From Malacoraja senta (taxonomy: Eukaryota), in NCBI GenBank assembly GCA_038087875.1, contig CM075989.1, positions 3,906,001 to 3,970,000 on the forward strand: DNA of 64,000 bases. The letters run 5' to 3'. Of this stretch, positions 1 through 64,000 are shown in pieces. Under the pieces are notes generated by a model. The model searched no databases and had not been told where the DNA came from. It saw nothing but the letters and a program-made list of their open reading frames with translations. A program made the translations under genes and the position numbers. Every line of letters starts with the position of its first letter. The first letter of the stretch is position 1.

Positions 1-762
1 AATCTACCTGGTAAGTAGATAGCTGAAACCCAAATGTTTCTTGTAATACACCAGTGCCAAATAAGGTTAGCCAATTTATCACAGGATACTGACTTGATTC
101 CACCCATGTGATTAATGTATGCCACCGCTGTAGTGTTGTCAATCTGAAGTTGAACATGCAAATTATGCATATTGTCACAATAAGCCTTCAGCCCATAGAG
201 TGCTCCCAGCAATTCTAAGTAGTTAATACCATGTGACTGAAGAATTGATGACTCATGCACATTCCATCTGCCACTGCAGCTAGATATGGTATTAGTAGCT
301 CCCCATCCTAGAGCACTAGCATCAGTTTGTAATATAACTGAAGGTTTATCGACTGGAGCAATGCCGAATATTTGTCATCCACCATTGTACTCAGCAATGG
401 CTTCAGCTGGCAACCGCATGGGTCTACTGAAGTGACCTGCATGGAATTTGAGTGCCTGCTCCTTTGCATATTGTAAATTTTGATAATGCAAAGGCCCAAA
501 CTGTGCAGCTGGAAAAGCAGTCACTAATTTGCCAATTATACTAGCTACATGTCGAATAGAAGGTTGCTCCTTAACAATGAGATTGTTACAGGCTTCTATT
601 AATTCTAATCTCTTGCCCCAAGGCAGAGTCACCGACATGTGAAACGAGTTAATGGTAAAACCAAAATAATCAATAACTCTAGATGGTATCAACTTGGATT
701 TAACTGGATGACTGAGAAACCCCAATCTCTCAAACATGAGTTTACTAGCTGAAACAGATAAT

Positions 763-1506
763 TTAGCTAATTTCAGTTTCCCCTATGATTAGGATATCAT
801 CCAAGTAAGCCATCACAATATGATTCTGAGCCTGGAGTAGCCCCAGCACCGGTTTCAATAATTTTGTAAATAATCTGGGGGCTGAAGTTAACCCATTAGG
901 CAATGCTTTAAACTGCCACAGTTGCCCCATCCAGCTAAACTTCAAATATCTCCAGTGATCCCAGTGAATGGGTACTGAATAGATCGATAGATCTTTGAGA
1001 TCGATGCATGCCATATAACATCGTTTGGAAACCAGTTGTTTGGCAGTAACAAAGTTTTCCATTTTGAAATGTTTATACTGCACAAAGGAGTTAAGTCGAG
1101 TCAAATCAAGGATGATTCGGCATCCTCCATCCTTCTTTTGCCTTGTAAATATATTAGACACAAATTGGTGAGGTTCATGACACGACTTCTCAATTACCCC
1201 TTGTACATCCAAACATTCCTGTTGTGAAAGAACAAATGTCCAGTTTGGTGTATGCTGTGTGGGTGGAAATGAATTGGGAAGGAATTCGATTTGGAACCCT
1301 TGTATACTGTGCAGTATAAACGGATCTGATGTTATCCAACGCCATTCATTCAAAAACAAGTGCAATCTCCCACCAACTTGTAGCTGATCCATACACCCTA
1401 TGTTCCGGAAAGAACCAGACCCACCTACCTCCATGGTTACCGGTGGATGAATGTTTTTTATTTCCGCCCCCGAGGTTTGGGGGGTAGGACTGATGGAGTG
1501 CGCCAA
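763..1506 (-). pseudogene. DIRS1 reverse transcriptase fragment
   Basis: VGGRL...W..I N-terminal motif, RIILDL, LPNGL and YLDD; frameshifted into the 375-737 fragment. Confidence 0.85.
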
Positions 1507-1943
1507 CCGCGCATCTTTGACGAGAGCCGGCTTGGGCCTTGGCCTAAAAAAGAGCTCTACCCAGAGTGTTCGGCCTTCGAGCTGCCACCAGTTTCAGCGA
1601 ACCGTTTGTTGTTGAAGGGAGCGTAAGGGTGCTGCCACCGGAATGATGAAGCTTTGGTAGTTGATGGGACTTTCATTAGCCCAACCGCTTTCGCTTCGTC
1701 GTCCTGCTCCCTGACCTGCTTCGGCAGATCTTCTCCGAACAAAAAATTCGGCGGTTGTACGTTGCTGGCCTTGCACAGTCCCGCGAATTTGGGGTTCTGG
1801 GTAGGTCGGATGGCATTTTTGCGTAAACAGTTGATTTCAAAATGTGCATTTAGGATTTTCTGGAGCTTCACCTCCTGGGCTCTGATGCCCCCTCCGATGT
1901 AACCCCAGATGGAGTTGTTAACAGCCGGCATGTTTAACGAAGC

Positions 1944-2745
1944 ACAATGGTGGGCAAATTAATGGAAAGGATACTTAGAGATAATATATATAAGCATCTG
2001 GATAAGCAGGGTCTGATTAGGAACAGTCAACATGGATTTGTGCCTGGAAGGTCATGTTTGACTAATCTTCTTGAATTTTTCGAAGAGGTTACTAGGGAAA
2101 TTGATGAGGGTAAAGCAGTGGATGTGCTGGCCTTTATAAATCAGAGCATTGAATATAGAAGTTGGGATGTAATGTTAAAATTGTACAAGGCATTGGTGAG
2201 GCCAATTCTGGAGTATGGAGTACAATTTTGGTCGCCTAATTATAGGAAGGATGTCAACAAAATAGAGAGAGTACAGAGGAGATACTAGAATGTTGCCTGG
2301 GTTTCAGCAACTAAGTTACAGAGAAAGGTTGAACAAGTTAGGTCTTTATTCTTTGGAGCGCAGAAGGTTAAGAGGGGACTTGATAGAGGTCTTTAAAATT
2401 ATGAGCGGGTTAGACAGAGTTGACGTGGATAAGCTTTTCCCATTGAGAGTAGGGAAGATTCAAACAAGGGGACATGACTTGAGAATTAAGGGACAGAAGT
2501 TTAGGGGTAACATTAGGGGGAACTTCTTTACTCAGAGAGTGGTAGCTGTGTGGAATGAGCTTCCAGTGGAAGTGGTGGAGGCAGGTTCGATTTTATCCTT
2601 TAAAAATAGATTGGATGGGTATATGGACGGGAAAGGAATGGAGGGATATGGTCTGAGTGCAGGTAGAAGGGGGGGGGGGGAAAGTGTTCGGCACGGACTT
2701 GAAGGGCCGAGATGGCCTGTTTCCGTGCTGTGATGGTTATATGGT
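1944..2745 (+). mobile_element. CR1/HER1-like LINE 3' fragment with internal deletion, inserted in the DIRS gag region
   Basis: ORFs with SQHGFVPGRSCLTNLLEFFE, LYKALVRPILEYGVQFWSP, LERRRLRGDLIEVFKI, TRGH and FFTQRVV; splits the DIRS gag fragments. Confidence 0.9.
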
Positions 2746-4167
2746 TAGCAGGTGTGTGGTACTTCATAGAAGTTTCTGCCATTGCCTGTTCTTGGAGCTG
2801 GTGTGATGCCAGGTAATTGATGCTCGTAGCCAATTCCTCATCCAGCGGTTCCCCTGTTTGCGATGGAATCGCAAATTTCGATGCTATAGCAGGCACATCT
2901 GCTTCACGCCCTTCGTGCCTCGTGGTATGCTCCCCGGCTATACCTCCGAACGAGTCAGACCAAAACTGACCCGAATGCTCCCCTCCTCATAGAGGGAGAC
3001 ATTGTGCAGCCCTGAACCAGGTGCCGCTGCCCCGGGCCCCCGAGGAGACCCGCGCTGATATAGCTCCAGTTCGTTGGGAGTATATCATGATGGAGCATCC
3101 TTTCCATCAGGTGCTCCATCCGGGGTAAACGTTCGAAGACGCTATCCATTGTAGGAGGGGAACCCTCCTGGCCCGACTCGTCTGAGTCAACAGGCCTTAC
3201 AGACTTTCTTTTGGCTTTCTCTCCTAGCGGGGTTGCCACGGTGCTCTCGACCGGCACCAAGTCTGAGAGCCGCTGGCTGCACCGCCAGCGACTCGGAAGG
3301 CGAAATCGACGGCCGCCCGCTACCCGCACTCCCGCGGTCTTCCGTAGCTGCTTTCCCGCGGCCCGTCTGGACTTCACCTTGGACATTTTCTCCATAGCAG
3401 TTCGTACTTGAAGTTCTGCAATCAAGAATTACCGAACAAAAAGAAACGACCTCAGACTAAGTTTTAAACACTTACCTGTAGGATTTTTAAACTTACCGCT
3501 GGAGGGGCAACGCGCCTGCCAGCCAGTCGTTGCGCAATGCGTTAGACGTAATTGACGCGCATGCGGGCTGCGGGCTTCTTCACGTAGTCACTCACGTGAC
3601 TCCGAAGTAAAATTTGTTTACTTCACTTACATTCCCTGTTAAATGATTTGAGGGGCTGAGTAGCCGACTTCTGTTTGTATTTTCATATTTTCTGCTCATT
3701 GTAACAAACTAATTTTCTCTGTTAATTATGAGTCAGGAATTGTGAAATTAGAAAATGGTACTGTGCAAGGTGACAAGGAGCCTGGGATCAACTTTATATG
3801 CACACACTGACGAGAGTTTAAAATTAATACCAATCATTGGACTGGTACCAAAAAGCAATGGGGAAGTTAAACTTCACATCTTCAAGTGACTTTACCATGT
3901 TTTTCTTTTTGAAATTTGCAAAGGCAAACTTTCCCTCGCAAATCTGGTATGAATATAATGCTGCTCGTACAATCAACGAAAAAATACCCCCAATGCCAGG
4001 ACATTGTTTAGCACTGTTACTGCCTTTTGTACACAACTTGTTATAATATTTGCAGTTTTTTTTCTCATAGCAGTCTTGCATTTGAACAATAATGGACTGA
4101 CAGATTTGAGGCTTTTCTTTAATGTACTAAGGTGTATGAAGCACTTTTGATGGGATTGTTGAACGAT

Positions 4168-4262
4168 TGTGTGTGTGTATATGCATGTGTGTGTGTGTGT
4201 ATGCGTGTGTGTATATATATGTGTGTGTGTATGTGTATATGTGTATGTATGTGTTTGTGTGC
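4168..4262. repeat. compound (TG)/(TA) microsatellite
   Basis: Imperfect tgtgtgtatatg runs seen directly. Confidence 0.9.
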
Positions 4263-4854
4263 ACAAATGCATGTGCACAGTCGCGTACGTGTGAACACAT
4301 TCAGCATATTTGCATTTTGACAATGGTACAATGGGCTTTCTGGTCATTTTTGGGGCGCAATTTTTTTAATTTGATACACCCAACAAGTAACTACTAGTTA
4401 TCCGGGATGTGTAAGCGAGGGGAGGTAAGTTTCGAGAAAATATCTATTAACACAAGTCAACTATCTCAGAACGCCTGTTCTGGATGGGGATGTGTATAAA
4501 CTTCCAGTAAACTATGAGTGGAGATGGAATTAATCAAGGAGCGCGGTTTACCCGTTGATCTAGTGTAAAACCAGATTGGGGGGGGGGGCATATCTTATAG
4601 ATTTGGCTATTGTTCTTGGGGAGGGTGGGTGGGGAGAGTTATTGTGCAGTATGTATTTTGCATGTTATAAAATAAGTTGTTGGTTATATCACCCCATGAA
4701 ATGGACGGTGATGATCACGGAATTGGGTTTGTACAGCTTGCAAGACGATAAAGGAACCCTAATGGATTTGCGGTCTGGTTTGTTGGGCTGTTTGTTCCCG
4801 AATCACTGCCACTCCACCTCCCCACTTAGCTGTTTATTTTCAAGTGTAAGTGGT

Positions 4855-5235
4855 GCTGTCTGAAGAAGGGTCTCCACCCGAGATGTCACCTATTCCTTCT
4901 CTCCAGAGATGTTGTCTGAGCCGCCGAGTTACTCCAGCACTTCATGTCTATCTTCTGTAGAATGCCGTCCTCTCCAAATGCCGATACAATTCTGACCTCA
5001 AAATTATCCCAGGGCTTCTGTGATCCAAGGACGAGATCAAATTATATTAAACACGGTGTGTAGAAAGGAACCGCAGATGCTAGTTTACATACCGAAGATA
5101 GACGCAGAGTAACTCGGCATGTCAGGCAGCATCTCTGGAGAAAAAGGATGGGTGACGTTTCGGGTCGGGCCTATCCTTTATCTCCAGCGATGCTATCTGA
5201 CCTGACGAGTTACTCCAGCACTTTGTGTCCATCCA
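4855..5235. mobile_element. degenerate Penelope-derived terminal repeats in both orientations, with hammerhead-like motifs
   Basis: gtctgaagaagggtctccacccgagatgtcacc at about 4858-4891, the gagttactccagcac tail motif, and an inverted copy around 5085-5170. Confidence 0.7.
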
Positions 5236-5359
5236 TTGACATCAAACTAAAGTTGTCTTGCACAACTTCCCAACCCTTCCCCCCTACTCCCCCCCCCCCC
5301 CTCCGCCACGCAATTATATTGAAACATAACTTCGCTGTGTTTCCCTGAACGACTCGACC

Positions 5360-7760
5360 TGTAGTGTTCTCTTGGGTTTAGACTCTCTGTTACCTGCAGC
5401 GAGAGGCAAGAAGAGTGTTTAATTGTATATGCACCAAGAAAAGCTACAATGAAATCATTACTTGCCGTAGCATAACAAGTCTGCAAGCACAGTGAACTGT
5501 CCTCCCTACGTGATTGTTTAACAGTAGAACGTAGATTGACAGCCAGCCAAACCCGATTCAATAATCAGACGCGAGTCAGGAAGTTAGCATCTCTGCTCTT
5601 AAGTTTAATGATTTTCCAGTGCTGTCATTCTTAATATTGAAAAACGAGTGAAACTATAAAGGAGATGAAAGATACATAAATTACTCTCCTTTGCAGAAAT
5701 ATACATTTAAATAGAAATTAAACATATAGGGCAAATATATAATAATAAACAATCCTATTAACAATCAAAGCAAATCCTATTCTTTGTATTAAAGAAGGAA
5801 CTGCAGATGCTGGAAAATCGAAGGTACACAAAAATGCTGGAGAAACTCAGCGGGTGCAGCAGCATCTATGGGAAACTCAGCGGGTGCAGCAGCATCTATA
5901 GTCTGAAGAAGGGTTTCGGCCCGAAACGTTGCCTATTTCCTTCGCTCCATAGATGTTGCTGCACCTGCTGAGTTTCTCCAGCATTTTTGTGTACCTCCTA
6001 TTCTTTGTATATAAGGTGCCACAAAATGGCCGCCGGCTACCAATCTAAACATTCACAAATGCTATGAAGTTAATGAAATGAGTTAAATCTCATCTGCCAT
6101 AAATATTCTCCAATATAGCATTCCAAGCATACAGTGAACTATATAAACTTACAGCCATTGCCTTCTTAAGCATAGCAAGCTAGGATTTGGTCGGATTGCT
6201 TCTGCTGTTGAACATGACAGAAAAGACAAAGGCAGGAGACTACTTCCTGCTTCCTACTTCCTGTGTGCAACTGACCTTTCACAATAAAAGTCCAATAGAT
6301 GGCGCTATTGCACAATGGTTCCAGCAGAGGACAGAATACTCCCCGCCTGACATCGATAGATGCCACTACTAACATCAGCTAAAGTAACCTCAGGATCCTT
6401 GTCTCTCAGGAAGGAGAAGAATGACCTCAGAAACAGGTCTCATGTAGCTCTTAGAGGTGCCTTGAGAAGCTGTCCTGACCTCTATCTTCTGCACTTTGCC
6501 ATCACTGCTTGGGAAAACAGAGGTAACTAATCCCATAGGCCATTCGTCACGGGACAGCTGGCTGTCTTTCAAAAGCACAATGTCTCCAGTTTGCAGATCT
6601 CTGCGTGTCTCATTCCATTTACGTCTGCTCTGCAGAGTTGGCAAGTACTCCCGTCTCCAGCGAACCCAGAACTCATTGGCCAACGTTTGTACCTGCCTCC
6701 ATTGGCTCTTGAAGAGGTCTTCCCATGTGAAATGGCTTGGAGGAGCTGGTACGCCGGACTTCTGGGTAAGCAGCATTGCAGGAGTTAGGAGGAATGGTGA
6801 GTCCGGATCAGAAGAGATTGGCACTAATGGTCTAGCATTGATGATTGCTGATACTTCAGCCATGAGGTTACAAAGGACTTCGTGAGTGAGGTGGAGTGAC
6901 TTCCGCCGTAGCTACATGGAGTCCAGGATTCTGCGTGAGATGCCAATCAAACGTTCCCAGGCCCCTCCCTTGTGTGAAGCGTGAGGGGGGTTGAACTCCC
7001 ATGTGCATCCTTGCTGACTTAAGTACCTGTGGATATTTGTCTGCTCGCTAGAGTCCTTGTCCATCTTCAGCTCTCTACTTGCCCCGATGAAATTTGTTCC
7101 GTTGTTGGATCTAAGCTGTTTTGCTGGTCCACGGATGGCGAAGAACCGGTGGAGGGCGTTAATACAGCTAGAAGTGTCCATGGACTCTATCACTTCAATA
7201 TGTACCGCTCGGGTACTCATGCATGTAAAGAGAATCGCCCAACGCTTGCTTTGAGCTGCACCTCCTCTTGTTCGCTGAGTGACCACTGTCCAAGGTCCGA
7301 ATACATCCAAACCAACATATGTGAATGGAGGGGATATACTGAGGCGTTCTGGAGGGAGGTCAGCCATCTTCTGTTTCTCCATCTTACCCCTGAGCTTGCG
7401 ACATGTGATGCAATCATGCAAAACGGAACTGATAAGTCGCTTGCCACCGACAATCCACAGACCTGCTGCTCTGATGGCTCCCTCTGTGAACTGATGACCC
7501 TGGTGCTTTACCTCTTTATGATGTTGCTGCACTAATAGCTTGGTGACGTGGCTTTGTTTCCCCAGGGTGAGAGGACTCCTTTCGGCTTGGTCCAGAGGTG
7601 CATGAGTTAGGCGTCCACCGACTTTAAGGACACCATCCTGGATCACTGGATTCAACTTCACAAGTGGACTGGATCGAGGGAGTTCTCTGTTCCCTGTGAG
7701 TTTACTGAACTCCTCAGCATAGGTCTCTTTCTGTGCAGACCTCTTGCGCAAGGTGCGCTG
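5360..7760 (-). mobile_element. BEL/Pao LTR retrotransposon 3' end (integrase, DUF5641-like C-terminus, polypurine tract, probable 3' LTR about 5360-6338)
   Basis: ORF 6912-7751 has HHCC zinc-binding residues, MADLPPERL, GLDVFGP, RAVHIEV and GGAWERLI. ORF 6390-6863 has INARPL, FWVRWRREYLPTLQSRRKW and WPMG. AGGCGGGGAG purine tract near 6339-6350 (minus). LTR limits are tentative. Confidence 0.85.
5790..5995. mobile_element. 206-bp foldback Penelope-derived mini-element with hammerhead motif and 15-bp TSD
   Basis: TSD TCCTATTCTTTGTAT at 5775-5789 and 5996-6010; internal inverted arms; CTGAAGA-agggtttcggccc-GAAACGTT core at about 5900-5933. Confidence 0.85.
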
Positions 7761-7789
7761 TAAAGAGGCAAGACGACAGAGATCCTTTT

Positions 7790-8357
7790 TTTAATAGCAA
7801 AAGGATTTGAGTAAAAGAGCTTCATAGCAAAAGGATTTGAGTATAAGAGCAGGGAGGTTCTACTGCATTTGTACAGGGTCTAGGTGAGGCCACACCTGGA
7901 GTATTGCGTACAGTTTTGGTCACCAAATCTGAGGAAAGACATTCTTGCCATAGAGGGAGTACAGAGAAGGTTCACCAGACTGATTCCTGGGATGGCAGGA
8001 CTTTCATATGAAGAAAGACTGGATAGGCTCGGCTTGTACTCGCTAGAATTTAGAAGATTGAGGGGGGATCTTATAGAAACTTACAAGATTCTTAACGGTT
8101 TGGACAGGCTAGATGCAGGAAGATTGTTCCCGATGTTGGGGAAGTCCAGAACAAGGGGTCACAGTTTAAGGATAAGGGGGAAGTCTTTTAGGACCGAGAT
8201 GAGAAAATCATTTTTCACACAGAGAGTGGTGAATCTGTGGAATTCTCTGCCACAGAAGGTAGTTGAGGCCAGTTCATTGGCTATATTTAAGAGGGAGTTA
8301 GATGTGGCCCTTGTGGCTAAAGGGATCAGAGGGTATGGAGAGAAGGCAGGTACAGGA
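7790..8357 (+). mobile_element. CR1/HER1-like LINE 3' fragment
   Basis: RPHLEYCVQFWSP, RRLRGDLIETYKI, TRGHSL and FFTQRVVNLWNSLP; ends at the gap. Confidence 0.92.
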
Positions 8358-8557
8358 NNNNNNNNNNNNNNNNNNNNNNNNNNNNNNNNNNNNNNNNNNN
8401 NNNNNNNNNNNNNNNNNNNNNNNNNNNNNNNNNNNNNNNNNNNNNNNNNNNNNNNNNNNNNNNNNNNNNNNNNNNNNNNNNNNNNNNNNNNNNNNNNNNN
8501 NNNNNNNNNNNNNNNNNNNNNNNNNNNNNNNNNNNNNNNNNNNNNNNNNNNNNNNNN
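8358..8557. other. assembly gap (200 N)
   Basis: Run of N. Confidence 0.99.
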
Positions 8558-8979
8558 GTAAAAGGGGGCCAATCTTTGCAGCTCATCTTTACAGTCGTTT
8601 CCCTCTTTGTGGTTTTAACCATACCCCCTCTACATTCAGCATAAACAGAGGATGCTGTTGCTCCTACAGCAATTCCTGTTGCAAATGCCTCAGAATGCTG
8701 TGGGTTGAGGTAATGTTGGTGGCTCCCATTTCACCCCGAGAGGATGAGATGGACAATCATTACAGAGCACCACAAATCAGCAAACGACCCAACGGCCAAG
8801 TCATTGTGGTGGAAGTTGTGATTCTCTGATCATCTGTGTGGAGACGTCGGACGCTAGGAGTGGGCCGGGTTAAACCGGGATATTGCCTCCAGCGCCTTCA
8901 AGGTCGGCTGCAGGAGGAACCCCCGGGACACAACAATGGAGAGGGGATGTCAGTTCATGAGAAATGTTCCAGTATATTG

Positions 8980-9262
8980 GGCAGCACAGTGACGCAGCAG
9001 AGTGTTGCTGCCTTCCAGCGCCAGAGACCTGGGTTTGATCCTGGCTACGTGTGCTGTCTGTTACGGAGTTTGTGCGTCCTCCCCGTGACCAGCGTGGGTT
9101 TTCTCCGAGATGTTCGGTTTCTTCCCACACTCCAATGATGTGCAGGTTAGAGTTTAATTGGCTTGGTCAAAGTGTAAATGCCCCCAGTGTGTGTAGGATA
9201 GTTTTAATGTGCGGGGATCGCTGGTGGGTGCGGTTTCGGTAGGCTTGTTTCCGCGCTGTATG
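8980..9262 (+). mobile_element. HE1-like tRNA-derived V-SINE
   Basis: tRNA-like head (gcagcacagtgacgcagc...gggtttgatcc), V-core (ggagtttg...ttctcc...cggtttc...cccaca) and LINE-derived tail. Confidence 0.8.
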
Positions 9263-10250
9263 TTCCCGAGTCTGTTGTTACCCGCTTTCAAGCAATTCTG
9301 TCTTCTGCAACCAAATATCTGGTATCTGAGAGAAGGTATTAACTTCCCGGTCGTTGAGTTCACCGCAAAGAAAAATTATTTTGCACCTTTCAACTGGCTG
9401 ATCCAAAGTACAGCGTTGCATAATATTAATATCCTTACTCACTGTTTTATTCACATTCGTGCTCACTTTCTGTTGTCCCTGACAACGATTCAGTTGGCTT
9501 GTTTCCTCCGAGTCATCGCTGCTTTTAGTCGCAAACAGTTTATAACTCGAGATTCCGAGAAATACCCGATAATATTGTTGCATGGATGGAAATTCGTTCG
9601 TTTGACCATGCTGCAGCTTTAGGATGTAGTCCAGCGGAACGTAAATAACCCTTGCTGCTGATGTTGTAACAGCCCTGGTGGAGTGAGATCTGGAAATCAG
9701 TATCTACTCCTGCATAAATCAAACTCCGTTTATCACCTGGAAATGGTCTGAACAGATTGTTCATATAAAGTTTTTGTAAGTAACAAGCATTGCTAGTTCA
9801 GAGCCTCGAAGGCTCTTGGTGACCTTGACGTATTGTTGTATATGTGTGCCCTCACGTAAACCAAAGGTGCCTGGGTATGCTTGAACTATTTGAGACCTGA
9901 CACCCCTTCTGCTCTGCTTAAGTAATTATAAACATAAATATTATTATTATTTACAGATGTAATCATCCTGTCCCGTCGCAATTATGTAGCGACTGAACCT
10001 GTTGCGCTAAACCAGTGCCAGGAGGAATAACTACCTTATGAGATCCGGCCAAAGCTAAGGATGTAGCTGGAGCCCCCTGGTGAAATAGTGTTCACACAAT
10101 GTCAACATCCCATATGGCATTGTACTTGTCCTGAGAGAACTTGTGTTAAAGATATCCTTTACAAACTCGATATCCGGGGTGAACCCGACAGAGTGGGTCT
10201 CATTTGCTGCAGCAAATATGATGGGAAGGCCCTTTGGCACAGTTAATGGT

Positions 10251-10842
10251 CCCACAGCGCTGGGACACCAACACGGAGCGGGCGATGCCTTGCCGGGTCG
10301 CTGCTCCGGAGTGCTGTGACCGCCGACCACTAACGTCAAGCAGCCGCGGTCTGCGGTCTGCGGTCTGCGGTCTGAGGACGCCCCGCCGCGGGCGGGCGGC
10401 GCTGGGTCGAGAACACCGCGGAGTCAGAGTCGAAGCTCCAACCGGCGCGGCCTGAAGACTACGGGCGTCGCAGTCTCCGGGGAGGAGGCGGCCCCTCCAG
10501 ACATTTCCAAGCCGCTGAGGACTTTTCCACCCGATGCCGGTGTTCCAGCTTCCCAGCGGGTGGGCCTAGAACATCGGGCTGCCGTTGCGGCAACTGGCTG
10601 CGGAGCCCTCAAACTGGCCCCGATCTCGGGTGGACTAGGAGGAGGACTGGACATTTTGGTGCCTTTCCCTCGCAGTGGAGAGTGTCGACTCTGCTGTGGG
10701 GGGATGTTCGTGTTGAGTCTCTGATAGTGTGTCGTGTCTTTTTTATTCTACCTTTTTATTTTTTATTTGTGTGGATAATTCTCTGTAAAGCACTTTGGTT
10801 TCAGTGATCTGATTGAAAAGCGCTATATAAATAAACTTAATT
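10251..10842 (+). mobile_element. GC-rich non-autonomous retroposon with L2-type 3' tail, inserted in the DIRS element
   Basis: Ends in tgtaaagcactttg...gaaaagcgctatataaataaa; the flanks rejoin to match the uninterrupted DIRS paralog near 45000-45035. Confidence 0.6.
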
Positions 10843-12383
10843 TATAACTCCATTATTGTCAAAAGGCCATTTAAAATGATCTCCAAGACGTCAGTAATCT
10901 GTACCGTTTTAAATGTAACATGAGCATTAAACAAACGCTTCCCATCTCCTGAAGAAGAAATGTACTGCTTTTTTGGTGCTATCCCAGCACTCTGAAGTGA
11001 ACACATACAAGGATAGGTGTAGCAACCCCAGTCGTAGGGGCAGTCTATTCAGAATCTGCAGAACATAAATTGATTTTATCATGCAAGGCTGATTTCCCGA
11101 GCCACAGGCTGAACCAGCAAAGTTTACGTTTAGAATAACCGTATAAGGTTGTATTATTATTCCCGACAAAATCGGGAATCAAAGCTGCATAGACCAATCA
11201 GACAGTAAAGCGGGATTTTGATGACTTTATTTGAAGACCCGACTGATGAGGCAAAATGGAGGAAGACATAAAAGACCATTCCTCCTCCTTGTAGCGAGAA
11301 TGTATCTTTCACCACTGCTATGCCACATATTTTTGCAACCTGTGTATAAGCATGAAAACCAACATATCGATATTCAGTATTCCATTGAACCAGAATTTCA
11401 TAAATACTGTGTGATCCAACACCCATTCTGTGTTGTCATTGATCTTGATGTACTTGATGATACACCAGTGGCAAATGAGATTAGGTAAACTATTACAGGA
11501 TACTTTTACTTGATGGCACCCATGTGACTAACATATGCCACCATCATAATGTATCAACCTGAAGTTGAGCATGCAGAATATGCATATTCGCTCAGTCACT
11601 CTTTAACCCATAGAATGCACGTAGGGTCTAAAGATAGTTGATGCCAATAACTGAAGAATTGGTAACTCATGCAAATCTCCTCCACCTCCAAACTAGAGAT
11701 GACATTCGCAATTTCCCACGTTAGGGCCCTTAGCATCAGTTTGTAATATAACTGAAAATTTACTGACCAAACTACTGGAGCAATGCTGAATACTGTTTGT
11801 CCATCATTGTGACCATAGTAGCCTCAGCTGGTAATAGCATAGGTGTGTTAACAACCTACATGGCACTTTGGAGTTTGCAATTTAGCATGATGTCAGCTCT
11901 CCCACTTGCACAGCTGAATCACAGCTATTATATTGCCAATTAGTCTTAATGAATAGAAGGCTGCTTTATAACAAAAGGTTTCTATTAACTCCAATCTGTT
12001 GCCGAGGGCGGAGTCATAGGCCAATTAATAGCTAAAGGTAAATCCCAATGACCAACAAGTCTATTTGGTAACAATTTAATTTTAACTGGACAGAGGGGCC
12101 CAGTTTCTCAAATATAGTTTGAGACCAAAACAGTTGATTTTAGCAAAATACAGCATTAAAATATCATCCAGTCAAGACATAACGAGTGTTTTTGAACTCT
12201 GAGTAGTCCACTTTGAATGCTTTATTGTCATCATACTGTTATTATTGCCTCATAGCAATTGCCTCCTCCAAATATCTCCGATGATCGCTGTAAATGGGAA
12301 CACCCTATGAAATCAGTTATTAATCAGCCATCTTTCATAATGAACAGGCCACGCCTGCCATCATGTTGTGCCTGCATTGAACG

Positions 12384-12635
12384 ACAACTCTGGCCCAAAT
12401 TCCGAGCCTGTCTTGCAAGACAATCCTGGCCACAATACTAAGCCTATCTGATAATTCTGACCTGTCCCAAAAGACAACTCTGGCCACAATTCTGAGCCTG
12501 TCTCGAAAGACAATTCTGGCCACAATTCTGAGCCAGCCTCGAAAGACAACTCTGTCCATATTTCCGAGTCTGTCTTGAAGGCAATCCTGACCAAAATACT
12601 GAGCCTGCCTCAATACACAATTCTAGCCCAATTCC
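12384..12635. repeat. 36-bp minisatellite (about 6-7 degenerate units)
   Basis: Unit resembling GACAACTCTGGCCACAATTCTGAGCCTGTCTCGAAA repeated in tandem. Confidence 0.85.
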
Positions 12636-14079
12636 AACCTGCTTGGAATGCTAGTATTGTCCAGTTTTACATGGTTAGATGCCTCTAAATAGATGACAAT
12701 GTCTTAATCATTTGTGTATTGTACAACCAAGTGTAAACATTACCAACTTGTAGGTGGTTCCTTAGTTGTAGAGTAGAACAGGTAGAGTGCGTGGAACCTC
12801 TGGCCAGCTTTCATGCTGCCACCAGCTTCAGTGAACCGCTCACTGCCGATGAAGACATGGGGTGCGTTGTCGCCGAAACTATGAAGCTTTGCTCGTCATT
12901 GTCCTTGATTGGTCCAACAGTTTGTGCTTCATCCTCCAGGTTTTGCCTGTTGAATAAGTCTTACCTGAATAGAAGATTCAGCGGCTGGCTCCAATGTCCC
13001 CCTGATAGCGGTGTTCACTGCATTGTGTTGGGATGGCAACATTGCTGCCAGGAATGGTACCTCTGACACGTGCCCTTCATCCCTTGGGGTATGCTCCACG
13101 GCTATACCCTCAGACTCTGCGTCAGATTTACACTGACCCGGCATGCTCTCATCCTCCAAGAGGGAGACATAAAGCAGCCCTGTCCAAGGCGCTGCTGGCG
13201 CGGGCTCTCCCATAGGACCGCGCTGACACAACTCCTGCTAGTGTATCCCGAGAACCACAGCATCTGGAAATCACTGACCGTCTTATCAGTGACTGCGATC
13301 GCAAACCCGACATTCGCCAGTTACCCGCTTCCGCGGTCGGACCCGGGTTTCCCCACAGCCCATAGCTGGTTTCCCTCGTCGACCTTCGCGAAGTATCGGA
13401 CAGGCAACCTCTGTAACAAGAAGTCCCTGCAAAAAATCAAAAGCAGGTAAGAAATACAAACTTACCTGAAGATTAAACTTACCGCTGGCAGGAACGACGT
13501 GCCTGCCAGTCCGTTGCTTCGCCATGCGAGCGTCGTAATGACTTGCATGCGGACGACCGGGGTCTTCATCACGTAGTCACTCACGTGACTCCGAAGTAAA
13601 ATGAACTGCTCTGCTCAATGGAGGAGATATTCGGTATAGTCGTTATAGTCAAGAAGAGAATTACCTTTACTGGAAGTAGATTTTGCTCATCTGGTAAACC
13701 TTCAATTACACTTTACTTTACCAAGTACAAAGACGCTGGGTGTTTCCATCTCTTGAGTAACCTGTTAGTTTGCTGTCTCCCTGTTAATTATTTCCCTTCT
13801 TTCCGTTCTCGTGTTTGTGTTACTCACCTTTAACCTTCTTATGCCTTCTCTAAAATATTGACAGAAAACTGGAACATTTTTTCCAACCTTGAAACCGATT
13901 GCAAGGGATTCACAGAAAATAAGTGCACGGCATGTGCACTGGAACGGTGAAGAAGGCATATGGTGCGCTTGCCGCTTTTGGAGTGTTGTATGGTGTTGTG
14001 ATAAACCCATTACAAGAAGGATGTGGAGGCTTTGGAAGGGGTGCAGAGGAGGTTCAAAAGGTGGAAAATAGTCGAGCTA

Positions 14080-14730
14080 CCACTGCCATTCAATATGATC
14101 ATGGCTGATCATCCAGAATCAGTACCCCGTTCCTGCTTTCTCCCTATATCCCTTGATTCATTTAGCCCTAAGAGTTAAATCCAACTCACTCTTGAATGCA
14201 TCCAATTAATTGACTTCCACTGTCTTCTGAGGCAGAAAATTCCACAGATTCACATCTCTCTGGATGAGAATGTTTTTCCTCATGTCAGTCCTAAATCTTC
14301 ACCAGAATCCACTGGATTATGGGGTATTGGCTACAGGGAAAGGTTGGACACACTTGGATTGTTTTCTCCAGAACGTTGTAGGTTGAGGGGAGACCTGATA
14401 GAAGTATATCGAATTATGAGAGGCATAGATCGGGTAAACAGTTAGAACCTTTTTCCCAGGATGGAAAAATCAAATACGAGGAATAGCTTTAAAGGTGAGA
14501 CGGGCAAGGTTTAAAGGAGATGTGGGAGGAACTTTTTTTACAGAGAGGCTGGTGAGTGCCTGGGTTAGTGGTTGAGGCATATACTATAGAGGCATTTAAG
14601 AGGATATTGGATAGGCACATGGATATGCAGGGAATGGATGGATATGGATCATTCGCAGGTGGACGAGAGATGTTCTTGGCATCATATTCAGCCCAGATAT
14701 TTTGGGCCAAAGGCCTCGTTCTTGTGTTGC
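14080..14730. mobile_element. CR1/HER1-like LINE 3' fragments in opposite orientations
   Basis: Minus-strand tail at 14085-14295 and a plus-strand fragment (ttgaggggagacctgatagaagt...tail) at 14297-14730. Confidence 0.75.
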
Positions 14731-14945
14731 AGTCAGTCACAAAATAATCGGCTTCGCAATCATATTAACAGTCGTGATTCTTGTCTGTTAAGTCTAGGAT
14801 TTAACACTGAGCATTTGGTGTCCAGAGTGTCCAGCTGTGAGGAGGATGCTAGGAGGCTGCAGGGTCACTTGGATAGGCTGGGTGAGTGGGCAAATGCATG
14901 GCAGATGCAGTATAATGTGGATAAATGTGAGGTTATCCACTTTAC

Positions 14946-15677
14946 CAGGGGCGGAAAACCTGGGGGGGGGGGGGGCCAGAGGGAACACGTCCCCTCCATG
15001 TTTTGAGAGGTGGGGTACATCCCCCCCAAGTTTTTGTAATCCGGATTTTAAAATCCGGTGATCAACGGCGCCGATTGGCAGAGAGAGACATCGGTCACCA
15101 GGCAATGGGGGCGGGACTTGATTCAGCACGATGATTGGAGGAGGGAGGGGGGTGGGACTGAGGATAGAGCACGGTGATTGGAGGAGGGAGGAGGAGGGGG
15201 GGTGGGACTGAGGAGAGAGTGCGGTGATTGGAGGAGGGAGACGTGGCACAGACCTGCGCTTCATCCGCAGCCAGGATGATGCCGGCCGGCTTTCCGGCGC
15301 TGTCCCGTCCCCACCCGAGTACCCCCCTCCGCCAGATAGGTCGGCAGCAAAGATCCTCCGCTATAGGATCTTTGGTCGGCAGTCAGACGGGCCAGCGCAG
15401 AGAAACAGTGCTAAACCCAGCTAACTCTGCCTTTCCCACCAGGTGAGCTTACAACCCTTCCTGGACTTGCAGGAAATATGGCCAGCGCGGAGAAGCAGTG
15501 CTGGTGTCCCGTCAGTCCAGGCAGGACTGTAGTTAACCCGGTGAGACAGGCAGTTGAGCTGCATTTAGCGTTGGATTGAGCCTCCGAAGCCTCGCGTGAG
15601 TGTGCGCATGCGCGCGTGGCTGCCAAAAAATGGTGTCCCCCGTCCCCTCCATGTTTTGATAGCGAGTTCCGCTCTTG
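14946..15677. mobile_element. putative non-autonomous DNA transposon (composite, G/C-rich)
   Basis: Imperfect termini CAGGGGCGGA / TCCGCTCTTG; direct repeat GTCCCCTCCATGTTTTGA near both ends; interrupts a CR1; no clean TSD found. Confidence 0.5.
15348..15374. mobile_element. 27-bp ultra-short MITE with 10-bp TIRs and 8-bp TSD
   Basis: CAAAGATCCT...AGGATCTTTG flanked by GTCGGCAG at 15340-15347 and 15375-15382. Confidence 0.75.
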
Positions 15678-16464
15678 TTGGTGGCAAAAACTAGAAAGTA
15701 GACTATTATCTGAATGGTGGCCGATTAGGAAAAGGGGAGATACAACGAGACCTGGGTGTCATGGTACACCAGTCATTGAAAGTAGGCATGCAGGTGCAGC
15801 AGGCAGTGAAGAAAGCGAATGGTATGTTAGCATTCATAGCAAAAGGATTTGAGTATAGGAGCAGGGAGGTTCTACTGCAGTTGTACAGGGTCTTGGTGAG
15901 ACCACACCTGGAGTATTGCGTACAGTTTTGGTCTCCAAATCTGAGGAAAGACATTCTTGCCATGGAGGGAGTACAGAGAAGGTTCACCAGACTGATTCCT
16001 GGGATGTCAGGACTTTCATATGAAGAAAGACTGGATGGACCCGGCTTGTACTCGCTAGAATTTAGAAGATTGAGGGGGATCTTATAGAAACTTACAAAAT
16101 TCTTAAGGGTTTGGACAGGCTAGATGCAGGAAGATTGTCCCCGATGTTGGGGAAGTCCAGAACAAGGGGTCACAGTTTAAGGATAAGGGGGAAATCTTTT
16201 AGGACCGAGATGGGAAAAACATTTTTCACACAGAGAGTGGTGAATCTCTGGAATTCTCTGCCACAGAAGGTAGTTGAGGCCAGTTCATTGGCTATATTTA
16301 AGAGAGGGTTAGATGTGGCCCTTGTAGCTAAAGGGATCATGGGGTATGAAGAGAAGGCAGGTACAGGATACTGAGTTGGATGATCAGCCATGATCATATT
16401 GAATGGCGGTGCAGGCTCAAAGGGCCGAATGGCCTTCTCCTGCACCTATTTTCTATGTTTCTAT

Positions 16465-18040
16465 GTGTCCTTCAGATCAGGAGCAGATGAATGAAAGCCA
16501 TGATTCTGTGTGGGTTCCTATCTTACTCACAGGACTTTCAACCCAGATGAAGCCCAGATTAATCCCAGTAAGGGGTATTGAGACAATGTCTGATGACTTT
16601 GAGGTATGCAGTGACTGATAACTATGATATGCAACTGCCTTGTACCAATATCCAATGCTTTTTGATATGTATGTGCCATGTACCACATGACAAGATGTCT
16701 TTGATGCGACTGATGATTGACAAGAGACAAACTCAGACGCATCCTGTAGTAATGTGTATTTACTGTACCTCTGACCATGACTAATGTCTTTAGAATGTGC
16801 TTGGGTAATGAAATAATAGTATACAATACCATGTAATTCTGTGTTCAGGGAAGTGGAGAGAGGACAGCCAAGGGTCTGTGTTGCTCCCTTAGCTGGGATT
16901 ATCCTTGCCACTTCCAACGGCCGATAATTAGTAAAGTTTTGAATTGATCTACCAAACTGCTTTGTGAGTTGTGTGTTTATTAAGAAGTGAACCTGTTTGT
17001 TTAAGTAAACTTTTTTCATTGGCGTTTATTGGCAGGCCTCGCTGGGACACCATCAAAAGCTGAAAGTGCAAGAGGTTACAGATGTTACCGGGATTGGAAG
17101 GGAGACAACTGAGCTCTATCGGCCCCCTTGTAAGACCGACTCCCGTAGAAATTCCCGGGAACATCTGTGGTCCTTCGTCAGAAGTTGATCTGGTTCCCCG
17201 CCGAGGTTCTTAGATGCAGGCAATGGTAAGACCAATTGTGTGGCTTTTTTTCTAATTTTTTCTAATTTTTATTAGAGTCTGCTGTGTTGAGATCCACGGG
17301 TCTCGATTACAGAGTCTGCCGGGTTGAGACACTTGGGGCTGGTTAGGAAGTCAGCCACATTGAGACACTTGGGACTGGGTAAGAGGTCGACCAAGTTGAG
17401 ACACGCGGGGCTGTTGTAAAAATTGGATAGAGCAAACTAGAAGTGGTTTGTTGTAAATTTTGCTACTTGAAGCAGTCGGCGATTGGCTTTGCAAACTAAA
17501 AAAGTTTGTCGTTCATAAAGTAGTCGGGCAGAGGATAGACTCGCGGCTATGGGGAATAATTTGGATAAAAGTGATGAGGGAATGCTCACACAACACACGT
17601 GTAATTTGAATCCTAGGACTATAAAATATTAAGTTATCAGCTAACCAAACATTTGGGATATGAAAATTGGCCAACAGGGGCACATGGAGACTAAGGAAAG
17701 AAAATCGAAGGAAGAATCTGTTAAAAAGGCAGAAATAGAGTTAAAGAGGTTGGAAAGTGTTGCAGTCGGTGGGCAGAGAGAAAAGAGAAAAGAGAATAGA
17801 GCAAAGGATTGGGTCGCAAATTTAGCGACAAGTGGAAAAAAGAGAGAAAAAAGTGGGGGAAGAAATTGCGCAAAACAAAATAACCCCGGGGGACCCCTTT
17901 TTCTGACAACCAACTCTTATAAAAAGATTGGGGGATGAAGGAAAATTCGGTGGAGAAATGAGGATAGGGTAAGGAGACTGAAAAGGCAGATGAAGAGGAA
18001 GGGAGAAAGGGCTGAGGCAGGTGTGGAAGAAAAACATTAT
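16465..18040 (+). mobile_element. putative ERV/LTR-element remnant (LTR, PBS, leader, start of gag)
   Basis: ...GGAACA followed by TGGTCCTTCG (17168-17177), which matches the 3' end of tRNA-Tyr; repetitive leader; ATG at 17549 gives MGNNLDKS (myristoylation-like), followed by charged coiled-coil fragments. Confidence 0.5.
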
Positions 18041-18059
18041 TAAATTAAACATTCAGGTG

Positions 18060-19060
18060 GTGGCCTGTGGGGGGGATCTTGCTAGTATGGGTGTTGTGGG
18101 CCGAATGGACTGGTTTGCAGAGGGCAAGTATGGACATTGTGGACCGAATGAATTCTTGGGCTCGTCCTGCAGCTGGGGACGGGGAGGCTTCAGGTGGGAG
18201 CTGGCAGGAGCGTTCTGTAGCCGGGGGAGGGGACGGCTTCAGGCAGGGGCCGGTGGGGGAGTGCTGCCATGGCCTACCGCTGGGGGGGTTTTGAGGGGAG
18301 TGTGGCAGGGGTGGTGAGCCCCACCAGCGCCCGGCCCCGCCAGCGCCCGGCTCCCTCAATCCCCCCACTCTCAGACTTCCTCAGGATCTCAAGTTTGCAG
18401 CAATTGGGCGGGCTCCTCGCTCCGGGCTGCCTCCGCACACCGGGCGGCTTCTGGACACAGTTCACTCACTCACAGCTTCTGGACTCACGGCTTCCGGACT
18501 CACAGTTCACTCACTTGCAGCTTCCGGACTCACAGTTCACTCAGTCGTGGCTTCTGGACTCACAGTTCACTCAGTCACGGCTTCTGGTTCACTCAGTCAC
18601 GACTTCTGGACTCACAGTTCACTCACTCGAGGCTTCTGGACTCACAGTTCACTCACTCACGGCTGTTGGACTCGACTCTCACTCACTCTCTGGACTCGAT
18701 TCTCACTCACGGCTTCCGGGCTTCTGGACTGACTGACTCATGCCCGATATCTGGACTCATGCCCGGCCACCGGGACTTTATTCTCCTCGCCCTGGTGATT
18801 GACAGCAGGTGCCAGAAGGGGCGTTACCTTCCTGGCGACAAACTGGTGAGAAGACCAATCTGCTGATCTCATGATTTTTAAACCTTCATAACTTTTGTAA
18901 TATTCCACCGATCGGAACAAAACGGTGCACTTGGAGCAGAGGCGAACGGTGAGTAAGGGGGCAAACCAATCCAAGCGATATAGGTTAGCATTTTTGCACA
19001 AATTATTAAACAATGCCAAACCGGAAGAGGACAAGATGAGAGTTTTAGTAATAGTATAGA
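18060..19060 (-). mobile_element. non-autonomous Helitron, 5' end retained, with a 30-bp minisatellite
   Basis: Minus strand begins A|TCTATACTATTACTAAAACTCTC at 19060. Blocks 18070-18170 and 18860-18955 are homologous to the copies at 20639 and 28386. Confidence 0.7.
18446..18735. repeat. 30-bp minisatellite (GGCTTCTGGACTCACAGTTCACTCACTCAC-like)
   Basis: Tandem degenerate units seen directly. Confidence 0.85.
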
Positions 19061-19424
19061 TGTGCAAGGTAAGTTTTGTTACAGACAGTGGTGTGTGTTG
19101 GTGGTGGATCTTATGATAGTAAAATTTAAGAGGTTTTTAAATAATCACATGGATATGCAGAGAATGTGGGAAAGTTGGTGTGCGTGAATAGTTCAATGAT
19201 GCTTCATTTATAAGGGAGAGGAGATTATGTTATTTTGTCAACATGTTCTGCACAGACATTGTGCGCTGAAGGGCCTGTTCCTGGGCTGTACTGTTCCATG
19301 TTTAACCTTGTGCGGACGTGGTGTTGAAGGACGAGAGGCCGAAGCAAAGAAGTGGAAGCCAAATAACCGAATGGAAATGAAACCGAAGTAGAGAAGTCAG
19401 TGGGTTTATAGTGGATGCCGGTCA

Positions 19425-20575
19425 GTAACTCCTACTGACTCCCATGGCAATCTAGACTACATTTCTTCCCACCCTGCTTCCTGTAAGGACTCCATCCCCT
19501 ACTCCCAATTCCTCAGTCTACGCCGCATCTGCACCCAGGATGAGGTGTTCCACACCAGGGCATCGGAGATGTCCTCACCCTTCAGGGAACGGGGGTCCCC
19601 TCTTTTACTATAGATGAGGCTCTCACCAAGGTCTCTTCTATACCCCGTGACTCTGTTCTCACTCCCCATCCCCCACCTCGCAACAAGGGCCGAGTCCCCC
19701 TTGTCCTCACCTTCCGCCCTATCAGACATCACATACAACAAATAATCCTCCGACATTTTCGCCACCTCCAACGTGATCCCACCACTTGCAACATCTTCCC
19801 ATCTCCTTTCCTGTCTGCTTTCCGCAGAGACAGCTCCCTCCGGAACTCCCTGGTCAATTCGTCCCTTCCCACCCGAACCACCCCCTTTCCAGGCACTTCC
19901 CTTGCAACCTCAGGAAATGCTATACTTGTCGCTTTACCTCCCCCCTTGACTCCATTCAAGGACCCAAGCAGTCTTTCCAGGTGCAACAGAGGTTCACCTG
20001 CATCTTCTTCAACCTCATCTATTGCATCCGCTGCTCCAGATTTCGTTTGAACTTAGGTTCAAATGACAACAAATAAATTGTATTGTATTTGTATTTGTAT
20101 TGTATTGTATTGTAGATGCCAGCTGCTCTACATCGGTGAGACCAAGCGTAGGCTTCGCAATCGCTTCGCCGAACACCTACGCTCGGTTCGGAATAACCAA
20201 CCTGATCTCCCGGTGGCTCTGCGCTTCAACACCCCCTCCCATTCCGAATCCGTACTGGGCCTTTCTGTCCTGGGCCTCCTCCATGGCCAGAGTGAGGTCC
20301 ACCGTAAATTGGAGGAGCAGCACTTCATATTTCGCTTGGGTAGTTTGCACCCCAGCGGTATGAACATTGACCTCTAATTTCAGGTAGTCCCTACTTTATC
20401 CTTCCCTTCTCAGCTCTCCCTCAGCCCACTGGCTCCACCTCTTCCTTTCTTCTTCCCGCTCCCCCCACACTCACATCTGTCTGAAGAAGTGTTTCGACCC
20501 GAAACATTGCCTATTTCCTTCGCTCCATAGATGCTGCCTCACCCGCTGAGTTTCTCCAGCATTTCTGTCTACCTT
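19425..20575 (+). mobile_element. Penelope-like element 3' portion (RT C-terminus, GIY-YIG endonuclease, terminal repeat with hammerhead-like motif)
   Basis: NLIYCIRCSR...LLYIGETKRRL..RFAEHLRSV..NQPDLPVA, RKLEEQH..F.LG....GMN; motif ctgaagaagtgtttcgacccgaaacattgcc at about 20478-20511. Confidence 0.88.
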
Positions 20576-20638
20576 CTGAGTAGCCAGCTTGTATTTTCAT
20601 ATTTTCTGCTCATTGTAACAAACTAATTTTATTTGTTA

Positions 20639-21449
20639 CTAGACTAAGTGGGACCCGTTGTGTCCCAGCTTCACACGGGAGGGCTGGTCCCCCAACACAA
20701 TATTCCACCTCTCCACCAATTCCAATATTGGTGGCCAGTGTGCCGGGGGGAGGCGGGTGTTCCTGGAGTACTAGTATGGGTGTTGTGGGCTGAAGGGACT
20801 GGTTTCCAGAGGGCTGGTATGGACATTGTGGGCCAAGTGGATTCTTGGGCTGGCAGCTCACTCACGCGAGGCTGGTGGGCTGGCAGTTGACTCTCGGCTA
20901 TTCCTTGAAATGCCACTTCAAGCAGGGTGCAAGGCCACCAAATTCAAGTGCAGTTTCCTGTCACCTCAAGCAGGGTGCAAGGCCATCAAATTCGAGTGCA
21001 GTTACCTACCACTGCAAACAGGGTGCAAGGCCACCAAATTCAAGTGCAGTTTCACACCACTTCAAGCAGGGTGCAAGGCCACCAAATTCAAATGCAGTTT
21101 CATACCATTTCAAGCAGGGTGCAAGGCCATCAAATTCAAGTGCAGTTTCATATCATTTCAAGAAGGGTGCAAGGCCACCAAATTCAAATGCAGTTTCATA
21201 CCATTTCAAGCAGGGTACAAGGCCACTAAAGGCAGAGATTTGTGACCTCTCCCTCCCCCTTCTAGCAGAGACTGAGCCACACCCACACTTCCAGGTTTTA
21301 TAGTCCCTCCAACCAAAGGAGGGGCGTGGCCTTCATGGCGTGATTGATAGAAGAGAGAATCTCAACATTTTAAAACAATAATAACTCTTTTATTTTTCAT
21401 CGATGGGAAAAATCCTCAGCACCTGATGAGCGGAGGGGGAATCTGAGTT
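20639..21449 (-). mobile_element. non-autonomous Helitron, 3' end retained, with a 48-bp minisatellite
   Basis: CTAG at 20639-20642 with adjacent hairpin TGGGACCC-GTT-GTGTCCCA; colinear with the copy at 28386. Confidence 0.75.
20913..21229. repeat. 48-bp minisatellite, 6 full units plus a partial unit
   Basis: CCACTTCAAGCAGGGTGCAAGGCCACCAAATTCAAGTGCAGTTTCATA-like tandem units. Confidence 0.95.
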
Positions 21450-21660
21450 AAAGCCCTGTCCCACGGTACGAGTTCATTCCAAGAGCTCTCCCGAGTTTGC
21501 CCTGATTTGAACTCGGAGATTTACGGTAATGGCCACTCGTCGGTACTCGGGGCTCTCGTGGACATTTTTCGACATGTTGAAAAAACCTCACGAGTCTTCC
21601 CGTGCTTACCTGCCTTTAGCAAGTTTTCCCGAGTACCTGAAGTTAGCGTTACGAGCCTTG
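21450..21660. mobile_element. PIF/Harbinger-like MITE fragment (one end)
   Basis: Starts taa-agccctgtcccac, resembling the TIR of the MITE at 62536; second TIR not found. Confidence 0.5.
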
Positions 21661-21804
21661 GGCAAAGGCAGAATTTTATAAATGGACACATGTTTCAAGT
21701 TTCGCAGTATATAAGGGGGACAAGGCTCATGACATTCACATTTTGAATAAAAGCTAAGATATGGCTCCTGCATCTCAAAAATGACACACTTTCAGAACAC
21801 ATAC

Positions 21805-22112
21805 AGAGCTACTACCTTAACAGTGCCAGAGACCTGGGTTCAATCCTGATGACGGGTGCCTGTCTGTACAGAGTTTGTATGTTCTCCCTGTGACCGTGGG
21901 TTTTCGTGAGTTTCGTGACGTGGGTTTTCACCGAGATCTTCGGTTTCCTCCCACACTCCATTGACGTACGGGTTTACAGGTTAATTGGCTTTGTATAAAT
22001 GTAAATTTTCCCTAATATGTGTGTAGGATAGTGTTAATGTGCGGGGATCGCTGGTCAGCACGGACTTGGTGGGCCGAAGAGCCTGTTTCCGTGCTGAATC
22101 TCTAAACTAAAC
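21805..22112 (+). mobile_element. HE1-like V-SINE
   Basis: gacctgggttcaatcctga, V-core and tctctaaactaaa tail. Confidence 0.8.
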
Positions 22113-22126
22113 TCTATGAACGGGAT

Positions 22127-23356
22127 CAAGACACAAAATGCTGGAGTAACTCAGCGAGCCAGACAGCATCTCTGGAGAGAAGGAATGGGTGACGTTTCGG
22201 GTCGAGACCCTTCTTCAGACTGGTTAGGGACAAGAGAAATGAGAGATATAGATGATGATGTAGAGATATAAAGAACAATGATTGAAAGATATGCAAAAAA
22301 GTAACGATGATAAAGGAAACAGGAATTGTGAGCTATTTGTTGAGTGAAAATGAGAAGCTAGTGCGACTTGGGTGGGGGATGGATAGAAAGGAAATGCTGG
22401 GGTTACTTGAAGTTAGAGAATTCAATATTCATACCACTGGGCTGTAAGCTGCCCAAGTGAAATATAAGATGCTGTTCCTCCAATTTGCGTTTAGCCTCAC
22501 TCTGACAATGGAGGAGACCGAGGACTGAAAGGTCTGTGTGGGAATGGATAGGAAAATTAAGGTTAGTAACCGTGAGATCATGTAGGTTCAGGCGTACTGA
22601 GCGAAGGCGTTCCGCGTAATGATCGCCCCTGTCTGCGCTTGGTCTCGCCGATGTATACGAGTCCACATCTTGAACAACGGATACAGTAGATGAGGTTGGA
22701 GGAGGTGCAAGTGAACCTCTGTCTAGCCTGAAAGGACTGTCGGGGTCCCTGGACAGAGTCGAGGGAGGTGGTATTGGGACAGGTGTTGCACCTTCTGTGG
22801 GTGACTGACAACTCATTTTTAAAAGATGTACCCAGCAGTATGAAATGTCATATTTTGCTTGGGCAGCTGACAACCCAGCAGTATGAATATTGATTTCTCT
22901 AACTTCAAGTAACCCTTGCATCCCCTCTCTGTGTCCCTTCCCCACCCTTGTTGTACTAGTTTCACTGTCGTCCTGCTGAGTTTCACTGTTTGCATTATTC
23001 ATTATCACATTCCCCAAAGCCAACAATGGACCATTGTGGGCTCAATCTTTCCTTGATTGTCTTTGCTGACTCTGATCAGTCTTTTTGCATATCGCTCATT
23101 TATTCATTCTATGTACCTTTTCATATCTCTCGGTTCCCTCTCCGCTGACTCTCAGTCAGAAGATAGACACAAAAAAGCTGGAGTAACTGAGCGGGACAAG
23201 CAGCATCTCAGTTCAGAGCGAACAGGTGATGTTTCGGGACCAGACCCTTCTTCAGACTGAAGAAGTCTATCGACCCGAAATGTCACCTATTCCTTTTCTC
23301 CATATACAGTATGTTGCCTGACCCGCTAAGTTACTCCAGCTTTTTTGTGTCTATCT
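22127..23356. mobile_element. rearranged Penelope-like composite (minus-strand GIY-YIG piece joined to an inverted 3' UTR and terminal repeats)
   Basis: Minus ORF fragments NLIYCIRCSRCGLVYIGETKRR and KRKLEEQHLIFHLGSLQPSGMNIEF; inverted segment from about 22835; hammerhead motifs. Confidence 0.85.
22187..22221 (-). ncRNA. minimal type I hammerhead ribozyme motif (Penelope-associated)
   Basis: Minus strand reads AGT-CTGAAGA-A-GGG-TCTCGA-CCC-GAAAC-GTC-ACCC: CUGANGA core, short stem II, GAAA and a GUC cleavage triplet. Confidence 0.7.
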
Positions 23357-23614
23357 TCCTTACAAACAATATTTGGCCTGGCCTTCACATCAACTGGAAT
23401 CTCATTTACTCAGGCTCATATGTTCCTGCAACATCTTCAGTCAAATCTCCTGCAAGCAGTGCTAACATTTAGCTCCTTGTTTATTTCTCGATCTCCCTTA
23501 ACACTGATCCGAGAGCAGTCCCTTGGACTTGCTTCTGCCAATGCTGTTCAGAAATAAGTTCTAGTTATTAGATCCAACAATCATGAATGATCAGCAGCAT
23601 ATTTCCAAGTGAGT

Positions 23615-23930
23615 CTTCACAAGTTCAAAAGTTGTAGGAGCAGAATTAGGCCATTTGGCCCTTCAAGTTCATGCCATTCAATCAATTTGCTTCCCTCTCA
23701 ACCCCATTCTCCTACCTTCTCCCCATAACCCCTGACACCCACACTAATCAAGAATTTGTCAATCTCCACCTTAAAAAATTCCCATTGACTTGGCCTCCAC
23801 AGCCATCTGTGGCGATGAATTCCACAGATTCAACCACGTCTCACTGAAGAAATTCCTCCTCATCTCCTTTCTAAAGGTATGGCCTTTTATTCTGAGGCTG
23901 TGGCCTCTGGTCCTCGACTCTCCTCCACTG
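23615..23930 (-). mobile_element. CR1/HER1-like LINE 3' end
   Basis: gcagaattaggcca...ccccattctcc...gaattccacagattc...ctctggtcct matches the other CR1 tails in the window. Confidence 0.75.
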
Positions 23931-24426
23931 GTTCAGCTGTCATCAGGCATCAGTCATAATTGGGAAAATGTGCAGAACAAAGTTCATGAAAGAGACAAAT
24001 TTTCAACCTGGCAAGTCGCGGAAGGCAACTCCAATAATGGAGAAAACAAACATATTAAAACTGAGAAACAATGTGGTGAACATGTGCACCAATAGACAGT
24101 ATGATTGTGGGAATTGGGAACAACAATTCTCAGTACAGGTTCTTGACACGTGTGACCTGTTCTTTAGATTTTGTTTGAATAATATTTCAAAAACATGTCC
24201 ATTTTGTCACATTTAATTCATGTACAGTAGTTTGCTGGTGGCAACTACATTCAGAAAATGTTATAATTTCTGAAAATACATTATTAAAATTCACAATAGC
24301 TGTAATGGGAATGGGTTGCGAGAGAAACGTTAGGTGGGGTGTTGGAGAAACTATGATTAAAAATTGTTTACTAAAATTAAATTGCAAAAAATCAAAAGAC
24401 ATTCTCCCATTTCAAAAGGAAAAACC

Positions 24427-26040
24427 TTAATGAATTTTTTGCTTTTTCTTCAGTGCAATACGACAAAGTTTCTTCAGTGTTCCAACCACCAGCACAGTGA
24501 GCAGCAGTAACACAGACAACAGAAAGATCATCACATCTACACAATAGTAAGCGTACCAGGGGAGTCGGTGGGATTCTGAGCGCAAATGCCCCGCTCCTTT
24601 GTGTCGGGCAACGTACTCAACCCAGAAAACGGCTCTCTCCATTGGCGACTCTGGCTGGTCCCGATGGAGAGCGGAGAGTCTCTTCATGTTGTCCCCATAA
24701 GATGCGCCGTTTATCACCTCGTTGAGTGCCTGCAACAGATCTGTGGAGTGCATGGTTGCAATGTTGATCACTTTTGCTGCTCCTCGGGATTCAAGCTTGA
24801 GTAAATTGTCAATCTGGTCAAAAAGCAGAGGCATGCCGATCACTGGCACCCCATGGTAGATGGCTTCATAAATCCCATTGGTGCCTCCGTGTGAAACAAA
24901 GGCTCGTGTGTTGGGGTGACCCAGCAGGTCGTTCTGAGGGATCCATTTTGCTAGCAGTGTATTATTGCCTATAATGGGAGGGGTCTCACCATCATATCTC
25001 CAGATAACCTTCTGGTGGATTTGAGATAAAGCTTCTGCTATTTTCATTGTAATCTCCATTGGTAAAGAGTCGACAAGGGAACCCAATGACATTACAACAA
25101 GTCCATGTTTCCCTGAGCTTTGGACAAACTCCTCAAATTCTGCTGCCAGAGGCCGTGCTGGTTTACACTGGAAGCCTCCGATGTACACAATGTTTGGCAT
25201 GGTGGGTCTTGGGAATTCAAACACAAAATCCACCCTCATCAGCCACACATCAGCTCTGAGGAGAATCGACTTGATGTCCGTGTCTGGTCCCAGATACCGA
25301 TGGCAGATTTCATTATAAAGTGGATACACCAAAAACTCCGAAATCAAGTGTTGAAAGAGACTGTGAATTACATTTTCTGTTCTTTGGAGAAAATCCATTT
25401 TGTCTGTGAGAAGTGAGCCAGGAAGTGGGACGTAGGAAAGTGGTGACGGGGCAGTGAGAAAATGGGCTTCCCCACTGATCTGCCATCGAACGTTGTACAC
25501 CAGCGGCACTTTTAAATAATACGCAAGCATTGACCCAATGCCAAATACAGGATCTGTGAGTATTAGGTCAAAGTTTGCATTTTCAAATTGATTCAACAAG
25601 GTTTTGTTTTCAAAGATCGCCATGTGGAAATTTTGATAAAGGCTATGAAAATTGTACATAATCGTAACCATTAGATTTTGTAACATTATTTTGCCCCATA
25701 GTGTGTGACTGTTCTGTAACCTGTCCAGTGACATTAGCACACATTTTTCCATCATTTCTTTTCTTGAAGGGGCTACAAAGTTATCTTGTGCTTGAACTAT
25801 GATGGTTTGATACAGATCGGGTCTCTCTTTGATGTACCAGTTTGCGGAGAAACAAAGCACAGTGATGTTGTGGCCACGAAGGGTCAGCTCTTCGATTAGA
25901 ATTTTCATATTGATCCAGTGACTTCCATCAACAGGCACGACCAATATTCTAGCTGCTTGGGTAATTGGACAAGACAGGGCGAAGACGATACCAAGAACAA
26001 ATGTAACCTTTGATCTGCTTTTCCATCCAAGACCACCCAT
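24427..26040 (-). CDS. ugt5: UDP-glucuronosyltransferase, UGT5-like, single coding exon (537 aa)
   Basis: Signal peptide; ILVVPVDGSHWINM (catalytic His); LILTDP; UGT signature WIPQNDLLGHPNTRAFVSHGGTNGIYEAIYHGVPVIGMPLLFDQ; C-terminal TM helix and lysine-rich ER-retention tail. The intronless CDS fits the fish UGT5 family; the specific member is unresolved. Confidence 0.95.
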   Translation of the reverse strand: MGGLGWKSRSKVTFVLGIVFALSCPITQAARILVVPVDGSHWINMKILIEELTLRGHNITVLCFSANWYIKERPDLYQTIIVQAQDNFVAPSRKEMMEKCVLMSLDRLQNSHTLWGKIMLQNLMVTIMYNFHSLYQNFHMAIFENKTLLNQFENANFDLILTDPVFGIGSMLAYYLKVPLVYNVRWQISGEAHFLTAPSPLSYVPLPGSLLTDKMDFLQRTENVIHSLFQHLISEFLVYPLYNEICHRYLGPDTDIKSILLRADVWLMRVDFVFEFPRPTMPNIVYIGGFQCKPARPLAAEFEEFVQSSGKHGLVVMSLGSLVDSLPMEITMKIAEALSQIHQKVIWRYDGETPPIIGNNTLLAKWIPQNDLLGHPNTRAFVSHGGTNGIYEAIYHGVPVIGMPLLFDQIDNLLKLESRGAAKVINIATMHSTDLLQALNEVINGASYGDNMKRLSALHRDQPESPMERAVFWVEYVARHKGAGHLRSESHRLPWYAYYCVDVMIFLLSVLLLLTVLVVGTLKKLCRIALKKKQKIH

Positions 26041-26066
26041 GTTGAGGAAAGATGATCACACTGACC

Positions 26067-26100
26067 CTGTGGTAAAATTGGCTAGAAATGTTGGTAAGTG
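26067..26100 (-). promoter_or_regulatory. 3' splice acceptor of a 5'-UTR intron of the first UGT
   Basis: Minus strand TACCAAC...ttttaccacAG ends 26 nt before the ATG, the same spacing as in the paralog. Confidence 0.7.
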
Positions 26101-26369
26101 ACAAACATTGGCAAAAAGAGAATAAAGACACAAAGTGCTGGAGTACCTCAGAGAGGTAACTCATCACTTCAGGGATAGATTACATGTTCATAAATTCTCA
26201 GGGCAGAATTAGGCCAATCGGCCCATCAAATCTACTCTGGCATTCAATCATGGCTGATCTGTCTTTCCCTCTCAACCCCATTCTCCCGCCGTCACCCCAT
26301 TACCCTTTGACATCCGAAACATGACCTGTTCACGTTCACCATAGATGCTGCCTGACCCGCTGAGTTAGT

Positions 26370-26570
26370 CGGCAACCCGTTTCCTCCCACATCCCAAAGA
26401 CATGCAGGTTTGTAGGTTAATTGGCCTCTGTAAATTGCCTCAAGTGTGGAGAGAGTGGATGGGAAATTGAGATCATACAGAACGAGCATGACCGAGTGAT
26501 CGATGGTTGGCATGGACTCGGTGGGGCAAAGGGACTGCTTCCATGCTGTATCTCTAAACAAAACTAAACT
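26370..26570 (+). mobile_element. HE1-like V-SINE 3' part
   Basis: tttcctcccacatcccaaagac...gtatctctaaac tail. Confidence 0.7.
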
Positions 26571-26829
26571 AATTTGCAATAGGGGGGAGTAAAAGGATTT
26601 TAATTGTTGTGCAATATTTCTCCAAAAGCTTAAGGCCACCTTTCATTTTCCAATTGAGAGTTCAGTGTATTTTGAAGGAAATAAATATGTACATAATTTC
26701 TAGGAGAAGAATTAGGCCATTTGGCCCATCAAGTCCACTCTGCCATTCAATCATGACTGATCTATCTTTCCCCCTAAACACCATTATCTTTTTTGACGTC
26801 ATTTAGCCTGACATCGCTGGTGGGGAAGA

Positions 26830-28385
26830 TGCTGGAATCAATTATAAAAGATGAAATAGTGGCACATTTGGATAGCAGTAACAGGGTCGGTACAAGTCAG
26901 CATGGATTTACGAAGGGGAAATCATTGTTGTCTAATCTTCTGGAATTTTTGGGGATGTAACTAGGAAAATAATAACATATTTTATTGTCATTGCACATAT
27001 GTGCAACGAGATTTGGTATGCATCTTCCATCCGATATCATAACTTAAACAACTAATAAAATTTAGATTTAGATACCCCGAGAAACATTTATAACAAGAAC
27101 AGTAAAACAGTGAAACAGTCAAAACAGTCTAAAGTGCAAATGAGTCTGTGCCGGGTCGATGTGCAACATGAGCATCCGAGGGACATGCCAGTGGATGTTG
27201 TGTTCCTGGAGTTTCAGAAAGTCCTTGATAAGGTACCACATAAGAGATTAGTGGGCAAAATTGGAGCACTTGGTATTGGAGGTAAAGTACTGACAAGGAT
27301 AGAAAATTGGTTGGCAGACAGGAAACAAAGAGTAGGGATAAACGATTCCCTTTCAGAATGGCAGGCAGTGACTAGTGCGGTATCACAAGGCTCAGTGCTG
27401 GGCCGCAGCTATTTACAATATATATTAATGATTTAGATGAAGGGATTAAAAGTAACATTAGCAAATTTGCAGATGACACAAAGCTGGGTGGCAGTGTGAA
27501 CTGTGAGGAAGATGCTATGAGGATGCAGGGTGACTTGGACAGTTTGGGTGAGTGGACAGATGCAGTTTAATGTGGATAAATGTGAAGTTATTCACTTTGG
27601 TGGCAAGAACAGGAAGGCAGATTATTGAATGGTGTCAAGTTAGGAAAAGGTGAGGTACAATGAGATCTGGGGGTCCTTGTCCATCAGTCACTGAAAGTAA
27701 GCATGCAGGTACAGCAAGCAGTGAAGAAAGCTAAAGGCATGTTGGCCTTCATGACAAGAGGAGTTGAGTATAGGAGCAAAGAGGTCTTTCTGCATTTGTC
27801 AAGTGCCCAAGTAAGACCACACCTGGATTTTACTTCGGAGTCACGTGAGTGACTACGTGAAGAAGACCCCGTCCAGCCGCATACGCGTCATTATCGATCA
27901 GACGCATAGCGTTCATGACCGTGTGTGGAGGAGCAGGAGCTCCTCCAGCCGGTGAGTAAAACAAAAGTAAAACAAAAGTCGGAAGGTAAGTGGGTTACTT
28001 TTCACTTACAGGAGCGTTTCCTTCCCGTTTAGACTTGTTTGGTGGAGCTCCACTCAAGTTTATTATGGAGAAATGGGAAGGAGAGGCGGCCAGGGACGCA
28101 CCGTAGTAAAACCCCAGATCCTAAGGGTAGTGGGCGTCAGTCAGGGGAGTCAGTGGCAGCGAAGCCATTAACTCCCGTTGTGGTCGAATGTGCTGTTAAA
28201 CCGCCGGCGGTGGGGCGCAAGGCTGAGGAAGGACATTCTAGCTATTGAGGGAGTGCAGCATAGGTTCACCAGGTTAATTCCCGGGATGGCGGGGCTATCA
28301 TATGCTGAGAGAATGGAGCGACTGGGCTTGTATACACTGGAATTTAGAAGGGTGAGAGGGGATCTTATTGAAACATATAAGATTA
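26830..28385 (+). mobile_element. CR1/HER1-like LINE RT region with nested insertions (short retroposon tail about 26970-27175, DIRS end, Helitron)
   Basis: SQHGF, FQK..DKVPH, VTS.V.QGSVLG, FADDTK and RRVRGDLIETYKI motifs in order. Confidence 0.85.
27828..28221 (+). mobile_element. DIRS1 left-terminal fragment inside a CR1
   Basis: TTTTACTTCGGAGTCACGTGAGTGACTACGTGAAGA at 27828, followed by a leader similar to 63190-63450; the CR1 resumes at ctgaggaaggacattc. Confidence 0.8.
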
Positions 28386-29185
28386 CTAGACTAAGTGGGA
28401 CCCGTTGGGTCCCAGCTTCACACGGGAGGGCTGGTCCCCCAATGCAATATTCCACCTCTCCATCAATTCCGATATTGGTGGCCAGTGTGCGAGGGGGAGG
28501 AGGCTTTCTGGAGCGCTAGTGTGGGTGTTGTGGCTGAAGGGACTGGTTTCCAGAGGGCTAGTATGAACATTGTGGGCCGAATGGATTCTTGGGCTGGTGG
28601 CTCAGTCACTCAAGCCTGGTGTGCTGGCAGCTCACTCACTCAAGGCTGGTGGGCTGGCAGTTCACTCACGGCTATTCCTTGAAATGCCACTTCAAGCAGG
28701 GTGCAAGGCCACCAAATTCAAGTGCAGTTTCCTGCCACTTCAAGCAGGGTGCAAGGTCATCAAATTCGAGTGCAGTGTCATACCACTTCAAGATGGGTAC
28801 AATACCACCAAATTCGAGTGCAGTGTCATACCACTTCAAGCAGGGTGCAAGGCCACCAAATTCGAGTGCAGTTTCCTACCACTTCAAGCAGGGTGCAAGG
28901 CCACCAAATTCGAGTGCAGTTTCATACCACTTCAAGCACGGTGCAAGGCCACAAAATTCGAGTGCAGTTTCCTACCACTTCAAGCAGGGTGCTCGGCCAC
29001 AAAATTCGAGTGCAGTTTCCTACCACTTCAAGCAGGGTGCAAGGCCACCAAATTCAAATGCAGTTTCATACCATTTCAAGCAGTGTGCAAGGCCACTAAA
29101 GACATAGAGTCGTGACCTCCCTCCCCCTTCTTGCAGAGACTGAGCCACGCTCACACTTCCAGGTTTTAGAGTCCCTCCCTCCCAC
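28386..29185 (-). mobile_element. non-autonomous Helitron, 3' end retained, with a 48-bp minisatellite
   Basis: CTAG at 28386-28389; perfect hairpin TGGGACCC-GTT-GGGTCCCA at 28396-28414; inserted after an A within a CR1. Confidence 0.8.
28687..29100. repeat. 48-bp minisatellite, 8 full units plus a partial unit
   Basis: Same unit as 20913-21229. Confidence 0.95.
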
Positions 29186-29297
29186 TTTTAGCAAGCATTT
29201 TCAAACCAAAACATACTTGACTAAATCAAATGTGTGCACTGGATGTATTCTGAAATGTAATTGAGTCTGGACGACAAGCAACATAAAGATGTAAACA

Positions 29298-29600
29298 TAA
29301 AGATAGACACAAAAACCTGGAGAAACTCAGCGGGTCAGGCAGCATTTCTGGAGAAAAAGGAATAGGTAACGCTTCAGGTTGCAACCCTTCATTATACATA
29401 AAATGCCGGAGTAACTAAGCAGGTCGTCAGTATCTCTGGAGAAAAAGAATAGGTCATGTTTTGGGTCAGAACCCTTTAGACTTGTTCACTCCTGAAATGT
29501 CACCCATCCCTTTTCTCCAGAAATGTTGCCTGACCCGCTGAGCTACTCCAGCATTTTGTTCCGACCTTCGGTGTAAACCAGTATCTGCAGTTCCTTCCTA
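29298..29600. mobile_element. degenerate Penelope-derived foldback terminal repeats
   Basis: agacacaaaa..ctggag..aactcagcggg arms plus the inverted tgacccgctgagctactccagca...ctgcagttccttcc. Confidence 0.65.
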
Positions 29601-30519
29601 TTCAACGTGTGCGGTACGATACAATTACATGTTATTCATCGCCGGAGGGAAATTGGTTTGCCAACAGTCACAACACACAAGGTACACAAAAACTTGAAAT
29701 TAAAAGTGCAAAAAAAGAAAAGGACAAGCGACTGTTGGCTGGCTGCCGTGTGCACAACGCCTTCACCGGAATAAACAACCAACCAACCAACAAACAAACA
29801 AACGCAGGGTTATTCCCTGGGCAGAGGATTCTAAAACTAAAGCCCCCCCCCCCCACCTGGTCCCCCTTTGTAAACATGATTTGGAAGCAGGAATAGTCCA
29901 CTCAACCAGAGGGATAGGTTGGAACAGGAATGTGGAACAACAGATACGGCAGGTTCTACTGGTTCAAGGAGCAAGAACTTGCAACACACAGAGCAGTGTC
30001 ACACGCAATGGTGGAATGGTAAATTGTAACTTTGTAGATGCAAACGTTTTAGCGGAATGATCAGAGAAACAGATCTTCCACCAGAATGACCTGTGATGGC
30101 CAACAGGTCATTTGCTGATTTGGGATGCCATGTAATGGTTGTCCATTTCAGGGTGAGAATGGGACACACCTGCACTACTCACCTGTAGCATTCAAATATA
30201 TTTAGCTACAGCACAGTGTTCTGCTCTGACTTGACTTTTGGTCGGCAAATACATACGGGTTCACGGATTGAGAACGGCTCTGGAAAGTATGGTTAGGAAG
30301 GAACTGCAGATGCTGGTTTACACCGAAGATGGACACAAAATGCTGGAGTAACTCAGCGGGACAGGCAGCATCTCGAGTTCTGCATGGGTGGAGGAGGCAG
30401 CCTCGATGCTGTCGTCAATGTGGAGAAACAGTTGGGGATGGTGCCAGTGTACGCCTGGTTCAAGGACTATTTGACATAGCAGGCACAGCTGTAATCCATG
30501 CGAATGCGAGTACCAATAG

Positions 30520-30802
30520 TTTTAAGAGAGACAGCTTGGAAACAGGCCCATCAGTCCACCGAGGCCACGCCGACCAGTGATCACGCCGTACACTAGCGCT
30601 ATCCTCCACACTCTGGACAATTCACATTTTGCAGAAGCCAATAAACCTACAAACCTGCACGTGTGGGAGGAAACCGGAGCATGCGGGGAAAACCTACCCA
30701 GGTCACAGGGAGAACGTACAAACAGCACCCGTAGTCAGGATTGAACCCGGGTCTCTGTCGCTGTCAGGCAGTAACTCTACCGCTACCTCACTGTGCCGCC
30801 GT
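30520..30802 (-). mobile_element. HE1-like V-SINE
   Basis: Reverse complement of the SINE consensus, ending in gtgccgcc. Confidence 0.8.
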
Positions 30803-31063
30803 GCCAAACATGAGACGTGAAGAAAGTGAGAGGAGTCAACAGAGAGGTTGTTGAGGGTGAGGACAGATTTCGGAAGGTGGAGGAGAGTGTAGAGGAGAAC
30901 CGATTTAGTTTCTGTTCAAGGAAGACCGGGGAACGGTGGAATATATTGATCGTCCATGCTGAGGCAATGGGGACCTAGGAATTGAAAGTTATTGAAGTGT
31001 TGAAGAGCTTGTGAGGTGTCTCATATGTAAGTCGGAAGGGACTGGACAAAGGGGGGACAAGGT

Positions 31064-31400
31064 AGTTTAATTTAGTTTAGTTCAGAGATACAGCACGGAA
31101 ACAGGCCCTTCGGCCCACCTAGTCCATGCCGATCAGCGATCCCCACACAATGACACTATCCCACACGCATTTAGGGACCATTTAGAATGTTACCAGGCTA
31201 ATTAACCTCCACGTCTTTGGAGGGTAGGAGGAAACCTGAACGTCTTTGGAGGGTAAGAGGAAACCGGAGCAGCCGGAGGAAACCCACGCAGGTCACGGGG
31301 AGAACGTTCAATCCGTACAGACTGCACCCATAGTCAGAATTGAACCTGGGTCTCTGGCGCTGTAAGGCATCAACTCTACCGCTGCCACACCGTGCCGCCC
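31064..31400 (-). mobile_element. HE1-like V-SINE
   Basis: (gttta)n tail, V-core and caccgtgccgccc head. Confidence 0.82.
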
Positions 31401-31932
31401 CTGAATTGAGGAATTTGGAGATGAGATCTGTGGGGCCGGCGCATGCAGAAACAATGGGTCTGCCAGGGCAGTCCTGTTTGTGGATTTTAGAATGAAGACA
31501 GACACAAAATGCTGGAGTAACTCAGCGGGACAGGCAGCATCTCTGGAGAGAAGGAATGGGTGACGTTCCCTGTCGAGACCCTTCTTTAGACTGAGAGTCA
31601 CGGGAGAGGGAGACAGGAGACGGTATATAGAGCGATATAAAACTAATGAATTTGAGATATGCAAAAAAGTAATGATGGAAGTGTAAGCTGTGAAAAAGGA
31701 GGCATCAAAGGGGACGGATATCAAGGAAGGTTGTATGGAATTAGGGAACTGTAACATTGGAGTCTGTGCTTGAGTCTGTGGCGTCTTGGCCAATGCGGAG
31801 GTGTGGGAGCTGGCGCCTGGACTCAGCACGGTAGGATGAAGTGGTTTAGCGATTAAGCTAGTTTATAGCAGCATTACCCTAATCGGGATTGTTAAAACAG
31901 CTCTCATTCTTCATCAGAGATCAAAACATGGG

Positions 31933-32013
31933 ATAGACACAAAAAGCTGGAGTATCTCAGCGGGCCAGGCAACATCTCTGGAGAAAATGAACAGCTCGAG
32001 ACACTTCTTCAGA
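31933..32013 (-). mobile_element. Penelope-derived mini-insertion with 11-bp TSD
   Basis: CAAAACATGGG at 31922-31932 and 32014-32024; partially deleted hammerhead core. Confidence 0.7.
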
Positions 32014-32168
32014 CAAAACATGGGCTTCAGTTTAAAGCAAGTTAAAGTAAAAACACAGTCAAATGGGCCAGGAATGGAATATTGGATCTGGAATATTGAC
32101 TATTGAGTGAAATCTGGGGAGTAGAAATGTGTGTGTATGGAGGATACAAAATATATGTGTTGAGATAA

Positions 32169-32265
32169 GGGTCTGAAGAAGGGTTTCGGCCCGAAACGTT
32201 GCCTATTTCCTTCGCTCCATAGATGCTGCTGCACCCGCTGAGTTACTCCAGCATTTTTGTGTACC
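32169..32265 (+). mobile_element. 97-bp hammerhead-bearing Penelope-derived insertion with 13-bp TSD
   Basis: TSD TGTGTTGAGATAA at 32156-32168 and 32266-32278; insert starts GGGT-CTGAAGA-AGGGTTTCGGCCC-GAAACGTT-GCC. Confidence 0.85.
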
Positions 32266-33288
32266 TGTGTTGAGATAATATCGAGTATGAAAAAAATAAG
32301 TTCTCGGCAAGTTTGTTCAAGATAAAAATGAAAATGTAATATTGCTATTGGTTGCCGAAACTGTAACTAGAAAGCATGCTTTGATACAACACAGAGATGG
32401 TGGAGAATTTGGAAGTGTTTTCAATTTACATACCTTGGGTTTCAGTGAATTCGGTGTAATCTGAATGTCAGAAAGATGTGACTGCGTTGGGACTTGAACC
32501 CGCGGCTGAATAACCAGTGAAACAATCTCCTTCACTGGAGCCTGGGACTCTGCGACCGCTTCCAGTCCCCGCCAGAAAACAAAACGCCGCCCCCCTCACA
32601 CCTTGCTCACCTGCCCGCGAGTAACACAGGAAAATATTTACGGACAAATACAACACCAAAGTACCCGCCCCCAAACTGTATCCAAAAATAACCGCAAGTA
32701 TGAAAGTTCATTTGGTCAATACAATCGCGATGGAAGTTTCCTTTCCAATGTCGCTGAGATTTCAATCACGGGAAAGTTGATGGGGACAAAGTCTAAGATG
32801 ACGTTTGGTTGTGTAATGTTTGCTTTGATGCGTTTATTTTTCATTCCGAGCTGCATAACATGTTTGGTAGGCAATATTTTTTGTTGGTAAGGACAAATTC
32901 AGTTGACTTGTTGCCTCGGAGTCAACACAAGGTTCAACCTCCTGACTTTGTCACCTTAGACTTCCAGGAATACAAACGGATGAAGCGATTTTTACATTTC
33001 CTTAATAAAAATATCAATGAACCAGATGGATTTTATAACAATCCAGAGATTGCATGGGCTTTACATCCAAAAGTTGCTTGGCAGTAGAGAGTAGTGTTGG
33101 ATGAGTTTTTGTTTTGACTGGGGCACTGTGACCAGTGTTGCTCCACAGGGAACAGTGCTGGGACCTTTACTGTTTGTGAATATATAAATGATTTGGATAT
33201 ATAAATTATAAATGATTTGGTGGATTGATTAGTAAGTTTGCTGACAACACAAAAATTGGGCAGTTTACAAACCCAGCAGGATGAGTAT

Positions 33289-33596
33289 TTTAGTTTCGTT
33301 TAGAGGTACCGTGCGGAAACAGGTCCTTCGGTCCATTGAGTTCGCGCAACCAATGATCCCTCCACATTAACACTATCCTACACACGAAGGACAACTCCCA
33401 ATTTTCACCGAAGCCAATTAGCTCACAAACCTGTACATCTTTGGAATGTAGGAGGAAGCCGGAGCACCTGGAGAATTCCCATGCGGTCACAGGGAGAACG
33501 TACACACTCCACACAGACAGCACCCGTAGTCAGTATCAAACCCAAGTCTCTGGCGCTGTAGGGCAGCAACTCTACCGCTGCGCCACCGTGCCGCCC
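33289..33596 (-). mobile_element. HE1-like V-SINE
   Basis: Full head (gcgccaccgtgccgccc), V-core and tail on the minus strand. Confidence 0.82.
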
Positions 33597-33666
33597 TCTA
33601 TTAATATCGATATCTCGCATCTGAATGGATATTTTTAAGGTGGAAAATGGCAGATTCTTGATTATT

Positions 33667-34360
33667 AGAGTCCTCATCTTGAACAACGGATACAGTAGAT
33701 GAGGTTGGAGGAGGTGCAAGTGAACCTCTGTCTAGCCTGAAAGGACTGTCGGGGTCCCTGGACAGAGTCGAGGGAGGTGGTATTGGGACAGGTGTTGCAC
33801 CTTCTGTGGGTGACTGACAACTCATTTTTAAAAGATGTACCCAGCATTATGAAATGTCATATTTTGCTTGGGCAGCTGACAACCCAGCAGTATGAATATT
33901 GATTTCTCTAACTTCAAGTAACCCTTGCATCCCCTCTCTGTGTCCATTCCCCACCCTTGTTGTACTAGTTTCACTGTCGTCCTGCTGAGTTTCACTGTTT
34001 GCATTATTCATTATCACATTCCCCAAAGCCAACAATGGACCATTGTGGGCTCAATCTTTCCTGGATTGTCTTTGCTGACTCTGATCAGTCTTTTTGCATA
34101 TCGCTCATTTATTCATTCTATGTACCTTTTCATATCTCTCGGTTCCCTCTCCGCTGACTCTCAGTCAGAAGATAGACACAAAAAGCTGGAGTAACTCAGC
34201 GGGACAAGCAGCATCTCAGTTCAGAGCGAACAGGTGATGTTTCGGGACCAGACCCTTCTTCAGACTCAAGAAGTCTATCGACCCGAAATGTCACCTATTC
34301 CTTTTCTCCATATACAGTATGTTGCCTGACCCGCTAAGTTACTCCAGTTTTTTTGTGTCT
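33667..34360. mobile_element. TSD-flanked near-identical copy of the Penelope composite at 22659-23351
   Basis: Near-identical sequence including the inversion junctions; TSD AGATTCTTGATTATT at 33652-33666 and 34361-34375, within a CR1 tail. Confidence 0.88.
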
Positions 34361-35591
34361 AGATTCTTGATTATTGCGGGTGTCAGGGGATTTGGGGAGA
34401 AGGCAGGTGAAAGCAAAGATCCTATAGCGGAGCAAATTAGGCCACTCCTGCGAAATGCAATGGGCTGACGTGTTGTACGCAACGGAGCGGAACGTGGGCC
34501 TTTTGTTCGTCCATTTCAGTAACCGGACCGACCCGACTCGCAGTGTAATCAGCGTTGCGGGGGAACAGTTTGTGTGTGTGATATAGGGTTAGATTCATAA
34601 TTCTGTTAGTTCATAATTCTGTTAAAGAGTAAAATGTTTATAAATTTTGACTGTTAATTTTCTTTTTTTAATGTTTTTTAAATCCTTTCTTTTTAATGGC
34701 TCATGTGCTGTGTTTGAGTTGATTTTGTATTACACTTGCACTCTGTAATTCATTCATCTAATCACACTGTTCACAACTGAAGTATTTGGGAAAATAATAG
34801 CAATATGAAGATTCCAGTTGCTCTACCCCTGGAATGTTCTTTAATGTTTTTGTGTCTTTGGAGTTGTTTCTCAACAATAAAATGGGTCTGGTCTACCCAA
34901 TAGCCAGAGAGTGAAATGAGATCTGTCTGTAATGGTGGAGTTATCTTAATTAAGTTTTTCACAAAATTAAATTTGTTTTTAGCAAGATTTACAAATGATG
35001 TATAACTTAAGGATGGTTTTATTCAGCGAGCATACAACTGATTAGATTGTGCTGGAAAGAACACACATACATGAATGTGATATAGATGTATATATAATCA
35101 TATAACACACACATTTACATTTCTTCTGATTTTTATTTCCAATGATGAACTTTATTTCAGACTAGACAAGGGGCAATATTAAACAAAAAAACATTGTTTT
35201 TTTAATTTATTTTTTAAATTTTTATTTATTAGAAGTACATTACATTACAACCAATTACATTAGTACTCATCACGTATATCTTATTACAAGTAATGTACTC
35301 CGTCATTTTTTACACTGATAAAAAGGAAAGGTTGAGATTAAGAAAAAAGAGAAAGTGAAGGAAAATAGTGAAGGTGTAAAAACGTGACAACAAGAAAGAA
35401 CAGAGACCCTGTAGAAAAGAAATTAAAAAGAAAGGATTAAGAGATAGACCCTAAAGAAGAAAAAAAAAGAGAGAGGAAAAAAGAGAAAAACAAATACTTT
35501 GTTATAAGCATCACGCAAATGGGATATACCAACTCTCCAGCTTTCATCCCCCTTTACCTGACCTCAGTTTTTTTTAAAGTACTTTTGCGCC

Positions 35592-38500
35592 CTATACTTG
35601 TAATAATTCTATAAATGCAGACCACGTCAGGTGCAAGTGATCTGGTTTACCTGCCAGGAGGAGTCTTATCTCTTCTAGGTGTAATGTTTCAAACATATTT
35701 GAAATACACATGTTTATAGTTGGTATTGGAGCGTTTTTCCAGAATTTTAGGATTAACTTTTTTCCAGTTATTAACCTGTAATCTATTAATTTCTTTTGAA
35801 ACACATTTAGTTCAGGACTATCTTCCGTTGTTCCGAAGATAATCCATTCTGCTTTTGGTATCAGTTTTATTTTAAATAATTTTGTAAAGATTTCAAAAAT
35901 ATCAATCCAAAATTTTTTAATTTTTGTACAAAAAACAAATGAGTGCGCTATAGTAGCTTCTTGAGATTGACATTTATCACAAATGGATGATACATTGGGG
36001 AACATTTTATTAATTTTAGTTTTTGAATAATATAATCTATGTAAAATTTTAAATTGTATTAAAGTGTGTCTTACATTAATCGAACATTTATGCATGTTTA
36101 ATAAATGTTCATTCCACCTTTCCTTTGAGATTTTAATAGCTAATTCTTGTTCCCATTCTCTTCTAATACCTTCCGTAGATGGTATTTCTACATTTAAGAT
36201 AATATTATACAAATATGATATTAAGTTTGCTGATTCAGCTTTTATCTGCATTGCTTCATCCAATACATCTGCTGGGATATTATAATGATCTTTTGTATAT
36301 TTTTTCAAATAGTCACATATTTGAAAATATTTAAAATATTGATTATTTCCCAGTTTATATTTTATTTGTAATTGTTGGAATGATAGTAATTTTCCAGTTT
36401 CATACAAGTCACCGAACGTTTTAATTCCTAGTCTATCCCATTGTATAAAATATTTGTCTGTAATAGAGGGATTAAACGAAGGGTTATTAACTATTGGAGA
36501 TAAAAGCGATAGATTTCTTAATTTTAAATTTTGTTTTATTTGTTTCCAAGTTCTGATTGTACTATGTATAATTGGGTTTTTGTTATAATTTATGTTATTC
36601 AGTTTCATTGGTGAGAGGAGGATCGCTCCAATATTACCAGAGGAGCAGTCCTCTCTCTCCATTACAATCCAGTCCACTTGCTGGGCAGAGTTGTCCATCA
36701 GTTGGATCATATTTTTAATATTTACTGACCAATAATAATCCATGAAGTTAGGGAGTGCTAAGTCCCCTAATACTTTAGCTTTGTTCAAGTGTGTTCTTTG
36801 TATTCTTTGGGATTTATAATTAGTATTGTCTGAGTCCAATTTAAAAAAAAACTTATTTGGTAGGTATATAGGAATCGATTGAAATAGGTATAAAATTTGT
36901 GGTAAGAAGATCATTTTTATTGCATTTATTCAGCCTATTAAAGACATCAGAAGCGTTTTCCAAAATTTAATTAATGTATTTAATTTATTAAGTAGAGGAT
37001 CATAATGTGCTTTGAACATGCCTTGATATGTTCTGGTGATTTCAATACCCAAGTATTTAAATTTTTCTGTAGCTATTTTAAAAGGGAATTTTAAAAGATG
37101 TGTTGAGTCTTTTGGTTTTATTGACATAATTTCACTTTTATTCCAATTTATTCTGTATCCAGAAAAGGATCCAAAGTCCTCAATTAGATTTAATATGTTT
37201 GGTATAGTAATTTGAGGTTTTGTAATGTACAATAATATATCATCCGCGTATAAAGATATTTTATTATTTGAGTATTTAGTATTATACCCATGGATATCTG
37301 GATGTGTTCTAATTTTTTCTGCTAAAGGTTCAATTATGAGAGCAAACAACTGTGGCGATAATCATCCTTGTCTGTTTCCCCTTGATAGTTGAAATTTCGA
37401 GGATAATATGTTATTAGTTAATATTCTAGCTGTAGGTTTATTATATAATAATTTAATCCATAAAATAAAATTCCCAGTTGGAATTTTTGTAATACTTTAT
37501 CCATATAATTCCATTCTACTTGGTCAAATGCTTTTTCAGCGTCCAGCGAAATAATTGATGATTCTTGTTCTTCAATTTTGTGTGAGTGCATTATATTGAG
37601 TAGACGTCTCATATTATTAGATGAATATCTCTTAGCTAATGTTTTCGCTAATATTTTTTGATCTGTATTTAACAATGCTATAGCTCTATATGAACCCGGT
37701 TCTTCTATATCTTTGTCTTTTTTAAGTATTAGTGTGATCGTTGATTCAGCTAATGTATCAGGTAATAGTTGTTTTTTAAAAGCATATTGATACATTTTTT
37801 GTAACCGTGGTATAATTTTGTCATAAAAGCTTTTATAAAATTCATTAGTAAATCCATCAGGACCTGGAGTTTTTCCATTCTTTAATGAATTTATTGTGTC
37901 TTCTAATTCCTTGATTGAAATTTGTGCACCCAATTCCTCTTGTTCCTTCAACTCTAACTTTGGAAGATTACAATTATCCAAGAACTCTGTAATTTTATTG
38001 GAGTCCGTTGTCGTTTTAGATGCGTACAAATTCTCATAAAATTGCGCAAATCTTTTATTAATATCCTTCGGTATGGTTAGTAATTCCCCTCTATCTGATT
38101 TAATCTTTTGGATCGTATGTTCTTTTTCTCATTTTTTTAGCTGACGAGCAAAAAAAGTTGATGCGGTTTATCTCCAAATTCAAAGTGTTCCTGTTTTGTA
38201 ATTTGGAAAAGTCTTATAAGTTTGGCTGATAATAGTTTATTTAATTTAAATTTCAAAATTATTATTTTATTATGTTTATCTATTGATGGATCTTTAGCAT
38301 TATCTATATCCATTTGTCTAATAAGTTCTTCTAACTGTCTTTGTTCATTCTTATTCTTTTTATTTTGAAAAGCTTAGTATGAGATTATAACACCTCTAAT
38401 AAATGCTTTAAAAGATTCCCATAGTAAAGTAGGCGATATATCTGGAGTGTCATTTATTTCAAAAAAGACGTCCATTTGTTCTTTTAAATATATACTCGCT

Positions 38501-39306
38501 TGCGGATCTTTTAGGATTTGAGAATTGAATCTCCAAAACGATTTATTCTTAGACATTCCTTCCAGTTTTAAAAAGAAAGTTAGTGGTGAATGGTCTGAAA
38601 TCGAATTTGTATGGTATGCTGGGTTCACAGTGTGAGGGATTAATTTTGTATCCACCAGGAAATAATCTATACGTGAGTATGTTTTGTGTACCATTGAATA
38701 AAACGAGTATTCCCTGCCAGTCGGATTAGCAATTCTCCAAACATCTGTTATATTGGTATTATTTATATAAGTATTTAAAAGTTCACTAGTTTTAGATTTC
38801 GTATTCCCTCTCTGTTTTTGGCTTGATTTGTCTAAATACGGATCTAAAACACAGTTAAAGTCTCCTCCTATTATAACATTTTGATAATTAAACTCTGCGA
38901 TTATGTTCAGAATTTTATTGAAAAAATGAGGATTGTCAAAGTTAGGCGCGTATATATTTACCAAGGTAATTGGAGTATCATGAATTTCTCCGGTAACTAT
39001 CAAATATCTCCCTTCAATGTCTGTTATGGTATTCTTTGTTTTGAATGGTATACCTTTTCTAATAATGATTGACATACCTCTAGATTTCGAAGTGTATAAA
39101 GAATGATATATTTGACATATCCATTTCGCCCTCAACCTAGCTTGATCCTGGTATTTTAGATGAGTTTCTTGTAAGAAAATGATGTCGGAATTGTACAGTT
39201 TCAGCTGAGCTAATATCTTACCCCTTTTAATAGGTTCATTAATACCTCTTATATTCCAACTGCAGAATGAGACTCCTCCTAGGTTCTTTTGTTTAACATC
39301 TTGCAT
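35592..39306 (-). pseudogene. L1 ORF2 (AP endonuclease, RT, C-terminal Cys motif), fragmented
   Basis: SWNIRG, FLQETHL, GDFN, SRIDYF and SDHSP (38374-39306); KTPGPDGF and SLDAEKAFD (37418-38029); LYADD (36930-37349); CDKC...H...C (35592-36914). Confidence 0.92.
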
Positions 39307-40194
39307 TTTGAATAATTATAATACCTTTAAATCTTGCGGTGCATCCATTTCTCAGGTCTTTGGGTATTGGGGGAACCTTTGCATTACTAAGTTTTGTTAG
39401 CATATCCCTTTTACGCTTATCACTAAACATAAAACACAAACATGTGACTTTATGTGGTAATAATAATAATTAAAACAAATTGAAAAAGTGAAAATACAGT
39501 GTCTAAAATGGTCGACACTGTAACAAGTGGCCCACCTGTAGTTGGGAGAAAACCTTGTTTCGACTTCCATTGTTGATGTTAAACAAATAACTCCGCACCC
39601 TTGGTTAATCATAACATAATAGGACGGGGCCTCACAATCAGATATATAATACAAATTTACCCTATATATTTCATTATAACATATCATATATATATCGCAA
39701 TTTTATCTACTAATTATTAAACGAATGATTTTACCTTCAATAATAATCAACTGTTGGTTGAAGGGGTTAATGAAACGTGCTCCTGGACCTGAGCCAGGTG
39801 CTCGTTTCTCATCCCCTCCTCCCAGTTATAGATAAGGTTTAGATTTAGTAAAAATTGATGTTAGTTATGTTAGTTTGTTATTTTTTTTATTAGCGTCCGT
39901 TACTATTCTAGTTTAATATTGATAACTTGTTAAATTGTTAAGTTGTTAATAGGATCAATTCTTACAATTGGATTTAATATTATAATCTATTAAACAATTA
40001 ATGCTTCTGGTATAGTCCATTCTCTTCGGTTCGGCTGTTTACTTCGTTTGGAACACAGAATGTCCTTGAGTTAAAATTCCACAGATAACCAGTCTCGCCA
40101 TCCTAAACAAAACACTACATGAAATGGTTCTGAGCTGCCGATCCTCCATTAACTGGAATTCCAATAAAAAAGTTTGTTCATACCATCTATGTCG

Positions 40195-41091
40195 CTACTT
40201 TTCAACGATGCTCTGGGCATATTTGTACGCATCCTCCGGGTTTACAAATGATCTTTCACGTCCATTATAAGAGATGCGCATTTTAGCCGGATAAAAGACA
40301 CCATATCTAACATCTTGTTTCCCCCTTAAAAGTTCTTTTACCTTTCCGAATTGATTTCTCTTTTGCACAATTTCATATGGATAGTCCCTGAATATTTTGA
40401 TAATGTCGTTATCAAGCCTCAATTGCACTCCATATTTGATTTTACTCATCACCTCTTCCAGTTCTGAAATGTCTCGAAATTTCACAATAATCTGTCATGG
40501 GTGGTCTTGTCTAGCTTGAGATCTCGGTTTAAATCTCGGTACATGGTGTGCCACTTCAATTTTCGGTTCTTTGGAGAGATTAAGCAGTTGTTTAAGTAAG
40601 TCCATGGCAAACTCACGAATGTCCCTTCCCTCAGTTCCCTCTGAGACGCCAAGAATTCTCAAATTCTGGCGTCTAGAACGAGCTTCCAGGTCCAGGCATT
40701 TATCTGAAACTTTCCCCAGTTGAGTCGTCATCTGTACTAAAGTTTGCTCATGTTCTTGCTTCATTTGATCATGTTCCCGCCTCATTTTCACCATGTCTTC
40801 AGCCACTCGAGCCATATTTTTCTCCAATTCCGTGATTGTAGCCATACTTGTAGCTACTGTTTCAAGCACAGCCATGAACCTGTCCGTAGTAACTTTTTCC
40901 ATCTTATCAATTCTCCCCGATAGTCCATCTTTCACATCATCAATTTGTTTATTTATAGTGTCAAGTGAATCAATCACCTTCTGATTACCAGCATCAATAA
41001 CCTTCTGATTACCAGCATTCGAATCCTCCATCATCTTTTCGATTTTTTCCATCATTTTTTCCATCAGTTTTATTTTCATCCAAAACTTCAT
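40195..41091 (-). pseudogene. L1 ORF1 (coiled coil, RRM, CTD), frameshifted
   Basis: DLEARSRRQNLRILGVSEG, IEVAH, IFRDY and YPAKMRI motifs across ORFs 40495-41091 and 40195-40485. Confidence 0.88.
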
Positions 41092-41969
41092 CTTTCATAT
41101 CTTTCACTGATTTCTTCAAATCCTCAAATTATTTATCCTTAGCCAGCTCTGTCTTAGATCTTGTATCCATTTCTGCAGCCACTTCAGGAACTTCAGAGGT
41201 AACTTCTCCTTCAGGATTCTTCAGGCTTTTCAGCAGCTGTTTTTTAACTGTTCTCTGAGGGCTCTGAGCTGGAGACAGTCTTTTCATTTAAAAGTCCTTA
41301 AGCCACCGTTTAAAACATCGCGCTTACTGATGACGTCATCAGCACGGCGACCAGAAGCTCCGGTAAGGTTTTTAAATCAATTCCGACTTATAGACCCGTT
41401 TTAACGTGAAAAATCGCGATTTTTTTCGGGAGCGGAGCTAGGTGCACGTCTGTTAGTGTAACGTGGCACCACCGGAAGTCACAAAAAAACATTGTAAACC
41501 TCCCCGCAACTTCATCTGGTGTCTCAGCCATGCTGATCCGGGCCAGACTCCCTGCACGCTGTGGAAGGAACATCTTTTCGCTTTTATTGTGATTTATTTC
41601 TCTTTCTAACACTGAATATCTGATAACGACACATTAGCAGCATATGGCACCAATTTTGCACCAACCCACTCAAATTTAAATAATATAATTCTTAATAGAA
41701 ATCCATTAACATGGTTAACACTTTATTTCTGACATGCATAGTAAGATCTACATAATTCACATTATTCTTTGCGCGAGATATACAGGGTTGCAGTGTTCAA
41801 CATATCAGCTAACCAATGAAAGTGATGTACAATTCAACGTATGTAACACAATGATAGCCCCACCCCTGCTCACACCAAAGAGCAAAACATCCAACGTAGA
41901 TACAATAATAAATAAATCGCCATTTGCATTGTTTTGTGCAGTTAACAAATCACAATTTCACACAATGTA

Positions 41970-42313
41970 CATAAGACGGCAGCTATTTGACAAATACTCT
42001 GCAGTTCATCTGGTGTCTCAGGAGATCATGTCGGCGAGTATTCTGGACCCACCGTCGACATCTGAAATTACAGAAAATATCATGCAGTCAATATGTTCTT
42101 ATTCTGCATTAAATAACAGAGAGGTAGAAAGAAAATGCTCTTGAGAAGATTTTTACAAGGATGTTGCCATGAGGACTCAACTATCTGAGCTCAATGATCT
42201 AACTACAGTGAGAGATTGAACAGGCTAAATAAAATTTTCAATATGCCACAGAAGTAATAAATGTTTTCTTACCTTTCCTCCTTAATGGGGAACCTGAAGA
42301 AAGACAAGTCGGG
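41970..42313 (-). pseudogene. THAP zinc-finger domain relic in two exons
   Basis: Exon 42313-42273 reads PDLSFFRFPIKEE+AG; GT..AG intron 42272-42062; exon from 42061 reads (R)CRRWVQNTRRHDLL, then frameshifted TAEYLSNSCRL. Confidence 0.75.
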
Positions 42314-42734
42314 TTACCTACATTGCCGATAGGATCTTTGGATACCAGTGCGGAGGCGGAAGCAAGATGGACGAAAGCTGGTTACGGAAATGGTCCTATA
42401 ATTACCCATGAATCTGCCCATGACCGTACCACGTGTTTTTCGCAGGAGTAGTCCATCTTTGGGTGAAAGGGGTTGTGAGGGGAAAATAGATCAGTCATGA
42501 TTGAAATGCACAGTAATTCAATAGGCCGTAATGCTGAATTCTGCTCCAATAACTTATGAACTGATAAACACCTTTTTCTATTGTTAAATTGTGGTTAGTT
42601 TTCAGCCTGATCTATAGTTTAGCTCCCTGGTCAGTCAATGTATGCTGCATTCTGACAAACACCTTTCGCAGTTTATTCAATGGTTACAACTCTGGTCATC
42701 TAAACTGTCCTTCCCCCTCTATTCATTGCAAATC

Positions 42735-43040
42735 AGCGGTGCAGCAGGTAGGGTTGCTGTTGCATAGCACCGGAAACCAGGTGAGACCCTAAACTCTGGT
42801 ACTATCAGTGTGGAGTTTGCACATTGGCCCTGTGACCATATGAGTTTCGTCCGGTTGCATTGGTTTCTTCACACATGGCAAAGATGTGTGGGTTTACAGG
42901 TTGATTGGCCTCTAAGTTGCCCCAAATGTGTCAGGAGTGGATGAGAAAGTGGGATAACATAGAACTAGTGTGAGCGGGTGATCGATGATCAGCATGGACT
43001 AGGTGGGTCGAAGGGCCTGTTTCAATGCTGAATTTTTAAA
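42735..43040 (+). mobile_element. HE1-like V-SINE (diverged)
   Basis: cagcggtgcagcaggtag head, ggagtttgcacatt core and gaagggcctgtttc tail. Confidence 0.7.
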
Positions 43041-43194
43041 CATAAAATCACAAAAGTTCAATAAGACTCTGGGATAAAGATTTCACATTGCTATTTTGGG
43101 GGAAATTGATTGCATCTGATTTACAGGAAATCCAGTTTGTGTTCAATTCACAGGAGAGCAACTCTTACATAACCTGTGGAACCCCTGTATACAG

Positions 43195-43410
43195 TACAGC
43201 GCGGTGGTGCAACAATAGAGCTGCTGCCTTACAGCGCCAGGGACCCGGCTACAATCCTGTCTGTGGGTGCTGTCTTTAGGAGTTTATACGTTCTCCCTGT
43301 GTGTCCATAGTGTGTGCAGGCTAGTGTTCGTGTGCGGTGATCGCTGGCCGGAGTGGACTCGGTGGGTTGAAGGGCCTGTTTCCGCGTGGTATCTCAAAAC
43401 TAAACTAAAC
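43195..43410 (+). mobile_element. HE1-like V-SINE with internal deletion
   Basis: Head and tail motifs present; part of the core is missing. Confidence 0.7.
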
Positions 43411-43765
43411 GAAACAAGTAAATGGCATGAATCCTTGGGGGCACTGTGATACAGAGAGATCTTCGATTGCAAATCCATTACATCCTGAATGTAACAACAC
43501 AAGTGCAGAAGGTAGTGAGGACGGCATAAGGCAAGCTTGCCTTCATCTGTGGGGGCATTAAGTACAGAAAGTTCCAATTCATTTTGTACATCACTTTGCC
43601 TTGGCCACATTTAGATTATTGTGTGCATTTCTGGTCACCACATCACATAAAGGTTAAGGAGGAGAGTGAAGAGTGAAGAGTGCGCTGTGATGCGGTTTTC
43701 TCCGGGTGCTTCGGTTTCCTCCAACCCTCCAAATACAGGCTTGTAGGTTAATTAGTTTTGGATAA

Positions 43766-46030
43766 AAAATAGTAAGAGTAAACGAGAACTTACCAGTTTG
43801 AAGTTTGATCGTTATTTTATGAGGAGTTACGATGAGGGATTACGTGAAGAAGGCCGTCCCCACGCGTGCGTGTCAATCTTCAAAGCAGCGGTGTGAAATC
43901 ACAGATAACAGTGTTGAACTAACATAGTAAGATTAGAGTTGACTAGAACTTACAGAAAGATGGTTATGTTACGAGGGTTGGGAGCGGTGGGCACGTAATC
44001 CCTCATCGTAACTCCTCATAAAATAACGATCAAACTTCAAACTGGTAAGTTCTCGTTTAATCTTACTATTTTACTTCGGAGTCACGTGAGTGACTACGTG
44101 AAGATTTTGAAGCTCTGTAATTTCATGCCGTGGAAAACGAGTCCACACAAGCACAATGGCATGAGTTGACCACAGATAAAGGAAACATTCATAATGCATA
44201 CAGACATGACATAGATTTAAAACATGCTGATGCTGATAAATGAACAAATAACAATCATAAAAGTAACCCCTCTCATCCGAGGGGGGAAACTATGAAATAG
44301 AACCTAAAATAGAGTTGGCAAATACCCCTGGTCTGGCAATGGGTTAAAATAATATGTTTGGAAACCTCGTACGTTAGACCATCCTGCAGTCGGCAGGATG
44401 TGGTCCAGAGGACCATACATAACCCTTGCTGCTGATGTAGTAGCAGCCCTGGTGGAGTGAGATTAGAAATTAGTATCTACTCCTGTATGAGCCAGAACCC
44501 CTTTTTAACCACCTGGAGGTAGTCTAAACTGATACCTTCTTATGAGGTTATTAGTAACAAACTACATAGGTAGTATGAGAGCCTCTAAGGCTCTAGGTGA
44601 CCTTGATGTAATGTTGTAAACGTGTGACCACACATAACTGATGGTGCATGGGGTATGCCCTGAGAACTAGTTTGAGACCTGACACCCCTGGGCTACCCTG
44701 CGTAAATAAATCGTAAACATGACATATTATATAAGTAGGTATAACCACCCTGTCCAGTCGCAATTTATGTAATGACTGGACCCGTTGTGCTGAGAACAGC
44801 AGCAATGGTATACCTTATGAGCCCCGAGCCCAAGGTAGGGATATAGCTGGAGCCCCCATGGCGAAGCCATACTCCGTGTACTTGGGTCTGGGAGAACATG
44901 TGTAAAGATATCCTTAATAAACTAGAATCAGAGGGCGAGACCCGACAGAGCTGGGTCCCGCTCGCTGCAGCATATATGATGAGAAAGCACGTTGAGCACA
45001 GTTAATGGGACTATAACTTAATTTATTGTCAAGGGCCCATAGAAAATTAATTCTGAGACGTCGGTGTCCGTGCCGTATGATATGTAACATAACACTTATG
45101 CAGAACGTTTCACATCTCCTGAAGAGGAAATGTACTGCTATTTCTGGTGCTATCCCTGCACTCTGCAGTGAGCACATACATGGATTGGTCTGACAATCCA
45201 AGCCGCAGGAGCTGTCTTCTCAGATTCTGTAAGGCAATGAATTGATTAATCATACAGAGGCTGGTTCCCCGAGTCCCAGGCTGAACCAGCAAGATTTATG
45301 TTTAGCAACCCCATATAAGGTTCTACTATAATTCCCAACATGTGCGGGAAACCATGGCTGCATAGGCCAGTCAGACAGTACAAAAAACCCTAAAGACCCT
45401 AATCTTGCTGAATCATTGCAAGACCCGACTGATGAGGTAAAATGGAGCAACGCCACAACAGAACATTCCTCCATCGTGTAGCAAGAATGTATCTCTTGCC
45501 ACTGTGATGCCACATGTCTTTACAACCTGGTGAATGAGCCTGGATGCAAACATATCAATATTTGTTGTTCCATCGAGGCATAATGTCATAAAATACTAGT
45601 GATGCAACATCCATTCTGTGTTGTAATTGATTTATGTGATGATACACCAGTGCCAAATAAAGTTGGGTAAATTATGACAGGATACTTTGACTTGATTGCA
45701 CCCATGTGACGAACATAAGCCACCACCACAGTGTATCAACCTGGAATTGAGCATGCAGATCATGCATATCCGCACAACAAACCTTTTAACCCATAGTATG
45801 CACCTAGTGTCTATAGGTAGTTGATACCAATAACTGAAGAATTGGTAATTCATGCAAATCCCATCCCTCCATAACTAGAGATGGCATTCGTAATTTCCCA
45901 TCTTTAAGCACTAGCATCAGTCTGTAAATACAACTGAAGATTATTGACCAAAACTACTGGAGCAATGCTGAATATTGTTCATCCACCATAGTGACCCTGA
46001 TGGCTTCAGCTGGTAATAGCATAGGTCTGC
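43766..46030 (-). mobile_element. DIRS1-type retrotransposon 3' portion (RH, MT and YR remnants, ICR, right terminus)
   Basis: SAQRVQSL (YR box I), SHSTRA and AGWS (box II region), IDMFASR (MT-like); 81-bp inverted repeat 43766-43846 / 43992-44072; left-terminus copy at 44069-44104. Confidence 0.9.
43992..44104. repeat. DIRS internal complementary region (ICR)
   Basis: Fusion of sequences complementary to the right end (81 bp, one mismatch) and the left end (about 35 bp), joined at ATTTT. Confidence 0.9.
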
Positions 46031-47390
46031 AACAATGAGTTAACTAGCACTTAAGAGATTACTAATTTGCACATTCCCTTCTGATTATAAATCACATAGC
46101 CTGACAACCACTCTTCCTTTTCAATAATGGATGAGCTGCCATCCATAAAACAGGGTAACATCTGGATTTGTTAGCCCATTCAGTCAGGGACAGCTACTGG
46201 TGGAACTTCTCTCGTTTCTCTCATCACATATTCATTTTTTACCTTTACCTGTATCCAATAGGAGTCTTTCCAAAAGGCTCTCACAGCTTGACATGCGGGC
46301 CGATGAAGACTCTGACCAGTCCATATTATTGGTTTTAATAGCTATTGCGACGCTGGAAGGCAAGCAGTTCATAAGCATAGCACAAAACTGTGGCGAGTCA
46401 TTTCCTTGCTGATACTGAGTGTCACCTGACTGGTTGCCGTAGATGGTTTTAAACCTTTCCAGAAAATCTTCTGCAGCCTCTTCTTCCTCTGTTCATATCC
46501 AAAACCTTTGATATATCGATTGGCTGCTGGAGAGTGAGGCCCACAGCTGCCAACATAAGCTGTAATCGATCCTCATTGTTACCTGCCCCTGGGTGCACCG
46601 CGTCTAGGGCTGCGTGGTTGTCATACGTTAAGTGAACCAAGAATCTGGTATACTCAATTGCCGCTAATACTTGCTGAAGTAGTGCCCATAAATCTCTGGA
46701 ATCGGCGTGATATACAGATATCGTTGTTCTTAAAAATTCAATGAAAGCTTCTGGATTCTGATTCTTATTAGGCACTCCCCAAAAAATTGCCATCATCTCA
46801 TTTGGTTTCCATGGCAGCCACACATTATTCATGGCTGTTTCGCCGTTGTCTTGTTGGTTGGGTGGAGGAGGTATTAGGGCTCTGGGGTTAGGGACCGTTC
46901 TGACAGGATATTGGCGCCTGCAGGATGCTTTCTTATTCCGTCTATTTCAGCACCTTCTCTTTTTGTTTCTGGGGTTTGGCTTTCTCAGCCAAGTGCTCCC
47001 TTCTACAGTCCCAACTGTGTGACCTCCTTTCCTCCTGTCCTTCTTGCGCCTGTTCTCTAGACTGGGACCTAGTATGCCATGCTACGGGGTCTGTAAACTG
47101 GGGCTTCTCCTTCTTCTTGGGTCAGACGCCTGAAGTGGATGCACTGTTGGTTCCTGACTCTGCCTTGGGTAAACTTGGGTAAATTTCTGTCACCACTGAT
47201 TAGGGCTCAGATTGTGGTGTGGGTGGAGCTGGGGGCTGATAGGGAAGTGGAGTTGCGCTAGGAGCCAAATTCCAATCATTTTCCTATGCCTCCTCTTCAT
47301 CTCCCTCTGCTAACTGAAGGCCAACCATTGAACTGCCAGTCCTTTTTGTATCTTCCACAGATTCTCCTGCCTGCTTGTTTATTTATTTAT
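46030..47390 (-). mobile_element. endogenous retrovirus gag remnant (gamma/epsilon-like)
   Basis: ORF 46449-46832 VWLPWKPNEM...PEAFIEFL...YHADSRDLWALLQQVL resembles a capsid N-terminal domain; Pro-rich segment near 47200-47270; PBS and LTR lie beyond the LINE insertion, at 54587 onward. Confidence 0.6.
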
Positions 47391-47391
47391 T

Positions 47392-47497
<106 letters not shown>

Positions 47498-47789
47498 CAA
47501 TTCAATTCAATTTAAAACTTTATTGGCATGATACAAAAAACATTGTTATATTGCCAAAGTATGAAACATGACATACATATTTAAGATGCATAAGTATAAA
47601 TACAAGTATACAGTGCATAGATATATGTCCCTGTACATAAACTCGCAAGAGGCCTATAGCCTTTTATTGATTGCTACACGTTCTTGCAGCTGTAAGCAGT
47701 ACAACAGGATAGCTAATTTTGCAATTCAATATTAATTTCTTAGTGTAAGTTAATGTCAATTAGTGTGTGCGTACATATGTGCATATTGG

Positions 47790-50700
47790 TCATTCACCGT
47801 CTCTCAGGTTATGGCATGCTGTTACGTATTGTGCACCAAGATGTGCCGTATTTCCTTCACCAAGGATTAGTCTTAGTTTTGATGTATCGTCTAGTTCCTT
47901 AAAGTCAGGGGTTGCCTGACTGAGTTTGTCAAAGTATGTTTTCCTTGTTTTGTCAAATCTTTTGCATTTTAGGAGGAAGTGCACCTCTGTTTCAACCTCA
48001 TCTGTCAAACAGTGGCCACATATTCTGTTTTCTCTTGGTTGCCAGAATCTCTTCTGTCTTCCTTTTTCAACTGCCAAATAGTGATCACTTAGCCTGTATT
48101 TGGTGAGGGTCTGCCTTTGTTTTATGTCTCTAACAGTTGAGAGATAGTTTGCCAATTTATAATCTCTTTTTAGGGCACGGTAGCATTCTAATCTGCTTTG
48201 GCTTTTGGTTTCTTTATCCCAATGTTCCAAATATGTTTCTTTACATTGTTTGATAATTTGGTTCACTCTAACTGGTGATTGGGGGTCAGTATTGATCTGT
48301 GGCTGGTCAGGATTTAACTGGATAGGGTTTAACTGAATGGGGGTAGTTAGTCTCCATACCAACTGACACAGGGAACTCTTTTCTGGGCTCCCTCTTGTGT
48401 TTTATGGGCTTTAAACTGGAGGGTATCTGGTGGGCTAGATTTAAGGTGATTCCAAAAATTTAGTGCTCTTTTCTGGATATTTATTATCAGTGGGTATCTG
48501 CCTAATTCTGCCCTACATGCGTTTGTTGGTGTTTTCCTTTGGATGCGGAGGATGTTCCGACAAAGTTCCGCATGCAGGGCCTCCGTTGTATGTTTTTCCC
48601 ATTTACTATAACTATGGTGACTGAGCGGCCCCCATACTTCACTACCATAAAGCGCAATAGGCTGGATTACACTATCAAATATTTTAAGCCAGATTTTAAT
48701 GGGAATTTGGATGTTGTAGAATCTTCTTTTTATTGCATACAGAGCTCTTCGAGCTTTCTCTTTTAGTGCATTCACTGCCATATTGAAGCTCCCTGATGCT
48801 GCAACAGTTAGACCAAGGTAAGTATAGCTCATAGTGTGTTCGATAATAATACCATTGAGAGTAAATTTGTATTTATCTTCCTGACATCTGGGTTTTTTCT
48901 GGAAAATCATGATATTGGTTTTCTTTAGATTTACTGCCAGGGCCAACTGTTGCTGCAGTCCCTGTTCTGTGGGGGACAGCAGAACCAAGTCATCCGCATA
49001 AAACAGAGATTTTACCTCTCCGTCCAGGAGACAGAGGCCCGGCGCAGTGCTCTGGTCCAGCTTTATTGCCAAATCGTTTATATATAAATTAAACAGTGTC
49101 GGGCTCAGATTGCAGCCTTGCCGGACGCCTCTTCTCTGTGTGAAGAGATCAGTGCGTTTGTCCCCAATTTTAACGCCACATTTATTATTCAGATACATTG
49201 ATTTGATAAGGTCATATACCTTTCCTCCTATACCACAACAGAGGAGTTTGTAGTAGAGCCCTTCATGCCAAATAGAGTCAAATGCTTTCTCAAAGTCAAT
49301 AAAACAGGCAAATATTTTTCCATTTTTTGCTTGGTGTACATGTTTTTCAATGAGAGTGTGGAGGGTGTAAATGTGGTCAGTGGTACGATGTTTTGGGAGG
49401 AAGCCAATTTGGTTTTTACTGAGAATGTTGTGTTTGTTAAGGAAATCCTGCATTCTGTTATTTATGATACTGCAGAATAACTTCCCTAGGCAGCTACTGA
49501 CACAGATGCCGCGGTAGTTATTTGGGTCTAGTTTGTTTCCACTCTTATAAATGGGTGAAATAAGCCCTTGGCACCAAATATCAGGGAAATAACCTGAACG
49601 TAGTATGATGTTGAACAGCCTAAGTACTATGTCCTGCATCTCCGGAGTGCTGTATTTGAGCATTTCATTTTTAATGCTATCTGGACCACAGGCTTTCTTT
49701 GAGTGAAGAGATATTATTTTTAAGGTCAGTTCTTCCAAAGTAATTGGGAAATCAAGGGGGTTTTGATAATCTTTGATTACTATTTCTAGTGTTTGGAGTT
49801 TTTCTTTGATATGAGAGTGATTTGAGTTTATTTTATTTATTGGGATGTCTTTATATAGATTTTTGAAGTGTGCTCTCCAGATATCACCGTCTTGAATTGG
49901 TAATGTTTGTAGTTTTGTTGTGCTCAGGTTATTCCACATATCCCAAAATTGGTTTTGATTTATGGAGTTTTCAATTTCTTCAAGTCTTTTGTGAGTGTGA
50001 TTTTGTCTTTTGTTCCTAATCGTGTGTTTATACCTTTTAAGAGTTTCATTATATCTAATGCGTAAGTCTGGATTGTTTGGTTGACGGTGTTTTTGGTTCG
50101 ATAGTTTCCTCAGGTCTTTTCTGACATTTTTACACTCGTGGTCGAACCATTTTTCATGGTTGTTTTTTTTGATAATTTTTCTCTTCTGTTTCACAAGGTC
50201 AGATTTAATAGCTGCCTTGTGAAAGATCATATTAATGTCCTTTATAGCCATGTTTACACCATCTCTAGTAGTCTCATATGGGTTAGTCTTGTATTTCAAT
50301 ATTTTATTTGTGAGATCAAGTGAATTCAGGGCCACGATGAATTTATCTCCGCTATCTGAAGCCCATCTGTAAGTCTGATTTAGTTTATACAGCTTACTTG
50401 GTTCCTTTTTTTCATCTTTAGTTTGAAGAGGGAATTTTAGGTACACATTGATTTGACTATGGTCTGAAAGAGGGGACTGCTGCCTAACAGTGAATGCACT
50501 AATAGTGCAGGGGTCTATGTCAGTAATTGCGTAGTCTACCACGCTAGACCCAAGAGCTGAGGAATATGTAAACCTTCCCATCGAGTCCCCTCTGAGCCTA
50601 CCATTAACTATGTACAGGCCCAAGGCTCGGCAGAGATGCACTACCTCTCTACCACTTTTATTTATTTCACAGTCCAGGTTGTTCCGGTTAATGATAGTTG

Positions 50701-51259
50701 GTGTGACATACAAGGGGGTTTGACCGAACACATGGTTGTTGCCCTGTGGGTCTATGGAATCGGGTTCACATCCGGTCCTTGCATTCAGGTCTCCACATAG
50801 TAGCACATTTCCCTGGGCCTGGAAATGATTGATTTCCATGTGGAGAGTTTCAAATATATCCTCTTCAAAATATGGCGATTCTATTGGGGGTATGTAGGCA
50901 GCACATAGATATATATCTTTTCCAGTTATTCCAATTGTTTTATCTAGTTTCAACCATATATGTGATTTCCCCTGTTTTATTGATGTAATGTGACTGTCTA
51001 GTTCTTCTTTGTACCATACCAAGACCCCCCCAGAGGTTCTGCCCTTACGTATATCAGTAGTTTTTACTGAGGGCACCATGACTTCATGGTACCCTGAGGG
51101 GCAGTGAATGAACGTATCCTTTCGGTACCATGTTTCCGTTAATATCATTATATCAGTGTCTTCTATAGACTTTAGGAACTCGGGGTTCCCAGTCTTCATC
51201 CCGAAGGTTGAAGAGTAGAGACCCTGGATATTCCAACATCCTATATGAAATGAACTCAT
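47790..51259 (-). CDS. LINE ORF2 (AP endonuclease, RT, C-terminal CCHC-like region), one frameshift near 48360
   Basis: 970-aa ORF with WNIQG, LTETW, GDLNAR, SVVDY, SDH, NYRGI, IDFEKAFDS, GVRQGCNLSP and YADD; continues in 47790-48362 (RICGHC...ETEVHFLLKC). Probably non-functional. Confidence 0.88.
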
Positions 51260-51589
51260 TTATTTTCTATTTATATTCTTTTCTTTAGTTTAAATAAAAC
51301 CTATTTTGCGGGACAGGTGCAAAAACACTATTTTTTTTTTCTTTTCTATAATTGGGGAACGTTAGATAAAGTTTTGTATGCTATGGTAAGGCAGACTCGT
51401 ACTGCCACCTAGTAATAATAACTATATTAATAATAGCAATATCAACAGTATTAATAGCAATATCAACAATATCAACAGTACTAATTCAGTGCAAACATAT
51501 CAACAATATCAACAGTACTAATTCAGTGCAATCATATGCTGTTTTTATCAGTCACTCGGAAGGGACTGTTTATATATTTGTGTCCTTTG

Positions 51590-53397
51590 TTACCATAGGA
51601 GGTGGTAACAAAGGGTGTGCAGCAGCTGCCTGATCTCTCCCATCTCCGAGTTGGTCCGCGGCTGTGGCTGGAATGAGCCGGGGGCAGTGGCGGCCCTGGC
51701 TGGGCTGTTATGTCGCCTCGCAGTTTGGCGGGTTGTCCTGACATGGTGGGGGGAAGGGAGTCCAGATTGGCCTCTTGGGTTCCCGTTGATCGTGGGGGAG
51801 GGAAGGTTACGTCCCAGGGCAGTATATTTGAGGTTCTTTGCGAAGACCCTCACCCCCTGTCTGTTTAGATGTATTCCATCATGGAGGTCCCATGTACCGA
51901 TGGTCGGGTGGTGGGCCAATTGGACATTAGGGAGGGCGGCACATCCTCTGCTGATGTCTATGTTGGCATTGTGGATCACATAGGGTGAGGTATCCGTCCT
52001 GGGCAGCAGGGTAGAGATCACGATCCTCGAATCAGGGAATTCCTTGCTGGCCTTTTCTGCCATCCTTGTTATTGCCCCAGCAGTACGATGACGTAACGTG
52101 CGCAAATCATTCGTGCCTGTATGGATCACAATGTGTTGAGGGCTCCCGATGGTGTCTTTGCTCAGGACCTTCATTGCATGGTCTGTGGTGCTGCACGTTT
52201 TAACCAATACCTGGAGACCTGGGAACAGCCTCTGGGGGTCCAGAAACCTCCTGTTGGAATCAGTGAGTAGGACCACCTGGGGGGCAGGAGGTTGGGTGAA
52301 GCTAGGGCGAGGGTTGCCTGTTGACTGTGTACCTGGGGCAAGCTGTGTACCAGAAGGGGTGTCCACTAATGGTATATTGGTGGGCTGAGTGCAGCTCAGA
52401 GGGGTCGGAGCAGCCATAGGGAAGTGAGCAGCAGCTGGAATCTGTGTGATTTCATTTGTCCTTTTTGGGATTTCTTGGTGATTGTCCCTGACATTCTGGA
52501 GCTGCTTGACAGGTTCTTTTCCCTGTTTACTCATTTCCTCCTTTATTTCGGCTAATTGGGCCCGGAGTGTACAGTTTTCTTGTTTCAACTCTTCCAGGGC
52601 TCTCTTCATCTCAGAGGTGGTAGTCTCATTTTTGGTCCTCATCTGATTGAAGTCCTCCTTCAGCTGGTAGAGTTGCTTACCCTGCGCTTGTTTAAGTTCC
52701 GTGAACTCGAGTTCTAGCTGAGCCAGATTCTCTCTCAGCTGGCGGCTTGAATTATGAGGTGTAGGGGGGGGTAGAGATGGCCATGGCAGCAATTGTCTCT
52801 AGTGGACTGTCATCTTCATAGTTATCCAGGTGGGTATTGTTGCATTTTTCATTTACTTTCTCTTTTAGCAGGGGAAAGATCCCTTCAAAAGAGTCCAGGT
52901 TTTCTGAGTTTCCTTGTATCATGATCTTGCCTTTATTATAATATGAGATAGTAAGGCTAGGATCATCTTTATCCAGGCTTTGATCTTTGCATATTTTTAG
53001 TCTGCCCCCATATCCAATACCCTCATTATTGACATATGGGTAGTTTTCAAGCAGAGTGTCTTTCCATGGAGAGATGTATTTAGTGAAGAATATGAGGTTA
53101 CACTTCTTCCTACACCCTTGATGTTGGGCGTAATCAGCGTAAAGGACCTCTGGGTTTTCCTGGATGGTTTTGTCCTTATGTTTATCAAGAATCAAGTTCA
53201 AGTCAAGTTTCCTTTATTGTCCCCGCTGCACCAGCTCCAGGCCCCGCAGTCTCCGCTCCGGACCCCGCCGCACCAGCTCCAGGTCCCGCAAGTTTATCTT
53301 TTGCATTTCTGCTTTTGCATTTTTCTGGGTATGCTATTTCCCAGCTCTTTGTTCTGCTTGCTATGCTGCTTCGATCTATCTGATCTGCCTGCAGCAT
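51590..53397 (-). pseudogene. LINE ORF1 with coiled coil and SGNH/GDSL esterase domain, in three frameshifted pieces
   Basis: VVLLTDSN (block I), HTGTND (block III) and DGIHLN (block V) in 51590-52792; abutting ORFs 52752-53201 and 53203-53397. Confidence 0.8.
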
Positions 53398-54063
53398 TTT
53401 ATCTGATTGTTTATTTATTTATTTATTTATCCATTTATTTATTTATTCCCCTTTCCAAGTTTTCGTGTTTTCACACCCTGTCCCACTTTAGGTATAGTTT
53501 TCAGGGGTTCATTCTAGCTATAGCTATTTTGGATAAGTTTAAGTTTGTTGGATAAGTGCAGTTTAAATAGGTTTTGGCCACACAGACCTTCTTGGGTCGA
53601 CCAGCCTCGGGCCAGATTTCACGGGCTGTTTACTCACGGGCCTCGTGGAGCTGCAGCTAACTCAGGGTCTCTGTCGCACAGCGCACACCCGGCTCTTTCT
53701 CTCTCTCTCACAGCGAGGGCTGGGCAGGGCTGGGCTGGGCTGGCTTCACATCTGTTCTTCACAGGGAACGGGGACCCGCCCGCAGTGTCGGGAGTTCGCC
53801 GACTCCGGGTATCGGTGCCTCTGGTCCCGGCCTCCAGCGTCTCTCTCTCTCTCTCCCGCGGGTCCCGACACGATCTCCCGTTTAGGTGAAGGACGGCGAT
53901 GGAGACCGCTAGAAACGTAAGTTAGGGGGGATATTTCTCCCTCCCCACACGGCCCCCGAGTCCCAAATCCTCGCCCTCTGGGGACGACGGCAACGATCAA
54001 TAATCGATAATTGTCCCCGGGACTCACGCAAGCATCACCGTGGGCGCCGCCTCTCTCTCTCTC

Positions 54064-56170
54064 CTTATTCCTCTCATGTGCACACTCTCATCTCAATACC
54101 ACCACTTATTAAATTTATATCTAATTTAACTGTATTATGTTGCCAACTGGCCAAAATGGTTTTATCTCATTCCTCCTCACAGCACTTTCACCATAATTCA
54201 ATCAATTTCTTATATACTTATCACAGTTACTATATTTATCACTTATTACTACTATATTCACAACCACTTATTCCATACACAGTATGGATCCAGTTCAACC
54301 GTCAGTTACCAGTTACCAGTTACCATTCCCAATGACCGAGTCTCCCCATTCCCAATGGATGAGTCTGTTTAAAAGTCTATCTTACCACTCAAGAAGGTTT
54401 GTTAGATTGACTTGATTCTGTCGAGATCCCACACAACGCAATAACGAAAGGTCTACTACCAACAGAAAAATGGAAGAGAGGAAAACAGAGTGGTGATTAC
54501 TCATTCTGCTTTGGCCAATTCCTCTGGTCCTATCTGTAGGTAGTTTGACTCTTAACTTCATTATCTGGTTGGCTGAGAATCGAAGAATCCCACTTCTGAC
54601 ACCAAATGTTAAACTGAGTTATTTTGTCAATCCAAAGTCAACTTGAGTCAAATGCTTGTAGCTGTTGAAATCGATTCTTTATTCAGCTGAGACTAGTCTC
54701 TGAACCTTCCAACTCAGAGCTGATGCTCTGGGGCAGGTCCAGAGAAGAGTAACTTTGATAGAACTCATAGCATTTATATAGGTATTAGACATTTCAGATA
54801 CAGAGGGTATGACAAGCTAGTAACCAATCATCTGGCTCTAGATGCCAGCTGATCTACATCGGTGAGACCAAGCGGAGGCTCGGCGATCGTTTCGCCGAAC
54901 ACCTCCGGTCGGTCCGCAATAACCAACCTGACCTCCCGGTGGCTCAGCACTTCAACTCCCCCTCCCATTCCGTATCTGACCTCTCTGTCCTGGGTCTCCT
55001 CCATGGCCACAGCGAGCAACACCAGAAATTGGAGGAAATGCACCTCATATTCCGCTTGGGCAGTCTACATCCTGGGGGCTTGAACATTGAATTCTCCCAA
55101 TTCTGCTAGCCCTTGCTGTCCCCTCCCCTTCATCAGCCCTCTGGTTGTCTCCTCCCCTCCCCCAGCCCTCAGGCTCCTCCTCCTCCCTTTTTCCTTTCTT
55201 CTCCCCACCCCCTATCAGTCTGAAGAAGGGTTTCGGCCCGAAACATTGCCTGTTTCCTTCGCTCCATAGATGCTGCTGCACCCGCTGAGTTTCTCCAGCA
55301 TTTTTGTGTACCTTCGATTTTCCAGCATCTGCAGTTCCTTCTTTAACACAGTATTAATATTGTTATGCTTTATTCTTACAACAATATAATAATAACATTA
55401 ACGTTTTACTCTTTCTTATTTAGCAACCGTGACATCACTGGATCTGAATCCAAATGTTTTTAACGACTTCCCACCATTCCAAATGATCAAGATTAATTTA
55501 GCATTGTCAGTGTTTAGCTGACCCTGTTTCCAAATATTTAACTACCTCCTGCCATTCCAAATGATCAGGATGAATTTAGCATTGCCGGTGTTTAATTGAC
55601 AGGGTCCAGTTCAACCGTCAGTTACCAGTTACCAGTTACCATTCCCAATGACCGAGTCTCCCCATTCCCAATGAATGAGTCTGTTTAAAAGTCTATCTTA
55701 CCACTCAAGAAGGTTTGTTAGATTGACTTGATTCTGTCGAGATCCCACACAACGCAATAACGAAAGGTCTACTACCAACAGAAAAACGGAAGAGAGGTGA
55801 TTACTCATTCTGAGTGGTGATTACTCATTCTGCTTTGGCCAATTCCTCTGGTCCTATCCGTAGGTAGTTTGACTCTTAACTTCGTTATCTGGTTGGCTGA
55901 GAATCGAAGAATCCCACTTCTGTCAACTTGAGTCAAATGTAGCTGTTGAAATCGATTCTTTATTCAGCTGAGACTAGTCTCTGAACCTTCCAACTCAGAG
56001 CTGATGCTCTGGGGCAGGTCCAGAGAAGAGTAACTTTGATAGAACTCATGGCATTTATATAGGTAATAGACATTTCAGATACAGAGGGTATGACAAGCTA
56101 GTAACCAATCATCTGAGTCCTTCTAGTGATTTGCAACATCAGTCACACGACCCCCCCCCCCCTTCCCTGG
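54064..56170 (-). mobile_element. ERV leader, tRNA-Leu PBS and two LTR copies (tandem arrangement)
   Basis: PBS TGGTGTCAGAAGTGGGAT at 54587-54604. LTR 3' end ...AACA at 54607, with AATAAA, TATA and CCAAT. Block 54288-54835 is repeated at about 55604-56115. Second LTR starts TGTG at 56147, after a purine tract at about 56151-56168. Confidence 0.75.
54836..55348 (+). mobile_element. Penelope-like element 3' fragment (GIY-YIG, terminal repeat, hammerhead-like motif)
   Basis: YIGETKRRLGDRFAEHLRSV..NQPDLPVAQHFN; motif at about 55217-55250. Confidence 0.88.
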
Positions 56171-57164
56171 CCTCATTTTACAACCTTCATTTGCCTGTGG
56201 TATAACTTTGTTTAGAATTATTTTATTTCAACACAGTAAAACCCCAGTAGGCTCAATTATCAAAGACCACTCCTCAAAATATAAGATACACACATATAAT
56301 ACAATGATCACACGTCATACACACGTTCCATACCAAGAAGAAAGATATTTCTATAAATCTAAACAAAGTCTAATGTTTACAACCCTACTTAGACACAATA
56401 CATTTTCATAAATGGTTTCACTACAATTTTACACAGTTTAAAATACTATTACCTATGTATTAAAACATTAATTATACGAGTTTGCCGAATTACAGTTTCT
56501 AAGTTCAAAAGCCACACACACCTCCCAACCAAGCATACATGGGTTGTAAATCAGTCAACTTAATTAATAAGTGTTTGGTGCCAGGATACAACTCATTACA
56601 TCAGAATTACATCTGCTTCTTCGACTTTCTATAAACAAATCCATCAATCTGATTCTTTTCCTCTCCAAGCAACTACTCCCCTTCACACACATCCTATTCC
56701 TTATCTCATTATAATTTAACATAGCCAAAGCTTAACTACAGAGTCTATATTATTTCAGCCTTGAATTCTGTCTCGAACTCAGCATAAACTTCACAGCTCA
56801 AGAATGTGCCATAGAGAAAGAGCAGATGACCTCTGGCCTAAGAAGAGGCCCTATTCAGCTATCCATTCTTCCACACAAAATCATATCAAATACAATTTCC
56901 TCCAGCGATATAATTGCCTCAATGCAATAAACTAAGCTATGCAGGTTCAGATTAGCGTTTCTATGTTTTGATTCATCCGTTCCCTGTGTGTGTGTTTCCT
57001 TGTACTTTATTTCTTTAGGAGACATATGTTTCTCAAAACCTTAAGCTTTTCTTTTGCAAATTACCTAGCTTATATAAAAGTCACTATCCGAGCGGTTCTA
57101 TTATATAATATTTCCTCACATGCTTTGTGGAAAGGAGACTCCGTGGATCAAAGGCATCAAAAAC

Positions 57165-57170
57165 TTTATT
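57165..57170 (-). terminator. candidate polyadenylation signal (AATAAA) of the second UGT
   Basis: AATAAA on the minus strand about 44 nt after the stop codon. Confidence 0.45.
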
Positions 57171-57213
57171 TGATTAAATTGTAAGAACAAAATATATCAA
57201 GGGAAAAAAAATC

Positions 57214-58812
57214 TCACTCAGTCTTTTGCTTGTCCCTATAAACAATACGACAAACTTTCTTCAGTGTTCCAACCACCAGCACAGTGAGCAGGAGTAACAC
57301 AGACAACAGAAAGATCATCACATCTACACAATAGTAAGCATACCAGGGGAGTCGGTGGGATACTGAGCGCAAATGCCCCGCTCCTTTGTGTCGGGCAACG
57401 AACTCAACCCAGAAAACGGCTCTCTCCATTGGCGACTCTGGCTGGTCCCGATGGAGAGCGGAGAGTCTCTTCATGTTGTCCCCATAAGATGTGCCGTTTA
57501 TCACCTCGTTGAGTGCCTGCAACAGATCTGTGGAGTGCATGGTTGCAACGTTGATCACTTTTGCTGCTCCTCGGGATTCGAGTCTGACTACATTGTCAAA
57601 CTGGTCAAAGATCAGAGGCATGCCAATCACGGGCACACCATGGTAGATGGCTTCATAAATCCCATTGGTGCCTCCATGTGAAACAAAGGCTCGTGTGTTG
57701 GGGTGACCCAGCAGGTCGTTCTGAGGGATCCATTTTGCCAGCAGTGTATTATTCCCTATATTGGGAGGGGTCTCACCATCATATCTCCAGATAACCTTCT
57801 GGGGGATTTGAGCAAATGCTTCTGCTATTTTCATTGTAATCTCCATTGGCAAGGAATTGACCATAGTTCCCATTGACATTACAACAAGTCCATGTTTCCC
57901 TGAACTTTGGACAAACTTCTCAAACTCTGCTGCCAGGGGCCGTGCTGGTTTACACTGGAAGCCTCCGATGTACACAATGTTTGGCATGGTGGGTCTTGGG
58001 AATTCAAACACAAAATCCACCCTCATCAGCCACACATCAGCTCTGAGGAGAATCGACTTGAAGTCTGTGTCTGGTCCCAGATACTGTTGGCAGATTTCAT
58101 TATAAAGTGGGTGTATCAAAAACTCTACAATCAGTAGCTCACTAAGAGTTTGTAGGACATTTTGTGTTCTTTGGAGAATATTCATTTTGTCTGTCAAATG
58201 TGAGCCGGTGCGTGGGATGTAGGAAGGTGGTGAGGGGGCAGTGAGTAGATGTCCTTCCCCACCAACCTGCCATCGAATGTTGTACACCAGCGGCAGTTTT
58301 AAATAATAAGCAAGCATTGAACCCATGCCAAATACCGGATCTGTAAGTATTAACTCAAAATTTGCATTTTCAAGTTGGTTCAACAAGCTATTGTTTTCGA
58401 ATAATGCTTTGATTATCTCTTTCACCCATTGATGATACTCAAATATAAACATCAACATTTCATATTGGAGATTAATTTTGCCCCAGACTGTCGAGTCTTC
58501 CTGTAAGTTTTCCAATGTTTTTTGTACAATATTTTCCATCACGTTGTAATTTTCAGATTCTCTTGGCATTTGAATCATAATGGATTGATACAAGTCTGGG
58601 CTCTCTTTGATATACAAGGACGTTGACTGACTGAGTACAGTGATGCTGTGGCCACGAAGGTTCAGCTCTTCTATCAAACATTTCATATTGATCCAGTGAC
58701 TCCCATCAACAGGCACGATCAGTATTCTAGCTGCTCGGGTTATTGGACAAGACAAGGTGATGGTGACGCAAAGAACAAATGCAAATCTGCCTTTCCATCC
58801 AGGATTACCCAT
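57214..58812 (-). CDS. ugt5: UDP-glucuronosyltransferase, UGT5-like, single coding exon (532 aa from the ATG at 58812)
   Basis: Same domain set as the paralog. The start was moved from the ORF-track 58893 to the ATG at 58812 because it aligns with the paralog start and the upstream part is intron with a branch point and acceptor. Confidence 0.95.
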   Translation of the reverse strand: MGNPGWKGRFAFVLCVTITLSCPITRAARILIVPVDGSHWINMKCLIEELNLRGHSITVLSQSTSLYIKESPDLYQSIMIQMPRESENYNVMENIVQKTLENLQEDSTVWGKINLQYEMLMFIFEYHQWVKEIIKALFENNSLLNQLENANFELILTDPVFGMGSMLAYYLKLPLVYNIRWQVGGEGHLLTAPSPPSYIPRTGSHLTDKMNILQRTQNVLQTLSELLIVEFLIHPLYNEICQQYLGPDTDFKSILLRADVWLMRVDFVFEFPRPTMPNIVYIGGFQCKPARPLAAEFEKFVQSSGKHGLVVMSMGTMVNSLPMEITMKIAEAFAQIPQKVIWRYDGETPPNIGNNTLLAKWIPQNDLLGHPNTRAFVSHGGTNGIYEAIYHGVPVIGMPLIFDQFDNVVRLESRGAAKVINVATMHSTDLLQALNEVINGTSYGDNMKRLSALHRDQPESPMERAVFWVEFVARHKGAGHLRSVSHRLPWYAYYCVDVMIFLLSVLLLLTVLVVGTLKKVCRIVYRDKQKTE

Positions 58813-58838
58813 GCTGGAAATAGAAAATAGCACCGATC

Positions 58839-58870
58839 CTGTTGCAGAATTGATCAGACACGTTAGTAAG
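58839..58870 (-). promoter_or_regulatory. branch point and 3' splice acceptor of a 5'-UTR intron of the second UGT
   Basis: Perfect TACTAAC (58862-58868) and CAG (58839-58841), 26 nt before the ATG. Confidence 0.78.
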
Positions 58871-59324
58871 CAACATACATTGGCAAAAAACAAAATTTAG
58901 AAACAGTTGGTCGTTTTCTTAACATTACATTAACCAAATCAAATGTGTGTCATAGAGTCATACAGTGTGGAAACAGGACCTTCGGACCAACTTACCCACA
59001 CCGACCAACTACACTAGTCCCACCCGGCTGCGTTTGGCCCATATCCCTCTAAACCTGTCCTATCCATGTACCTGTCTAATTATTTCTTCAATGTTGCGAT
59101 AGTACCCGCCTCAACGACATGCTCCGGCAGCTCCTGCCTTAGGTGCATTCGTATTCCAATTTGGACGTCATGCAAATATGAATTGGGGCGGCACGGTGGC
59201 ACAGCAGTAGAGTTCCTGCTTTACAGTGCACGAGACCCGGGCTCAATCCTTATCACGGGTGCTGTCTGTACAGATTTGATATGCTCTCCACGTGACCTGT
59301 GTAGATTTTCTCTGGGTGACAATA

Positions 59325-60920
59325 GACAATAGACAATAGACGATAGCCAATAGGTGCAGGAGTAGGCCATTTGACCCTTCGAGCCAGCACCGCCATTCAA
59401 TGTGATCATGGCTGATCATCCACAATCAGTACACCGTTCCTGCCTTCTCCCCATATCCCCTGAATCCGCTATCTTTAAGAGCCATATCAAGCTCTTTCTT
59501 GAAAGTATCCAGAGAACTGGCCTCCTCCGCCCTCAGGCAGAGAATTCCACAGACTCGCAACTCTCTGTGTGAAAAAATGTTTCCTCATCTCCGTTCTAAA
59601 TGCCTTACCACTTATTCTTAAACTGTGGCCCCTGGTTCTGGGCTTCCCCAACCGGAAACATGTTGCCTGCCTCTCGCGTGTCCAATCCCTTAATAATCTT
59701 ATATGTTTCAATAAGATAACCTCTCATCCTTCTAAATGCCAGAGTATAGAAGCCCAGCCGCTCCATTCTTTCAGCATATCGGGTGGATGCATATCGGGGC
59801 CTTGATCGGGTGGATGCACCGAGGATGTTCCCAATGATCGGGGAAACTAGAACTAGGGGACATAGTTGTAGAATAAGAGGGGGCTCTTTTAAAACTGAGA
59901 TGAGGAAGAACTTCTTCACCCAGAGGGTGGTTAATTTATGGAATTCACTGCCCCAGGGAGCAGTGGAAGCAGAAACATTAAATATATTTAAGTCTAAAAT
60001 AGATGTTTTTTTAGCTGCCAAGGGGATAAGGGGCTACGGGGAGAGGGCAGGGATATGGACCTAGGTATGGTTAGTATAGTAAGACCTGAGTGATCTCCTG
60101 GACAAGTGTCGATCGCCTGGATTGGGGTCGGAGAGGAATTTCCCGGATTTTTTTCCGAATTGGACCTGGGTTTTTATCCATTTTTTTGCCTCCCCCAGGA
60201 GATCACGCGGTTCTTGGGGTGGAGAGGGGTGATAGCGATATAAAGGGGAGGGTAGTGTCTTGTGTTCTGTGTCTTGTGTCTACTGTTTGTGGGTAAGGGT
60301 GTCTGTTTAGTGTTCAGCCATGAGCGAATGGCGGTGCGGGCTCGATGGGCCTGGTGGTCTACTCTCGCACCTACTTTCTATGTTTCTATATGACAGTCCG
60401 GCCATCCCGGGATTAACCTTGTGAACCTACGCTGCACTCCCTCAATAGCAAGAATGTCCTTCCTCAAATTAGGGAAACAAAACTGCACACAATACTCCAG
60501 GTGTGGTCTCATTAGGGCCCTATACAACTGCAGAGGGACCTCTTTGCTCCTATACTCAACTCCTCTTGTTATGAAGCCCAACATGCCATTCGCTTTCTTC
60601 ACTGCCTGCTGTACCTGCATGCTTACTTTCATAGACTGATGAACAAGGACCCCCAGATCCCGTTGTACTTCCCCTTTTGCCAACTTGACACCATTTAGAT
60701 AATAATCTGCCTTCCTGTTGTTGCTACCAAAGTGGATAACCTCACATTTATCCGCATTAAACCGCATCTGCCGTGCATCTGCCACTCACCCAACCTGTCC
60801 AAGTCACCCTGCATTCTCATAGCATCCTCCTCACAGTTCACACTGCGACCCAGCTTTGTGTCATCTGCAAATTCGCTAATGTTATTTTGAATCCCTTCAT
60901 CTAAATCATTGATGTATATC
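59325..60920. mobile_element. minus-strand CR1/HER1-like LINE with a plus-strand CR1 3' end nested at about 59780-60388
   Basis: Minus ORFs 60378-60785 and 59487-59780 are colinear CR1 RT pieces; the plus ORF 59783-60064 (TRGH, FFTQRVVNLWNSLP) and its own tail interrupt them. Confidence 0.85.
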
Positions 60921-61375
60921 GGGTGCTCCGGTTTCCTTCCACATTCCAAAGACATATGGGTTTGTATATTAATAGGCTTCGGTAAAAATTGTAAATTGCC
61001 CCTAGTGTAGGACAATGTTAGTGTGTGGGGATCGCTGGTCGGCGCAGACTCGGCAGGCTGAAGGGCCTGTTTCTGCTCTGTATCTCTAAACTAAACTAAA
61101 TCTAATGTGTGCTTTAGGTAGATTCTCAGAGCTGAATTTGGATGACATGCAAATATGAATTAGAAGCGGGAACAGGCTTTTCCACTCAACCAGATAATGT
61201 TTCTAGTTCATGCTTTTGGCCGGTTTTCAAAGAGTGACAAGTTTGAGCAGGAATAGGGAACTGCAGCTTCAGTTTAAGGAACAAAGCTTTGCAATACATA
61301 GGGCAGTGTATGAAGGAATGTTGCATCAGTAAGCTCTGACTCTGAAGACCCAACAGCAGTAAGTTCTAATAGAAT

Positions 61376-61690
61376 GGACAGCACAGTGGTGCAGCTGTAG
61401 TGTAGCAGCCTCACGGCACTGGAGACCCCAGTTTGATCCTGATCTCGGGGTTGTTGTCTGTGTAGAGTTTGCACGTTCTCTCTGTAACCAAGTGGGTTTC
61501 CCCGGGTGCTCCGGTTTCCTCCTACATCCCAAGCATGTCCAGGTTTGTAATTTAATTGACCTCTGTAAAATTGTCCTTAGTGTGCAGGGAGTGGATGTAA
61601 AAAACTTGATAATATGGGACTAGGGTGAACCTGCGATCAATAGACGGCATGGACCTGATGGGCAGAAGGGCCTGTTTCCATGACGTGTCT
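61376..61690 (+). mobile_element. HE1-like V-SINE
   Basis: Head, V-core and tail motifs. Confidence 0.75.
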
Positions 61691-62021
61691 TTAAATCAGT
61701 CAAGGAGACGGATTTTGCAATGCACAGAGCAGTGTAACACGGAGTGATGGAATGAAAAAGTCTCGGTTCACTTACCCAGAAGCAGCAAGTCCTAACAGAA
61801 TGATTAGTCTGAGTCTGAAGAAGGGTTCCAGCTTGAAGCATCATCCATCCTTTTCCTTCAGAGATGGTGCCTGACCGGCTGAGCTACTCCAGCACTTTGT
61901 GTCTATCTTCACATATGCATCTGCACAGTGTCATTCCTTTTGCATATATTACACATGCAGGCACCGCCTTTTTAGGCGCCATTGTTCAAAGTCTACAGTC
62001 CGCTCGGCCTGCAAGCTCGGT

Positions 62022-62330
62022 GTTTAGTTTAGTTTAGTTTAGACATACAGCGCGGGAACAGGCCCTTCGGCCCACCGAGTCTGCACCTATCAGCGATCCC
62101 CGCCCATTAACACTATCCTACACACATTAGGGACAATTTACACTTAAACCAAGCCAATTAACCTACTAACCTGTACGTCATTGGAATGTGGGAAGAACCC
62201 AAAGATCGCGGAGAAAACCCACGCTGGTCATGGGGAGAACATACAAACTCCATACAGACAGCACACGTAGCCAGGATCAAACTCGGGAACCTGGCGCTAC
62301 GAGGCAGCAACTCTACCGCTGCGCCACCGC
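62022..62330 (-). mobile_element. HE1-like V-SINE
   Basis: (gttta)n tail, V-core and head on the minus strand. Confidence 0.82.
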
Positions 62331-62535
62331 ATACACTGCGACACACAATGTGTGATCCAGAACGAGACAGAAGAAAGCTCTCGCTTTCCCAGTTCTACCG
62401 AAGAATACACAAGATGCACTTGTTTCAAACCATGATAAATGATGAAACTGAGTCTTTATAACCGCAGGCCAGTGACAGTGAGGTTAGAAACGGAAGTTGC
62501 GTGCTAATCTAATGCAAAGGAATTGTGGAGACTAA

Positions 62536-62786
62536 AGGGCCTGTACCACTTGCCGATTTTTTCGGCGACTGACATATCAGGTCACCGAAAAAGTTGTGGC
62601 GTGTTGCGGCAGTGATGCGGCATGACACGGTGTGATGACGTATTGACACGCGGTGTTTCCTCAAGTGTCGCAACATTTTTTTTCTCTCTGCTGGATTTTG
62701 AAATGTTCAAAATCTTTCGGTGACCGTGATACATCAGTCAATGATGCCGGCAGTCGCCGAAAATATTGCCAAGTGAGAAAGGCCCT
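62536..62786. mobile_element. PIF/Harbinger-like MITE (about 250 bp)
   Basis: Imperfect TIRs of about 36 bp (AGGGCCTGTACCACTTGCCGATTTTTTCGGCGACTG vs CAGTCGCCGAAAATATTGCCAAGTGAGAAAGGCCCT), flanked by TAA and TCA. Confidence 0.75.
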
Positions 62787-63189
62787 TCAAGCAACTGCTT
62801 ACGTAGAACACCAAGTACTGGAGTGATTCAGCAGGTTAGCCAGCATCTGTGGGGACCTTCCTTCCGAATTTAGAATTGTTTAATATTGCCTCCAGCGGGA
62901 CAACACCTCAGCCTCAGATGCTGATTTGAATCCCAATTCTGCAAACAACAATATCTAGTATTTTTCACTTCAGCAGTTCTCCTAAATTCTCCAGAAAGAT
63001 CCCGAAGCTAAACTATTTATTTTATAATATAAGGTAGTCGACGTGACATTTTGTCTTCTGCAACAAATATCTGGTACTTACTGATCTGAGAGAAGGTATT
63101 AACTTCCCGGTCGTTGAGTTCACCACAAACAAAAATTCTTTGGCACCTTTCAACTGGCTGATCTAAAATACAGCGTTGCATAATATTAA

Positions 63190-64000
63190 TTTTACTTCGG
63201 AGTCACGTGAGTGACTACGTGAAGAACCCCGCCAGTGCGCCTGCGCGTCATTACGTCAGACGCATTGGCGCAAACGGACGTGAGGAGCAGAGCTTCACTA
63301 GTGGAAATGTAGTTGTGAACTACAAGGTAAGTAAAAACTTTTTTCGTAATTTCCGTGTCCGTTGGCTATGGGTATGTGGGGATTTTTTCCACAGGCACCA
63401 TGGAAAAAACGGGCAAGGGGAGGAGGCGAGCGGCACAGCCGGTAGATAGTCGCGAGATTGCGGTCGGCGACCAGCCGCTTCTGACCCCGGTACAGTCGCC
63501 AGCGGAGAGCGTAGCGACTGTGGATTTGGGGCTGAAATGAATGCAGTCAGCACCAGTCAGGCGCAAGGCGAAGCCACAAAGCCGACAGAGAGCCGCGGGA
63601 ATGCGGTTGGTAAAGGACTGCCTCATACCCCTATAACAGTCGCCGGCTGGGAGCGGGGCGACTGTGGACTTGTGTATTAAGAAAAAGAACGGAGCCAGCA
63701 TCAGTTGGGCGCTAGGCAACATGCAAGTCAGTTCCATGGAGCAAGAGTCAGTTTGGGATTCACCTCCAAGGCTGGATACCACTTTTTGAGTGGATATTCC
63801 AAATGGAGAACCTGTACACAGGTTGCTCCAACAAGACATACTCCAGGAGGAGTGATGTCAGAGCCAGGCTCCAGAAGCCAGGTCAGCAGCACCTAGTAAA
63901 GGGCTGCTTGATAGCACCCTCATTGATGAGGCGCGTGCACAGGGTCAGCAGAGTTTCCAAAACAAGTGAAGACGGCAGCTGCCAGATGGGCTATTCCTGG
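63190..64000 (+). mobile_element. DIRS1-type element 5' end; runs off the window end
   Basis: Terminal motif at 63190-63225 followed by a leader and a degenerate gag-like region. Confidence 0.85.

Follow-up and report, generated by a model that had tools for sequence, protein, structure and literature searches.

The interval at 34406–42469 raises the question of what kind of mobile element entered an older CR1 copy at this site, and which class of transposase moved it. The window analysed is a stretch of 64,000 nucleotides from Malacoraja senta; UGT genes within it point to a skate host; neither of the two UGT proteins had an identical entry in a sequence look-up. A first-pass annotation had proposed an 8-kb THAP-domain DNA transposon and had left the choice between P and hAT undecided. 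The scar evidence now favours P, and we put at roughly 0.7 the probability that this is a non-autonomous, internally deleted P-superfamily (THAP9/P-transposase-type) DNA transposon of skates.

The left part of the host sequence, a CR1-type 3′ tail on the forward strand, lies at 34363–34405 and resumes at 42470–42562. Between them is a span of 8,048 bp (34414–42461) bounded by an exact 8-bp target-site duplication (TSD), GGTGAAAG, whose forward-strand copies at 34406–34413 and 42462–42469 are identical and directly adjoin the ends of the element, as had been claimed. When the flanks were rejoined with a single 8-mer they aligned without gaps across the junction to two other repeat copies, at 23755–23622 (E 1.6e-18) and 26319–26186 (E 2.9e-15), and they translate like a CR1-type ORF end in the window, with 9 of 14 residues identical. 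These alignments bear out the earlier view that the flanks rejoin into a CR1 tail; the element was inserted into an older CR1 tail with an 8-bp duplication.

Within the span lies an L1-type retrotransposon of 6.3 kb on the reverse strand (35198–41480), full-length but decayed, with ORF1 in two pieces, ORF2 in five pieces with two frame changes, and endonuclease, RT and zf-RVT domains. It is flanked by a 15-bp insertion duplication (forward-strand copies at 35183–35197 and 41481–41495) and is a later passenger, inserted inside the transposon. As the L1 makes up 78% of the span, the description ‘8-kb transposon’ is right for the span and overstates the size of the element: the transposon proper is exactly 1,750 bp, in agreement with the ∼1.75 kb given before. 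The copy is a dead relic, internally deleted and unable to make transposase. Its left internal segment (34456–35197) is CpG-rich over the element's first 157 bp and AT-rich beyond, with no Pfam family in six frames, and a 17-bp direct repeat is present at 41511–41527 and 42005–42021, the second copy lying where the second of the exons described below changes frame. Pfam gave no family in any of the 12 frames of the element, with neither a catalytic nor a hAT domain (this region being deleted here), and an Rfam search of 33600–43400 gave no matches. No catalytic sequence is left in the copy, so the defining transposase is unseen.

The left terminus (34414–34433, forward strand) is the 3′ end relative to the THAP exons, and the right terminus (42455–42461, reverse strand) matches it over 7 bp only; the perfect outer terminal inverted repeat (TIR) is therefore only 7 bp. 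The odd short right end may be a repaired single-end cut or may belong to a family with 7-bp TIRs. The CAAAG...CTTTG termini noted earlier are present in the sequence. CANRG is the terminal consensus of the P superfamily, and the CA...TG termini seen here are a feature of that superfamily that is not diagnostic, as hAT ends may look identical. Deeper inside, a 12-bp subterminal inverted repeat is found at 34444–34455 (forward strand, positions 31–42 from the left end) and 42438–42449 (reverse strand, positions 13–24 from the right end), as the annotation had suggested. The search for such repeats gave two matches where 0.19 were expected, and of ∼20,000 randomly drawn pairs of windows of 53 bp, 4 had an inverted 12-mer in common. 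Subterminal inverted repeats or internal sites at unequal depth are a P-superfamily feature, and the repeats are likely to be a binding site for the transposase, a role proposed from sequence. Pairs of 8-bp direct repeats that enclose a 7-bp inverted repeat within 12 kb occur six times in the window against a mean of 1.5 in 40 simulated windows; this combination alone is not rare, and the remaining features carry the support.

At the right end, remnants of two THAP-like exons lie ∼130–500 bp from the tip and read inward on the reverse strand. The exon 1 remnant (42273–42328) encodes Phe-x-Phe-Pro and has one in-frame stop; an in-frame stop codon stands immediately upstream of the piece, where there is neither a start codon nor a Cys pair. 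It is followed by a 211-bp GT–AG intron (42062–42272, reverse strand) with a consensus donor at 42272 and a pyrimidine-rich acceptor at 42062, which splits an Arg codon and keeps the phase. The exon 2 remnant (41960–42061, 3′ limit approximate) contains the conserved Trp, and its frame breaks after ∼15 codons. Joined, the exons encode the central Pro-x8-Trp core of the THAP domain, with the conserved Pro and Trp nine residues apart across the splice, the same spacing as in human THAP9 (P29/W38; from the available text of PMC10824691) and in the THAP domain of the Drosophila buzzatii P element (P23/W32; likewise PMC3698922). The annotation's phase-compatible spliced THAP fragment stands as a core motif across an intron. 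A strict splice-plus-motif scan, with the motif picked after the peptide had been seen, matched only this site in the window and nothing in 30 simulated windows, and a loose scan gave two matches against a simulated mean of 2.9, i.e. chance level.

The copy is a fragment in other respects. For the C2CH zinc ligands, no frame has an upstream Cys pair, whether or not the inner scar described below is included, and there is no in-frame Cys-x2-His; the C-terminal AVPTIF-like THAP box is likewise absent. Pfam gave no family for the four readings of the separate, unspliced exons. With queries of only 14–19 informative residues, single exons had no HMMER match at E 0.001 among 1.84 billion proteins, and homologue searches of a word index, PDB, Atlas and viral contigs had no match either.

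A 27-bp remnant of the same ends was found 19 kb from the main element at 15348–15374 (reverse strand; 15340–15382 with its duplications), flanked by its own, different 8-bp duplication with exact copies at 15340–15347 and 15375–15382. It equals the left end over 19 bp, the opposite arm matching over 10 bp. No other short CA..TG remnant in the window has a duplication; of 25 simulated windows, none had such a remnant with an exact 8-bp duplication and one had a remnant with any duplication. The site at 15340–15382 is probably an excision scar, judging from its sequence. The annotation had treated a lack of 8-bp TSDs at other copies as fatal to its proposal; this second site, with a different 8-bp duplication, removes that objection, and the duplication is exact at both complete sites in the window, within the 7–8 bp of the P superfamily. 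Kolobok elements, which have a 4-bp TTAA duplication, are excluded by 8-bp duplications of differing sequence.

An unrelated, animal-like contig (L001) carries a 33-bp remnant that contains the 20 outermost bases of the left end, closed by an inverted copy of 13 bp with one mismatch, and lacks a clean 8-bp duplication. In so big a collection the 19-mer by itself could be a chance match, and the probability of the inverted closure given the 19-mer is ∼1e-4. Pattern scanning was extended to viral and prokaryote collections: one scan gave a single chance match, within a phage gene, and another nothing; further scans gave 30 loci, none with full ends or a duplication; 18 loci, none THAP-like on inspection; and 98 loci without blastn matches to the element, where ∼121 were expected by chance in genomes.

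The extra TIR-like copy that had been noted near 42327–42340 proved to be an exact 12-mer of the left terminus at 42329–42340 (reverse strand), located where the THAP coding similarity ends. It can be read as nine terminal bases next to which the last four bases of the 8-mer at 42341–42348 recur, and probably represents the one-sided scar of a nested insertion, for which the 4-bp repeat is weak evidence. The inner 12-mer was discarded as a candidate for the genuine end of the insertion: its flank equals the left duplication at only four of eight bases, and it has no subterminal repeat.

According to the available text of the cited papers, P transposase cuts 17 nt inside the TIR (PMC7776569) and donor ends keep 17-nt overhangs (PMC2895639), whereas in hAT and MULE excision hairpins form on the flanking DNA (PMC5499845), from which we infer that no terminal bases would remain at the donor. 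Terminal bases are kept in both the TSD-flanked 27-bp and the L001 33-bp remnants, and their sequences suggest staggered cleavage; terminal bases between duplications fit P-type staggered excision and not hAT hairpin excision. In the proposed mechanism, a transposase encoded elsewhere would bind the subterminal repeats via its THAP domain and cleave at the tip on one strand and well inside the end on the other. After such a staggered cut the donor site would retain a long single-stranded stretch from each end, and end joining of these stretches could produce the 27-bp scar, the L001 remnant and probably the one-sided scar at 42329–42340. The kept left arm (19 and 20 bp) is longer than the 17 nt of Drosophila P and calls for deeper cutting, a chance overlap or a measure of repair synthesis. 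Points against the P reading include the single clean scar in the window and the fact that aborted gap repair can yield tiny derivatives in other families too.

THAP12/PRKRIR is linked to hAT Zaphod/Tip100 elements, and 8-bp duplications, short TIRs and CA..TG ends are compatible with hAT as well, the combination of 8-bp TSD and short TIR seen here being also a feature of THAP12-like, Tip100/Zaphod hAT elements. The exon peptide presumably most resembles the THAP12 type of domain, which we take to be linked to hAT transposases. It is conceivable, and in our judgement unlikely, that the element is a THAP-bearing hAT element (Tip100/Zaphod-like, THAP12/PRKRIR-related; Zaphod is classed as hAT in PMC5753468) whose 27- and 33-bp pieces are extreme deletion derivatives from aborted gap repair or fold-back synthesis rather than overhang scars. 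Besides the peptide resemblance, this would suit the presence of hAT throughout the vertebrate lineages and the patchy distribution of P (in the portion of PMC4350176 available) and the 2–3 bp overlaps at the joint of both remnants, which are frequent in gap-repair deletions. Against this, the 12 frames hold no hAT domain (though the region is deleted), and a hAT-type footprint would not be expected to leave terminal bases, yet 15348–15374 keeps them together with both duplications, unless it is a gap-repair product. With hairpins on the flank (PMC5499845, as far as its available text describes), two or three independent remnants of 9–33 bp would each need repair synthesis halted within 20 bases of the ends.

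A more improbable account assigns the ends to a P- or hAT-type family without coding capacity, which picked up part of a host THAP gene (or of another THAP transposon, e.g. Kolobok or ISL2EU), the exons being cargo uninformative on the mobilising enzyme. The abrupt end of THAP similarity at the inner TIR copy, the missing start codon and Cys pair, and the homologue searches without a match would be consistent with this, but the inward exons ∼130–500 bp from an end are placed as expected for the first exons of a P transposase, and the inner copy may mark a scar by which exon 1 was disrupted. Coincidence, i.e. chance repeats around an L1 without any transposon, is effectively refuted: the simulated frequency of end-like repeats and the chance-level loose splice scan would allow it, but not the clean CR1 rejoining, the 12-bp subterminal repeat, the second TSD-flanked copy of the ends and the strict splice scan. 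The TSD, subterminal repeats, splice and CR1 rejoining together support a once-mobile, intron-containing THAP-type cut-and-paste element that entered a pre-existing CR1 copy in the genome of a cartilaginous fish, as the annotation had envisaged.

The P-superfamily reading can be set beside known systems, as described in the available text of the cited papers. Zebrafish Pdre/zfTHAP9 shares a vertebrate host, an 8-bp TSD, a short TIR starting CA, a 12-bp subterminal inverted repeat, internally deleted copies and THAP at the 5′ end (PMC10983969, PMC7776569), and Pdre2 has the same layout of short TIR, 12-bp subterminal repeat and 8-bp TSD (PMC10983969). The TIR and subterminal sequences printed for Pdre2 are unrelated to those of the skate element; Pdre has subterminal repeats ∼400 bp from the ends (13 and 31 bp here) and a TIR of 13 bp, whereas the skate element has a perfect TIR of 7 bp and is known here without transposase (PMC10983969). 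Drosophila melanogaster P is alike in its 8-bp TSD, unequal internal-site spacing, introns and the terminal bases that excision leaves at the donor site, and differs in its 31-bp TIR and 17-nt overhang where the skate remnants keep 19–20 bp of one end (PMC7776569, PMC2895639). The D. buzzatii/D. mojavensis P element and BuT5 have a very short TIR (3 bp in D. buzzatii P), longer sub-TIRs near the ends and an intron-rich gene, but a nearly equal sub-TIR depth of 32 and 30 bp at the two ends, against 42 and 24 bp here, and a TSD of 8 or 9 bp (PMC3698922). For hAT Zaphod/Tip100 with THAP12/PRKRIR, the likeness lies in the 8-bp TSD, the short TIR and, probably, the THAP domain type.

No P-like family in skates or sharks is described in the literature searched, from which most subscription papers and supplements were outside scope; this partial scope is no proof that such a family is undescribed, and it may already be in automatic repeat libraries of skate genomes. 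What is new is the 27-bp TSD-flanked remnant, the L001 33-bp remnant and the interpretation of the inner TIR copy as a one-sided scar. Good descriptions of mobile P-like elements exist for insects; those for vertebrates come mainly from zebrafish. The available part of a vertebrate survey names P for platyfish and coelacanth only (PMC4350176). A skate family would bring mobile P elements into cartilaginous fish and has a bearing on the origin of THAP9's mobile relatives, whether by inheritance from early jawed vertebrates or by transfer. The scar offers a means of distinguishing P from hAT without a transposase and of measuring cut depth from genomes alone.

A more specific version of the P reading, which we offer as speculative, is a lineage apart from zebrafish Pdre, recently mobile in several skate-related species, whose terminal 20 bp are common with a distant animal (by horizontal transfer or unusually conserved ends) and which is cut deeper than by the Drosophila enzyme (at least 20 nt). 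If this is true, the scars would be a record of cut depth and end joining in the germ line of a vertebrate, and any intact copy would supply a P transposase of vertebrate origin together with its own ends, demonstrably integrated; zebrafish THAP9 failed to integrate in the cell assays described in the available text of PMC10983969. No RNA run among those listed holds words of 41520–42461. Of the 23 sequencing runs listed (four rows with small shares and three with almost none being left out), 14, from seven organism codes and eight studies, hold 0.33–0.35 of these words, a share that may reflect a third of the stretch being near-identical or the whole at ∼3.5% divergence and that provides a lead.

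The insertion at 34414–42461 is bounded by an exact 8-bp duplication (34406–34413 and 42462–42469), flush with both ends. The flanks, together with one copy of this duplication, align across the rejoined junction to a further two repeat copies elsewhere in the window and translate like the terminal part of a CR1-type ORF. The element was therefore inserted into an older CR1 tail, and on both points the first-pass annotation is borne out. The element contains an L1 in minus-strand orientation, full-length although decayed and bounded by a 15-bp duplication. This L1 would have come in later than the element; without it the element measures 1,750 bp, in agreement with the earlier figure of about 1.75 kb. 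A duplication of ∼695 bp (22659–23353 and 33668–34361, 98.8% identity) stops ∼45 bp to the left of the insertion site.

The outer TIR is 7 bp. An 8-bp duplication with a 7-bp TIR arises by chance 1.5 times per simulated window, so that the case rests on the clean rejoining, on a second site and on a 12-bp subterminal inverted repeat at 31–42 and 13–24 bases from the element ends, the last also among the features originally claimed. Insertion sites, duplications and ends are read directly from the DNA, as is the intron of the element. How the odd right end arose can be inferred rather than observed; in assays of zebrafish Pdre2, small deletions at one terminus have been described (PMC10983969).

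Bases 1–19 of the left end are repeated at 15374–15356. There, they belong to a 27-bp piece (15348–15374) that finishes with the terminus in inverted copy (10 bp) and has its own exact 8-bp duplication, unlike that of the element in sequence (15340–15382 in all). It is the sole such piece in the window, and an equivalent with an exact duplication was seen in none of 25 simulations. This is probably an excision scar of the element's family. When metagenome contigs were scanned for the 19-mer, one match appeared, in contig L001: a remnant of 33 bp (2962–2994) in which 20 bases identical to the left terminus are followed by an inverted copy of 13 bp, with a 9-bp tandem repeat to the left and without a clean duplication. 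As L001 has an exon that reads as Ig-like (E 3e-4 in Pfam, which misses the cut-off) and shares no sequence with the window beyond the remnant, it probably comes from another animal.

The extra TIR-like copy placed near 42327–42340 was recovered inside the element as a 12-mer at 42329–42340. It can be read as an 8-bp target, nine terminal bases and the last four target bases repeated, as would result if a nested insertion had excised and its ends had been joined through a short overlap. Its position coincides with the stop of THAP similarity, and we tentatively regard it as a scar like the 27-bp piece. The target 8-mers at 15340–15347, 34406–34413 and 42341–42348 all start with G and end with AG (plus strand), a possible target preference from three sites.

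The Drosophila P transposase is described as binding internal sites through its THAP domain and making offset cuts, the first strand being cleaved at the tip and its partner 17 bases into the TIR; insertion has an 8-bp stagger (PMC7776569). Overhangs of 17 nt stay on the donor ends, which are then sealed by end joining, frequently using microhomology or templated bases, or once repair synthesis has partly filled them (PMC2895639). With hAT and MULE enzymes it is the flanking DNA that acquires hairpins (PMC5499845). The P-type staggered route should thus leave terminal bases between two intact duplications, and the hairpin route should not. By analogy, staggered cutting would apply to the element, whose family appears to have used a P-type enzyme. 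The 27-mer could have come from a 17+10 join, from a 19+10 join in which 2 bases overlap, or from a left arm that folded back and was then joined via the seven shared terminal bases; every route would require a long single-stranded piece of the element end. Retention of 19–20 bases from one end suggests a cut deeper than 17, but would be explained equally well by chance overlap or repair synthesis.

A phase-compatible spliced THAP fragment had also been proposed, and its splice sites are present: the sequence has a consensus donor (42272) and acceptor (42062) on the minus strand, and removing the 211-bp intron between them brings two pieces together in phase. The joined exons read Phe-x-Phe-Pro followed by Trp nine residues past the Pro, a spacing equal to that quoted for P29 and W38 of human THAP9 (PMC10824691) and P23 and W32 of the D. 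buzzatii P transposase (PMC3698922). With strict splice sites, the motif, picked after the peptide had been seen, was found once in the window and in none of 30 simulations; with loose splice sites it was at chance level. Exon 1 has an in-frame stop and lacks a start codon and the Cys pair, and the reading frame changes in exon 2. Taken separately, the exons matched nothing in domain, homologue or structure searches, as expected with 14–19 informative residues. They are likely to be fragments of a THAP domain. A 17-bp exact direct repeat (41511–41527 and 42005–42021) has one copy where the exon 2 frame shifts. The domain search found no catalytic domain left in the element.

From its sequence we infer that the element, known from its ends and exon remnants rather than from a transposase, behaves as P elements do; it has those end features of the superfamily that can be tested. 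The initial reading as a THAP cut-and-paste transposon is thus supported, and the choice between P and hAT, then left undecided, now leans to P on account of the scars. A THAP12-related hAT element, with the short remnants as extreme gap-repair derivatives, is rather unlikely, the scars not being what hairpin cleavage should leave; in its favour, hAT elements are common in vertebrates and the exon peptide may resemble the THAP12 type. That the THAP exons are captured cargo seems distinctly improbable, and we give almost no weight to a chance arrangement without any transposon. Its layout comes nearest to those of zebrafish Pdre2 and D. buzzatii P, but it has none of the end sequence printed for Pdre2 (PMC10983969).

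The literature searches listed no account of a P-like family in cartilaginous fish; supplements, Repbase or Dfam may contain the family. In the text consulted, a skate and shark genome paper discusses only Tc1/mariner (PMC12361510), and platyfish and coelacanth are the species for which a survey of vertebrates mentions P (PMC4350176). In a word search of sequencing runs, 14 of the 23 listed runs (7 organism codes) contained about one third of the words of the element's right part, which hints at a family common to several species.

Elsewhere in the window, an intronless UGT gene (57214–58896, minus strand) encodes a protein 93% identical to that of Leucoraja erinacea and 89% to that of Rhinoraja longicauda, the best two of 120 listed matches, which points to a skate-like fish as the source of the DNA; a second intact intronless UDP-glucuronosyltransferase gene (24427–26055) shares 84% DNA identity with it. 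A young-looking non-LTR retrotransposon (47790–53213, minus strand) has a 970-aa endonuclease–RT frame, and its ORF1 combines a coiled coil with a weak match to GDSL esterase. Also on the minus strand are a decayed RT-bearing element (375–1958; RVT_1 match, DIRS-like by eye) and an integrase remnant (6390–7790; weak rve match, BEL/Pao-like by eye). Two arrays of 48-bp units (20636–21310 and 28383–29178) are related, at 86–92% identity. The segment 7821–8357, just before a 200-N assembly gap (8358–8557), is 95.5% identical to 15833–16368.
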